A stretch of 57,414 nt of DNA, the filler included, from Stramenopiles sp. TOSAG23-3 (taxonomy: Eukaryota), in the NCBI GenBank assembly GCA_900128585.1. It is 6 parts of 6 records of this genome, joined end to end, with 100 filler letters (N's around TTAATTAATTAA, not from the genome) between each part and the next. Parts side by side here need not be neighbours in the genome. Positions count along the whole stretch, not along the records: positions 17,219 to 34,328 come from LT642462.1; 5 more parts are not named here. One strand, given 5' to 3'. Below the pieces are notes generated by a model, which did no database searches, was not told the origin of the DNA, and was given only the letters and a program-made list of their open reading frames with translations. A program made the position numbers and the translations under genes. Positions 1 through 57,414 of the stretch are shown piece by piece (positions within the stretch are counted from its first letter, which is position 1; each line of letters begins with the position of its first letter).

Positions 1-110
1 AGAAGAAGAAGAAGAAGAAGAAGAAGAAGAAGAAGAAGAAAGAAGAAAGAAGAAAGAAGAAGAAGAAGAAGAAGAAGAAAGAAGAAGAAGAAGAAAGAAG
101 AAAGAAGAAG
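1..110. repeat. (GAA)n / GA-rich microsatellite at contig start
   Basis: Near-perfect AGA/GAA trinucleotide run read directly; probably the cause of the contig break. Confidence 0.95.
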
Positions 111-648
111 GAAAATATTAATAATTTCTTCTTCATCATCAATCATCACAATCTGCATCCCTTTATTATTTAGTACTACATTATGTACATTGTGAACCCC
201 AGAACGGGAACCCACCGGAACCAGCTGGAAGTTCGTCGTTGACTCCTCGTGTCCTCGTGTGTCTGGTTCATTTTGTTCTGGATTGTTTACAATTGTTCTG
301 TATTCTTCTGTTGTTTTGGTTCTCTCTTCTTCCGTATTATTTTCTCTTTTTTTTTAATTTATTACCTACATATTATATGGTACGCACCTGTTTGTTAATA
401 TTACTGTGGTGCAACACAACGATGATGATGAAACGAGTACCAAGGTATTATTATATTGCGGTAGCGTATTAAAAAACAATTGAAGTTATTATATAGGTTC
501 ATATATTTTGTAATTGTGGAAAAGGATTGTATCTAAACTATCCTAAAGAAGGAAGGAAATAAAGAAGCAAAAGCCGTATACGTTGCAAAGTAAAACGAGA
601 ACAATAATCAAATATATTCCATACAAGTTTATTTTCAAGATACAAAAT

Positions 649-1359
649 ATGAAGAAAGCAATGTTTGTTGCGGGGCTTCTTGCCATTGCCTCCGAGGGGA
701 ACGCGGCTCCGTCGAAATCCGCGCCAGTCTTTGACTCAATGTACTCAACTCACGTGACCACGACAATGGCACAACCCGGCAAGCCGGGGCAGTCTTCGCA
801 TGGAATCCAAGCGTGGAACATTGGTGGGTCAAACAATAGGACCGCGTGGATTGGCGATAAGAACCCTTGGGTCGCAGACTTCGATGAAGAAAAGGTATGG
901 TATACAGACGGCAAAGTTCCTGCGACTTGTATGTGTCAGTGCCAGTTACCATCGACGGACACCGCCTGCAGCACTCAGATTGAAGGAGGGCCATTCTGTG
1001 GCTTCGACTACACCCACAACAGCAAGTATGTGGACGACGTGGTAATGCCGGATGGCACAAAAACGCACCATTACATGTACCTGACCAAATTGGCGATCAT
1101 TACGATGGGGAGATATGACCTTTATTTCGATGAGAAAACAGGGTTCCCGGTGCAACAATTCGTTCAAATGACGCCATTTGGACACCCCTTGGTCAACTTT
1201 ACACAAGATTTTTCTAACTTTGAGAACAAAGCCCCGCCAGCCGATTACTTTACAGTGAATGGCGCTGCTAACTGCCAGCAGTGCGATCCGCAAGTCTGCG
1301 GTGCAGACGCCACTCGCTTGAATTCCTTCCTCCGCAAGCTACCGACACCGAAACAGTAG
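649..1359 (+). CDS. Secreted ependymin-related (EPDR/LolA-fold-like) protein, 236 aa
   Basis: The first ATG (649) gives a signal peptide, MKKAMFVAGLLAIASEGNA. Cys-rich middle. C-terminal 'LYFDEKTGFPVQ...QDFSNFENKAPPADYFTV...C' resembles the ependymin-family F-x-N-F...P...F...C ending. The ORF-track start at 583 is TTG. Confidence 0.6.
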   Translation: MKKAMFVAGLLAIASEGNAAPSKSAPVFDSMYSTHVTTTMAQPGKPGQSSHGIQAWNIGGSNNRTAWIGDKNPWVADFDEEKVWYTDGKVPATCMCQCQLPSTDTACSTQIEGGPFCGFDYTHNSKYVDDVVMPDGTKTHHYMYLTKLAIITMGRYDLYFDEKTGFPVQQFVQMTPFGHPLVNFTQDFSNFENKAPPADYFTVNGAANCQQCDPQVCGADATRLNSFLRKLPTPKQ

Positions 1360-1733
1360 TTTAGGAAGAAAGACGAAGCACGATGTGAAGAAGCAAATTA
1401 ATAATACGAAGTTTTTTTGGAATTAATTGAAATTGATGCTGTGTCTATATTTATTCAATTATTTATAGACTGTACGAACTACCAAGGGTCCAAGGGTGGT
1501 ACCAGCAGAATAAGAAGGGAAAAAAAAAAAGGAGAAAAAAAATTAATTATTTTTTACCCACACGACGCACGTCAACTCCATTATACTTCCTCGTCTAGTA
1601 ACCAACTTTGAAAAAATATTCCAACGCGATTCAACCTGTCTTACCTTATCAGTTGTGTGCTTTCTAAACCGAAATCAAGAGGTAGTTTTTGCTTTTAAAT
1701 AATAGACCAAACCTTGTACGAAGAATTAATGTC

Positions 1734-3011
1734 ATGAGTATGCCGCCAAGGAATACAGCAGAGCTGCTGATTGCGCTTCTTGGATCGTTCTGTAATCGGG
1801 GAAGGGTGTCCCTGTCTTCATCCCGAGATGTGGTATACAGAAAAGATTTAATTAAAGATCTTATCATAAAAGTCAATGAAGTCAAGCGAGAAAATTATCG
1901 TAGGGCACACTTCGCCTCGCATTTTGTCAAAGTAAATGTTGGCATTTTTCACGAGATCGTCGGGGCTGTGGCCAGGAAGTGCTATGCGCTGCAAAAGTCA
2001 TTACCCGTGTACGAGGCTGGCGAAACTTTCGAATTAATGCAAATAATATCCGGGGATGGCCTTTTGAAGAAAACGACCAGAGAAGCCGAGGACCTCAGAG
2101 AACACTCAAAAACAAATTACCTCACTTTCACCTTAAAGGATAATGGAAGTATTGTAATTAACCCGTCGGAATCCGTGTTTCAAATTAGTGGGCGTGCAGT
2201 TCATCACAGACAAAAACGCACGATGTACGCCAACGTCTGTTCCAGAAAGAAGGCTCCGTCGCCCGTTCCAGTTCAGGTGCGCGTAGGATCTAGAATTAAA
2301 ATGGGGGCAGTTACAATTGAGTTGACAGAGTTGCATATTTTAGAAGACGCTGCTTCCGACAGCGAGAACGAAGAACCAGTTGAACATTCAAACTCGTCAA
2401 CGATGACGCTTCCCGATCAAGTTGAGGCGGATGAACCGTGCTACATATGTTTGGCGCACACTGGTCACAGGAGCCCTTGCCTTTGCTCCGCCGCTGTGCA
2501 TTCAGTATGCCTTCAGCAATGGTGCCACCAAAGCGATTCGTCGTGTTGCCCAATATGCAAAAACCATATAAACGCATCCATGTTATTTAAGGGTAAGTCA
2601 TTCATGACATTCGTAGTTCGAAGGAGAACAAAAAGTATTCCGTGGGTCGGCCAAAAGGAATTCTCTTTTGAGTTGTCCACCAGCAAGCCCCTTTCCCTAG
2701 GACGGGGCAAAGGGGCAGGTGTGAACAATATAATTTTGCCTGACCCCTCGCTTTCATGGAGGCACGCAATCTTTACATTGACAGAAACAAAGGATCTTAC
2801 CGTACAGGACTTAAACTCGTTCGGAGGAACGTACATCTCCGTTCAAAAGGATCAGGAATTGAAATGCTTTGGCGCCCCCATATCCCTTCTCCTAAGTAAA
2901 AATGTGTGCGTTGATTTGGAAATAAATGAGCCGGGGATCATCCGGCGAATGCGCCAAAAAGTTTTCAGGCAGTTGCGGTTGAAGAATCCAACTGTCGCGA
3001 CCACGACGTAG
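1734..3011 (+). CDS. FHA / RING-variant (C4HC3) / FHA protein, putative phospho-dependent E3 ubiquitin ligase
   Basis: RINGv CYIC...SPCLC...VHSVCLQQW...CPICK. C-terminal FHA motifs LGR...SWRHA...QDLNSFGGTY. Degenerate N-terminal FHA (VGSRIKMGAVTIEL). First in-frame ATG at 1734. Confidence 0.8.
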   Translation: MSMPPRNTAELLIALLGSFCNRGRVSLSSSRDVVYRKDLIKDLIIKVNEVKRENYRRAHFASHFVKVNVGIFHEIVGAVARKCYALQKSLPVYEAGETFELMQIISGDGLLKKTTREAEDLREHSKTNYLTFTLKDNGSIVINPSESVFQISGRAVHHRQKRTMYANVCSRKKAPSPVPVQVRVGSRIKMGAVTIELTELHILEDAASDSENEEPVEHSNSSTMTLPDQVEADEPCYICLAHTGHRSPCLCSAAVHSVCLQQWCHQSDSSCCPICKNHINASMLFKGKSFMTFVVRRRTKSIPWVGQKEFSFELSTSKPLSLGRGKGAGVNNIILPDPSLSWRHAIFTLTETKDLTVQDLNSFGGTYISVQKDQELKCFGAPISLLLSKNVCVDLEINEPGIIRRMRQKVFRQLRLKNPTVATTT

Positions 3012-3423
3012 TGACTGCTGGGGGGGAAGGGGGGGCTTTTCCATGATCCGGAGTGTGAAGAAACGCATTAACCAAAAGTAATTTTGCTGCGGGCAGTGCA
3101 TTCTCCGACGTTTGTTCTAAACGCGTGCAAAGTCAGTACTTTTCACGGGAAGAGCGTGAATTTTACAGGCGTACCAAAATATTAGTATTGTACAATAATT
3201 TTATCATCAGAATAAAGTTTTGTCAACATTTTTTAAAAAATTAAAATTAACTCAATCAAATTTCCATGTTCAGAACTGCTTCAACAAGACTTACATTCTT
3301 GTTCGGTGCGCAAGAAATAGGCATGGTTTGAACAAATGAACCATCCCACAAAACAGGGAATTCATCGCATTGCTGAGACATCGGTTGCCCGGATGCAGGA
3401 CAGTTCTCTCTGGCATTTTGCAC

Positions 3424-5247
3424 TCAGAACATTCCGTATATTGAGCCGTCGTCGTTTACCCCGACATTTTCTGCCGCAGGGATTTTAGGCAAACCTGGCA
3501 TTTGCATGATATCGCCAGTTAGCACAACGATAAACTCAGCACCGGCACTGAGACGAACGTCTCTGACTGGGAGAGTGTGACCAGTCGGTGCTCCAAGGGC
3601 TTTTGGGTCTGCACTGAAACTGTATTGCGTCTTTGCCATGCAAACTGGGAAATGGCCGTAGCCGTCTTTGGTAAACTGCTTAAACTTGGTCATTGCTGCG
3701 GCATCAATTGCGATGTCGTCGGCGCGGTACATTTCTTTTGCCACGGTTCGGACTTTTTCGATCAACGGCATGTCGTCACTGTACAGTGGCTTAAAGTTGC
3801 TCTCTTCATTATCGCAAATGTGAGCAACGGCCTCTGCAAGCGCAGTGGCACCGTTTCCGCCGTGGCCATGGTGGTTCGACCGAACAGCGGTGACGCCCAA
3901 TTTTGCGCAAGCGTCCTCCACTGCTTGCATTTCTGCGTCCGTGTCAAATGGAAATTGGTTGACCGCAACAACTACAGGAACGCCGAATTTGCGGACGTTC
4001 TCTATGTGGCGCTCCAAGTTAACCATTCCTTTCTCCACTGCCCCGACGTCTTCGATTTTTGTGAGCGTTTTCTCCTCTGCCCCACCGTGCAGCTTCAAAG
4101 CGCGGCACGTGGCAACAATGACAGCGCAGTCGGGCTTCAGGCCGGACTTTCGGCACTTGATGTTGAAAAATTTCTCAGCACCTAGATCTGCTCCAAAACC
4201 TCCTTCGGTCACAACGTAGTCGCACAGCTTCAGTGATGTCTTCGTCGACACGACGCTGCTGCAACCATGGGCGATGTTGGCGAATGGACCACCATGAATT
4301 ATGGCAGGGTTATTTTCCAGCGTTTGAACCAAGTTGGGCTGCAGTGCATCGCGAAGCAAAGCCGCAAGGGCACCTTCGGCGTTTAGATCTTTGCACGTGA
4401 CGGGCTTGCGGGCGCGGGTGTAGCCGACAACGATTTGCCCCAGCCGCCGCTGAAGGTCGTCCATGTCAGTTGCGAGGCAGAAAATGGCCATGATTTCGCT
4501 TGCAACGGTGATATCAAAACCGTCCTGTCGAGGAATGCCATCCGTTCGCTTTCCAAGGCCGCAGTTAATGTTCCGCAGCGCCCGGTCGTTCATATCAACC
4601 ACTCGCCTCCACGTCACCCTGCGCACGTCCACCAGTGGCTCCTTTGCCCAGTAGATGTGGTTGTCTAGCATCGCCGCCAGTAGGTTGTTTGCAGCCCCAA
4701 TCGCATGCAAGTCCCCGGTGAAATGCAGGTTGATGTCTGCCATGGGGACCACTTGCGCGTACCCCCCCCCTGCGGCGCCCCCTTTCACCCCAAACACGGG
4801 CCCAAGGCTCGGCTCTCGCAAAGACGTCATAGCGTTCTTTCCGATTTTGCAGAGACCGTCGCCCAGGCCTACGCTGGTGCACGTCTTTCCCTCCCCGAAC
4901 CTCGTCGGCGACAACGCGGTGCACAAGATCAGCTTTCCGTCTGGCTTGTCCTTCAGGGAATCGATGTACGAAAAGGGGATTTTAGCCTTGTACCGGCCGT
5001 ATGCTTCCAACTCGTTGTTGTCCGCATTGATTCCGAAGGAGCTCTTGGCAATGTCCGCAATCGGCTTCATGTTTGGGATGTTGGCGTTTGCAATTGCCTC
5101 GTCCGTTAACCCGTGTGGTTCCTCGCCCACACTCACTGTCGTGTGAAACAGACTTGACATTGCTGGCAGTTGGGCACGCCCAGCGGCCAAGTGGGCCCTT
5201 GCGTTGATGGCCGTGCGGCGCAGCGCACTGTGGTAAATGGGAAGCAT
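3424..5247 (-). CDS. fhs: Formate--tetrahydrofolate ligase (FTHFS), monofunctional, with mitochondrial presequence
   Basis: Signature motifs [73 protein letters not shown]. ~45-aa Arg/Ala-rich N-terminal extension whose first ~40 residues contain no acidic residue. Confidence 0.97.
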
Positions 5248-6860
5248 GGTTCGCTCGGTTGAAGTCTTTCAATTTCTACTACAAAAAAAATGATGGTGAA
5301 GTAAAACTAGTTGTCTTTTTTCAATTAATATATGCGTTAAATTGATTTCTCTCTTCTTCTTCGCTTTTCCTTTCATTCCCCGTTAAAATGTTTGGTTCAC
5401 TTCTACCGGTACTACAACTTTACTACATACAGGTAAAAGGTTATACCGTAGTACCAATTTCTACCCCGCCGTTGTTTGGTTGCCTGTTCTGTACACAACA
5501 CACAACACCACCTGACCACCTTGAGCGCTTTTATTTGTTGAAGTTATAAAATAAATAATTTTATATAATACCAGGCACGAACCGTAGAAGAAGATTACGT
5601 AGGCTTTATTAGGAGGAAGGAGAGGAGAAAGCATTTTTTAGATCTGAAGAAGAATCATAGCCCTAATATACAATGTAATCATCAAAATCGGATTGGTGAA
5701 ATAAAATCATACAGGTACACAATGTCTGATATTGAAATCCATCATCTGGGTGAAAAAGATCTCCATCATTGAATTTACTAAAACAAATATAAAAAGTATA
5801 CATAATTAATATACTTTAATATAATAACAAACTATATAATTATATTTCCTAATTCCTTTATGTTTGATCAGTATTGAATTTTATTTGTCTATTCTATAAT
5901 ATAAATTCCTATATATGATTGTATACTAATAAAGTATAATAATGCCAACTTTTTTATTTCCAATAAAATAATAATAATACATAGGAATACCATTAAAATA
6001 AGAAACTTGATTTTTGGATCGAAAGATCTATTTTCACTAATAAATAAAAATAAAAGAAACAATAAATAAATCCTAAAATAAAAAAAGAAGGAATCTTTTT
6101 TGTTTTTAAATTGATCTCATTTAATATAATATTAATATAGAAATAGCATTAATTATTAACCTACTTGAAGTTGACCAAAATCATTTTTTAGTTAGTCCTA
6201 TTATTTATTATACTTGGTATTATTACTATGTATTTTGGACGACGAAGATGTGATCAAAGACAAGACACGACCGCCGTACAATCTCAAATCCAAATCTCAA
6301 ATCAATGTAAAAAAGGAGGAGAGAGGAGAGAGGAGAGGACAAGCAATTCGATTCGATTCGATTCGATTCGACGATAAGATTTTATAGAAGATTTTTTAGA
6401 TTTTATTAATCCCACCTAAGCTTATAACTAATGCTATGATGCTGATGTACAAGGAGGTATTGTTTATAATATAATAATTTACCACCAGGTAGGTAGTTAG
6501 GAATTATTAATATATAGATAATACGGATGATTAGTTAGATGACCAACCAACAAAGAAGTCAACGATGGAAATAGCAAAGAAGAAAAAGAAGAAAGAGAAA
6601 AAAAAGGAAGAAGAAGAAGGAAGGAAGAAGAAAAAAAAAAGAAAAAAAGTAAGAAGGGCAAACAACAAAACACAAAAACAAACTATTTTGTAAATTCGAA
6701 CAATTACAGACGGCTAATAAATATTCTTCAATGATTGGTAGGATTGATTGGTAACAAATGGAAAACGAAAAATTCTTTACTTCTGAAATTTGATTTCTTA
6801 TCGCATTTGATTAACGCATTCAACCAATATTTATTTAAAACAACACGGAACAACTTTACA
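5248..6860. promoter_or_regulatory. AT-rich divergent (bidirectional) intergenic region between fhs and folD
   Basis: Both start codons face outward from this 1.6-kb AT-rich tract, which holds no credible ORF. Promoter function is inferred. Confidence 0.5.
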
Positions 6861-7956
6861 ATGAGAACGGCACTAACACGTTTTGCGCGCGCCACGGCTA
6901 CGCATACCCGCCACACCTCGGGACTCCACCTGGCGGGAGCGCGCGGCGTAGCGACAAAGATCGACGGTAACGCCATTGCTTCTGACATTCGCAAAGAGAT
7001 AGCTGAGACGACCAAACAATTGACAGAAAAGCATGGGAAAAAGCCCGGCCTAGCGTAAGTAAAAACAGTTTGTTTCCTTTCTTCCCTCCTGCCCACCCAT
7101 CACCCCCTAACGCGCACGTTCCTCAAACTTCAACATGAAAAGCGTCGTCCTGGTTGGTGCCCGCCCGGATTCCGCAAAGTACGTCAGCATGAAAAAGAAA
7201 GCTGCCAAAGAGGTCGGCATCGAATCCTTCGAAGTCGTACTAGGTGCAGATGCAGATGAAGACGTGCTGGTGCAGCACGTGACAGAACTGAACTCGAACC
7301 CAGACGTGGACGGAATATTGGTGCAGCTTCCCCTCCCAGAACATATCAACCAGAAGCGCGTGCTGGAATGCATCGAAACGGGCAAGGACGTCGATGGCTT
7401 CCACCCTTACAACATGGGGGCACTCGTTCGAAGCGGGGAAGAGTGTCGGCAAGACCGTGTCCCTTGGGAAGGCGTTGCGATGGGAAACGCGCCTTGCACC
7501 CCGCTAGGGTGTGTTGAACTGATTGACCGGGCCGGGGTCGATTTGAACGGGGCGAACGTTGTGATTGTAGGACGAAGCAACATCGTGGGTCTCCCTGTGG
7601 CAACGATGCTTCTGCATAGAAACGCTACGGTCACCTGCTGCCATTCCCGCACAAAAGATTTGCCAAGCGTGGTTCGCCAAGCAGACATTGTCGTCGCTGC
7701 GATTGGCCAGCCAGAATTTGTCCAAGGGGACTGGATCAAACCCGGGGCGTGCGTAATAGACGTTGGGGTAAATTTCAAAGATGACCCATCTCGAAAAACG
7801 GGGCGCAGGATGTGTGGCGACGTTGACTACGCGGCAGCGTCCGAACACGCTGGGCAAATTACCCCGGTCCCAGGTGGCGTCGGCCCAATGACCATTTGCA
7901 TGTTGATGAAAAACACGTTGACCAATTTTGAACGAAGAATGGGAGCGCGCGATTAA
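6861..7956 (+). CDS. folD: Methylenetetrahydrofolate dehydrogenase/cyclohydrolase (FolD), mitochondrial; exons 6861-7054 and 7143-7956
   Basis: Splicing GTAAGT(7055)...CTAAC(7107)...AAG(7142) restores KPGLAVVLVG. Motifs YVSMKKK, DGILVQLPLP, KDVDGFHP, PCTPLG, GRSNIVG, TPVPGGVGPMT. Presequence MRTALTRFARATATHTRH. Confidence 0.97.
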
Positions 7957-8586
7957 ACAAAGAAAGAAAGGCCACCCCACCATTTTATTGGTGTACGCTT
8001 CGTAGTTCATATCTGTGTATCAATGTTCGTCGGAAATGCATCCATACGACGAAAGAAAGACCATGATTTGAAGATTTTGTCTAAATAATTAAATTAATAT
8101 TTCTATTGTGTGATTATTTCAAACTATACTTATATATATTTATCGTAATAAATATTTAAATTTTCCTATTTTCTATTTATTCATTCATTAATACTATGTT
8201 TATTCTTGGTTTGTATATCTATTTAATTATTCATATTTTATATTTATAAATAGTATTATTTATAATATATTGAATTAAATTCAAAAAAAAAAGTATTATA
8301 GTTTAAAAGAAGAAGAAGTATTAATATTATGAAGAAAATATATTACAACATAGGAATACAATCGATTTTTTTAATTTTTATTTAAATCTTCTCTTCTTAA
8401 AATAATAATATAACTGACAGATTTTATCGAATAGAAAAAGAAGAAAAAGGTTTCTTTTTTTAAACTAACAGAGATATATAAAGAAGAAGCAACACACCGG
8501 ATATTCTTTGCAATTTGAACAGAGGGTAAACTTTTTGTTCGTTTAGGGAGGGTTCCTTGTATATAGTTATTGTCGCTGCTTTCGGT

Positions 8587-8922
8587 ATGTCGCAACTAGC
8601 CTCTTTGTGGATGCCGAGCTTGACTGCGCCGTACACTTCCGACGCTTGGTTTCCTAGGTTAGACCTAGACACGGAAGAAGTGTTGGTTTCCGACGAAGCA
8701 GAAATGACAAAAGTTATGGACGCAATTAGAAACAAATCAGCTCCAGTTCCAATAGGGCAAAATATTCATGGAAAAGCGATGGAGGAGGAGGAGTTCGACA
8801 CCACTGCCACCCACCAAGGTTTGGGAGGCAACGACGATGACGCCGACGATATGGACGATGAGACCGCGAGCTTACAGAGCCACAGTGAGAGCGGATCGTC
8901 CATGGACGACGATTCGATGTAA
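8587..8922 (+). CDS. ANAPC15: Anaphase-promoting complex subunit 15-like, 111 aa
   Basis: LWMPSL...DAWF, AIRNKSAPVPIGQ and an acidic tail parallel metazoan APC15 (LFPSL...LWF, SIAEKD..LVPIGK, D/E tail). Confidence 0.7.
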   Translation: MSQLASLWMPSLTAPYTSDAWFPRLDLDTEEVLVSDEAEMTKVMDAIRNKSAPVPIGQNIHGKAMEEEEFDTTATHQGLGGNDDDADDMDDETASLQSHSESGSSMDDDSM

Positions 8923-8983
8923 TTAATAAACAGGAAGTCTTACGCGTAATTTGAAAATGTTTGTTGTGTGTATTTATTAATCG

Positions 8984-10003
8984 TTAAATTTCACCCACGA
9001 TCTCCACGCTTGTTTCCCACAGCCACGCCCGTAATTCTGGGTCCATAACTTCATCGTTGATTCTATCAAAGAGCCCAAAACCTCCTTGGCAGAGCGAATT
9101 GATGCAATTGTCACTGAAATACCGGCCCCCTGTCCCTCCATTGCTTAGTGCTGCATCGGTCGCGACCCGCAACTGCGTAAGAGCTCCCTCGCGCGTCTCC
9201 CTCGCTATTAGGCCCCGTACATATGGCATGAACGTCCTGATCAAAAACCCAGAGTTGCTTTTGTCCAGCATGCTTTGGATGAAACCAGGATGTAAACTAC
9301 TGAACGCCGCAATATTATTGTACCGATCGTTAAATTCCACCGCAATCATTACATTCATCAGTTTGGTGTCCGAATACAAATTCACCCCACCGACTCTTGA
9401 GGTAGGATTCACGTTTCTGCTTTCTGCAGAGTACGCCTCTTTGTTGATATGACCCATTCGATGCATCGACGAGGAGACAAAAATAACACGAACATCGCCG
9501 CTCTGCTTCACCAGTTTGTGCTTGAGCATTAGATTCACCAAAAGGAAGTGGGACAAATGGTTGACCTGGTATTGCATATCCACGCCATCCCCAGTCACTT
9601 TGTCTGCAGTGGTTGCCGCGTTCAATATTAACACGTCAAACTGCTCCAGTTCACCAGATTGCACGTCATCTTTTATCCGATTCACAAAATTCCTTACCGA
9701 ACGAAACGACGTTAAATCCACGTGCTTATGAACGACGTTTTTGTACCCCTTTGCAACTTGCATTGACCTTCTGATATTCCGATTCGCCGCTACCACGGTT
9801 CCAGCTCCCCACTCGCTTAAACAACGCATCGTTTCCATCCCTATACCTGATGTAGAGCCAACAACCAAGAATGTTCTTTTCGAAAGGTTAGGAATATCCC
9901 ATCTTTCAATAGGCTTTCGAATGAAATTCCTGGCAAACGCAACTATCACGGCAACGAGTACCACGGTGATACCGAAGCACTTCTTTGCACTGGGCATTCT
10001 CAT
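8984..10003 (-). CDS. Short-chain dehydrogenase/reductase, retinol dehydrogenase/WWOX-like, with N-terminal TM anchor
   Basis: VGSTSGIG cofactor motif, VDLTSFRSV, LILNAA, VNHLSHFLL, catalytic YSDTK, LHPG. Confidence 0.9.
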   Translation of the reverse strand: MRMPSAKKCFGITVVLVAVIVAFARNFIRKPIERWDIPNLSKRTFLVVGSTSGIGMETMRCLSEWGAGTVVAANRNIRRSMQVAKGYKNVVHKHVDLTSFRSVRNFVNRIKDDVQSGELEQFDVLILNAATTADKVTGDGVDMQYQVNHLSHFLLVNLMLKHKLVKQSGDVRVIFVSSSMHRMGHINKEAYSAESRNVNPTSRVGGVNLYSDTKLMNVMIAVEFNDRYNNIAAFSSLHPGFIQSMLDKSNSGFLIRTFMPYVRGLIARETREGALTQLRVATDAALSNGGTGGRYFSDNCINSLCQGGFGLFDRINDEVMDPELRAWLWETSVEIVGEI

Positions 10004-10731
10004 CTTGGCAATTTAAAATCAAAACCCTTTTAAAGAATCTATGCAAAGGGTGGAACAAATATCGTTCGCTGGGTGTTATTCTTCCTTTTTGAATTATTTC
10101 ATCCCTGTGTGATGGAATCACGTAGGTTATAATTTTTCTGCAATACAAAAAATTGAAATTGAAATTGAATTTTATTATAAAATATAATAATATAATTTTT
10201 GTGTGTTGTTGTGTGTTGTGTTGTTGTTGTTGTTGTTTGCGGAGGAAGAAGAAGATAGAAGAGATCCATTGTATCTGATGATGATTGATAGGGTACATAG
10301 TATTATACCAGGTACTTGGACCTATGAACCGTCAATTTATTAGTACAACAATAACGTATACTAGTTCGTCGTTTTTTCGTCGTTTTACATTCAAGGCAAT
10401 TAATTGGCAAGAGTTACGTTACAATCATCTTCTTCTTGCTTCTTCCTTCTTCCTTCTTCTTCCTTCTTCTTAGCTTTTATTATTAAGAAAAAACTCAACT
10501 TCAATATTTGAACAAAGCGGTCGACGACCATCATCAATTTGGTGAGTTTCGCGTAGCTTGAGCTTCTACTCCCCTCATACTTTCAAACCCATAATTGCGT
10601 TCTAATCAAATACCGAATAGGAGAGCCATTAAAAAAAACAGGAACCACATTATTTTAAAAGAACAGCGATATTATTATTTGTCTGTGGAACAAAAAGAAC
10701 TCGTATCGTTCGTTTATAGCCTTCTGCCACA

Positions 10732-13017
10732 ATGGGTGGTGGCAGCTCGAAGAAGAAGGCTGCGGCGAAGAAGGCTGCGGCAGAAGAGGCCGCGGCAAAG
10801 AAGGCTGCTGTCGCCCCTAACAAAAAGGACAACGGAACGGTTCAAGAGGAACCCCAGAGTTCGAACGCGTCCACAGGAGAGGCAAAACAGCGGACCGAAA
10901 AGCGGGAAGTAAGTACACCAAAACCGTCGAAATCGAGAGGAAAGGATACTGGGCAAAGCACTGACGTGCACACAGATAAAGAGGCGGCAGACGCGATGGA
11001 CGAGCTTCACTCGCTTGAAAAGCGTGCGTCAGCCGGCCATGATGCCAGCTGGGAGAACCACATGGAAATTGCAGCTGACCCTCAAACACAGGCAGAAGCT
11101 GCAGTTAAAGTCCAGTCTTTAGTGAGGTGCTATCTTGCTCGCCGGTTTTTTGTCAATCTTATAAAATGGGAAAACAGAAAAAGATTAGAGCTCTATGCAG
11201 AAAGGAAAGCATCTCGGTGTTCTAGTTTTTACCATCATGTGTACCACGAAAAAATAAAGATGGAACGGGAGCGTGAGTCCAGTTCACAAGGCGTAAATTA
11301 CGTCAATTCAGACGAAGAAAACCTGTACTTCGAACCGAGGAGTAAAGCATTTAGGTGCGAAGAAGTAATTGACCGCTTCAAGAATGGGAAACGATTTTCG
11401 CTCGGGTTTGCGAACAAGGTGTTGCAAATGTTTATTGAACGTGCGCGGGCGTGGGAGACTATATCCGCCTTAGGCGCTAACTGTGACAACGATAGTACAT
11501 CGCTGGCTGTGGTGGCCGGTGATTTATTTGGTCATCTATACGACTTGTTTGAAATTTTATCCCAGAATGGGTTTCCGTCTGAAAACAAAGTGTACATATT
11601 CAACGGCAACATTATTAGCAATGGCCCGAATCAAACCGAGTGTTTTTTTTTAGTTATAGTCCTGATCTTGGCTTTTCCTGATCACGTGCGGTTTGTGCGC
11701 GGGAACCACGAGCACGCCGCGTTTGCCGTAGCCTTCGGTTTTACCAGATCGTGCGACGCCTACTTTCGCCCCTGGAATAAAACGAGCATGATTGGAGAAT
11801 TTTATGAACGGCTGGACAAGTGCTTCAGGCATTTGACCCTGGGGGTCCAGCTCTTTCGATCTGGGCTGGTAATACATGGAGGGGTTTGGCGAGACTCAAA
11901 AATCTCGCTGAAACACGTAAAGAACATTGACCGCTTCAATAACGAAAACGTTGGGGAACGCCACATGCATTTGGTTAATAATTTGCACAAAGTCGACTTG
12001 AAAAGCATCAGCGCCGATGATTGCAATAACGCTGTTGTCCAGGACATCTTGTGGGCGAACTTCTCCGTGCAGGCAGACGACAGTAATTTAGGCTTCAATG
12101 AGGGGCGCGGGATAAGTGTAACCTATGGCGTTCATCACGTCGAAGATATACTTGATAGAAACTCTCTGAACCTCCTTGTGTCGTCTGGCTCACCACAGAA
12201 CAGAGGTTACACCATTCTTGAAGACCGGCACAATGTCAACGAAGAAAATACGATCGTTAAAGTGTTTTCTGCTTCGAATTACTTTGGGTCAAATTCCAAT
12301 TTGGCGGCGTACCTGTTAATTGATGTGGAGGCTGCTGTCGTCCCCTGCAGCTTTGCAACCTCCCGTGGAAAGCGAGATACGCACTATGATTACGTGTCGA
12401 ATATGAAGAATACGGTGCGTGAAAATATTCTCGCGCTTGAAAAGGGCTTCCAAAAGGCAGACTACGATGGCGGTGGTTTTATCGATACTTTATCCTGGGC
12501 CTACATTATGACGGAGACAACTGGGCTTCAAATTCCCTGGCTGATAGACAGAAACGACATAATCAACTGGGACGAAATGGAATTGGACCTCACAACAACG
12601 GAGTCCAACGATGCTAGAGTTAACTACATCAAACTGCTCCGTGATTATGGCCTCGACGAAACTAAGGATGTGCGCCGGTTTGCGCAAGGAAAACTATTCA
12701 TGTACGCGCAGGTACTGCACACTTACTTTACGGAACTTATCCTTCCGCAAAAAGGCAAAAGCTCGTCAAGTTTCATCGAACAAGGCGAGTTCGTACAGGC
12801 ATGCCAAACCGTGGGCGCAATGGTCCATGACTTCAAGCTGTCGTCCGATCAATCCTTGGGGGGAAATATCTACAGCCTGTTGCTGGAAAAGTACAATTTG
12901 AAAAAATTTGGGGCTGACAGCTTGTTTCACATATCATCCGGAACATTTTGGAAAAAGCAGAAGAATGGAAAAAAGAAAACCAGCCTGTCGCGTCCAGGTA
13001 CCGGCACAAAACATTGA
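10732..13017 (+). CDS. PPEF/RdgC-like Ser/Thr phosphatase (myristoylation motif, IQ, PPP domain, EF-hand-like C-terminus); probable pseudophosphatase
   Basis: MGGGSSK N-terminus. IQ motif VKVQSLVRCYLARR. NGFPSENKVYIFNG, RGNHE, HGG, DILW, VFSASNY. EF loop DYDGGGFID. Catalytic motifs altered (GDLFG, GNIISNG, VSSGS). Confidence 0.85.
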   Translation: MGGGSSKKKAAAKKAAAEEAAAKKAAVAPNKKDNGTVQEEPQSSNASTGEAKQRTEKREVSTPKPSKSRGKDTGQSTDVHTDKEAADAMDELHSLEKRASAGHDASWENHMEIAADPQTQAEAAVKVQSLVRCYLARRFFVNLIKWENRKRLELYAERKASRCSSFYHHVYHEKIKMERERESSSQGVNYVNSDEENLYFEPRSKAFRCEEVIDRFKNGKRFSLGFANKVLQMFIERARAWETISALGANCDNDSTSLAVVAGDLFGHLYDLFEILSQNGFPSENKVYIFNGNIISNGPNQTECFFLVIVLILAFPDHVRFVRGNHEHAAFAVAFGFTRSCDAYFRPWNKTSMIGEFYERLDKCFRHLTLGVQLFRSGLVIHGGVWRDSKISLKHVKNIDRFNNENVGERHMHLVNNLHKVDLKSISADDCNNAVVQDILWANFSVQADDSNLGFNEGRGISVTYGVHHVEDILDRNSLNLLVSSGSPQNRGYTILEDRHNVNEENTIVKVFSASNYFGSNSNLAAYLLIDVEAAVVPCSFATSRGKRDTHYDYVSNMKNTVRENILALEKGFQKADYDGGGFIDTLSWAYIMTETTGLQIPWLIDRNDIINWDEMELDLTTTESNDARVNYIKLLRDYGLDETKDVRRFAQGKLFMYAQVLHTYFTELILPQKGKSSSSFIEQGEFVQACQTVGAMVHDFKLSSDQSLGGNIYSLLLEKYNLKKFGADSLFHISSGTFWKKQKNGKKKTSLSRPGTGTKH

Positions 13018-13493
13018 AACAAATGAAAACATGACGACCGATATCTATGGATTTTTAAAAAAATGAGCTTATTAACAACACACAGCACATAATACATTTA
13101 CCTATAAAAATCATATTGTAAATACAATATTAAGTAACAAAATAAAAGGTGAGGATTGAGGAGGAAGTTCTGTTTTAGAATCGTTAACATATGTATAAAG
13201 AAAGGGGAAAGAAGAAAGAAGACAGAAGAAGAAGAAAGAAAGACAGGGGGTCCTGTGTGAGTGAGTGAACGAATCAAACGAGGGAAACAATTTAAAAATG
13301 AATTCTGTATTACATATAATATGTACGATTCAAAACATTTTATTGTAGGTAGAGGCATTCATTCGTGTGATTTGGGTTCTGGGTGCTTTTTCTTTTTTGT
13401 TGGGAAATTTTGGGTTTTGTGGGATTTCGTTTTCATTCGATCACATATAGGGGAGACAGAAAGAGTTCTGCCAGATTGAGGCTCTTCCTTCAA

Positions 13494-15731
13494 ATGAAGG
13501 TCTGCGGTCAATTAGTAAAACCATCGCGGTTGGCTACGGGCCAGATTCTTCTGGTATTTTTGACATTTTGTGTTGCGCTTCAACGGCCCTTTCGGCCTCA
13601 CCATGGCGTCCTGACCAAGACGATGATGTGCCTGAAGTGCGACGTAGCGGTAGACTTGCAGAAACAAAAAGAAATGAACGCAATTATGCAGAAACGAAGA
13701 AAGAAGAAAATGGCCCCAATATTGAGAGAGAAAAAATTAAAGAGCATAATTCTGGCAGCAAAAGAGGCAAAACTAAAGAAAGATACCAACCTTCCAGACA
13801 TTGGGCTCGGCAACAGCATTGCGAGAGGGGCCGCCGCGATGGCAAAGGACCTAGCGCTGATCAAGTGCACCAAGTTGCCACTGTTGGCGCGCCAATTATG
13901 CCTTACAAAAACCCAAGAAGAAATGGGGCCCAAGAAGCCTAGTGCTGGAATTGTAAATTTGAATCGGCCAAAGTTAGACTCCGGGCGTCCTACTGCCACA
14001 ATAAAAGTGCAGGTACCGAAAACATTCAGTTTGCCGAAAGTGAAGGAGGGAATCCTAACATTTGAGGACCCCAAAGTGACCCGCAAAAAGAAGGAAATGG
14101 AACTGAAGTCATTGAAGGGGAAAAAGGGGGCGAAAGGTGGGATAAACATCAACGTTGGTGGGAATCTTCCGGACCCTTCCATTCCAAAGAACATCGACAT
14201 TCCTAACCTAGGAAAGGTCCCAAGCGGGAAAACGGCCATCAATACCCTGCCCGGGTCCCTTAATTCGAAAGCTGTCCGAGGGCAGGCACCAAAATCCGCA
14301 ACCTCGCTAACAAATACATTGGCTGGGGCGATGGGAAGTGCCGCAAGCAAGAAAAGCATGACGGGGAAAATGACATATCCTGCACAGTCTGGAGTATTAA
14401 ATAAATGGGCAAATAGTGTCGCTGATAAGGCTGTCTTTGGTGCCTCTGCTAAAAGTGGGCGGGAAAGCGACAGCAAGAGTAAAACCCCCAACCAAGATTT
14501 GGTAAAAGCGGTTGAGCAAAGCTTAGAAGTTAAGGCAGCGAAAGGTCTGTTGCGAAAACGCCTTCCAAAACCAGGAAGTGATGGTCCTGTTGTCGCGCCC
14601 CCCCTTGTCAAAGTACCCAAGAAAAAGAATGTAGAAGCTGAAGAAAAACAATTGAAATTAGCAAAACAAAAGAAAGTGAAACAGCTAAATGCTCCCCCAA
14701 TTATGAAAGGAGAAAATCCCTACAAAGACTTGCAGCCCCCCGAGGTTAGTGCTTCTGGACCCTCTGGTCCGCCGGGGGCATCCGGGCCACCGGAAAACAC
14801 CTACGCAAAAGGCTCTCCAAAAAGTTCCATCAGTGTAGGAAAGCCACCTTCTCCAAAGGCTCGGGAAGCACCCAAAAAGGCTGCTGCTAGTCGTCATGCA
14901 GAAAAAAATCCTGCAAAGGAGATTGAGCAGAAAAAGGAAGTTGCCAAAGACGATTGTACACCGGGTATGTCTTTGCCTCGAAGCGATTACGACCCTTCAC
15001 AGGTCGAAGTGGAACCGAGTGTACCAAAGTGCTCAAAGCCTTGCACAAAGACTGATCCGGAATCTGTCAAACTCTGTGCGTTGAAAAAAGCTAAAAAGCG
15101 CAAGGAGATGTCGCTGCAGCAGGCCGAGCAGGCCGCTGAAGCTGGTGATATTTCTGCCACAAAAGACGCCATGCTGAATGCAGAAAAGAGTAAGTTTGAC
15201 AAAAATGTGTTTTCCAAATCGCAGCCAGTGCAGAAAAGTGCAGCGCTGGATGGTGACTTGGAAGAAGCCCCTCTTGTTATGCCCAAACCAAAAGAAAGCA
15301 AGGTCGGTAAAGTCATTGATGGTACGCCGTGGGATAAGGGAGGAAAGCCAAAATTTGTTAAGGGTCCATCCGTCTGGAGCGCCCAGGGATTAAATTTTTT
15401 AGAGATAAAGGAAGATCCCTTGCCAGATACGGAAGAAGTAAATAGACTCCTTAACCCAAAAAAATTGCTTGGGACAAAGCTTGACCCTAATTTACCGGAC
15501 AATTTGGGGAAAAAAGATGCTAGGATTTCAAATGATAGCCCCGGGACACCAAACTCTGAAGCCGAGAGTTCCCCAGAAGTTAAACATATGGCTTCCATGA
15601 CCATCTGCATCAATGAAGGCTCTATGAGCTTGATAAAAGAATTATTTAAGCAGGTTACAGGGCCCGATGTCAAGATTAGTTGTCAGCCTGCACGGTCGAA
15701 TCGAATGTGGAGAGACCCTGCCGATCCCTGA
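13494..15731 (+). CDS. Hypothetical Lys/Pro-rich, probably secreted protein (~745 aa)
   Basis: Long uninterrupted ORF with coding-like composition. Hydrophobic segment ILLVFLTFCVA shortly after the ATG at 13494. Low-complexity K/P/A/S body. No family recognised. Confidence 0.75.
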   Translation: MKVCGQLVKPSRLATGQILLVFLTFCVALQRPFRPHHGVLTKTMMCLKCDVAVDLQKQKEMNAIMQKRRKKKMAPILREKKLKSIILAAKEAKLKKDTNLPDIGLGNSIARGAAAMAKDLALIKCTKLPLLARQLCLTKTQEEMGPKKPSAGIVNLNRPKLDSGRPTATIKVQVPKTFSLPKVKEGILTFEDPKVTRKKKEMELKSLKGKKGAKGGININVGGNLPDPSIPKNIDIPNLGKVPSGKTAINTLPGSLNSKAVRGQAPKSATSLTNTLAGAMGSAASKKSMTGKMTYPAQSGVLNKWANSVADKAVFGASAKSGRESDSKSKTPNQDLVKAVEQSLEVKAAKGLLRKRLPKPGSDGPVVAPPLVKVPKKKNVEAEEKQLKLAKQKKVKQLNAPPIMKGENPYKDLQPPEVSASGPSGPPGASGPPENTYAKGSPKSSISVGKPPSPKAREAPKKAAASRHAEKNPAKEIEQKKEVAKDDCTPGMSLPRSDYDPSQVEVEPSVPKCSKPCTKTDPESVKLCALKKAKKRKEMSLQQAEQAAEAGDISATKDAMLNAEKSKFDKNVFSKSQPVQKSAALDGDLEEAPLVMPKPKESKVGKVIDGTPWDKGGKPKFVKGPSVWSAQGLNFLEIKEDPLPDTEEVNRLLNPKKLLGTKLDPNLPDNLGKKDARISNDSPGTPNSEAESSPEVKHMASMTICINEGSMSLIKELFKQVTGPDVKISCQPARSNRMWRDPADP

Positions 15732-15924
15732 AGGACAAGGTAAATATAATAATGCGTGCCACCAAGAATTTCCTGAGGTAAACGGCTGTAAAATCGTCAA
15801 TTTTTAGTTTCTGCTTCTAATCTTTGGCATGGATGTTAGTCTAGGGAGCATTAATCGTAGACAGAGTTTTAAAAAATATGCATTTTTATTTTTTACATAT
15901 CGATACAATATGGCAAAAAATCCT

Positions 15925-16290
15925 CTATTCTGGGTTTTCACGATTTTGCACGAGTTCTACATCCAATTCTTTCCATGGGACGCTGTTAAATGCATCTAAA
16001 TCCGTTTCTTTATTGAATTCAAACACACGTCGGTGCGATTTATAATTCTTTCGTACCTTATGAATGATACCAGTTGATACTTCCTTGTGGTACAGGCGTA
16101 TTAAGTCACGACACTTTGCAGCGTATTTCCAGACCAAGGTAAGTGGTAAATTCAGCGGATCAAATGATGACCAAATCAAACCTGGAGGTTGACCACCGGG
16201 ACCACCAACAAGAGCACGCAGACTTCCTTTGTCTGCGTGCTCTACCCTCCGCACATAAAATTTACTACGCCCCCATATCAATTCAATCAA
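15925..16290 (-). CDS. Possible short hypothetical ORF or gene remnant
   Basis: 121-aa open frame with globular-looking composition but no ATG start. Confidence 0.25.
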   Translation of the reverse strand: MIELIWGRSKFYVRRVEHADKGSLRALVGGPGGQPPGLIWSSFDPLNLPLTLVWKYAAKCRDLIRLYHKEVSTGIIHKVRKNYKSHRRVFEFNKETDLDAFNSVPWKELDVELVQNRENPE

Positions 16291-16404
16291 TCGGCGGTTT
16301 CTTCAGCGGGGGCGGCGGAGGGCTCTTCTTGTGGGGCGGCGGCGGTTTCTTCAGCCATTTTGACCGTGGATACTTCATGTCCTTGCAACGCACGCTGCCG
16401 GAAT

Positions 16405-16824
16405 TCAGCGGCGTGATTCCGAGCGCCGCAGCAGCTCGTGCTCCAGGTCCGACAAAATCTGCTCCGGAATATCGGGACGCTGGGTGCGGTCCGCTAGTGC
16501 AACCGTTAGATGATGGTCGAGCTCCTGCAGATGCTCATGCACCACTTCCGGAGCTTCCATAAGAGCACGCAGCGACATCTGCACGTTGTCGCGGGCCAAG
16601 CCCGGCTCGACGTAGCGCCTGTTCAGTCTCGACAGCACTCGATACACTTGTGGGATGCCCTCCCTCTGCACGTGTCTGATGACCAAAAACTTGGCTGCGT
16701 AGTAAGGGGCCCACTTGGCTGCGACCGTTCCGGCACGCTTCGCCAAGTGCCCAGCCGCCCCGGTGCGCAACACGATCCTTTTCAGCGCCGGGAGGATGGC
16801 ACCCAGCAGCGCCGGGGGTGGCAT
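16405..16824 (-). CDS. Hypothetical protein, 139 aa (possibly frameshift-truncated)
   Basis: ATG-initiated GC-rich ORF after an AT-rich upstream region; basic, amphipathic N-terminus. A shifted frame continues with protein-like sequence to a stop at 16287. Confidence 0.55.
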   Translation of the reverse strand: MPPPALLGAILPALKRIVLRTGAAGHLAKRAGTVAAKWAPYYAAKFLVIRHVQREGIPQVYRVLSRLNRRYVEPGLARDNVQMSLRALMEAPEVVHEHLQELDHHLTVALADRTQRPDIPEQILSDLEHELLRRSESRR

Positions 16825-17118
16825 ATATGTGTGAGTGCTAGGGGGCTAGCGCCTCGGCGAACACTAGCAACCCTTCTTCACACAATCTTAATTTCTCCAC
16901 TTGACAATTTATACATCAATTTCTTTCAATGGAACATACGCGAAAGGTCGAAAAAACAAAAAAAAATGTTTTTTCATCTAATTTTTGTAGTAACACACTT
17001 TTGGAGATACGTCCATTTCCGAGGTCGAAGTGGAGCTCAAGAAAATTTATATTTTAGGAGGAAGGGAGATAGAGCCGTAAATTTGCTACTCGATTTTTTG
17101 ACATGAAAAACAGGGATT

Positions 17119-17218
17119 NNNNNNNNNNNNNNNNNNNNNNNNNNNNNNNNNNNNNNNNNNNNTTAATTAATTAANNNNNNNNNNNNNNNNNNNNNNNNNN
17201 NNNNNNNNNNNNNNNNNN
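17119..17218. other. Artificial contig spacer
   Basis: 44 N + TTAATTAATTAA (stops in all six frames) + 44 N. Confidence 0.99.
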
Positions 17219-17380
17219 AATTAGACGTGTACATATTTCCTGACATGTGTTTAAAAAAGCATAAATTTTTATCTATACGCAGGTCTTTAAAAACAAAATA
17301 ATGGCTGCTATTTAAGTACAGCGTACGCGTCTTTAAGTAAAAAGAATTTGACGCGTACATATTTCCTGCCATGTTTGCGT
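17219..17380. repeat. Imperfect direct repeat (~126-bp period) at contig start, enclosing a copy of the dispersed element
   Basis: AATTAGACGTGTACATATTTCCTGACATGT (17219) vs AATTTGACGCGTACATATTTCCTGCCATGT (17345). Between them lies AAAAACAAAATAATGGCTGCTATTTAAGTA. Confidence 0.7.
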
Positions 17381-17456
17381 TCTAGGGGGTATATTATAAA
17401 CGTACGTGCGAATAAGAATGATCCAGAGTACCGATCCATTTAGCAGAGACGTGTTC

Positions 17457-18002
17457 TCATACTTCTATTGCGTCCTCGGTTTCTTCTTCCTCACTGCTCT
17501 CTTCTTCCTCACTGCTCTCTTCTTCCTCGCTGCCCTCTTCTTCCTCGCTGCCCTCTTCTTCTTTGCTGCTTCCCCCTTCCACCTTCACGCGTTCGCCGCC
17601 CTTCTTGCCTCCTTTCCTCCCCCGCTTTAATGGCTTCAATTCAGTATTACCAGTGTCGGCCTTACTTTTCAAAAATGCGTCCGTATCTAACCACTTCAAG
17701 TCCTTGCGCAAAGCACAAAATTCACGAACACTTTCAACGTCTGTCCGCACCCACCACGAAGAAAAGTTGGCATAGCCAGGACGAATAATATTTTCTCTAA
17801 CCGCCTCAGCTGCTTCATCTGCACCTGTCCCAGAGGGACGAATTGCCAGGTAAGTCGCTTTCCCCTTACTATTTGTTTTCAAAATTTTTAACCTAACCTT
17901 CAGTTTCTTTCGCCGCCGCACAGGCGCCCTCCGGGCTTTCGCAACAACCCGTTTCCGAACCCCACGCTTCCCACCCCTCTTTGCTCCCCTCTTCGCGGGC
18001 AT
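17457..18002 (-). CDS. Hypothetical protein, 181 aa, with very basic N-terminus and acidic SEEEE[GS] repeat tail
   Basis: ATG at 18002 (MPAKRGAKRGGKRG...). The tail is encoded by an 18-bp tandem repeat at ~17481-17570. Confidence 0.65.
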   Translation of the reverse strand: MPAKRGAKRGGKRGVRKRVVAKARRAPVRRRKKLKVRLKILKTNSKGKATYLAIRPSGTGADEAAEAVRENIIRPGYANFSSWWVRTDVESVREFCALRKDLKWLDTDAFLKSKADTGNTELKPLKRGRKGGKKGGERVKVEGGSSKEEEGSEEEEGSEEEESSEEEESSEEEETEDAIEV

Positions 18003-18699
18003 TCGAAAGCTAACAGAAACGAAATTTCTATATACGTTGTCTTTTCCCAAAACTGTATTTCTCAGCACACAATGCAGCAGTTATACGTTTGGGTGGACGT
18101 TCAACAATCTTAAAAATCAAAATAGTAATTAATATTGAATCGTCTCAACTTCTGATTTAGACATAGAAAGTATTATTTACTGCATGCCATGAACAACCAC
18201 CGTCGTGTTTTGTCATTCTTCTTTTTTATTTCTCTTGCTTCTTTTTTCTTCTTTTTTTCTATACTTCGGCCACCACACAGCCCACAGCCCACAGCCCACA
18301 GCAGCAGCAGCAGCAGCAGGTATAATAAAAGTACGTATAATAATACGCGTACCCCCCTCTATCTATCCCATCATCTTAGCCCCAAGTCCGCCAGCCAGAG
18401 GGAGGCCTCCTTGCTATTCGTATTTATATTATATATTAATATTATTACTCCCGCCGAACCATCGCATCGATCCACCTGCGCTTCCTTCTCTCTGCTGTGA
18501 GAGTGTGATGAATAAATATTTAAATTATGAGGAAAGATAACAGACACAGATTTCAGGTTTGAGATTGGACGGACTTTTTATTAAAAAAATGTTAATAATT
18601 AATTATTATAAAAAATATACCAGTAACCAGTACAACCGGTAGTACACTATAAATTTAATCCGAAGTTTACTACTACGATTTATATATATTACCAAACCA

Positions 18700-20514
18700 T
18701 CATTCAGTTTTCTTTTTTTTGGAAAGGTTTTCCTCGTCCGCCGCCGTCGTCGTCGTAATCATCTCTTTCTCCTCGTTGGCGTCTTTCCCCCTAGTTTTCT
18801 CGCTCGCTTTCTCTTGCTCGCCGGTCAGCCCGTATTCATTAGCCCTAGTCAAATCAACGGAGTAAATCCATTTCTGGTATAAAAAGATGAAAAATACAAT
18901 GTCATCTCGTAAGCATGCAAGGCGGTGCAAGGTAGGCATTTTGATTATGAATGCAAACAAATCGTCGATAAACGTGCCCAAGGATTTGTACACCATTTTT
19001 CGCCAGGGCAAATGGGCGACGGACTTAAGCTTGTAGTTGATGAAAAGCTGTGGGGTCATAAGAATGAACCCAAACGCGTATATAAAACCGACTGCAGTCG
19101 TCAGAATCCACGAGTAGAACCCCTTGTGTTCGTTGTAGAGGAGCGAATAAATTGCGTATGCAATCAAAAGTGGGTACATGACGGGCATCAAGTACGCCAT
19201 CGCAAGATCGTCGTATTCTTTTGTGTCGGATTCTACGTAGCTTTCGTGGTCCTTCACAGTTATCGACGGAAAGATGGCTCCTTCGGGGTAAAGCACATCG
19301 AATTTTAATATTTTTGAAACTTTCCAAAATTGAATCAACAGGCCTATCGAGTTGCTTACCAATATCATTCGAGATGTGTCGTTGTCCAACAAGTACAACA
19401 AAATTATGCAGTGAAAAATGGTGTTTGTAACTATAGACTTTGTCGAGAGCCCCTTGAGGGATTGTTTGTTTCGCCAAAACGAAATGTCATTCTTAAACGC
19501 CAAACAGTCAAATATGGTGTGAAGAAAAGTCACGATCCCGGTCACTGCTAGCAAGTAGGGGTTTGTTTCCTGCAGCATCCGTTTGATTTCGTCTTGCTGG
19601 CTAAGGCTCTGGGTCCCCCACCGCCGTTGCTTCTCCCAAGATCGCTCCATGTTCGCCTGCATTGACCACTTCATGAATCCTATGCCACTGTACGACGCTT
19701 TGAGCGAAACCTCTGGCAAACTTTTGTTCAAAGCTACAAAATTCGTGGATACCAACCAAAATTCGTTCGCGTATACTGGTGGGTAAAACTTGTTTGCGCT
19801 ATGAAAGGCAAGCCCGATGTCCTTAAATTGTTGGGGCATGGTACGCTGGTCGTGGTCGGGAATGTCCAGAACGAGGTGAAGGGTCAACTCGGGCTTCCAG
19901 TAACGCACTACGCTGAATGATGCACTATCTCCTGCCTGGTCCCCTTCTGCCAAATCACGTTTGCCGGCAGGGATTTTCTTCTCCAAATCCAAATCTACTT
20001 TCTCGTCGCCGTCAAGGTCGTCCTCTTTCGAAGAAACCCCCGTCAACAGATTCCGCGTCTTGGGCCGCTCTTTCTCCAAAACAAACTCTGTCAGCTCGTG
20101 GCGACGGTACAACGTCAGCTCGTCGTACGTTGGGTTGCTGGGGTCGGGGTGTTGTCCCTCCGCAGAAAAAAATGAATGTGAAAAAATGGATACGTTGCTC
20201 TGAAAATCTGGAAAGTCGGCAAAAGACACGTTTATCGTTTTTTCTTTCAGGTTCAATTCGTCCCAGTCATATTTCAGTCCACGCTCGTACCAAACTAGAG
20301 CCTTCTTATTATAAAAGTCTTTGAAATCGAACTCTTTCGATAAATAAATACGCATCTCAAAAGGCCGACTAGGTTCCCATACATTGTTGCCTCCAGGCAA
20401 GGCTGCAACGGTTTCCAAAAGCAATATTTGGAAACAAACAATGAGCAATACGAACGCCAAAGATACACCTGTGAATGAAAAAATGGAAAAAGAAGCGTGC
20501 CTGGAAAAAGGCAT
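18700..20514 (-). CDS. CLPTM1: CLPTM1-family membrane protein (lipid scramblase family)
   Basis: KRMLQETNPYLL, FDCLAFKNDISFW, FILMTPQLFINYKLKSVAHLPW, TFIDDLFAFIIKMPTLHRLACLRDD, YQKWIYSVD...NEYG. Confidence 0.95.
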   Translation of the reverse strand: MPFSRHASFSIFSFTGVSLAFVLLIVCFQILLLETVAALPGGNNVWEPSRPFEMRIYLSKEFDFKDFYNKKALVWYERGLKYDWDELNLKEKTINVSFADFPDFQSNVSIFSHSFFSAEGQHPDPSNPTYDELTLYRRHELTEFVLEKERPKTRNLLTGVSSKEDDLDGDEKVDLDLEKKIPAGKRDLAEGDQAGDSASFSVVRYWKPELTLHLVLDIPDHDQRTMPQQFKDIGLAFHSANKFYPPVYANEFWLVSTNFVALNKSLPEVSLKASYSGIGFMKWSMQANMERSWEKQRRWGTQSLSQQDEIKRMLQETNPYLLAVTGIVTFLHTIFDCLAFKNDISFWRNKQSLKGLSTKSIVTNTIFHCIILLYLLDNDTSRMILVSNSIGLLIQFWKVSKILKFDVLYPEGAIFPSITVKDHESYVESDTKEYDDLAMAYLMPVMYPLLIAYAIYSLLYNEHKGFYSWILTTAVGFIYAFGFILMTPQLFINYKLKSVAHLPWRKMVYKSLGTFIDDLFAFIIKMPTLHRLACLRDDIVFFIFLYQKWIYSVDLTRANEYGLTGEQEKASEKTRGKDANEEKEMITTTTAADEENLSKKKKTE

Positions 20515-21535
20515 CGTCTTTCGTGGGTGGGTGAGCAGAGCAAAAATCGTTTCCGAGCGAACTCTTTGCAGTCGGAGTCGCAGTACAAAGAATTCTCTTT
20601 TTTTTTTGTTAATTCTTTCTTCAAACTATCAATGTAGTACTTCTTTCTCCTTTGCCCAATATTCGCTTAATCAATGGAAAGAAGGAAAGAATCCCATAAA
20701 AGAAATAAACATGTAAGAGTTAGTAACTCCAAACAGCTTGAATTGAGAATTGAGACTTGTTGTTTTTTTGCAATAATAATAATATAAAAAAAAGAAGAAG
20801 ATGGATGGAGATGATGGAGATGGTAGGTGTGTGGTGGTGTGGTGGGGTGGTTGGTTGAAAAAGAGGTATTATTTACTATTCTACCTAGAAGATGAAGAAG
20901 AGAGAGGATGAGACTATGCACATCTGAAAGTTTAACTATGAACAGGACAGGACAGGACTACTTGTTGTATGTAGTCTAAGAAGTAAATGATGAATTATAT
21001 TTGAATGTGTTTGGTTGTCCTTACTATTTAGAGTCTAATTTGTATTTTCAAAAGAAACTATATATTATATTTGTATACTAAATATTATAAATTTCCTATT
21101 AATATTATAGTATTCTATTTTGATTTTTGATTTTGTTGGTAGAAGACGACTTTTAAACACACCACACAACAACTGCTGCAACAACAAACAGAGAGGTGAG
21201 TTCTTCAGAAGAAGAAGAAATTATAATATTTATTGGAAAGAATATATATATGGATGGTGTTTTTCTAAAAAAAGTAGAGACTAAAAGAGAACTAACTATG
21301 TAAAGTCTATGCATGCATTAACAAAGAATTGAGTTTTGAAATGTAATAGAATTATATACCCCTGAAAAAAATATTCAAGTACATGGTCCTGTTTTAAACC
21401 ATTTAATATTCCCGGTTTTTTTAAAACTGAAGCTGCCGTTGATTATGTTTATCACGTGTAAGTAGTGAAAATAGAGGTGGAGAACGAACGACTCTAACGT
21501 GTTCGCTGGGGCACACCAATTTGGAAACTGGGGGT

Positions 21536-24500
21536 ATGAGTCAAATAGTCCCAGTCGTCAATAAAGGCAGGGGGGGTAATCACGGCGTGGAGTCAGTTGG
21601 GGGTAAGGGAAAAGCGAAGTTGACAAAGTACATTCAGTCTCCATCAAAAAAATCAAACCAGGAAGAACATCCCGAAACTTCGGACGATGCGCTGTCTGAC
21701 TACTCGTTTGATTCCCAAGGCTCTTTGGCCATGGAATTGCTTGAACTGAACGATGACGATCCCGAGGAAGAACCAGAGCCGCCGCCAGAGCTGACCGAGC
21801 TGGAGAAGATAGTTGGGTTTGAGGATTCGTCGCGGGGAGACCTTATTTTTGATGGAACTTTCTATGGCCCAAACCAAATGGACGATCCATATTTCGACCA
21901 CGAAGAAATAGAGCTACTTGGAAACGATTTGGTAGAGATTGATTTGCCAAGTGAGCCAAAAGTATCCCAGCTTGTAAGTGAAATTTATACACATTCGCGG
22001 CAAGGGCATGAAGATATAGCACTAGCTAAAGTTAAACAAGAAAAGGAGTTGTTAAGATTGCGCGCGAGAAAGTATGAAGTTTACGGGTGGTTTTCATACA
22101 ATGCTGGGTGGGGAGTTGTGCAAGTGGTGGCAATCGCTTTTTTTTTGCCTATGCTCCTCAGGACTCTAGCGGTCCAATACGCGTGTCCGTACGTAGGGCT
22201 CCCGGCAGCAGGGACAATAATTCGTTGTCCATACTACAAAATGCCAAGTAATTATACCGGAGGGAGATATCCTACGTTTACCCAGTTGCAGCGTAGTGTG
22301 CCGGGCGATGCGTACGAAAAACTCAGGGGATTTTTGTTGTACGATCTAGATGTGTTTTACACGTCGAGGGGCCTTAACGTAACTTCGTTTTCTGGCCCGG
22401 CGGGATCTGTGTATACCGTATCGAATTTTTCAACGCTCCCTACATTCGTCTTGACGCAGCAGTATCGTCGGTTGAAATGGTTAGAATACGGAAACGTAGA
22501 ACGGGGCAACACTACTGCCAATAATTTGACTAATTCTACATGGACAACGCAGCAATGTATCATCGAGAGAAAAGTTATTTTGGGGGGCGAAGTGGAGAGC
22601 CTTTTCAATGCGACAAATGAGACAGTTACCTTCAAAAATGCAACAAATTCAAGCGTAGTGTGTTTACAACAGAATGGCAGTTTTGAGGGAAATGTCTCGA
22701 ATAGCTCAAATAGTTCGAATATTTCTACACTTTGTCGCACTGCTACGGAAGAAATTCATATATGCACATCATGCATCAAACCAAAAATAATTTGGGAAAA
22801 CATCCTATGGACAGAAGATTTTATCAATTTTTCATCGCCGATGGAATATGCCGAATACCCAACAAATGTATCAGTGTATGATTCCGTGGGGGGGCTCGTG
22901 GAAAGAATGCCGACGTACACCAACCTGCAAAACCGTAGTTATAGAGGGGGGATTGAACTTGTAGATGGCTACGAATATGTAGAAGCAGATGGGCACTTGA
23001 ATACCAGTACAACGTGCATGCTGACGTTCAATGACTGGGGTGCGCTGAGGGATGAGCATGAAATTGTGTACTTGCCCTCAATGCAGTGGATTCATAACCC
23101 AAGACTTAATTATTCGTGCGAACCAACAGCAAAAAAAGGAAACGCATCCTATGCTTTGACAGTGCCGATGAATACTACCATGAATTCAACTGTGTATGAC
23201 ATAGATAAACACTCACAAATGGAAATCGAGTTCATGGTTTACAACAACTCTCATCCTTGTGATAATGAGTTCGAATGCACACCTAGCGCAATATGGGGGC
23301 TGTCCAACGCGACAAACCGGAGCGACGCGTCACCGCTGGAGGCTTGGAGTCTTAACGTGTCCTACCCCTACGCCTTAAATTTAACAGATGTGACGGTGGA
23401 GTTCTTGGTTAATTCTTCAAATAAGCATCTGATAAGAAACGAGAACGTGAATGTAAGGCAAGAAGAATTCGGTATGTTTTACCTCACAGTGAAACCAGAG
23501 AAGTGGCGATTTGGATCGTCCACCATCACTGTTGAAATAAAAGGGGCCGAGCCGTTCAACTGCAGCAATTTAAACAGTACAAACAGTAGCTTATGCAATA
23601 CCACAGGCTTTCACCAAAATAAAACGAGCGCCTCGACGTTGTCCAATACTCTGGAAAGCGAAAGAAATGGATCATCCCTGAGGAACCTGACTTTCAATTT
23701 AACTCACTTTCGTTTAGAAACTGCGGGGCTCCGGTTTTCATTTACCGTTAGGGTCAATGAAACCGTGTGTGGACATTTCGTAGATTTTTGGGTGTGGAGA
23801 ATTCGGGCGGTTGACTATCCTCAACACGTGTTTTTCGTGTCGTTTCTGGCCCAATTGGTGGTTGGGCTTCTTTTTGGTGCCGCTGGGGATTACTGCTGTT
23901 TGCGAAGGCTGGGGTTATTTGCGTTTTCAGGTTTTGGTTCGTTTTGTTTGCTGACGTTTTACTTTTGGACACGCCCGCAAGACTACTTGTATGCTGGAAT
24001 TGCCACCGTGGTCTTGGTGGCCAGTTTTGGCACTGCTGCAGTGTATCACAACGCGTACTTAACCCGGCTTGTTCAAGCCGACCTTCCGCTGAACAAACTG
24101 CTCGAAACGATGAACTATTTAAGCGACTTGATCCCATTCAACCAGCAGTATGATGAAATGGTCGATCGGGTGTCGAGTCAGGCGTTTAGGTTAGTGTACG
24201 GATTTGGGGCTTTCGGGCTTTTCGCCTCTTACATGTACATCGCGTGGTCGCAATACGTGTCTGGGGTATGGGACATGTCCATCTCCTTATTTGATTTTCT
24301 CCTAAACCGGTTGAAGTACACCCAGCTATGCTTAGTCGAACCATCAGTAAATGACATGTCAATGATACTTGCGTTCTGTGGGTGCTGGATGGGATTTTTT
24401 GTGCTTGTGAACTCGTCGCTCTCGTGGACCCGGTGGGGAGTGCGCTGTAATAAGATGCCAATATGGGCAAACATTTTGCCTCCAGTTTCATGGATGGCCT

Positions 24501-25798
24501 TCTCCATCTTCAAGCAGGGACAAATGTACTACCGTGAAGACGAATGGAAACTTTTGAAACAGTCCTGGAAAGTGTTGTTGTTGATCTTCATGGCATTTTT
24601 TTGCACAAATGCATTAACATTTACAACCACTGTCCTCGTAAATTCCGAGTTTCATGTAAACGATCAGTTGCCGGAGGATAGCGTTCTGAAGATATCGCAC
24701 TTTTTTCGCATGATTTTGTTGACCTGGGTGCTCACGATTTCTTCTTGGTTGGGCCTGCGGTGCTTCAAAAAGCTCCAGGTAACATTTGAAATGCTTCATA
24801 TCGATGCATTCATGTTTGCAACGGCGCTCTTCCAGTTCTTCATGCTGTACGCCTTGTTTGCTAATTTTGCAGAGCTACCATTTGGTTTAAAATTCGTGGA
24901 AGAGGCATATGCTTTGACGTTCTTTCACGGCCTTTGGAACGGTCCGTTGTATGCATATGGGCGTAGTGCCTTTATGAAAGTCGTTCCTGCTGGGTTTGAC
25001 GCCCAGTTTTTTACATTGTACCAAAGTGCAACTGGTGTAAATGGCAACAGCTGGTTGGGTGCGAAGATGGTAGATAATGAATTCCAAGCCACAGGCACCG
25101 TTCGTCTCATGTATTTGTTTTTGTTCTTGTTCGTGATGTGCATTAATTGCACCTTCTGCTGTGCGTGCCTCAGCGTGGAGCACGGGAAACGAGCGGCTCG
25201 AGCACTAACCCGTGTGGTGAGGCAAAGAAAATTCGCTAAATCATGGAAACACTTGCGCCAACAGGTTAAGAATCGGCATGAAAATGCTGCAGTGTCTGTC
25301 TGGCAGCTGCCAGACTTGATTCACTGTATGCACCGCCAGGTAAATTTTGTCGATGCAATTGATAAGTTTGCCTTGCTCCATCCAAAATGCTCTCGTCGCA
25401 ACGTTGTCAAGAAAGCAAAGAAAATATGTAGACGAGAGATTCAAGACCCGACCCCGTTTTTCATGTTTCAAAAAAATAAACGTCCCCGTGTTGAACCAAA
25501 GTTCCCCTTTATGTCCCATATTGAAATCAACCAAAAGCTATATAAAATGTGGGAAAAGACGGATGAAGAGGAAAGGGCAGTGTTTGCGCAGAAAGCCGAG
25601 GCCGAAGCTGGAAACGATCGACTTCGATACTATGTAAAGCGAAAAGTTTTGTGGCAAGCGCGGTACTCCTTTGAGCTAAAGAAGCTGCCCGAATTCGCCC
25701 CTCATGCGATCCAAATCCAACGCATTGCCCGTGGCTTTTTGTGTCGCAAAAATGTTAAACCAATCCCATCGGTTGCATTAGAAATAGTCAGCGCGTAA
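21536..25798 (+). CDS. Atg22/UMF1-like MFS transporter with a large glycosylated luminal insert and C-terminal winged-helix/HMG-box/IQ tail (~1420 aa)
   Basis: Atg22-like segments EVYGWFSY...FFLPMLLRTLA, VSFLAQ..FGAAGDY..LRR, YHNAYL, YGRSAFMKVVPAGFDAQFFTLY. HMG-like PTPFFMFQKNKRPRV...INQKLYKMWEKTDEEERAVFAQKA. IQ motif AIQIQRIARGFLCRK. Single uninterrupted ORF. Confidence 0.85.
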   Translation: MSQIVPVVNKGRGGNHGVESVGGKGKAKLTKYIQSPSKKSNQEEHPETSDDALSDYSFDSQGSLAMELLELNDDDPEEEPEPPPELTELEKIVGFEDSSRGDLIFDGTFYGPNQMDDPYFDHEEIELLGNDLVEIDLPSEPKVSQLVSEIYTHSRQGHEDIALAKVKQEKELLRLRARKYEVYGWFSYNAGWGVVQVVAIAFFLPMLLRTLAVQYACPYVGLPAAGTIIRCPYYKMPSNYTGGRYPTFTQLQRSVPGDAYEKLRGFLLYDLDVFYTSRGLNVTSFSGPAGSVYTVSNFSTLPTFVLTQQYRRLKWLEYGNVERGNTTANNLTNSTWTTQQCIIERKVILGGEVESLFNATNETVTFKNATNSSVVCLQQNGSFEGNVSNSSNSSNISTLCRTATEEIHICTSCIKPKIIWENILWTEDFINFSSPMEYAEYPTNVSVYDSVGGLVERMPTYTNLQNRSYRGGIELVDGYEYVEADGHLNTSTTCMLTFNDWGALRDEHEIVYLPSMQWIHNPRLNYSCEPTAKKGNASYALTVPMNTTMNSTVYDIDKHSQMEIEFMVYNNSHPCDNEFECTPSAIWGLSNATNRSDASPLEAWSLNVSYPYALNLTDVTVEFLVNSSNKHLIRNENVNVRQEEFGMFYLTVKPEKWRFGSSTITVEIKGAEPFNCSNLNSTNSSLCNTTGFHQNKTSASTLSNTLESERNGSSLRNLTFNLTHFRLETAGLRFSFTVRVNETVCGHFVDFWVWRIRAVDYPQHVFFVSFLAQLVVGLLFGAAGDYCCLRRLGLFAFSGFGSFCLLTFYFWTRPQDYLYAGIATVVLVASFGTAAVYHNAYLTRLVQADLPLNKLLETMNYLSDLIPFNQQYDEMVDRVSSQAFRLVYGFGAFGLFASYMYIAWSQYVSGVWDMSISLFDFLLNRLKYTQLCLVEPSVNDMSMILAFCGCWMGFFVLVNSSLSWTRWGVRCNKMPIWANILPPVSWMAFSIFKQGQMYYREDEWKLLKQSWKVLLLIFMAFFCTNALTFTTTVLVNSEFHVNDQLPEDSVLKISHFFRMILLTWVLTISSWLGLRCFKKLQVTFEMLHIDAFMFATALFQFFMLYALFANFAELPFGLKFVEEAYALTFFHGLWNGPLYAYGRSAFMKVVPAGFDAQFFTLYQSATGVNGNSWLGAKMVDNEFQATGTVRLMYLFLFLFVMCINCTFCCACLSVEHGKRAARALTRVVRQRKFAKSWKHLRQQVKNRHENAAVSVWQLPDLIHCMHRQVNFVDAIDKFALLHPKCSRRNVVKKAKKICRREIQDPTPFFMFQKNKRPRVEPKFPFMSHIEINQKLYKMWEKTDEEERAVFAQKAEAEAGNDRLRYYVKRKVLWQARYSFELKKLPEFAPHAIQIQRIARGFLCRKNVKPIPSVALEIVSA

Positions 25799-26517
25799 AT
25801 ATTATTGCTAAAATAGTACTTAAAACAAGAAAATTGGCTTATATGTACTCGCATGTAGATCCTGCTGTTCGGCGCATCCATTCCTGAAATTAATGGAGTG
25901 GTGCCTAAGAGCTAAGAAAAGGTTTCTTCTTTCTCTTTTGTTTATTAGTTTTTAAAACCAAAAATAGTTTTGTGTCTTCTACTTCGTTTGTTATCTATAG
26001 CTCTAAATATTTTTAATATTATTGGTATTATATGTTCTCTGGGTTCATAATATTATTATATTATTATTACACCTCATCTCATCACACTTCTTGGTAATAT
26101 TATATACTTATCACAGCAGCAGGAGAGGAGGACTGATTATTTGATGATGATGATTCTTTTTTTATTTTGTTTTGTGTTATTATTATTGGTCACCACACCA
26201 CACAACAACAACCAACAACAACTTTTTGAATCAATTCTTGTGATTATTATTATTAGAAAATATATAGTTTACGTAAATTAACTAAACAACGGACGACGGG
26301 TTCAAATGATGAATGGAGGATTACGATGAGGTATAACTAGAGATGGAGATTCAGAATGGCATTCTAGATTATTTTGAGCGAAGTATTGAAGTAGTAATAT
26401 AATCGAACACCACAAGTTCAGCACACTCACTGTGTAAAGACAGTTGGCGCACGCAGGCAGAGAGTTTTTGTCGATTTCACCAACCTTGGCAGCAGCAGCA
26501 AACCCACCCAACCAATA

Positions 26518-27195
26518 ATGAAGGCGTTTTTTGGTAAAAAGAACTACAAAACTTTCAAGCCTTTAAAAAGCTCGTCTGGGAATCAGCAAAGGCTGCGCGA
26601 CTACACAGCATCCACGCTTGGTAGTGGCAATATGCGGGGTGCTGTAGTGGTGCCTGATGGCGAACATAAGTTCGAATGGATAGCAGCGAATACAATGGAC
26701 TTCTTCGACCATATCTCGTTGTGCTATGGGTTAGTTTCGGATCAGGCGTTGGAAAAATTCACAAAGCCCAGCGAGGGCTTCCCCCCTGGTTTTGAATACC
26801 GGTGGGCTGATGGGGTCAAGGTGAAAGCGCCAATTAAATGTTCCTCCCCAGAGTACGTGGACTACGTGATGACGTGGGCAAACGAAAAATTAAATAACCC
26901 GGCAATTTTTCCACTCGATGACGTGTCTGCCTACCCAAAAAAATTTGAAGACGAGGTGAAATCCATCTACAAACGCTTGTTTCGGATCTTTGCAATTATC
27001 TATGCTGTGCACAGCGATACGGTAAAACAGTTGGGCGCTGAGGCGCACTTGAACACCTGTTTTAAACATTTCATGTTTTTCATTTTGGAATTTAAACTAG
27101 TGAACGAAAACGAGATGAAACCAATAAAACTGATTTGCGAGCGTTATATTCAGCAATTCAATGAAGGAGCTGCCGGCCTCGCCAAGAAAGGGTAA
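26518..27195 (+). CDS. MOB1: MOB kinase activator (Mob1/phocein family)
   Basis: TLGSGNMRGAVVVPDGE..EWIAANTMDFF, EYRWADG, SPEYVDYVMTW, KRLFRIFA, AHLNTCFKHF. Confidence 0.95.
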   Translation: MKAFFGKKNYKTFKPLKSSSGNQQRLRDYTASTLGSGNMRGAVVVPDGEHKFEWIAANTMDFFDHISLCYGLVSDQALEKFTKPSEGFPPGFEYRWADGVKVKAPIKCSSPEYVDYVMTWANEKLNNPAIFPLDDVSAYPKKFEDEVKSIYKRLFRIFAIIYAVHSDTVKQLGAEAHLNTCFKHFMFFILEFKLVNENEMKPIKLICERYIQQFNEGAAGLAKKG

Positions 27196-27520
27196 AAACA
27201 GCTCGGGGGCATGCTAAGGAAACAGGTAAGTTCCTAATACTCATACGGATAATGTTTTATACGAAGTATAAAGTAGAGCGCATGAATGAAAATTATAAGT
27301 ATGATTTGCAAGACAGACAACGAGCACCTCGAAAACATTTACGCCGCTGCTTGGAAAAGCACATAAGGTTTGAGTTATCTATGAGTGAGGCATTGGGCGA
27401 GGAAGTGACTACGGGTCATTTGAAAGCATTGCTAATCCACCAACAGATTCGGATCATGCATGGAGTACATCTGAGAATGATAGTCAAGACTAAGTGACAA
27501 GGGTATATTATTAGAATGGT

Positions 27521-27705
27521 CAAAAGGAGCAGATTCATTTTCGCGGTACATAAGGAAGATAAATTTTAATTATATTTTATACTAAAATCACAATAGTAGA
27601 GATCATTTCGCAGTACATGAAGGAATGGAAACCTCTAATGGACAAATGGTGAGTAGATTCATTTATAAAACAAGAAAATTGGCTGTTATTTAAGTAATTA
27701 AAATT
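27521..27705. repeat. Cluster of dispersed-element copies between convergent MOB1 and kinase 3' ends
   Basis: 27521-27572 is the reverse complement of the element's right half at ~36190-36240. 27667-27705 matches the left half at ~36036-36080. Confidence 0.8.
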
Positions 27706-27931
27706 AATGTACTTCGAACGAGGCTATTTTTATTGTTCCCGTGCCGCTTCGCTTATATTGATTAAAATGCTGATGCGTGTGCCCGTAGATTCACGGAGAG
27801 GCATACCTGCCGGTCGTCCGGGTACACGCGAGGCGAGGATTCCCCCAACGCCTCTTTGCACCGAGTCGGTGGTTGTACAAGGCAGACAAGACAGACCACA
27901 CGGCGTACACATCGCGCTGCACGTAAGAATG

Positions 27932-29140
27932 CTACCACGCTTCCTGATCCAAATCAACGGATCTTACACTATATCTTTCACCATCCAAAACATTCTCCGT
28001 TTGGAAGGTAAACCCGTCAAACTTTGTGGTACCGTCTTCGGACTCTTGGGCCTCGTCGCGCAACGCGGCTTGCGCCAACAACCGCTCCCCAGCCGGGGTC
28101 GGGGTGACTGCGGCGGGGATGTTTTGGAACGACTTGTCAACATTCCCTACGTCGCTCTCTCCCCTGACACGGGGTTTGAATGGAGGCTCCATCTCTTTGG
28201 CAAGCAGTTTGTCCCAATCGATGGTTTCATAGTATGGATGGGATTTGACCTCTTCCACTCCGTTGTAGCCCAGTCGAGCCAGCGGGTCCCTATCTAACAA
28301 TTTGGATAAAAAGTCTCGCGCGGGAGGACTCACTCGCTCCGGAAACTTGAGTTCCTGGTGTAATATTTTTCTGTACATTTCCTTCCGGTTGCGGTCGTAG
28401 TAAGGGGGTAGGCCTGTGATGAATTCGTACAGCAGCGTTCCAAAACTCCACCAGTCTACCACTTTCCCGTACGTTTCCCGTTTCAGTATCTCTGGGGCGA
28501 GGTACTCGGGAGTCCCGCAGAAGGATTTGACGTTGTCATCAACGACCCCTTGCTTGGAGAGCCCAAAGTCGGTGACCTTGATGTGCCCTTCCGCATCCAA
28601 CAACAAGTTTTCAGGTTTTAAATCGCGATAGACGATGTTCAAGGAGTGGAGGTGGCCCAAGGCCATCGTGATCTCTGCCCCGTAGAACATGGCCCGTTCT
28701 GGGCTGAAGCGGCCACCCGTGGACAGGTAGTGAAACAGCTCGCCGCCGTTGAAGAAGTCAAACACCATGTAAAGCTTTTGGGTCGTTTGGAACGCGTAGC
28801 GTAGACTAACGACAAACGGGTGCTTTATGTTTTCAAGGATTCTTCGCTCGGTCATGGTGTGCTCCACCTGGTTTCTCCGCACAACGTGGTCTTTTTTCAA
28901 CACTTTCATCGCAAATATTTCGCCCGAGTCCTTTTTTCTGACCTGAATGACCTTCCCAAACGACCCCTTTCCGACGGTCGTCAAGAGCACAAAATCGTCC
29001 AAGCCGATATTTTCCGCGTCCGAAAGGCGGGCGACTTCGGACCTTCTGGGGGGGCGCTTCCCCGACCCAGGCTGGGGTGGTATTTCAGCTCCCCCTTCCC
29101 CCCCTTTCTTTGACTTTTTTCTTGAATTTTGGTTTCCCAT
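27932..29140 (-). CDS. AGC-family Ser/Thr kinase (PKB/SGK/S6K-like), N-myristoylation motif, no PH domain
   Basis: MGNQNSRKKSKK start. VGKGSFGKV, YRDLKPEN, DFG, SFCGTPEYLAPE, PPFKP, hydrophobic motif FDGFTF. Confidence 0.95.
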   Translation of the reverse strand: MGNQNSRKKSKKGGEGGAEIPPQPGSGKRPPRRSEVARLSDAENIGLDDFVLLTTVGKGSFGKVIQVRKKDSGEIFAMKVLKKDHVVRRNQVEHTMTERRILENIKHPFVVSLRYAFQTTQKLYMVFDFFNGGELFHYLSTGGRFSPERAMFYGAEITMALGHLHSLNIVYRDLKPENLLLDAEGHIKVTDFGLSKQGVVDDNVKSFCGTPEYLAPEILKRETYGKVVDWWSFGTLLYEFITGLPPYYDRNRKEMYRKILHQELKFPERVSPPARDFLSKLLDRDPLARLGYNGVEEVKSHPYYETIDWDKLLAKEMEPPFKPRVRGESDVGNVDKSFQNIPAAVTPTPAGERLLAQAALRDEAQESEDGTTKFDGFTFQTENVLDGERYSVRSVDLDQEAW

Positions 29141-29529
29141 CGTCAGGTTGTTTGCTCTACGTAGGTGTACTTCCACCCCAGTTATTAGTATGTGTATGGT
29201 GTTTCGTCTTGCGCACCACAGTTCAGTCCGCCAGAGCCCTTTTCCTCCTTCGTTCACTACTCGCGTGCTATTTGTTTGTTCCGTGCGTATGTATGTATGT
29301 ATGTATATAAAAACAAACACACCAGTTGAGAAATGCTGTTTCTCTCTCCTTCTAAAACCCAACTATTCCCTCTCATACATGTTGGCTTCTTTCTCTTATA
29401 CTTTCTTTCTTCTTCAACACAAAAAAAACGACGACTACATACATATAGTTATTATTAATAAAATAATATAATAATAATTGACTCTTCTATATAATAATAC
29501 CCTCCTCTTCGTATCATACATAATAATAT

Positions 29530-30400
29530 TAATAAATAATAAATAATAAAGAAGAAGAGAAGAAGAAGAAGAAAGAAAGAAAGAAAGAAAGAAAAAGAAG
29601 AAAAGGATGGAAGAAAGAAAGAAGATGGAAGAGAGAGAGGAGGACTATTAAATTGGCAACTATATCACAAGAAGACTGACTACTAAAATACCATAGTTGT
29701 ATATAATGTAATTAGCTGCTTGCTGTATTAATATAGGAAGGAATAAAAGGAAGAACTTTAAAATTTCAACTCCTCTCTTTAGCGCTTCGTTTCTTTCTTC
29801 TATCCTCGTGGATAGTCATCTCAGTCTTAGAATAGAAGACTACAGGAGGTTATTTTTTAGTTTAGTTTAAATGATAGTTACAATTTAAACTGTAGCTATT
29901 CTATGTATTTATAATATATATTTATACATCTAATAGTATATAGGGAGGGAGGACTCATCGAAGAAAAACAAAGCAGCAAGAAGAGCATAGCATTGCACAG
30001 CGCAGGGCATAGATAAGATAGAATAGAACAAAATGAAGTATAATACAGTGTAAGATAATCGTCTATTTTTATTATATTTCATCGAGTGGAGTCGTAGTCA
30101 TAATGAGTCCTTTACTTTTTACTTTATATTCAGTATAGGCTAGGCTATTCATATTCAGTCCTTCCCTTCCTTCCTTCCTTCACTTACTTCAGTTCAGTCC
30201 TTCCTTGACTTGAGATGAGTCCTTCCTTCCCTTCCTTCCCTTCCTTCCCTTCCTTCCTTCTCTTCCTTCCTTCTTGAGATGAATGAGTCTTGATTGAGTT
30301 GAGTATTATATGATAATAAAATAAGCAGAAGAACAACAAAAGAAAGAAAGAGTCGAAAGAAAGAAAAGAAAGAAAAGAAAGAAAGAAAAGCATTTGATTG
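29530..30400. repeat. Low-complexity intergenic tract with (GAA)n, (GAAA)n and (CTTC)n runs
   Basis: Purine/pyrimidine microsatellite runs read directly. Confidence 0.8.
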
Positions 30401-31003
30401 CAAAAAGAAGCAAAGCTATAAAATAAATTATTTAAATAGGAATAAATAGCTATTATTATATACATAAATTATATTTACACACAATCATTTTAAACCTATT
30501 TATAATATAGTAATAGGATAGGATATATAATCTATAAAATAAGAGTCACGTATACTACTAACTATACTAACTACGGTTTTTTAATCGAAAGAAAAAAGAA
30601 AGACTCATAATAAGATCATGACTATATATATAGTATCTTTTTTTTTCTTCTTCTTCTTTCTTGTCTCTGGTTGTGGTGATGGTGTGTGGTATTAATAATA
30701 ATATTATTTTTATATTTAAATAGTCGTTCTTCTTCTTCTTCTTAATTGTATATTTATTATAGAAGAAGAAGAAAAGAAGAAAAAAAGGAAGGACGGAAGG
30801 AAGGAGGATTATTATTATATATATAGAGTCAAATGAATATAGTTTATGTATTATTTTAAGAAGGATAAGTAAAACAAACGTGTAATCTCTTCTTCCTTTT
30901 CGTTCTCTTTATCTCTCTTTCTACCAACACGTATCTATCAAATTGTTTTTTTCTTTTCAATATACATACATACATACATATACACTACGACCCCGACGAC
31001 AAC

Positions 31004-31933
31004 ATGTTCTCTCGTGCGTTTCTCAGAGGTGCCAAGACTATGGCTAGGCGTGCTCCTGCCAACGTGGCCGTGCAATCCCGTGCGCGGGCTTTCGGGGGTA
31101 GTAGTGCCGGGGGATTCAAAAGTCGTTTCTCGCAGAACATGAAGCGAAACCTGTCGACAATGGGGGTATTCACGGCCGCCGTTGCGGGGACGTCAATGTC
31201 CGCCTACGCGTATGCCGAGGAGAGCTACCTGGACAGGCTCACCAGCCGTTTGGAACAGCTCGAACAGATGCTCGGAAAGTCCGGTTTCCCAAACACCACA
31301 GTCATTGATAGCCGCGCCCTTACCGGCCTGCTGACTGTTATTCGCGACAAGCGCGCATCCAACCCGGTCTTTGTGGCGTACGCCGACCGAGCGTGCAACA
31401 TTTTGGCCGAGGAGGCCCTTGCGCGATTGAACGACGTGCGGCCAGCCGTGGTCGAGACGCCCTGTGGACGCGCCACCGGTTTGACCACCACCAGGTACGA
31501 CAAATTGTGCGTCGTGTCAGTCGTCAGAAGCGGGGACATTCTTACCGAGGCCGTTCGACGAACGGCAAACGGCTGCGCAACGGGGAAAATATTGGTACAG
31601 CGCGACGAGTCCGACAAAGACAAACGACCGGTTTTCTTTTACTCGAAATTGCCAAAGGATGTTGCGAAGAGGCAGGTCCTCCTGTGCGACCCCATGCTTG
31701 CCACAGGAGGCAGCGCCCGTATGTGCATTCAAAAAATTATTGATGCAGGGGTACCGCAAGAGAACATCACGTTTCTGACTGTCGTGTCGTGCCCAACGGG
31801 CATCTTGAACGTCGTCAAAGCATTCCCAAAAGTAAAAATCATCACGGGCGCCATTGACAAGGAACTGAACAGCAAGAAGTTCATCGTGCCAGGCCTGGGA
31901 GATTTTGGAGACAGATACTTCAACACGGAGTAG
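31004..31933 (+). CDS. UPRT: Uracil phosphoribosyltransferase with long organellar-type N-terminal extension
   Basis: LTVIRDK, FVAYADR, VSVVRSG, GKILVQRDE, PRPP-binding LLCDPMLATGGS, IVPGLGDFGDRYF. Confidence 0.95.
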   Translation: MFSRAFLRGAKTMARRAPANVAVQSRARAFGGSSAGGFKSRFSQNMKRNLSTMGVFTAAVAGTSMSAYAYAEESYLDRLTSRLEQLEQMLGKSGFPNTTVIDSRALTGLLTVIRDKRASNPVFVAYADRACNILAEEALARLNDVRPAVVETPCGRATGLTTTRYDKLCVVSVVRSGDILTEAVRRTANGCATGKILVQRDESDKDKRPVFFYSKLPKDVAKRQVLLCDPMLATGGSARMCIQKIIDAGVPQENITFLTVVSCPTGILNVVKAFPKVKIITGAIDKELNSKKFIVPGLGDFGDRYFNTE

Positions 31934-32216
31934 AGGGGAAGGAAGGACAGGAAGGAGGAGGCGATTGAATTAATTAAAATTGTTGTGCAGGGCAGGGCGG
32001 GCGACATTGGTGACATTGGTGATGTGCAGTAGTTGCCATGCTCCATTTGTATCGATGGACTTTTAAAGGAAATAGTAATATATTCGTGACCGTACATGTA
32101 AAACATACGGGTGTATTAGGTATGTTTTTTAAAATTATAATTCTCTTAAAAATTACTTTGTAAAATTATTCGTAGTAAGCAGTGTGGTGGTAGCGTGCCA
32201 TGCCCGACAGGAACAT

Positions 32217-33236
32217 TTACTTCCTTTGTTTTGACCTCGCTCGACCCTTCTTTTTCTTTTTTCGACCAGGTTCACCACCTTTCTTCCCTAACGTATGCGC
32301 GATACGGCACATGATTTCAGTTAGGAAGGCCCTGTCGCACAAAATTAAAAGTAATTGTGCAACAAAGGGATAGTAGCCTTGGTTGTACACGACCAGATTT
32401 CCAGGCGCTGTCAGCAACGCGCGAGCCAATGTGTCGGGCGTTGCCGCCGTGCTCATAAAGAACTTGATTTCGTCGATTTTATCAGCTTTGTCGTAAAAGC
32501 GAGTGCCGACGGGGGAAGGGTGGACCACGGAGACGTCAATCCCGTCTGCTCGTATTTCACAACTCAGGCTAGATGCGAATTCTGTTACAAATGCTTTCGT
32601 ACTGCCATACATTACCGAAAATGGACTGGGAAGGAACCCGGCGGGGGAGCCAGTGAAGACAACACACCCTCGTAGATTAGATGCTTGCATGCGCCGTACG
32701 TATTCGTGGGTTATCTTGACATGGCTAGTAATATTGCAATTGTAATTGACCAGCTGCGCGCCTAGTGCCTTGGTTGTATAGAACCCTGTCATCATAAAGC
32801 CAGCGTTGCAGAAGACAATCTGCACGTCCTTGCCCGCAGTCACTGCATCTAACGCTTCCATGTAGCCATCTGTCCCCAAATTTACTGGAACTGGAACAAC
32901 TTCAATACTTGGGTAATCGTTTTGCAATTCTTTGGCGGTATTTACGAGAAGGTCGTCGTCCATAGCTGCAATAATTAGGTTCAGGCCTTGCTTAGCCAGT
33001 CGTTCCACCAACGCTCGCCCAATGCCAGAAGAACCACCTGTCACCAGCGCCCATTCAGCGTCGTACTTCTTCTTAAGGTTCTGCGGAGATAAGAAGCACC
33101 TATAAATAGATGGAAGGATAAAGGTCAATAAGGAGCAGGCACCAACAAAGAAGCACACGCAACATGCCGTATCGGAGGCGGCAATGCCTTGCGTGCGCGC
33201 AAGGGCCGCTTGAAAAAGCTCGCGGGCAAAGTCCAT
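32217..33236 (-). CDS. SDR, 3-ketoacyl-CoA reductase / 17beta-HSD12-like
   Basis: NLKKKYDAEWALVTGGSSGIG, FCNAG, catalytic YGSTK, N-terminal TM segment. The start at MDFAREL (33236) is inferred. Confidence 0.88.
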   Translation of the reverse strand: MDFARELFQAALARTQGIAASDTACCVCFFVGACSLLTFILPSIYRCFLSPQNLKKKYDAEWALVTGGSSGIGRALVERLAKQGLNLIIAAMDDDLLVNTAKELQNDYPSIEVVPVPVNLGTDGYMEALDAVTAGKDVQIVFCNAGFMMTGFYTTKALGAQLVNYNCNITSHVKITHEYVRRMQASNLRGCVVFTGSPAGFLPSPFSVMYGSTKAFVTEFASSLSCEIRADGIDVSVVHPSPVGTRFYDKADKIDEIKFFMSTAATPDTLARALLTAPGNLVVYNQGYYPFVAQLLLILCDRAFLTEIMCRIAHTLGKKGGEPGRKKKKKGRARSKQRK

Positions 33237-34328
33237 ACTATCAGGTACGTACGTCTTCCTTCGCTCTATCAACCCAACTTTTTGCTTGCCTGGAATCGTT
33301 GTATATGCAGTAATATTATTGATAACAAAATCTTCAGTGTGAACGACGAGACGAGGCTTGTGAATATTTCTATGGTTTATGTAGCCCTTGGATCGACTTG
33401 GAGTAGTTGAAGTACATACAAACGTGCCAGGGCATGGTGGTGGAGATACAAACAATCATCGTGGAACAACAAACAACAACAAGCAGCAGCAAGCGGCGAC
33501 ACAAAAAAAAATCATCATGGTGAATATGATGATTCACACAAAAGGAGACACAGGGGGGGAGGGAAGATACGAACGCCAATGACATCGACGTAACATAATG
33601 TGAGGTGATGACGACATTGTGCTCTTTCTTTTCCTTCCTCCTCCCAGCACACCATTTCATATATATAGAGTTACATCAGGGTTATTACAATTATTACTTT
33701 TTAAAGCTAAATAATATTTAATTAGATTAATTAGATGTTTTTTATCATATATTAATGGTTAAATAGTCTAAATATGTTAATTATAAAATAATATTTTTTA
33801 ATCGTTTTATGACTATAAAAGTGCATTTTACACATTAAAATGATTATATATCATAATTATATTAATTTTTAACATTTATTTGTATAAAAAGGTAAAACAG
33901 TATTTCGTTCCCAAAAAAGAATTTTAAATGAATATATTGGCTATTATAACTATAATTTAGTGGTAAAATATGTAATAATAGTCAAAAATAGTTATTTATG
34001 ATAAAACCTAATTGTAACATTATTTATGAGATGCTGTGGTTTTGCTTGCTGGTTATCTTCTTATCTATCGATAGGATGAAACGAATTTGTTATTTTTAGC
34101 TTTTTCAGCAGCAAGCTGAAATGAATGTACGGCTTCCCCCGACTCCCTTCGCTGTGTTGTTGTACTATTGTTTATATAATCCATTTCTTCGTTTAAAATT
34201 ACTCCACTCGCAGAAACAACTAACTCACTCAGCAGCGAATAAAAGATAGTTTGGTGGTATTTAGTTGGTTGTGTACTCTGCGGCACACTCACCGCCTTTC
34301 TCTCTATAAAAAAATAATATATTATCTT

Positions 34329-34428
34329 NNNNNNNNNNNNNNNNNNNNNNNNNNNNNNNNNNNNNNNNNNNNTTAATTAATTAANNNNNNNNNNNNNNNN
34401 NNNNNNNNNNNNNNNNNNNNNNNNNNNN
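34329..34428. other. Artificial contig spacer
   Basis: N44-TTAATTAATTAA-N44. Confidence 0.99.
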
Positions 34429-34979
34429 TGGTGGTGTATATTAATAACTAATGAGATGTGGTGGATTATTTGATTTTTTGATAATAAAAAATATAAATTA
34501 TTATCATTATATATAATAATAATAAAAAAGGGGGTGTAACGGCTAAATAATATACAGACGACTGTCATCCAATCCAAGATATTCTATCGCTGTGTCCAGA
34601 AGATAATCCATCATAAATTATTATTTTGTGTTTTGTGTTCTCTTATGTGTCAGTGAATAGATTAATATTGAGATGAAGAAGAGATGAGATTAATTGAATT
34701 ATTATTATTTTATTATATATATTTTATTACTACTGGTACCTTTGATAACTAACAAATAATGATAAAAAAGAAGAGGAGAAGTATTTTTTTTTGTGTGTGT
34801 TGTATATTTTCTGTAATAACTTTTATTTTTATTGCAGGTGCCGATAGTCTGTGATGATCATTCAATTCGCGAATAGAGCGGCTGCGTAGACCATTCAAAC
34901 AATAAGAAATTTTAGCAGGGGTCGCACCTGTATTTCAATAGATTACACGTTGTTGAGGCTTCGCCGTATTATCAGAGTC

Positions 34980-35763
34980 ATGGACAAGGACGACGAGCAG
35001 AGGCAATTATCGTCGGCTAAACTGATGGCAAAAGTTGATTTGTATTGGAGGGAACAATATAACATAGACATGCTTCGCGATGCCTTAGAAAGAGTAAGTT
35101 CAAAGAAATCAATTGATCCTTTATATTGAAACACTGTTGGATACCTAACAACATTCTGTTCATCATTTGAAGAGGAAAGCCCTGCTGAGAACAATCTTCA
35201 AGTCGGCATATTCCTCAATAGAGGCACCAATATTAAAACTAGTAGAATCGACTGGCAGAGAATCAGAGCAAACGGTAAGAGAAATAGACGGGCACAATTT
35301 AGAATTCGAGGGCATGAAGGAAAAATTAGGGAGCCAAAAATCAGAAATGTTTCATAAGCGCACTTCCGCCGACGAAGCGTTGCGTGTGCACGAAGAGAAA
35401 TGGAAAGCTTTGCAGGCAGAGAAGGACACATTGGTTGCTGCTTTTAACGAGGAGATAGAATCAGGAGCACATATTTTGCAGTCAAAATAAAAAAGGAAGA
35501 GTATAAGACGTTTACAAACGTGGGCGTGTTGCACTCAAAGGGTAGTAAGCCCCCTGATCTGCTCAGTGCGGAAAGTATGGAGCGAAGACGCATGAAAAAG
35601 CAAAAATTACAATTGGAAACAACACTGCGTTCAATGGAAAAACAACAGGAACGTCTGCAAAAATTTGCTGGAGCGTTGAGACTGTATCAGCAGAGAACAA
35701 CGTTTCCGAAATGGTGAAATCAGAGAGCTTAAAAAAGAGCTTAAAAACGCCTTGGTAGCTTAG
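34980..35763 (+). pseudogene. Coiled-coil protein gene with one intron (35094-35172) and two apparent frameshifts (pseudogene or assembly error)
   Basis: ATG at 34980. GTAAGT...CTAAC...AAG intron joins DALER|RKALL in frame. Stop at 35490, but coiled-coil-like sequence continues in shifted frames (IKKEEYK...LRLYQQR, then NGEIRELKKELKNALVA*). Confidence 0.5.
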
Positions 35764-36035
35764 AGAAGAAGATAGGCTGCGAAATGACATTTGCAGTGCA
35801 GAGTGTGTGTGTGCCAATAGTATCATTGAAAAGATTGCGAGGTGGTGGGCTTTAAGATTTTATGAAAAAAAACAAAGATTTTATGAAAAAAAAAACAAAT
35901 TAGAGTATGCTTTAAGACTCTCATTTTATCATATCAATTACGATTTCAGTTCCAACCCTAAACCTAATAAAATGGATTTTTTATTATTGAGAGTCTTAAA
36001 ACATACTATATATTTTGTTTTTTTATTATCATCAT

Positions 36036-36240
36036 AAAATAAGAAAATTGGCTGTTATTTAAGTAAAAAAATTAAAATTTAGCTTTCTCATATACCGCGA
36101 AAATGAATATGATCCAATGAAAAACTAAAACTGCGTTTATTATCACATGCATACGTTAAAAACAAAAAATTTGCTCTGTTATTTAAATAAATTAAAATTT
36201 ATCTTTCTCATGTACCGCGAAAACAAATCTGCTCCTTTTG
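36036..36240 (+). repeat. Two tandem copies (~121-bp period) of an ~80-bp dispersed element
   Basis: AAAATAAGAAAATTGGCTGTTATTTAAGTAA...ATTAAAATTTAGCTTTCTCATATACCGCGAAAATGAAT and AAAAACAAAAAATTTGCTCTGTTATTTAAATAAATTAAAATTTATCTTTCTCATGTACCGCGAAAACAAATCTGCTCCTTTTG. Confidence 0.8.
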
Positions 36241-36811
36241 TATGTTTCAAATTTTGATGTTAAAACCACTCAAGGTTTGTATATGTATAAGTAGTCGTCT
36301 AAGAAGAAAACTGCCTGCTTTTTGCCTCTGGCTGGTTTTCAGTTTCTTCAAGCTCGCAACCGCAAGGGAACAACATCGTAATTGCCCTATTTGTAATTAA
36401 AGAATTCGGGAAGAAGGGAGAGAAATGGAGGAAAATAATAAAGAGGGCGGGAGGAGACAACGTAACACTATAATAATTGATATTAACTACTAATAGCAAA
36501 CGAGTTCGTTCTTCCTTGGGTCGGTACCAGGTACCACCAGGTACAAACTTCAAAATCAGTGAAGAAGAAGCTTTTTTTCTTTTTTTTTTAAAATACACCA
36601 CAGTGTAAAAGAAAATGTGCATGTACAGTAATAATAATAAAAAACCCAACAATTTGTCCATCTAACTTAATCGGTGTATGGTCCATATGTTGGAGACGCC
36701 CCCATTCGTTAAAGTATACTACTCCAGGTTTCTCGCGGGCACGTAGGCCACCCGAATAAAACAAGCAGTTGTCGAAGGCACTTAAAGGGTTGGTGTTGCT
36801 GGGGTACAGCC

Positions 36812-39067
36812 ATGGACCGCGTTGGCAATAGCGAGCAGTCTCACCCTTACTTGAACGATCCTAACTATATTCGTTTGGGGGAGGTAATCAAGAAATTTTG
36901 CAGCAGCGCCAACTTAAACTCGGCGAAAACCGAACAATTAAACTCTATCGTTTCGCTCTACAGTGCTCATTTCAGAAAATGTTACGAAAAACAGTACACG
37001 AGAAACAAAATTGCGATGACCCTTATATCGAAGGGAAAGGAAGCCCGCCGCAGAGCCCAGCTCCGTAAAGAGTTTGAAGAAGAAAGGAAGGTGTTGGTCG
37101 AAAAACTAAACGAGGCATCTTTGCTGATTGAAAAGTACACAGCTAAAGTTAAAAACTTAAAGACAAAGTCGAAAAAGAAGACCGAATTGATGAAACATAT
37201 TATCGTGGACAAGGACAAGGAGTTGTCCGATCTGGAAAAAGAGTTGAACAGCGCCAAAGGAACGTCTGCGGAGTACATGGCAGAGTTTAAAGGGATTGCC
37301 TCAATGTCGGACCAACTAATGGAGCAACTCGCCATATTAGAACAGCAACGCTTAGATGACAAGAAAATAGTTGCGGGCAAGGAGCAGGAATTCAAAGATA
37401 CAATCACTAGATTGCAAGAGCAGTTAGACGCCAAACGGTCCGACTCGCCGCAAGGTGAAAAACAGCCGGGAACGCCGTCGGGCGAGAGCACTGCCGGCGA
37501 ACCCAGGGCACAGGACGGCTCCATGTCTCCGCAACGTAGCCGGGTAACAAAATCGATAGAAAAGAGTCAGCTCGACAACATTCATACGTTACACGACCAA
37601 GTCTTGGCCGTCAACAAGCCTTCAAAAAGCAGGAAAAAACGGCGTTCCTCAAGCATCCGCCGTGTGTACGAAAATTCGTCGATAGTAGTGGCGGCACGGA
37701 TTCGCCCATTATCAACTGCTGAACTTGAAAAGGATACAGCCATTGTCAATGGCAACAACGAGTGCGATAGTGTTGTTCTGAACGAAGATTGGTACGACGA
37801 GGTTTCGAAAGACAGACCTCTGAGCAAAGAAACGGGGAATGCAAACAAGGAAACTCGCAGTTATGGCTTTGATGTAGTTTTTGGCGCAGATATCGATCAA
37901 AACGTTGTGTATGCCCTAACAGGGAGGCACGTACTGGAGCGCTTCGTCAGCGGGTACAACGGCACCATATTTGCGTACGGGCAGACTGGGTCTGGTAAAA
38001 CTTACACAATGATGGGTGCCCCTGGTCGCGAGAGTGTCGCAATGAACGATGATACCGACGGAATCACCCCACGGCTGGTTAGGGACCTGTTCGCCTACTT
38101 GCACGATCTAGAGAGTCGCGACGGCGTCGAGAGCCAATGGAAATTGTCGGTAACTTACATAGAAATATACATGGAGTCCATTCGGGATTTATTGAACCCT
38201 GGGGCGAAGGCGGTGCCGAGGCGCGGCTCGACGGCCAGGAAGTTGCCTAGGGGGAGTGCGGCCGCAAAGGCCTCGATCGACATCCGAGAAACCCAGCGCG
38301 GGACGCCCTATTTGCACGGTGCTGTGGAAGTGAATGTAGGGACGTTCGAGCATTTGATCATGTGCCTGAACGAAGGAACCCTTCGTCGTACTACGGAGGA
38401 AACGAACTCCAATGCAACGAGTTCGAGGTCCCACAGTGTTCTAACGTTGAAGCTCACCGTTATGGACGGGGCGGAAGCTACCGACCCGAAGCGTGGCACT
38501 GTCACCTCCAAGTTGCACGTCGTTGATCTAGCAGGAAGCGAGAATGCGGCATCCACCGATGGGATATCCAAATTACGGCGGCAAGAAGGAATGTGCATCA
38601 ACAAAAGCCTGCTCTCCCTCCACCGCGTCATCAAAAGTCTCACAAAGGGACAGCAAAAGGCAAGAAGCCGGGACGCGTCCGACAAGTCCTTGTCAGAGTC
38701 TTACATTCCCTACCGCTCCAGCAAACTGACACGGCTGCTGAAAGACTCTTTGGGAGGCAACTGCTTTACGCTGATGATCTGCAATTTATCGCCGACAACC
38801 AAAACGTACGGAGAAACAAAAAGGAGTCTGGCCTTTTCGCAGAGCGTAAAGCACGTTCGCAACAAGGCGATAAAGAACATTGACGTACGGGCAAAGCGTA
38901 TACGCGATTTGGAGCTAGAGAACAAGAAATTACGCCACTTGGTGGGGGAGTATAGAAAAATTCTGTTGGAAGAAACTGACCCAGAAGAGGCAACCGCAGA
39001 GTTGATAGAAGAACAGGTGGAAGATGGTACGGTAGAAAAGGCAGCCATGGAAGAAATGGACGTGTAG
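36812..39067 (+). CDS. Kinesin with long N-terminal coiled coil and motor domain in the C-terminal half
   Basis: VAARIRPL, FAYGQTGSGKTYTM (P-loop), SSRSH, VDLAGSE, YIPYRSSKLTRLLKDSLGGN. Confidence 0.95.
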   Translation: MDRVGNSEQSHPYLNDPNYIRLGEVIKKFCSSANLNSAKTEQLNSIVSLYSAHFRKCYEKQYTRNKIAMTLISKGKEARRRAQLRKEFEEERKVLVEKLNEASLLIEKYTAKVKNLKTKSKKKTELMKHIIVDKDKELSDLEKELNSAKGTSAEYMAEFKGIASMSDQLMEQLAILEQQRLDDKKIVAGKEQEFKDTITRLQEQLDAKRSDSPQGEKQPGTPSGESTAGEPRAQDGSMSPQRSRVTKSIEKSQLDNIHTLHDQVLAVNKPSKSRKKRRSSSIRRVYENSSIVVAARIRPLSTAELEKDTAIVNGNNECDSVVLNEDWYDEVSKDRPLSKETGNANKETRSYGFDVVFGADIDQNVVYALTGRHVLERFVSGYNGTIFAYGQTGSGKTYTMMGAPGRESVAMNDDTDGITPRLVRDLFAYLHDLESRDGVESQWKLSVTYIEIYMESIRDLLNPGAKAVPRRGSTARKLPRGSAAAKASIDIRETQRGTPYLHGAVEVNVGTFEHLIMCLNEGTLRRTTEETNSNATSSRSHSVLTLKLTVMDGAEATDPKRGTVTSKLHVVDLAGSENAASTDGISKLRRQEGMCINKSLLSLHRVIKSLTKGQQKARSRDASDKSLSESYIPYRSSKLTRLLKDSLGGNCFTLMICNLSPTTKTYGETKRSLAFSQSVKHVRNKAIKNIDVRAKRIRDLELENKKLRHLVGEYRKILLEETDPEEATAELIEEQVEDGTVEKAAMEEMDV

Positions 39068-39776
39068 GGGTGAAACAGAAGGAAGATGTACACGATTATT
39101 AGCACTTGTCTTTTTAATTATTTTAAATTCTACTACGGTACAGCTCACAGCTCTCCTCGTGTTATAATGTTATATATATTAGAGACTATAATAGACTAGA
39201 ATAGCAATACACGGTATAATACGGTATAGAGTACTCCTCGTACTCCTCACTCCTCGTATTCTAAAAATAACCTATCTAAATAATTCGTTTAATACTGACC
39301 GGACAGTTATAAGTACTGCTTTTGTGATATCGTATGAGGATCACACACACCAGACACAGACACAGCGCTGGAGTTGAGTATTAATTAATAATAGTCGTCT
39401 CTATATTAATATTTTATACCGAATACCGAATGCGGACGGAGGGGAGGGAGAGAGAACGGAGAGAAGAGACGGATGAATGAGGAAGAAGAAGAAGAGAGAG
39501 GCAGAGGCAGGAGGAAGGAGAAAAAAAGAAGAGAACGAAAAAAAACAACATTTTTTTATAAATAATATTTTTTTAAATAATAATAAAAATTGAATAAAAG
39601 ATTTTAATAATAATACTGCTGTGGATTATTGTTATCTTCTTGCCCCATTCGAAGAGAAAAAGTTGTGAGGAAATGATAGTTATGACGAGGGAGAAAAGTA
39701 TCACAGAACAATTTGATAGTTAGCAATTATTGACTTTAGCTGAACTAATATTTACTAACTTAACAGAGTAATTACC

Positions 39777-40137
39777 ATGAGTGGCGAAAGTAGCGTGGGG
39801 TTCAAACCAGTTCCTGACCTGGAAAAGGATGGAGCAGGTAAGTTTATAGCCCCTGAAAATCCGGTGGCTTTTTTTGAGGCCAGGGAACAACGTGTTCGAG
39901 ATCGTTTTGTAAATTTGCACCAGGCGAAATTGTTGAGGGAGGAACTTCGCCAATGTTATTATAAATCCGGTGTCAACCATTATCAGTAAGTATGCATCAT
40001 TTTCCCTTTTTCTTTATTTCTCGTTTTGCCAGAAAGGTGTCTAACAAGTACCGTTTCACGTTCACAGAGACTGCAAGGAGTTGGTGGAAGCGTATATGAC
40101 AAAGATAAATGCGCCTAATTTTGGCATGTCGAACTAA
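39777..40137 (+). CDS. NDUFB10: Complex I subunit NDUFB10 (PDSW); exons 39777-39985 and 40068-40137
   Basis: NPVAFFEAREQRVRDRFV...AKLLREELRQCYYKSGVNHYQ|DCKELVEAY matches the family's CY..EGVNH.Q.C..LV..Y pattern. Intron GTAAGT(39986)...CTAAC(40041)...CAG(40067). Confidence 0.92.
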
Positions 40138-40498
40138 GCGTCTGCGTACAAGCAGCGGATGCACACAGAAAGGGTGTCTGTCGGCAGGCGTCCGATTGCC
40201 TTGCCCAGAGAATTAGTATTTGCGGTTGGAAATCGACGTGCAGAAGCGACGAGCCTCTGGTGGTGGGATTACCTCCTCGAAACAAAATCCAAACTACGTA
40301 CGGCGCAGCATTGAGAAGTAAGCGTTGTTTTTAAAACGCGAAGAGTTCAAATTTTTATTTTACGCGGAAAGTGTATTCTATAGTACAATTAACAAAAAAG
40401 GAAAAATTAAAACGGTGCATTATTGGACTTTCGTTCTGACTCCGTACCGAACGTTCTGTCTTTCTGCAAGCGGTGCACTAATCCAGGCATGTTGTCGC

Positions 40499-42085
40499 TC
40501 AAGCACGGGATTTCTCAGTAAGCAGTAGGCCCGTCTCTTCGTCTTCCGAATCTTTCTCTTTGTACAACGCCTTGTTCACTTTCCAAATACTCAAGGGGGC
40601 TGCCTCAAGCTTGGAGATAGATGCCGACGCGAAAAAGATCCAGACAAAACCCACGCACGCGGACAAAATTGCAACTGGGTACCACCCATCTTTAACAATG
40701 GCCCCTTCTTCATCCCTTTCCGTTAACGCTCCTATCAGAAAGAAACTCAGAGAGGATGGCCATTTGAACGCCAAGTTAGCGATCGTGTTCAAGAATGTCA
40801 TGTACGTCCCGCCTATCCGTGGGTCGCTAATTCGAGCAAAAAATCCAACTTGGCCAACAAACATGGCGGTGGAAATAATGGATTGGGCCAGTGAAATAAC
40901 GAATACTGTTAAGTAAAACGAATTGGACTCGCTCGAGAAGAGCGGCGGCCAAGGCGAAGGGGCAAAATACAACGTGAGGATGGAACCAATGCAGAACAAG
41001 ATCCTTGGAATGTACAACCGCGTGAACATTTGAAATGGTCTCGCCCCCGCAGTATACTTGCTTACAAATTTTGGGACGATAATCGCAACAATTCCCAACA
41101 GCGTTCCCATGTACGCAACGTGCTCTTTCGGCATACCGGCCCCCTGTATTTTCAACGTCGACGTGCCGTCTACAGCTGCAAAAGCAACCTTGCTCGAAAT
41201 CAGTATCATGCAAAAACGTTGAACGGCCGGCAATCGGCAAATTGCCAGCATTTCTTTGTAAGTGTCGAGAATCCCTGGCACGTCGTCGGCTTCTTTTTCC
41301 GCTTTGAAGCGGGCAACAAGTGCTGTAGTGACCAAAAACAGAATCCCCCATGCCCGCATGTTTGACCCTAGCGTTGCCAAGTTGTAACGACTGAGCAACA
41401 AGAACCCAACAAAAGATACCATGCTTCCAAAGCTCTGCCCAGCTGCATTGCAAGTCGCCGCGTAGCCGACATTCTCTTTGGACAACATTGTCAGCGCCCA
41501 GCCGTCTACAGCAACGTCTTGCGTCGCACACAAAAAGAAGAGGGAAAAGAACACAGCGGTCAAGACAGTCATATCCACGTCCGCTTCACCCTCCATGATG
41601 GAATCGATCCTGTAGCTGGAAAGGAACATGACCACGCCAATCAACAGTTGGGTGGGCACTAGCCACGACTTACGCTGGCCCCATGCCCGATTGAACGTGG
41701 CGTCGACGATTGGCGCCCACAGCAGCTTTAAAGAAAACGGCCAGCTACAAAAACTGAATACTCCTTGCTGAGTCATGGATACTTTTCGTTCCTCTAGAAG
41801 CATTGGGATCGCAGCCGATATTCCCATTGGAACACCTTGAAGAGTATACAAAAGAAGCAAAAGGCAAATGCTTGACCAGTCTTTGCTTAAAGATGCCTTT
41901 GGCTTTTCAGCCTCTGTTTTCTTTCTCGACATCTTTGCTTTTTTCGTTTCGGCTTGACCTTTCGGTTCGATCGCCTTTTTCTTCGACCCACGGGAATTTT
42001 TTCGTACCTTCTTTGCAGTCCCAGTTGTTTTGCCTTTCGTTGCAGCAGCACGTGGTGCCGTTGAGCTTCTTCGCCTCCGAGGCAT
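40499..42085 (-). CDS. SLC33A1: Acetyl-CoA transporter (SLC33A1/AT-1, AmpG-like MFS)
   Basis: LLLYTLQGVPMG, WPFSLKLLWAPIVD, RKSWLVPTQ, ATQDVAVDGWALTMLS, FARISDPRIGGTYMTFLNTIANL. Confidence 0.93.
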   Translation of the reverse strand: MPRRRRSSTAPRAAATKGKTTGTAKKVRKNSRGSKKKAIEPKGQAETKKAKMSRKKTEAEKPKASLSKDWSSICLLLLLYTLQGVPMGISAAIPMLLEERKVSMTQQGVFSFCSWPFSLKLLWAPIVDATFNRAWGQRKSWLVPTQLLIGVVMFLSSYRIDSIMEGEADVDMTVLTAVFFSLFFLCATQDVAVDGWALTMLSKENVGYAATCNAAGQSFGSMVSFVGFLLLSRYNLATLGSNMRAWGILFLVTTALVARFKAEKEADDVPGILDTYKEMLAICRLPAVQRFCMILISSKVAFAAVDGTSTLKIQGAGMPKEHVAYMGTLLGIVAIIVPKFVSKYTAGARPFQMFTRLYIPRILFCIGSILTLYFAPSPWPPLFSSESNSFYLTVFVISLAQSIISTAMFVGQVGFFARISDPRIGGTYMTFLNTIANLAFKWPSSLSFFLIGALTERDEEGAIVKDGWYPVAILSACVGFVWIFFASASISKLEAAPLSIWKVNKALYKEKDSEDEETGLLLTEKSRA

Positions 42086-43181
42086 TAAGAGTTGCGCCTC
42101 GCTAAATACGTAGTGGTAAGAAAAGCGATGTGTTCGATATCGTGTGGTTTATCTTGCTCGCTGTTCCTATTGTTATACATCTACTTACTATTCAAGCTGT
42201 TGATTTAGATATTAAAATGTTCAATGCATTCTCTCACACACTCACTCACTCCGTCTCTATATGTATGCACATATATATAAGTCGTTCAATTGAAACTAGT
42301 TGTTCATAATAATAATAATAATAATTAATAATTGTGTTTTTTTAAATTTTTTTATTATTATTTATTTTATATCATTCATCATTGGAATCATCCATCCTCC
42401 TCCTCCTACTTGTTTCTCTTCCTATTTTCACACTAGACTATGAAGCTAACTATGAGGAATGTACACAATTAAATAATTAGGACTACGACACTACGACACT
42501 ACGACTCCTCGTAATTGACCAAATTTGGAGTGGATAATCCATTGCCATCCCATCCATCCTCTATTTTTTAAATTATTTTATTATAGACTATAAAAGATGA
42601 ATTTAATTAAACTAGACAATTAAACTACGTGCCATTGCTATTGCTATGGACATTGTACACTCTATTGCTCCTAGGATGAGGATAACAAAAGTGGTAGGTA
42701 GGTTGGGTATTATAATATAGAGAGAGGAGGTATGAGGAGGTGATGTTATTTTATTTAACTTAACGACTATACGAGTATATTGTACAATAATCGCCCTATT
42801 TATTTATATTAAACAACTAATAAAATAATACGAAGTCGTCTGTTCTTGTTACTGTAGTAGTATTGGTAGTAAGTACCCTTTCCTTTTTTTAAAATATTAT
42901 ATTTAAATACTAATAAGTACAAATCTTCTTCTTCTTTTTGCTTTTTTCTTCTTTCTTCTTTCTTCTTTCTTCTTTCTTCTTTCTTCTTTGTATTTTTTTA
43001 AAGACTTTGTATTTATTTTCAGAATATTTGTAATGTTGTTTGGACCGCCTCCTCCCTATCCCTCCCTCCCTCCCTCCCTCCCTCCCTTCATAGTTATAAT
43101 ACAATGTATAACGATATAAATAATAAGAAAAATTTAGACGACCAATATTATTATTTATATAGAACGACTAGTCTATGCAAA

Positions 43182-43305
43182 GCACAGCATAGTCAAAAGG
43201 ATCCTTGACTTCGTAGATCGATCTAATATTCTTTCTATCTATTGCACAGCATAGTCAAAAGGATCCTTGACTTCGTAGATCGATCTAATATTCTTTCTAT
43301 CTATT
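43182..43305. repeat. Exact 62-bp tandem duplication containing two palindromes
   Basis: GCACAGCATAGTCAAAAGGATCCTTGACTTCGTAGATCGATCTAATATTCTTTCTATCTATT at 43182 and 43244. Confidence 0.92.
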
Positions 43306-43846
43306 ATCTACGTACGGATGATGGGTGGTTGTTCGGTATTTTATATGCTGTGTATATGTATAATTAACATATGAATAACATTGCTTTTCTTGACAACCAG
43401 TCGTTCCCTTCATTTCATCGAGAAACATCTCTTCGATAATTAAGGTACATTAATTTATATAACTATGTACTTATACTATTGTAAATAGTATTTATGATAA
43501 AACAAAATATTATTATATTATGAACATATCCCTTACTTTCCAAAACAACAACGAATGGCGATCTCAGATGTCAATAATACCATACCGTACCCCACGCACT
43601 ACTACGACTATGACAAAATAATAATAGAAGATAAAAAAACAAAACAAGGATTCTTCAATTGTTGGGAAGGAAACAAGACAATACGCCACATGTCTGTGTG
43701 TCTGTGTGTGTGTGACGCCAACGACTGCTTGCGAAAGAATTAGATACGTTTAAACTGTCAGGGCTAAACAGAATTGTTAAACAATCTTCATCGATATATA
43801 AGTTGCAAAACTATCAAGACTTTAAAGGTAAACTAAACTAAATACC

Positions 43847-44401
43847 ATGCCAGTTCGTCAGTTCCAAGTCGTCGGTCGTCAAACGCCAACTGCGGCTGTA
43901 CCAGAGCCGCAAATATACCGAATGCGCATTTTTGCGAAGACTCCGGTACAAGCTCGATCCCGCTTTTGGTACTTTCTTCACCAGTACCGCCACATGAAGA
44001 AAACCACGGGCGATATTCTATCGGTTACAGAAATCAGGGAGAAGAACTCTAACATCACCAAGGTATATGCGATTCATTTGAGATACAACTCTCGTAGTGG
44101 AACCCACAATATGATGAAGGAGTACCGTGACACCCGCCTTACCGGAGCAGTCGCACAGATGTACGCCGAGATGGCTTCCCGACACCGTGCACGCGCCACG
44201 TCGATCCAAATCCGTGACACCTGCATCGTTCCTGGTCCACTTGTATCAAAAGATCCTTCTCAAGGCGCCAAGAGAACTTCGATTCTTCAAATCTTGAACA
44301 GCAAAGTCAAGTTCCCAATGCCGCACCGTGTTTCTCGTGCTTCCTCCAAGAAGTACCGCACTGCATTCAAAGCTAGCCGCCCAAGCACGTACCGTGGTTA
44401 A
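43847..44401 (+). CDS. RPL18A: 60S ribosomal protein L18a (eL20)
   Basis: QFQVVGR, IYRMRIFA...ARSRFWYFL, LRYNSRSGTHNMMKEYRD, MASRHRAR, KFPMPHR. Confidence 0.97.
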   Translation: MPVRQFQVVGRQTPTAAVPEPQIYRMRIFAKTPVQARSRFWYFLHQYRHMKKTTGDILSVTEIREKNSNITKVYAIHLRYNSRSGTHNMMKEYRDTRLTGAVAQMYAEMASRHRARATSIQIRDTCIVPGPLVSKDPSQGAKRTSILQILNSKVKFPMPHRVSRASSKKYRTAFKASRPSTYRG

Positions 44402-44890
44402 TCTATTTTGCTTCTAAAGGAATAAGAACATTTTTATGATTTAAATTTATTTGTTACGACTATGTTTACTCTTTGTAGTACGAGTTTTCAAAAGAGTTCC
44501 CTCAAAAGCACATTTGGAGCTCTCGCTCAGATGCCCTTGGGGAGCTCGTTTGCGATGCTATTTGCCTGTATTTGTTTCCCTGCCTGCCTTAATATTCCAG
44601 CCCATTCAGGACGACGCCTGCGATCCAACTCAGAGAGGGTCAAAAACCTTTCTGCAAGTTAGAGAGAGTGTCTGGGACGGCGCGCCACACAGAGCGTTTA
44701 ATCCTTTACCGGTCGTCATATTTATTCAAAGTAACATAAGTCTTAGTTTTATTTATATTTTAAAAAATATCTTTTTGTGTAAGAATTAATAAGAACACTT
44801 CAAGTTCGTTCAGCCATTATTTTGTTTTACATTTCAAGTCGTTCTCTCCCACACGCAAAATCTACACTTGTCACGCACGTACACGGCCCC

Positions 44891-47800
44891 TCAAAATTGA
44901 ATCGATTCCTCCAATGAGCGCAAGCTTTCCATGACTGTTTGGGGGTTTGTTCCAACAGACCGTGCAAGGTTATGTTGGGCCACAGAGTCCAACGAAACAT
45001 ACCGAAGCAGTAACGTCATGTCCAGCATAGTGTTTGAATGGGGACGGACCTGGTTAGACGTGAAATTGACATGCACGGATCGGTACTCTCGGGGGTTCAG
45101 ACCCGCATTTTGCTTCAAAGCATTGTTCAGGAAGCTCTGCAAGGCTATTAATCTCCGAAAAATCTTTCTATCCAGGACAGGCACGACCACGCCAAAACTA
45201 CCGTCGCAAGTACCATAGATACTACCGTAGACGTTGCTTTCGACGTGGCGAAGACGAGGGGCTTGATTGACAGGATAGGTAGTCAGAGCGGTAATTCGAG
45301 ACCCAGAATGAAACTCAGCAACAGAGCGAAGGGTTCGATACGTGCCACTGGTGCTATGGGGATCATACTGGAGCACAAAAATACTCCCATTTGCGTCGGC
45401 GATTAGTATCTGGAGAGAATCTTTCGCTACAATAAACGTGCTTGCTACCACGCATGCTGGGTAAGGATCATAGGCCAATAGTTCGACCTCGCTCGCTGCC
45501 ACATTCCAACGGAAAAATTGGACGCTGTTGTAAATGTCCGAGCAAGCAATGAAATTTTTGATAATGTTCATGCTAGAGACCGTAACTTTTAGGTCAAAGA
45601 AACCAATCTTCATCAGCCTTCCACCACGAATTTCCATCATAGACATTTGCCGACCCGCAGTTGCCAACAACGTACCACCGCCTCTCGATACTTCGGGAGG
45701 CACTTCCTTGGTGCAAACACCTCCAAGTGTAGTTACCCCAGCCGGAAACTGTATGAAATGAGCCAGAGTAAATTGGTGCACTGCAGTGCCGCTTTTCCTG
45801 AATGTCAGCCTCGCGTTGCCCGCAGAAGAGATCTCATTGGACAATTTGATCAAGTTGCCAGAAACGTCCAACACTGTTGTATCCCGTGGAACCCCAGACC
45901 CGCACACAGTATGACCTTTTTCTACGCTATGGTTCTCTGCCCCTACAATGACTGCATTTCGTTCCTCTGAGACTTTGACAAATTCTACGAATGAGTTTGG
46001 AAAAGAAAAGGCGATAATTTTCCCCTTTCCAGCAGTATCGTTTCCATCCGAGGTTAAGAAACCAGTACCAACGCACAAGAAAGGCTTTAACTTCTTGTCT
46101 TCGTTATCATAAATATACTCAAACCCGACGCTAATCCCTCGCTCAAACTTCTCCAAATTGTACGAAAACAACGTTTCTACGGCAGTCACTGAACCACCAT
46201 CCAGGTCTTCGTCCTCCTCATTTTCGTTGCTGCTACTAACGGCCACGATTTGTACGCTGAACTGATGGAGGTACGGGGTGGGCTTGACCCCCAAGTCGCT
46301 TAGTTCAGGAGCATCGTCGGCATTAGAAGATGCTGGCTCTTCTGTTTCTCGCGATGTTAAAGCAACAAAGACGTTAGACTGACCGCAAAATTCCGATGGG
46401 ATTTTACATAGTTGATATATCGTGCCGTCAACAACATTCTTTTGCCCTCTGAGAAGGGCCTGACAACCGGTGCTGATTTGTTCGCTCTGGTAACCAGCAG
46501 CATCACTATCGACACCGGCTTCCACAAAATATGCTCTGCCCTTGCTTGACACGAGAAGCAAGCCGTTGTCACAGAGCCCATTGTCAATGGGAGTGACCGC
46601 TGCTATTACAGCATTCGAATGGTCTTCTACCTCTATGTCACCACTAGACGAAATGCACGATTTTCTTACCTGCGTGAAACCAGCATCGCACGAGACCCAC
46701 ACGGGAACGAAAGTGTTGCAAAAGACCATGCTTTTCCCACCGATATTGCTGCAGGCCGTGAGCAGCCGGTTTCCTTTCGGTTTCCATTTGGATTCGTGCT
46801 TATCGTCGCTATTTAATTTTGGCGGTCTCGTAATAACGGCATGTTCTACCCGTATAAAAGCTAGAGGCAATCGATTCGTAGCCCCCTTCCCTGCGTACAA
46901 TAAATTCGGTTGGGGGTGGCGTTTGTAAATCAGCAAATCTCCCGTATCGAGAACCACCGTCAACACAAGAGCAGACGCATTCTGCTTCAGCCCTGCCGAG
47001 GCCTCCCCCAAATCTTCTTCTTCGTCCTCTTCTTCATCGACGATGCTGCCCAAGTAAGAAATTTGAACATCGGCAATAGCAGATTTGAACGCTGTATCTT
47101 GCAAACCCTTGTCGAATTTCTCTAAATTTGATTGTGCGTAGGGTGTCAACGACTGGTCCTGGTCGAGCAGCAGCCATGCCCCGCTCGCTAAGTTCTGGGT
47201 CTCGAAAACGACGTCCCCGCGTGGAAGGTTTACGATCGACATTGTTCCGTCATCAAAGCCAAGCGCTAAATATTGGCGTGGCGGATCGTTGCTGTTAAGG
47301 TTTTGTGGAGAATTTATCAGCGGTGGCGCCACTGTATCCTTAGCTCCCCCATAGATATCCTCCTCATCTTCATCGACGTCCATGCTTTCTTTTTTAGTAG
47401 ATCCGTACAGGGCCGCTTCTACCGCATCTTCATCATCAGAAGCGTTTCCCTTCGTATTCTTCTGCGATGCGTTCGTTTTCTTTGTAGATATTGGATAATC
47501 AGGCCTTCTGACAGGATCTTTTACCAAAATATTTTTCGCAGAAGATACGTGGTCATCATCGGAGAATAATCTCAGGCAAGAAACAACCCTGCCATGTGCA
47601 ACAGGGATATCGGTAACTTTCTTGTAGCTGGCGCCCGACGTCGCCTCAAACACTTGAACACTTCCATCGTCCAGGCCGACTGCAAAATACTGTCCTAGAA
47701 TTGAAGCAAGGCAGGGGGTTACCGATCGGGTCCCACCATTACTAAAATCCAAAGTTTCCATTGGCATTTTATCTGATGGAGACTCTGTCATCGCTGGACT

Positions 47801-49801
47801 ATACAGGTTCAGCGATTGGCGCAATACCTGAACCCACACTCCGGTGTTTAATACCCCTGCGGCCACAGTCGCTTCATCTGACACAAGGTTTGTACCAGAC
47901 TGCAGCGGCTGTATCTGACTTTCACTGTCGATGGAGATCAGCTTCGTCTTCTTTCCCACGGTCAACATTACGCACTGGTATTCGACCTCGCCGTCACGGT
48001 ATGCTGGGAGGACCCAAGCCCCTTTCGGCTTACCTCCCTTAAGCGTGAAATCAAACTGGGGGTACAAAACATCTCCTTGGTGTAGGACACATACCCCCCC
48101 GTTTATTCCATGGCCCGCAGATGCAATTAGTTTGCCTTGATGCTTGCTGATGCGATTTTCGGTATCAAGAAAAACAGAACTGACCGGGCCCAGGTTGATA
48201 AGTTTGTCACAAGGAGACAGGGAAAATTGAAGAAACTCATCCGGTTCCGCTACCGACGCCTTTGCAGTCTCCGTTTCAAGCGCCTCCGTGTCAGCACCAT
48301 TTCCATACAAAAATGCAGCATCGTCGTCGTCTTCATCGCTGTTTTCACTATCATCAAGTTTTCCACTCTTCACATCGTTGCCACGGGCGCCACCAGCCGC
48401 ACCACCCGACTGAGGACCCGCGGCCGATTTAAGTTCGTACTTCAAGAGTAACGAGTCGCCTAACCAAGAGCCTAGGAACACTAATCCAGCGCCCTTCTTT
48501 GGCGACGTCGTAAACCACCGCGAATCGTTTCGGTCCCATGTCGAGACAGCAGACGACACATCTGCTCTATTTCCAGTGTGGTCTACCACTAATTTCGTTA
48601 CTATGTTGCTCGCAGTGACTAGTCTCAAACGAAATATGTCGCCGTTTTCTGCCGTCAAAACAGCAGAGCGTGTATTCTTGAGAAAACATAGTTTGGACTG
48701 TTTGCTCAGCACTAGGTTGTACCGTTTTTCATTTGGTTCAATGGGAGAAACCTTGGGATCTACTGTCTTTGCCGCATAGCCATTTGTCGCGACACTGCAG
48801 TTATGGTTTTGGTTGAAGTAGAATATGGCATTGGACGAAAGTAGGATTGCCCCCCCAACTGGCCCTGGAATTCCATGCACGGAGAGCGTATCGTACGGCA
48901 ACCCTTTGATGTTCCAAATAATTGGGTTTCGCTTCTGCAACAGATTCATAGAGACGGCTACTAGCTTTGATGTGTGTGATGCAGAGGAAAACCCACCTGC
49001 CCATGTTTTAATTGGTTCCTCTATTAAAAAAAGCAACGTCGGCTCGTAATTCCCATGAAGAAAGGTCATATCGATCACACTGCCTTGCATCTCCTTTGAA
49101 TCTAGAGCTATGACGTACGGTTGCAGCACCAGTGAGGAAACAGAAGGTTTGACCCCGCCGTCGTCTATGTCCATTTCTTGCCCCGGGTCACCACTATTCA
49201 TACCACCAGAATTACTGCTGGCGGATGGGTCAACTTCAGAATCATGATGGCGAAACGGTAAGACTAACAATTGGTCGTCGTGCCCCATAACAACCGCACA
49301 GCGAAACTGCGGATCCACGCAAGACAAGGAAAGGCCGCCCCTATCCGCCCGGTCGCCGCGTTCGGTTCGCTGATACCGGACGTCTGTACCATAGCCTTCA
49401 CCGACCTCGGAAAAATTATGCATCGATATCGTCCTTAGGCAGTCCAGTAATGGGTCATACGCAACAATGGAGCATTTGGAGCCGGGGAAGGAGAGCAGCA
49501 GGGCATCGAACCCGTAGGGTTCTCCAATTATCTGTGCGTCCGTATTTGAAAAACGGATTACTTCCATAGTTTCTACATCACCATAAAGCGAGAAAGATTT
49601 CCACAAATACATCTTCTCTAAATTATCGGAGCTTGAGCTATTACCAAAGCCTTCCGAGGTCGCGGGAACCAAAAAGTACACATCAAGGCTCGAGTTCTTC
49701 ACGACGCACAAGTTCACATCGTCATAACCGGAGAAACAAGCAAACGCGGAGTGAGTCACCCCCGTCGGTGGCTGCACCTGTTTAAACAATAACTGGTTCA
49801 T
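44891..49801 (-). CDS. CPSF1: Cleavage and polyadenylation specificity factor 160-kDa subunit
   Basis: PPTGVTHS, DALLLSF..KCSIVAYD...LRTISMH, VDPQFRCA, FLHGNYEPTL, LPYD, VFLGSWLGDSLLL, NLGP, AEFHSG, AGLNPREYR. The start at MNQLL (49801) is inferred. Confidence 0.93.
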   Translation of the reverse strand: MNQLLFKQVQPPTGVTHSAFACFSGYDDVNLCVVKNSSLDVYFLVPATSEGFGNSSSSDNLEKMYLWKSFSLYGDVETMEVIRFSNTDAQIIGEPYGFDALLLSFPGSKCSIVAYDPLLDCLRTISMHNFSEVGEGYGTDVRYQRTERGDRADRGGLSLSCVDPQFRCAVVMGHDDQLLVLPFRHHDSEVDPSASSNSGGMNSGDPGQEMDIDDGGVKPSVSSLVLQPYVIALDSKEMQGSVIDMTFLHGNYEPTLLFLIEEPIKTWAGGFSSASHTSKLVAVSMNLLQKRNPIIWNIKGLPYDTLSVHGIPGPVGGAILLSSNAIFYFNQNHNCSVATNGYAAKTVDPKVSPIEPNEKRYNLVLSKQSKLCFLKNTRSAVLTAENGDIFRLRLVTASNIVTKLVVDHTGNRADVSSAVSTWDRNDSRWFTTSPKKGAGLVFLGSWLGDSLLLKYELKSAAGPQSGGAAGGARGNDVKSGKLDDSENSDEDDDDAAFLYGNGADTEALETETAKASVAEPDEFLQFSLSPCDKLINLGPVSSVFLDTENRISKHQGKLIASAGHGINGGVCVLHQGDVLYPQFDFTLKGGKPKGAWVLPAYRDGEVEYQCVMLTVGKKTKLISIDSESQIQPLQSGTNLVSDEATVAAGVLNTGVWVQVLRQSLNLYSPAMTESPSDKMPMETLDFSNGGTRSVTPCLASILGQYFAVGLDDGSVQVFEATSGASYKKVTDIPVAHGRVVSCLRLFSDDDHVSSAKNILVKDPVRRPDYPISTKKTNASQKNTKGNASDDEDAVEAALYGSTKKESMDVDEDEEDIYGGAKDTVAPPLINSPQNLNSNDPPRQYLALGFDDGTMSIVNLPRGDVVFETQNLASGAWLLLDQDQSLTPYAQSNLEKFDKGLQDTAFKSAIADVQISYLGSIVDEEEDEEEDLGEASAGLKQNASALVLTVVLDTGDLLIYKRHPQPNLLYAGKGATNRLPLAFIRVEHAVITRPPKLNSDDKHESKWKPKGNRLLTACSNIGGKSMVFCNTFVPVWVSCDAGFTQVRKSCISSSGDIEVEDHSNAVIAAVTPIDNGLCDNGLLLVSSKGRAYFVEAGVDSDAAGYQSEQISTGCQALLRGQKNVVDGTIYQLCKIPSEFCGQSNVFVALTSRETEEPASSNADDAPELSDLGVKPTPYLHQFSVQIVAVSSSNENEEDEDLDGGSVTAVETLFSYNLEKFERGISVGFEYIYDNEDKKLKPFLCVGTGFLTSDGNDTAGKGKIIAFSFPNSFVEFVKVSEERNAVIVGAENHSVEKGHTVCGSGVPRDTTVLDVSGNLIKLSNEISSAGNARLTFRKSGTAVHQFTLAHFIQFPAGVTTLGGVCTKEVPPEVSRGGGTLLATAGRQMSMMEIRGGRLMKIGFFDLKVTVSSMNIIKNFIACSDIYNSVQFFRWNVAASEVELLAYDPYPACVVASTFIVAKDSLQILIADANGSIFVLQYDPHSTSGTYRTLRSVAEFHSGSRITALTTYPVNQAPRLRHVESNVYGSIYGTCDGSFGVVVPVLDRKIFRRLIALQSFLNNALKQNAGLNPREYRSVHVNFTSNQVRPHSNTMLDMTLLLRYVSLDSVAQHNLARSVGTNPQTVMESLRSLEESIQF

Positions 49802-50392
49802 TCTCTTCTGGTCCCAATACGCTTTGATGAAATTCAGATTTCTTTTCCTATCGCATCTGTCTCGTTCGCTTCGCATAAATTAACTAATTCTTACATGCGT
49901 ACGTGTTCATACAATCTTAACTATAAAAGGAAGGTATATACATACACTCAATTTGAATGATTCCAATTATCCAAAAAATAAATATTTATTATTATATATT
50001 TAATTTATTAATATATATCTCACACAATAATAATAATGTCGTCGTCGTCGTCGTTCGTCTCGTCGTCTACTATATCTATTTTATTATTTTGTCCGTCAAA
50101 AAAAAGGAAGAAAAGAACACCAGGTACGGGGACTTGTATTTCACCTTTTCGTAGTAGCTGGCGGTAATTTTTTTCCAGCAGCTTTAACATATAAATAGCA
50201 TTGGAAATATATCGCGGAACAAAAAATTTATAACCAGATCAACACGATCCCCTCTTCTTCTCCAAACAAAAAAATTGTTCTATTACGAAATATTGACATA
50301 GTACAAAAAAAAGAAACAAACCACAAACAAATTAAATAAAGGTACGTCAGGGTAATTTACACCATTCTCTTTACTCTGTGATTACAAACGAA

Positions 50393-51493
50393 CTAGTTCT
50401 CTTTCTTGGATGACTCTTTCTTTCGTAGACTTTCACGATAGCTTCCTCTTCTCCCCCCGTGCTCAAACTTCAAAGTCGAATGTTGCTTTCGGTGCAATTC
50501 CTCGATTCGTTTTAACAAAAAGTCTGTTTCTACATGCCAGTTCTGGGAGGATTGTTTCATTTTCTGTGATTTCTTTGATCGTTTTCTGCGCACGTTTCCC
50601 TTGTAAAACGAAGGTTCCCCCCCTCGTGTATTGTATGCGTATTTCAAAAATGGCCTGGCAAGGCTTGGGGGTAAAAAATTGTAAGTCTGCTTCTTCGCAT
50701 CTTTAACGCTGCGGCGATGCAAGCTTGACCCTGCAGGCCCATTCCAGCCAGGTAGTCCGGGGTTTCGCCGGCGCCTAGTGCTACTTTGCGACTTCGGGCG
50801 GACTAATTTAGACCCTTCCTTTGGAGTGCCCCATGGCGATTGTCCAGAGGCATCGCGCATTGTACTACTATCGCCTGACTGATCAAGCATTTGGTCGTCT
50901 ACACTGCTGCGGTTGATCCTCCTCCTAAAGAGAGGTGTTTTCTTTGCCGCAACGGGCGAGAAAGTGCCGGAGTTTACACTGTACTCATTCAGCCGATCGT
51001 CAAGTTCTTCGTCATTACCCTCTGAGATAGCGACGGTTTGGAATGCTATCTTCCTCCCCCCAACGCTAGTTTCGCTTTGACGAAGAAGCGTGGCTTCACA
51101 AAAAATTTCACGGGGAAGTGTCCGACTGTCAGGGATTTTCTGGCCCTCCACGGTGTTCATCCCGGAATGCTTCGCAGTTTCCTCTGACGGTATTGTTCCA
51201 TGTGAACGGTCGTCTTCGTGCAAAATAGGAGCAGTTTGGGCACGAGCTGACACGGGTCTGCGGCCACTAATTGGACTATTTTTGGGTGCATTGACTGAAC
51301 TCAGCCCATCAGTGCACTCCACGCCCGGTTTTCTATCTGTTTTGGTTCCTTTTCTATTTAAGGCTTTTATTGTTTTTAAACCAGGGGACACATTCTCGCG
51401 CGCATTTTCTGCCCTTTTCCCTTTCAACACATCAGCAAACGTACTATCATCTTTGGAGCCTTTTCGTCGACGATTAGAAGAAGACGATTTTAC
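50393..51493 (-). CDS. Hypothetical low-complexity Ser/Lys/Arg-rich protein, 5'-partial
   Basis: The frame stays open up to the contig edge at 51493; no family recognised. Confidence 0.65.
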   Translation of the reverse strand, partial: VKSSSSNRRRKGSKDDSTFADVLKGKRAENARENVSPGLKTIKALNRKGTKTDRKPGVECTDGLSSVNAPKNSPISGRRPVSARAQTAPILHEDDRSHGTIPSEETAKHSGMNTVEGQKIPDSRTLPREIFCEATLLRQSETSVGGRKIAFQTVAISEGNDEELDDRLNEYSVNSGTFSPVAAKKTPLFRRRINRSSVDDQMLDQSGDSSTMRDASGQSPWGTPKEGSKLVRPKSQSSTRRRRNPGLPGWNGPAGSSLHRRSVKDAKKQTYNFLPPSLARPFLKYAYNTRGGEPSFYKGNVRRKRSKKSQKMKQSSQNWHVETDFLLKRIEELHRKQHSTLKFEHGGRRGSYRESLRKKESSKKEN

Positions 51494-51593
51494 NNNNNNN
51501 NNNNNNNNNNNNNNNNNNNNNNNNNNNNNNNNNNNNNTTAATTAATTAANNNNNNNNNNNNNNNNNNNNNNNNNNNNNNNNNNNNNNNNNNNN
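51494..51593. other. Artificial contig spacer
   Basis: N44-TTAATTAATTAA-N44. Confidence 0.99.
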
Positions 51594-52507
51594 CAGCATT
51601 CTTCTTTCTTTTTCTCTGGCTCGCAGTCGACAGGGTTCGGGCCTTTGAATGGTGGCGTCCACGGTATTTTTAAAGCTTTCTGCCGTTTGATTTCCCGTAT
51701 GTTAGATTCCAAAATACAGACCTTTTGAGGTACAAAGTTTTTCATCAGTTTGGGGAGTTTCTTTTCTTGTCCTATTATATCATCTACCTGGGCCTCGAAT
51801 TCTTTCTGGTTCATGTAATGTGCTGGCTTTTTGTTACCATTTTCGCTTTTGAGGTGCAAACTGTCGAATGTTATACGCTTGTAAACATGGTCTGGCTTAA
51901 TACTGCCTTCATCCAAGTCTTTGACAATTCCGTCGGAAGATATTTTTGTCGACTCATTTATCATATCCAGGACATAGTACGGGTCATTCGACTTGGGGCA
52001 TTTTATCAACTTAGGCCCCTTTTTCCAGAACCCCCCTTTACGTCTATGACAAGGTTCCCCCCCCTTTCCACCTTTCATCATCGCCAACCCAGCCCCGACA
52101 GCGGCGGCTCCTACTGCTGCATGGCCTGCCGCATGGTCTGCTGCATGGCCCACGGCGGCCTTCGCTTCGCCGGGCGAAAATGATGACCGGAGAGATATGC
52201 CTGCGCGGCTGGCGACAAACCGATAGGAGTCAGAATCACCCTTTTTCCGTGCATCATGGTCCGAACTAGCACTAGTGTATACCGGGTACCGGCGAGTCAT
52301 ACCACTATTGCTATTACTTCCTAACAAATTGTTTGCATTCTGTCCAGCCAAGTTTTTTCGAGAAAACTTCAACGCCCCGTCCAGCCCCTTCCGCCTTTCC
52401 TTCTCAGAGAGAGAATCTAAAAGTCCATCGCCTGATGGCAACAGGATACACAATATAATTAAAACTAACAGCAAAACATAACTACGGTTCTCAGAGCACA
52501 AACCCAT
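51594..52507 (-). CDS. Hypothetical secreted protein, 3'-partial
   Basis: ATG at 52507, signal-like segment VLLLVLIILCILLPSGDG. Frame open to the contig edge. Confidence 0.65.
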
Positions 52508-53468
52508 GTTTTCTATTACGGAGGCCAACGGCGAATGTACAAAAGAATAAAGTCGTTCCTCCCTTTCCTTAGTACAGTCTGTGTCAACGGTTCTATGGGA
52601 GCTTCAAAAACGTTCTGAACGGTTTGCTGAGGCCGTTCGACACTCTAGCGTAATCGCCCTCGATTAACAGATTTCGTAGACGCCGCTGCTAAGTGTTGGA
52701 GCCGTCAACAACGCTTTGACATATTTGTACGGCCATCGTTCACGCAGGCGATAGTTATTGGGGCACTTGGAACAGTTAGGCGACTAGACTAGAAAGCACG
52801 CATTTATATTTATAATTATAATTTGTATTAAAGCTTTAGTACAGCAGTAATGCTACAATTCGGAAATTTTATAAGTACAGTTTCATAATATTTGTGTGGA
52901 GCATTTCCCTAACAAATTGTAAACCGCTATCCGCCCTTATATTGTATCCCTTTTGTTAGTACCGAAGGTGCCCTTCCAGTTTGCCTATCGTGAATTATTA
53001 ATGCTGCTGCAGCTTAGCTTGTTTTCCATTGCCCCCCTTTTTCACCTCAGGGATTTTTGATCCTTGCGTTGCTTTGCTTGTTGCATTCTTCGCTTTGTAC
53101 CTCTTGGTAGCTCAGCTGGGAAAGAAATTGCTGTTCATATAAGTAACGTAACAGCTAATTGTAATTGCTTTATTATATCCTATCAAACCATCTTCAGTTC
53201 ACAGTTCACAGTTCACACTGATTGGGTTATAACAATATATAGGTATGCAATGGCTTAAGTATACAAAACACACATAGTATGCAAAGTACAAGTATGCGTA
53301 AGTAGTAAATCTAAATCATTACAAAAAATAATAATAATAATCATCTCCTGTTTTTGTTCGCTGATGACGACGATGCATGCCGCTGTGCTACCAACTTTAT
53401 TCGTTGTCTTGCTCGTTGCATTTGAAGTCTTATTCTTCCAGGAGCAGGGTTTCTCTCTTTTCTACTAC

Positions 53469-53568
53469 NNNNNNNNNNNNNNNNNNNNNNNNNNNNNNNN
53501 NNNNNNNNNNNNTTAATTAATTAANNNNNNNNNNNNNNNNNNNNNNNNNNNNNNNNNNNNNNNNNNNN
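53469..53568. other. Artificial contig spacer
   Basis: N44-TTAATTAATTAA-N44. Confidence 0.99.
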
Positions 53569-55119
53569 GTGGGAAACTTGAAGGAGGCCATTCTGGAAAG
53601 TAGTGGTCCTTGGTACGAATGGTATGCTGGCAAGAAGCCTGAAATTTGCACTTTACCGAACGTGTGGAAAGGCTGCACTTGGGTCCAAAAATTATCTATT
53701 GTACAGTGCTTGAGACCAGATAGATACATTGATGGTTTGATTTCCTGTTTTCAAAGCAACCCTATAACAAGCGAATTTGTCGTAGATACTCGACTGAATT
53801 CATTATCAAAAACAACCGCTGCACTTTCACCGAAGAGCGAATCCGATGGCAATCCAAAACACTACAAATTTCTTCTTTGGCTACACTCTCATATAGTGCA
53901 CCGTTCCTGGTACGGAAAGCCCGGGTGGAATGCAGCGTACGAGTTCACTGAAAGGTTTCTTCTCGAAGCGCAACAAGTGCTGGATAACTTTGGAAGGAGT
54001 TCTAGGGCCAGCGCGTTTCTAATACTGGACCATGTTTACGGCAGCGTGGTGGCCGACCGGCACGATAAGCACCTGCTCAGTGATATAGTCATGAGCGCCT
54101 TTGAAAGCTCCAGCACCGGTGGCGGTACAGAGATGCTATTCCAATTTGCCACGTTTGCAGAAATGGAGACGAACGAGGAGTGTTGCAACGAGTTCAATGT
54201 GAATTTCTCTACATTAATGTCGGGTATAGAACCACCTTTGGAACGAGAAATGGGGATCGAAGAAAGCACCAAAAAGATTTCACAAATATTGGAGGCTTTG
54301 CCGCGGCCAGGGCAATATCCTGATCTTGAATCGATTGAACTGAGGAACGATCGTTTTCGGCCGTACTTACTATCCTACATCCAAGAGCAAGAATCGTTTC
54401 GATTCATTTTGGGTAAGTTGTCACAAGATTTAGAAGCCCTTGAAAAAATCCTCCGAGGTACAATTAAAATGGAGCCTAGATTGAAATATTTTTCACGCAG
54501 CTTAGAAACCAACTGGGTTCCTGGCGAATGGTTACAAATGTTAAATTGTTATGCCAAGGGGGGGCTTTCAGTTTCCAGTTACATAGAGCACTTGCGGCAT
54601 ATCCACCGTTTTCACAGAGAATGGAGTAGCAATGTCATCAAAGGGGACCCAACGACACCAACAATCCCGCTCGACCTATTTTTTCGCAAAAGACTTTTCA
54701 TTTCTTGTTTTAAAGTGGTGAGGGCCGGACTAGAAGATAAACCTCTACGAATGGTGGGGCTTGTCGCCGTGTGCCATAGCAAGGGTATTGTTAGCCAAAG
54801 CAATGTTGGGGGAAATAAAGATATCTTTCTGTCTGGGGGGAAATTGGAAGGAGCGTCATGGAATTTTCAAACGGCAGAACTGCAGCAAATCAATTCCCCC
54901 GGAATTCAGCAAGACTTCCCGATCATTCACTTATCGATTCAATTGCATTCCGAAGAAGAAACGGCGAAACCGCAAGGCGGTTATGAAAACGTTGTACTTT
55001 GCCCTGCATATGGATCACGCCACAGGAATTCATCACTATTTTACATGGAAATACGAACAACGAGGGATTTTCAGTACTGGGTTCGTCAAGGCGTAGCAAT
55101 ATGCTTCAGTGCATTTTGA
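53569..55119 (+). CDS. Divergent dynein heavy chain-like protein, C-terminal part (5'-partial)
   Basis: QKLSIVQCLRPDR. AAA6-lid-like WLHSHIVHRSWYGKPGWNAAYEF and HVYGSVVADRHDKHLL. C-terminal-domain-like QE...L..L..ILRG, SLETNWVPGEW, IFLSGGKLEGASW, LCPAY, YWVRQGVA. Confidence 0.8.
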   Translation: MGNLKEAILESSGPWYEWYAGKKPEICTLPNVWKGCTWVQKLSIVQCLRPDRYIDGLISCFQSNPITSEFVVDTRLNSLSKTTAALSPKSESDGNPKHYKFLLWLHSHIVHRSWYGKPGWNAAYEFTERFLLEAQQVLDNFGRSSRASAFLILDHVYGSVVADRHDKHLLSDIVMSAFESSSTGGGTEMLFQFATFAEMETNEECCNEFNVNFSTLMSGIEPPLEREMGIEESTKKISQILEALPRPGQYPDLESIELRNDRFRPYLLSYIQEQESFRFILGKLSQDLEALEKILRGTIKMEPRLKYFSRSLETNWVPGEWLQMLNCYAKGGLSVSSYIEHLRHIHRFHREWSSNVIKGDPTTPTIPLDLFFRKRLFISCFKVVRAGLEDKPLRMVGLVAVCHSKGIVSQSNVGGNKDIFLSGGKLEGASWNFQTAELQQINSPGIQQDFPIIHLSIQLHSEEETAKPQGGYENVVLCPAYGSRHRNSSLFYMEIRTTRDFQYWVRQGVAICFSAF

Positions 55120-55441
55120 GAGAAGTGTAGAGAAGAAACAGCAGGGTGCTGTTGTAAATGAGTTCTGGAGGGACAATATTTCACTTTCCAGGATTGAGAA
55201 GAGTGCAATAAAATATTTCAAAACTTATATTCGATCAATGTTGTTCATATTTTTAACCCCCCCTTTTTTACAATTTTATTAAAATCTAAATGTATCTTTA
55301 ATTTTAGCAAACAACTGCAAGGGGGGGCAAGAGAGTGGCCTGCCACGGGTGCGGTACAAAACCACACCAGAGCAGAACAGAACAGAGGTTCGAAGGCTAC
55401 AGGAGTGCAGCAACGATGGCACATGCAGCTATTGCTCCAAT

Positions 55442-55541
55442 NNNNNNNNNNNNNNNNNNNNNNNNNNNNNNNNNNNNNNNNNNNNTTAATTAATTAANNN
55501 NNNNNNNNNNNNNNNNNNNNNNNNNNNNNNNNNNNNNNNNN
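55442..55541. other. Artificial contig spacer
   Basis: N44-TTAATTAATTAA-N44. Confidence 0.99.
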
Positions 55542-55663
55542 AGCTGCCTCTCCATTTCATTCTTGCGCAGGTCGTCCCCGAGGCCGGCATGCTTGGACTT
55601 CTTCGACAGTATCTCTTCCCCCCTTTTTCCCATTTTATTTGTATTGTTTTTATTCCAACGACG

Positions 55664-57414
55664 ATGGCAGCATTAGGGTTGGAGGATGGGGATGAGTTTG
55701 ACTTCTTAGACGAGTTGACGGCAGAGTTGTCCTCCGATGAGGAAGACGTGCGCCCGGACGCGCCTTCGGACGCGCGGCTTGCGGAACTAAGAAAGGCGAG
55801 CAGCGAGGCCCCGTCCCCGTCGGCGGTCGTCGTGCGGCGCCCGGCGCCCGCGGCAGACCACCCGTCCAAGGCGTCGAAATTCTCCGTCCCCAAGCCGAGC
55901 GGTCCCAAACTGTTCGTGCCAAGATCGAACGCCCCGGCCACCAGTACCGGCTCCAAACTGTCCGTGCCGAGACCGAACGCCCCAGCCACCAGTACCGGCT
56001 CCAAACTGTCCGTGCCGAGACCGAACGATCGTCGGGGACAGAGCAAACCGTCCATTCAAAAGCAAACGACGGCGGCGGCCCCGGCCAAGTCGACGGCGGG
56101 CTTCCGCCAACCGTACTTTGAGAAGCAGCGGTCCAATATTGTCCAAAAGACGGGGAGGATCCAGGCCGACCTGGAAGAGTTCTCCGGCCTGAGGGTGCGG
56201 GGGCGCCTGATTGGGGTGCTCGATTTGCGGAGCCACATGAAGGGTCGAACGTTCATCAAGCTCCCGGCCCTGGCAAAGTACTCCAAGTCGAAACTCCAGG
56301 ACGAGTCGTTCGAGTGGGTCTCGATCGGGATCGTCCAGGGTCGCACGCCCGTGAAAACCTCCAGCAACGGCAAGAAGTTCCGGATCTTGACCATTGGGGA
56401 CTTGAAGAACATCACCCTCTCCTTGTTTCTGTTCGGGGACGCCTTTCAGAGCCACGAGAACATTCCGATAGGAACCATGGTGATCGTCCTGAACGCAAAG
56501 GTCTTGCCCGCCAAGGAGCGGTCCTCGTTCGCGCTCTCTGTTTTCAACGGCGGGCAAATGGTCAAGCTCGGGGTCTCAAAAGACTTGGCCATCTGCAAGG
56601 GCGTCCGAAAATCGGACGGGAAAAAGTGCTCCATGGCGATCGATGCGAGGACGGGGAAGTACTGCGAGTACCACGTCGCGGCCCAGTTCAAGCGGGTGGC
56701 TGCGGGGAGGATGGACCTTGCCGGGAGCTCCGGGGTCCTTGGGCGGGGCGCGCCGAAGAATAAGAAGAGGCAGAACAACTTCTTTGGCATCCAGCGGCGG
56801 AACCTCTCCGAAGGGACGTACAACCGGTTCGGTGGTGCCCAACACGGGTCAAAGGGGGGGAACTTGATCGTCGGCCAGCGGGGCAACGTGCTCGCGTCCC
56901 GGCCGACGCACGGCCAGCGGTTCGACGCGCAACGGAAAAAGTTCAAGGCAAACCTGGAGCAAAGTATCGAGGCCAATGGGATGCAGCGCATGGGCGTCGG
57001 CCAGCGGAACATGGCCAGGATGCTGGGCATTGGGTCCAACCACCACCTGGACCGCAAGAACGCGGTCGCCAGCCGCCAACCACAGCTCCGGCGGCCCGGC
57101 GACCTGTTCCGGGGCAAAACGACGATGACGGCCAGGGAAGCGTACGCTGCGAAGGTCAAGGCTGCGGGGGTGAAGTTCCAAAAGGCAGACCCGAACGACT
57201 CGGAAGGGCTCCGAAAGGAGCTGAAAAGGACGAAAGAGCAAGCCGTGCGCGCCGGGATTGCGCCCAAGAAGCGGGGCGTGCTCGGAAACAAGCGCCCGCG
57301 AGGAGAAAAGGAAGAGGCGGAAAGGCGGAAACGCCGGGAAGAGATACTGTCGAAGAAGTCCAAGCATGCCGGCCTCGGGGACGACCTGCGCAAGAATGAA
57401 ATGGAGAGGCAGCT
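55664..57414 (+). CDS. MCM10: Minichromosome maintenance protein 10, 3'-partial (not in the ORF track because it has no stop in the window)
   Basis: Manual translation from ATG 55664: EEFSGLRVR, EWVSIGIV, KTSSNGKKF..LTIGDL, SLFLFGDA, GTMVIVLN (OB fold), then CCCH zinc finger CKGVRKSDGKKC...YCEYH and GRMDL. Confidence 0.92.
   Translation, partial: MAALGLEDGDEFDFLDELTAELSSDEEDVRPDAPSDARLAELRKASSEAPSPSAVVVRRPAPAADHPSKASKFSVPKPSGPKLFVPRSNAPATSTGSKLSVPRPNAPATSTGSKLSVPRPNDRRGQSKPSIQKQTTAAAPAKSTAGFRQPYFEKQRSNIVQKTGRIQADLEEFSGLRVRGRLIGVLDLRSHMKGRTFIKLPALAKYSKSKLQDESFEWVSIGIVQGRTPVKTSSNGKKFRILTIGDLKNITLSLFLFGDAFQSHENIPIGTMVIVLNAKVLPAKERSSFALSVFNGGQMVKLGVSKDLAICKGVRKSDGKKCSMAIDARTGKYCEYHVAAQFKRVAAGRMDLAGSSGVLGRGAPKNKKRQNNFFGIQRRNLSEGTYNRFGGAQHGSKGGNLIVGQRGNVLASRPTHGQRFDAQRKKFKANLEQSIEANGMQRMGVGQRNMARMLGIGSNHHLDRKNAVASRQPQLRRPGDLFRGKTTMTAREAYAAKVKAAGVKFQKADPNDSEGLRKELKRTKEQAVRAGIAPKKRGVLGNKRPRGEKEEAERRKRREEILSKKSKHAGLGDDLRKNEMERQ
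55905..56027 (+). repeat. 48-bp coding tandem repeat (~2.5 copies; KLSVPRPNAPATSTGS) in the MCM10 N-terminal linker
   Basis: CCAAACTG(T/C)... units begin at 55905, 55953 and 56001. Confidence 0.9.

Follow-up and report, generated by a model that had tools for sequence, protein, structure and literature searches.

A number of polytopic membrane proteins, among them the lamin B receptor, LEM2/MAN1 and LAMP2C/SIDT2, possess cytosolic parts that bind nucleic acids or chromatin, and many channels, pumps and exchangers are under the control of tails that bind calmodulin. Permeases of the Atg22 type are represented by yeast Atg22p, which an extract of PMC6933646 describes as a protein of 528 residues with 12 helices, located in the vacuolar membrane and known for amino-acid efflux. 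Here we analysed a stretch of 57,414 nucleotides from Stramenopiles sp. TOSAG23-3 (the window), in which a single gene joins a divergent core of this type to a basic cytosolic tail with an HMG box and a candidate IQ motif. Our literature searches returned no description of an architecture combining an Atg22-type core, an HMG box and an IQ motif. A scan of 10 other long Atg22 homologues revealed no HMG box, and the best 150 of 295 matches in a search of 1.8 billion representatives shared the tail only as fragments of the orthologues described below. The architecture is thus unusual for the family, as a preliminary description of this DNA had already supposed.

Gene structure and conservation

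The gene is a single uninterrupted ORF, whose translation yields 1420 residues and a stop codon without any internal stop. The following features can be distinguished, all on the plus strand:

21536-25798, plus strand: whole ORF, single exon, 1420 aa plus stop
21536-22114, plus strand: N-terminal cytosolic region (aa 1-193), conserved only at aa 85-193
22115-22171, plus strand: TM1 (aa 194-212), with a hydropathy peak of 2.06, an AF2 helix and identity between orthologues
22172-23827, plus strand: luminal or extracellular TM1-TM2 insert (aa 213-764, about 550 aa), with N-x-S/T sequons and 14 Cys
23828-25171, plus strand: MFS core, TM2-TM12 (aa 765-1212), divergent Atg22/UMF1 type by Pfam ATG22, AF2 and Foldseek
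25172-25300, plus strand: juxtamembrane basic helical segment (aa 1213-1255), net charge +10
25301-25432, plus strand: pre-HMG segment (aa 1256-1299), about three short helices, no known family
25433-25633, plus strand: HMG box of the HMGB type (aa 1300-1366), Pfam match at aa 1304-1357 (nt 25445-25606)
25634-25702, plus strand: conserved linker (aa 1367-1389), among the most conserved columns of the tail
25703-25759, plus strand: single IQ motif (aa 1390-1408), consensus IQxxxRGxxxR at aa 1394-1404
25760-25798, plus strand: C-terminus (aa 1409-1420) and stop codon, short and non-conserved (17% identity)

The preliminary description had read this DNA as one intronless ORF carrying an Atg22-like core and a tail in one gene, and both the translation and the orthologues, which are built alike, agree with it. 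Its positions for the pre-HMG segment (25304-25440), the HMG box (~25448-25610) and the IQ motif (25703-25750) likewise agree with the translation, and a further stretch that it had set apart at 25618-25651 comprises the end of HMG helix 3 and the linker. The identical 1420-aa protein is also present on other public contigs (P0002, L001). An independent DNA contig (X2 record 26) spans 23790-25807, and RNA-library contigs from two studies (X16, 25117-25531; X17, 25007-25340) bridge the junction between TM12 and the tail; together, such contigs bridge all domain boundaries without joints, and the chimeric join that the preliminary description had considered is therefore not seen. RNA-library contig X17 record 22 continues past the stop codon to 25847. 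Transcription of the ORF is supported, not proven, as RNA-library contigs may contain DNA.

Two divergent full-length orthologues of equal layout were identified, with identities of about 50% and 40% (P0003, 1377 aa, and P0171/P0177, 1316 aa), and a third lineage is represented by a tail fragment only (P0007). Residues 1213-1408 align with 0 gaps to both full-length orthologues, and the HMG box is 58% and 42% identical, compared with 54% and 40% for the MFS core; measured by identity, the tail is conserved as strongly as the membrane core. The alignments show that, in at least three lineages, purifying selection acts on the whole tail, whose spacing is fixed. Among 275 shorter candidates there was no stand-alone homologue of the tail, the two that matched being contig-end fragments of orthologues. 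The common layout of the orthologues, the gap-free conserved tail and the bridging contigs argue that the fusion is not an artefact of the assembly or the gene model, and we conclude that it represents a genuine single gene in a marine protist with few introns.

Membrane core and TM1-TM2 insert

The Atg22-like core noted in the preliminary description was recovered by several approaches. Pfam ATG22 (PF11700) matched the protein in two stretches, the best at aa 761-1221, with an E value of 5.4e-29 and 101.7 bits against a cutoff of 24.1; the orthologues scored 105.8 and 87.6 bits. Hydropathy and AF2 indicate 12 MFS helices, i.e. TM1 and 11 further membrane helices, the core being modeled with a pLDDT of mostly 85-98, and Foldseek returned 201 matches with E <= 0.001, the top matches listed all being MFS transporters. 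The core is a divergent one, as its score of about 100 bits compares with 270-340 for ordinary Atg22 homologues. It keeps 29 of 47 family-conserved columns (defined as conserved to at least 80% in 97 other Atg22 homologues), including D785 and R790 of the Asp-Tyr...Arg motif after TM2, E1123 and R1143. Two family Asp residues, conserved to 94% and 85%, are missing; all three orthologues have F1022 and T1166 in their place. The loss of both acidic residues is, on sequence grounds, suggestive of a change in substrate or coupling, or of a core that acts like a sensor.

The N-terminal region is 49% identical to that of P0003 over aa 85-260 in BLASTP; as a whole, it is 27% and 18% identical to the two orthologues, with many gaps. 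TM1 is better conserved (74% and 68%) and is predicted by AF2 as a helix at aa 181-216 (pLDDT 90-97). It is followed by the insert of about 550 residues, which is absent from the account given in the preliminary description. Of 40 N-glycosylation sequons in the protein, 38 fall within the insert (binomial P 8e-14), and the same bias occurs in the orthologues (25/32 and 33/39). This distribution shows the insert to be heavily N-glycosylatable and places it, by prediction, on the luminal or extracellular side. Its second half (aa 525-764) is conserved, with 50% and 44% identity, and is predicted to be rich in beta structure; AF2 places beta strands with a pLDDT of up to 90 at aa 610-669, the pLDDT being below 50 at aa 265-546. 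No relative of the insert was found in Pfam, PDB or Atlas searches.

The cytosolic tail

The 12 MFS helices, the location of 38 of the 40 sequons between TM1 and TM2, and the net charge of the tail, +27 over 196 residues, all support a cytosolic and not a luminal tail, the side to which it had previously been assigned. The analysis thus shows a strongly basic tail of about 208 residues on the cytosolic side, in which a juxtamembrane helix, a helical segment without known family, the HMG box, a linker and the IQ motif follow each other. The juxtamembrane segment is gap-free, with 51% and 47% identity and net charges of +10, +10 and +15 in the three orthologues, and AF2 predicts helices at aa 1214-1229 and 1235-1249 (pLDDT 61-86). 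The pre-HMG segment is 55% and 30% identical to the orthologues, also without gaps, and its helices reach a pLDDT of 58-78 in both AF2 runs. A winged-helix-like unit, which had been proposed for this segment, finds no support: aa 1256-1299 gave no Pfam match at E <= 10 and no PDB match at E <= 1, and AF2 predicted short helices only, without a beta wing.

The HMG-box-like unit, in contrast, is borne out. In the protein of the window it matches Pfam HMG_box (PF00505) with 28.3 bits, above the cutoff of 25.4; P0171 reaches 33.3 bits and P0003, with 25.3, stays 0.1 bit short. When a tail profile of four orthologues was searched against the PDB, HMGB1 box B was matched at E 2.7e-9 and only HMGB1/2/3 occurred among the 13 best matches. 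As these boxes matched at E 2.7e-9 to 2e-5, compared with 0.007-0.3 for SOX/LEF boxes, the box is by its profile of the HMGB type, the architectural class without sequence specificity, and not of the SOX/LEF type. The core positions shared with HMGB1 box B are the aromatic run of helix 1, the following Arg-Pro and the Trp of helix 2. Soluble multi-HMG proteins were matched in the search of representatives (E 1.5e-13, 6.0e-7 and 1.4e-6), and identity to the boxes of a 261-aa two-box protein (P0128) is 33-37% (BLASTP E 4e-9). The net charge of the box is +1 (pI 8.2) in the protein of the window compared to +3 and +5 in the orthologues, and Gln and Asp align with the basic residues just before helix 1 of HMGB1 box B. 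Since the box is nearly neutral and these residues are replaced, its affinity for nucleic acids may be weak when taken alone. AF2 places helices where they are expected, helices 2-3 with a pLDDT of 59-90 and helix 1 with only 34-43, and the mean pLDDT of a tail-only model is 47; because of these low values, the models do not demonstrate the L-shaped HMG fold.

The linker contains the invariant columns K1368, L1372, W1373, R1376, Y1377, L1381, K1382-K1383-L1384 and F1387. The IQ motif that had been noted behind it holds as a consensus and falls short as a Pfam match. All four sequences carry an exact IQxxxRGxxxR at the equivalent site. When the whole protein was shuffled 20000 times, the consensus appeared in 124 shuffles, and 20000 shuffles of the tail yielded it 41 times; the tail profile also matched the IQ region of myosin-Va (E 1.5e-3 and 4.9e-3). 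None of the three full-length proteins, however, reaches the Pfam IQ (PF00612) cutoff of 20.3, with 16.6 bits in the protein of the window (aa 1391-1408), 17.3 in P0171 and no match at E <= 1 in P0003. No EF-hand pattern was found in the window.

Possible roles of the tail

Our tentative preference is for a tail that binds nucleic acid by an HMGB-type box while anchored to a divergent Atg22-type permease, with a calmodulin-like protein as its gate; this is the leading candidate, by no means an assured one. The tail would act while joined to the membrane protein. Its HMG box would bind nucleic acid (bent or structured DNA, chromatin or RNA) irrespective of sequence, at an endomembrane surface facing the cytosol or nucleoplasm. 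Calmodulin or a calmodulin-like light chain might sit on the IQ helix, some 25 residues after HMG helix 3, and gate this binding or link it with the permease. Judged from the family, the membrane would belong to the vacuole or lysosome type, which would make the tail a nucleic-acid receptor; as the clade has diverged far, the protein could alternatively reside in the ER or nuclear envelope and there tether chromatin by its tail. That the tail would be anchored and not released is suggested by the HMGB-type box, the lack of anything conserved after the IQ motif and the invariant length of the linker from the membrane. The gap-free stretch from TM12 to the IQ motif would suit a module that operates at a constant distance from the membrane. 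Counted against such an anchored tail are the near-neutral HMG box, the Gln and Asp before helix 1, the IQ score below the cutoff and the low AF2 confidence for helix 1. In addition, the vacuole, the location of yeast Atg22 according to the extract of PMC6933646, is a place where DNA is not normally met.

Somewhat less probable, and on balance unlikely, is a tail of purely regulatory or scaffolding function, in which the basic helix and the IQ motif bind calmodulin or acidic lipids and thereby switch the permease, the HMG fold serving protein-protein contacts without any nucleic acid. The IQ consensus in all four sequences, the strongly basic juxtamembrane segment (+10 to +15), the nearly neutral box of the protein in the window with its replaced basic positions before helix 1, and the precedent of calmodulin-binding tails would all be in line with such a role. 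However, the box agrees with HMGB1 box B at its core positions (helix 1 aromatics, Arg-Pro, helix 2 Trp), it is conserved as much as the membrane core, and its closest relatives are ordinary soluble multi-HMG proteins of the chromatin type.

The membrane-tethered transcription regulator envisaged in the preliminary description, from which a nutrient- or Ca2+-dependent protease would free the HMG-IQ tail to enter the nucleus and alter gene expression, appears improbable. SREBP, ATF6 and Notch are precedents of such a release, a C-terminal fragment of the Cav1.2 channel carries an IQ motif, and SRY/SOX HMG boxes undergo calmodulin-dependent nuclear import. A DNA-binding-type domain that faces the cytosol in a protein resembling nutrient permeases would also suit this role, and the basic clusters adjoining the box could be nuclear import signals. 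On the other hand, the box resembles architectural HMGB and not the sequence-specific SOX/LEF boxes, activation or other domains are lacking with only about 12 non-conserved residues after the IQ motif, and neither a cleavage motif nor a partner protease was identified; moreover, a gap-free juxtamembrane linker with about 50% identity is unexpected for a mere tether that is to be cut. Finally, a chimeric assembly or a read-through of adjacent permease and HMG genes, raised since the window and its relatives stem from environmental assemblies and with nothing positive in its favour, can practically be dismissed, as the continuous ORF recurs in two other lineages (~50% and ~40% identity), DNA and RNA-library contigs cross each domain boundary without joints, and the only two matches among 275 shorter candidates for a stand-alone tail are contig-end fragments of orthologues.

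It is doubtful, if conceivable, that we are dealing with the first polytopic protein of the transporter type to contact nucleic acid directly via an HMG box of its own. If so, it might be a nuclear-envelope MFS protein that tethers chromatin under the control of calmodulin, or a permease of the lysosome type with a tail that either captures DNA or RNA or is freed to the nucleus upon a change in nutrients or Ca2+. In either form, one protein would link membrane transport to the genome in abundant marine protists.

Comparison with known systems

The lamin B receptor, LEM2/MAN1 and LAMP2C/SIDT2 resemble the protein in principle only, in that they keep DNA, chromatin or RNA at a membrane surface by means of a basic soluble domain; they have no sequence relation to it, use other binding domains, and none has an MFS body. 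SV2A, whose luminal domain is large and glycosylated, shares a big extracytosolic insert in an MFS protein, and SV2A and similar proteins were the best among the Foldseek matches listed for the membrane body. This match reflects the MFS fold only (10-11% identity), the luminal domain of SV2 resides elsewhere in the chain and not between TM1 and TM2, and SV2A lacks an HMG or IQ tail. The nutrient sensors of the Snf3/Rgt2 type, which are transporter-like receptors whose C-tails signal, likewise extend an MFS body by a long C-terminal tail in the cytosol that is absent from transporting relatives, and the core of the present protein possibly has altered transport residues. The sensors belong to another MFS family and the likeness is one of plan; we know of no HMG or IQ units in their tails. 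The box itself is similar to HMGB1 box B (profile E 2.7e-9, aromatic and Trp core) and to the soluble multi-HMG proteins of protists (33-37% identity to the two-box protein), but differs from HMGB boxes in being joined to a polytopic membrane protein with an IQ motif behind it, in the partly replaced basic residues before helix 1 and in a lower net charge (+1 to +5). With Atg22/UMF1 proteins the membrane core shares the Pfam match, the 12-helix MFS fold and the D785/R790/E1123/R1143 signatures, whereas only 29 of the 47 conserved columns are kept, two Asp are lost and about 100 bits are scored compared to 270-340. In contrast to the 528 residues of yeast Atg22p, the protein comprises 1420 residues, with a glycosylatable insert of about 550 residues and the HMG-IQ tail. 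Relative to the family plan, the insert and the tail are additions.

A single open reading frame joins an ATG22-type permease to an HMG box and a putative IQ motif

The open reading frame at 21536-25798 on the plus strand comprises 1420 codons in a single frame. Its product matches the Pfam families ATG22 (PF11700; E 5.4e-29 and 101.7 bits, the cutoff being 24.1, with the best stretch at aa 761-1221) and HMG_box (aa 1304-1357, 28.3 bits, cutoff 25.4), and shows an IQ match at aa 1391-1408 which, at 16.6 bits, remains under the cutoff of 20.3. The positions assigned to the units of the tail (aa 1213-1420) in the preliminary description agree with the domain matches of the translation. The stretch RLRYYVKRKVL, listed there as a unit of its own, is indeed present on the plus strand, but merely represents the end of HMG helix 3 entering a conserved linker. 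A winged helix had been suggested to precede the HMG box; the segment concerned (aa 1256-1299) has neither a Pfam match at E <= 10 nor a match among PDB sequences, and the suggestion is therefore unsupported. A zinc site within this segment was considered and rejected, as the orthologue P0171 lacks the Cys and His residues that the window protein has there.

A word-indexed search with aa 746-1420 identified two proteins among 4762 candidates, the identical protein on another contig and a 1377-aa orthologue (P0003, 54% identity) with the precomputed domains PF11700 and PF00505, which in BLASTP aligns continuously with the window protein (P0001) over aa 525-1408 at 52% identity. A HMMER search of 1.84 billion representatives yielded 295 matches at E <= 0.001; among the 150 listed, the best-matching stretch was located in the tail for only five, namely two orthologue fragments (P0004, 99%, and P0007, 68%) and three soluble multi-HMG proteins (P0019, P0116 and P0128). 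Cluster look-up revealed that another fragment, P0005, belongs to a complete protein 1316 aa in length (P0171 in ENA, P0177 in NCBI; 1270 aa in the EukProt model) which has the same layout as the window protein, with Pfam scores of 87.6 bits for ATG22, 33.3 bits for HMG_box and 17.3 bits for IQ. Among shorter proteins no stand-alone tail was found, the tail occurring in just two of 275 candidates, both of them orthologue fragments at contig ends. A related-locus search with a two-sequence alignment returned solely a public contig bearing the identical sequence (L001). Metagenome gene calls for the more distant P0005/P0171 cluster consist of many pieces of 60-330 aa on long contigs, and one such piece (P0006) enters unrelated sequence past a conserved Phe-Gly-Leu-Lys motif; unlike the window's organism, this lineage probably carries introns in the Atg22-HMG gene.

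Independent contigs were consulted with regard to a chimeric join. Positions 23790-25807 are covered by a DNA contig (X2, record 26), the TM12/tail boundary at 25171/25172 is crossed by RNA-library contigs from two studies (X16, 25117-25531; X17, 25007-25340), and a further RNA-library contig (X15, 25220-25777) crosses both the pre-HMG/HMG and the HMG/IQ boundaries; no joints are reported in any of the four at the boundaries bridged. The cover by RNA-library contigs, drawn from three runs, excludes 21000-22161 and 25848-26359. Transcription of the open reading frame is supported, but not proven, as RNA libraries can contain DNA. On five lines of sequence evidence, the Atg22-HMG-IQ fusion is real, and the single gene originally proposed is borne out by the shared layout in P0003 and P0171 and by the lack of joints in the independent contigs.

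Membrane topology and the TM1-TM2 insert

Hydropathy analysis placed TM1 at aa 194-212 and the other helices within aa 765-1212. An AlphaFold2 model of aa 180-1379, based on a 100-sequence alignment, reached a pTM of 0.64, with pLDDT values of 90-97 in TM1 and, for most of the core, 85-98, and its helix list, read by eye, contains 11 membrane helices beyond TM1, one of them broken. Foldseek returned 201 matches at E <= 0.001, the top matches listed all being MFS transporters led by SV2A, FLVCR and PfHT1. TM1 and TM2 are separated by an insert of 552 aa (aa 213-764; window positions 22172-23827), which harbors 38 of the 40 N-x-S/T sequons of the protein (binomial P 8e-14); the same bias is seen in the orthologues, with 25 of 32 and 33 of 39 sequons in the insert. 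Over 196 residues of the tail, the charges sum to +27. By the positive-inside rule and the sequon bias, the twelve helices, the predicted glycosylation of the TM1-TM2 side and the basic tail would place the tail in the cytosol or nucleoplasm, in line with the cytosolic orientation proposed before. Residues 525-764, the second half of the insert, share 50% and 44% identity with the orthologues; a beta-rich structure is predicted for them, with pLDDT reaching 90, and no relatives of this part were found in Pfam, among PDB sequences or, with a usable match, in the ESM Atlas.

The ATG22-type core is an outlying member of its family

Profile and fold place the window protein in the Atg22/UMF1 family, though as an outlier. 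Against PF11700, scores of 269-344 bits are reached by ten other long Atg22 homologues (741-951 aa), none of which has an HMG box or any domain besides MFS_1. In these proteins the Pfam match likewise starts after TM1, and the long TM1-TM2 loop is therefore not unique to the clade of the window protein. Among 97 other homologues, 47 alignment columns reach a conservation of 80% or more; 29 of these are kept in the window protein, 28 in P0003 and 21 in P0171. Retained residues include D785 and R790 of the motif after TM2, E1123 and R1143, while F1022 and T1166 take the place of two Asp residues, conserved in the family at 94% and 85%, in all three orthologues. These replacements suggest that the substrate or the coupling has changed, or that the body is sensor-like; they do not show that transport is lost. 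Yeast Atg22p is described (PMC6933646) as a vacuolar protein of 528 aa with 12 helices that is required for amino-acid efflux.

Conservation of the tail

In a three-way alignment of the window protein, P0003 and P0171, aa 1213-1408 contain no gap relative to either orthologue, and the segments of the tail are conserved as follows.

Identity of the window protein to its orthologues, by segment
Juxtamembrane segment: 51% to P0003, 47% to P0171
Pre-HMG segment: 55% to P0003, 30% to P0171
HMG box: 58% to P0003, 42% to P0171
Linker: 48% to P0003, 52% to P0171
IQ motif: 58% to P0003, 37% to P0171
MFS core: 54% to P0003, 40% to P0171

The box is, judged from profile matches, a member of the HMG_box family. 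A profile of four tails matched HMGB1 box B in the PDB (E 2.7e-9), and the 13 best matches were all HMGB1/2/3; SOX/LEF boxes gave E values of 0.007-0.3 at best, and the myosin-Va IQ region was matched as well (E 1.5e-3). The box shares 33-37% identity with both boxes of a soluble protein of 261 aa. Its net charge is just +1, and Gln and Asp occupy, in the window protein, the positions that correspond to the basic residues preceding helix 1 of HMGB1. HMG helix 1 is poorly modelled in the prediction of aa 180-1379, a model of the tail alone (6-sequence alignment) had a mean pLDDT of 47, which gives no basis for claims on its fold, and an ESM Atlas search with the tail produced a single match at 0.82, under the guide value of 0.9. 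The putative IQ motif agrees with the consensus while scoring below the Pfam cutoff: IQxxxRGxxxR is exact in all four tail sequences, and arose by chance in 124 of 20000 shuffled versions of the whole protein and in 41 of 20000 of the tail. As far as these alignments can tell, selection maintains the HMG-IQ arrangement of the tail in three or more marine protist lineages.

Genomic setting

The window is gene-dense, with 23 mostly uninterrupted open reading frames of 200 aa or more over its 57 kb, coding for ordinary eukaryotic housekeeping proteins. Features referred to here are:

3424-5247, minus strand: formate-tetrahydrofolate ligase, a separate gene
7135-7956, plus strand: dehydrogenase/cyclohydrolase, a separate gene
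18700-20514, minus strand: CLPTM1, flanking the Atg22-HMG open reading frame
26518-27195, plus strand: Mob1, flanking the Atg22-HMG open reading frame
54091-55119, plus strand: 342-aa open reading frame matching only the dynein heavy chain C-terminal domain (Dynein_C, E 1.9e-26)

The CLPTM1 protein has one environmental relative at 55% identity and otherwise matches unnamed protist, plant and coral proteins at 40-45%. In the relative with about 50% identity, the CLPTM1 and Atg22-HMG orthologues reside on contigs of equal size (56075, 53452, 42866 and 20137 bases), and from these matching sizes only, the two genes are probably neighbours there too. Among marine metagenome runs, 20 rows from 13 studies contain part of the window sequence, 14 of them at least half of the sampled words; one row is possibly the source. 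Neither EF-hand patterns nor tRNA or Rfam matches were found in the window.

The ligase and dehydrogenase/cyclohydrolase genes are placed divergently and do not form one trifunctional protein. The catalytic-domain match of the latter begins at profile position 32 of 115, and the true start or a first exon may thus lie upstream of 7135. The nearest open reading frames of at least 200 aa upstream of the Dynein_C frame (50393-52507) are on the opposite strand, leaving no space for a full dynein heavy chain; the frame may encode a protein consisting of this domain alone, be the remnant of a gene or form the final exon of a long-intron gene. Four open reading frames, 236-745 aa long, lack any Pfam match at E <= 1e-5 (13494-15731 and 649-1359, plus strand; 50393-51160 and 51542-52507, minus strand). 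The stretches lowest in GC (33237-36811 and 42086-44890; 0.34 versus about 0.43 elsewhere) coincide with gaps without open reading frames of at least 200 aa.

Discussion

Tentatively, we favor a tail that acts while anchored in the membrane protein: the HMG box would retain nucleic acid or chromatin at the surface of the membrane, and would itself be gated, or linked to the state of the permease, by a calmodulin-like protein bound to the neighbouring IQ helix. Anchoring is favored because the box is of an architectural, non-sequence-specific class, because no conserved residues follow the IQ motif and because TM12 and the IQ motif are separated by a fixed number of residues. Counting against this model are the low charge of the box, Gln and Asp at the basic positions of HMGB1, the poorly modelled helix 1 and a membrane that, by the precedent of yeast Atg22p, may be the vacuolar one. 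The charge and the replaced residues would also suit a purely regulatory or scaffolding tail without a nucleic-acid role, an alternative only somewhat less likely, against which stands the profile match to HMGB1 box B. Release by proteolysis, given as an example in the preliminary description, to act as a nuclear factor is rendered improbable by the box class, the invariant spacing and the unconserved end, which favor anchoring. The tail, soluble and of about 200 residues, is amenable to study in isolation. An artefact is a negligible prospect, and chimeric assembly was rejected, as the orthologues share the layout and independent contigs are continuous.

The Atg22-HMG-IQ architecture points to an undescribed link between a membrane protein and nucleic acid or chromatin, in which an anchored tail might serve as a tether or as a receptor for nucleic-acid turnover, a releasable signal being a further candidate role. 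Full-text searches reaching few subscription journals found no literature on Atg22 with an HMG box or IQ motif and nothing relevant on a membrane-tethered HMG-box transmembrane transcription factor. HMG boxes are known as soluble DNA-bending modules, nuclear or organellar; that of the window protein sits at the cytosolic terminus of a permease with 12 helices, ahead of a calmodulin-type motif. The resemblance to MFS nutrient sensors that bear signalling tails, such as Snf3/Rgt2, is one of principle only, and the same holds for the functional resemblance of its tail to calmodulin-binding channel tails, to the lamin B receptor and LEM-type chromatin tethers, and to lysosomal nucleic-acid receptors.
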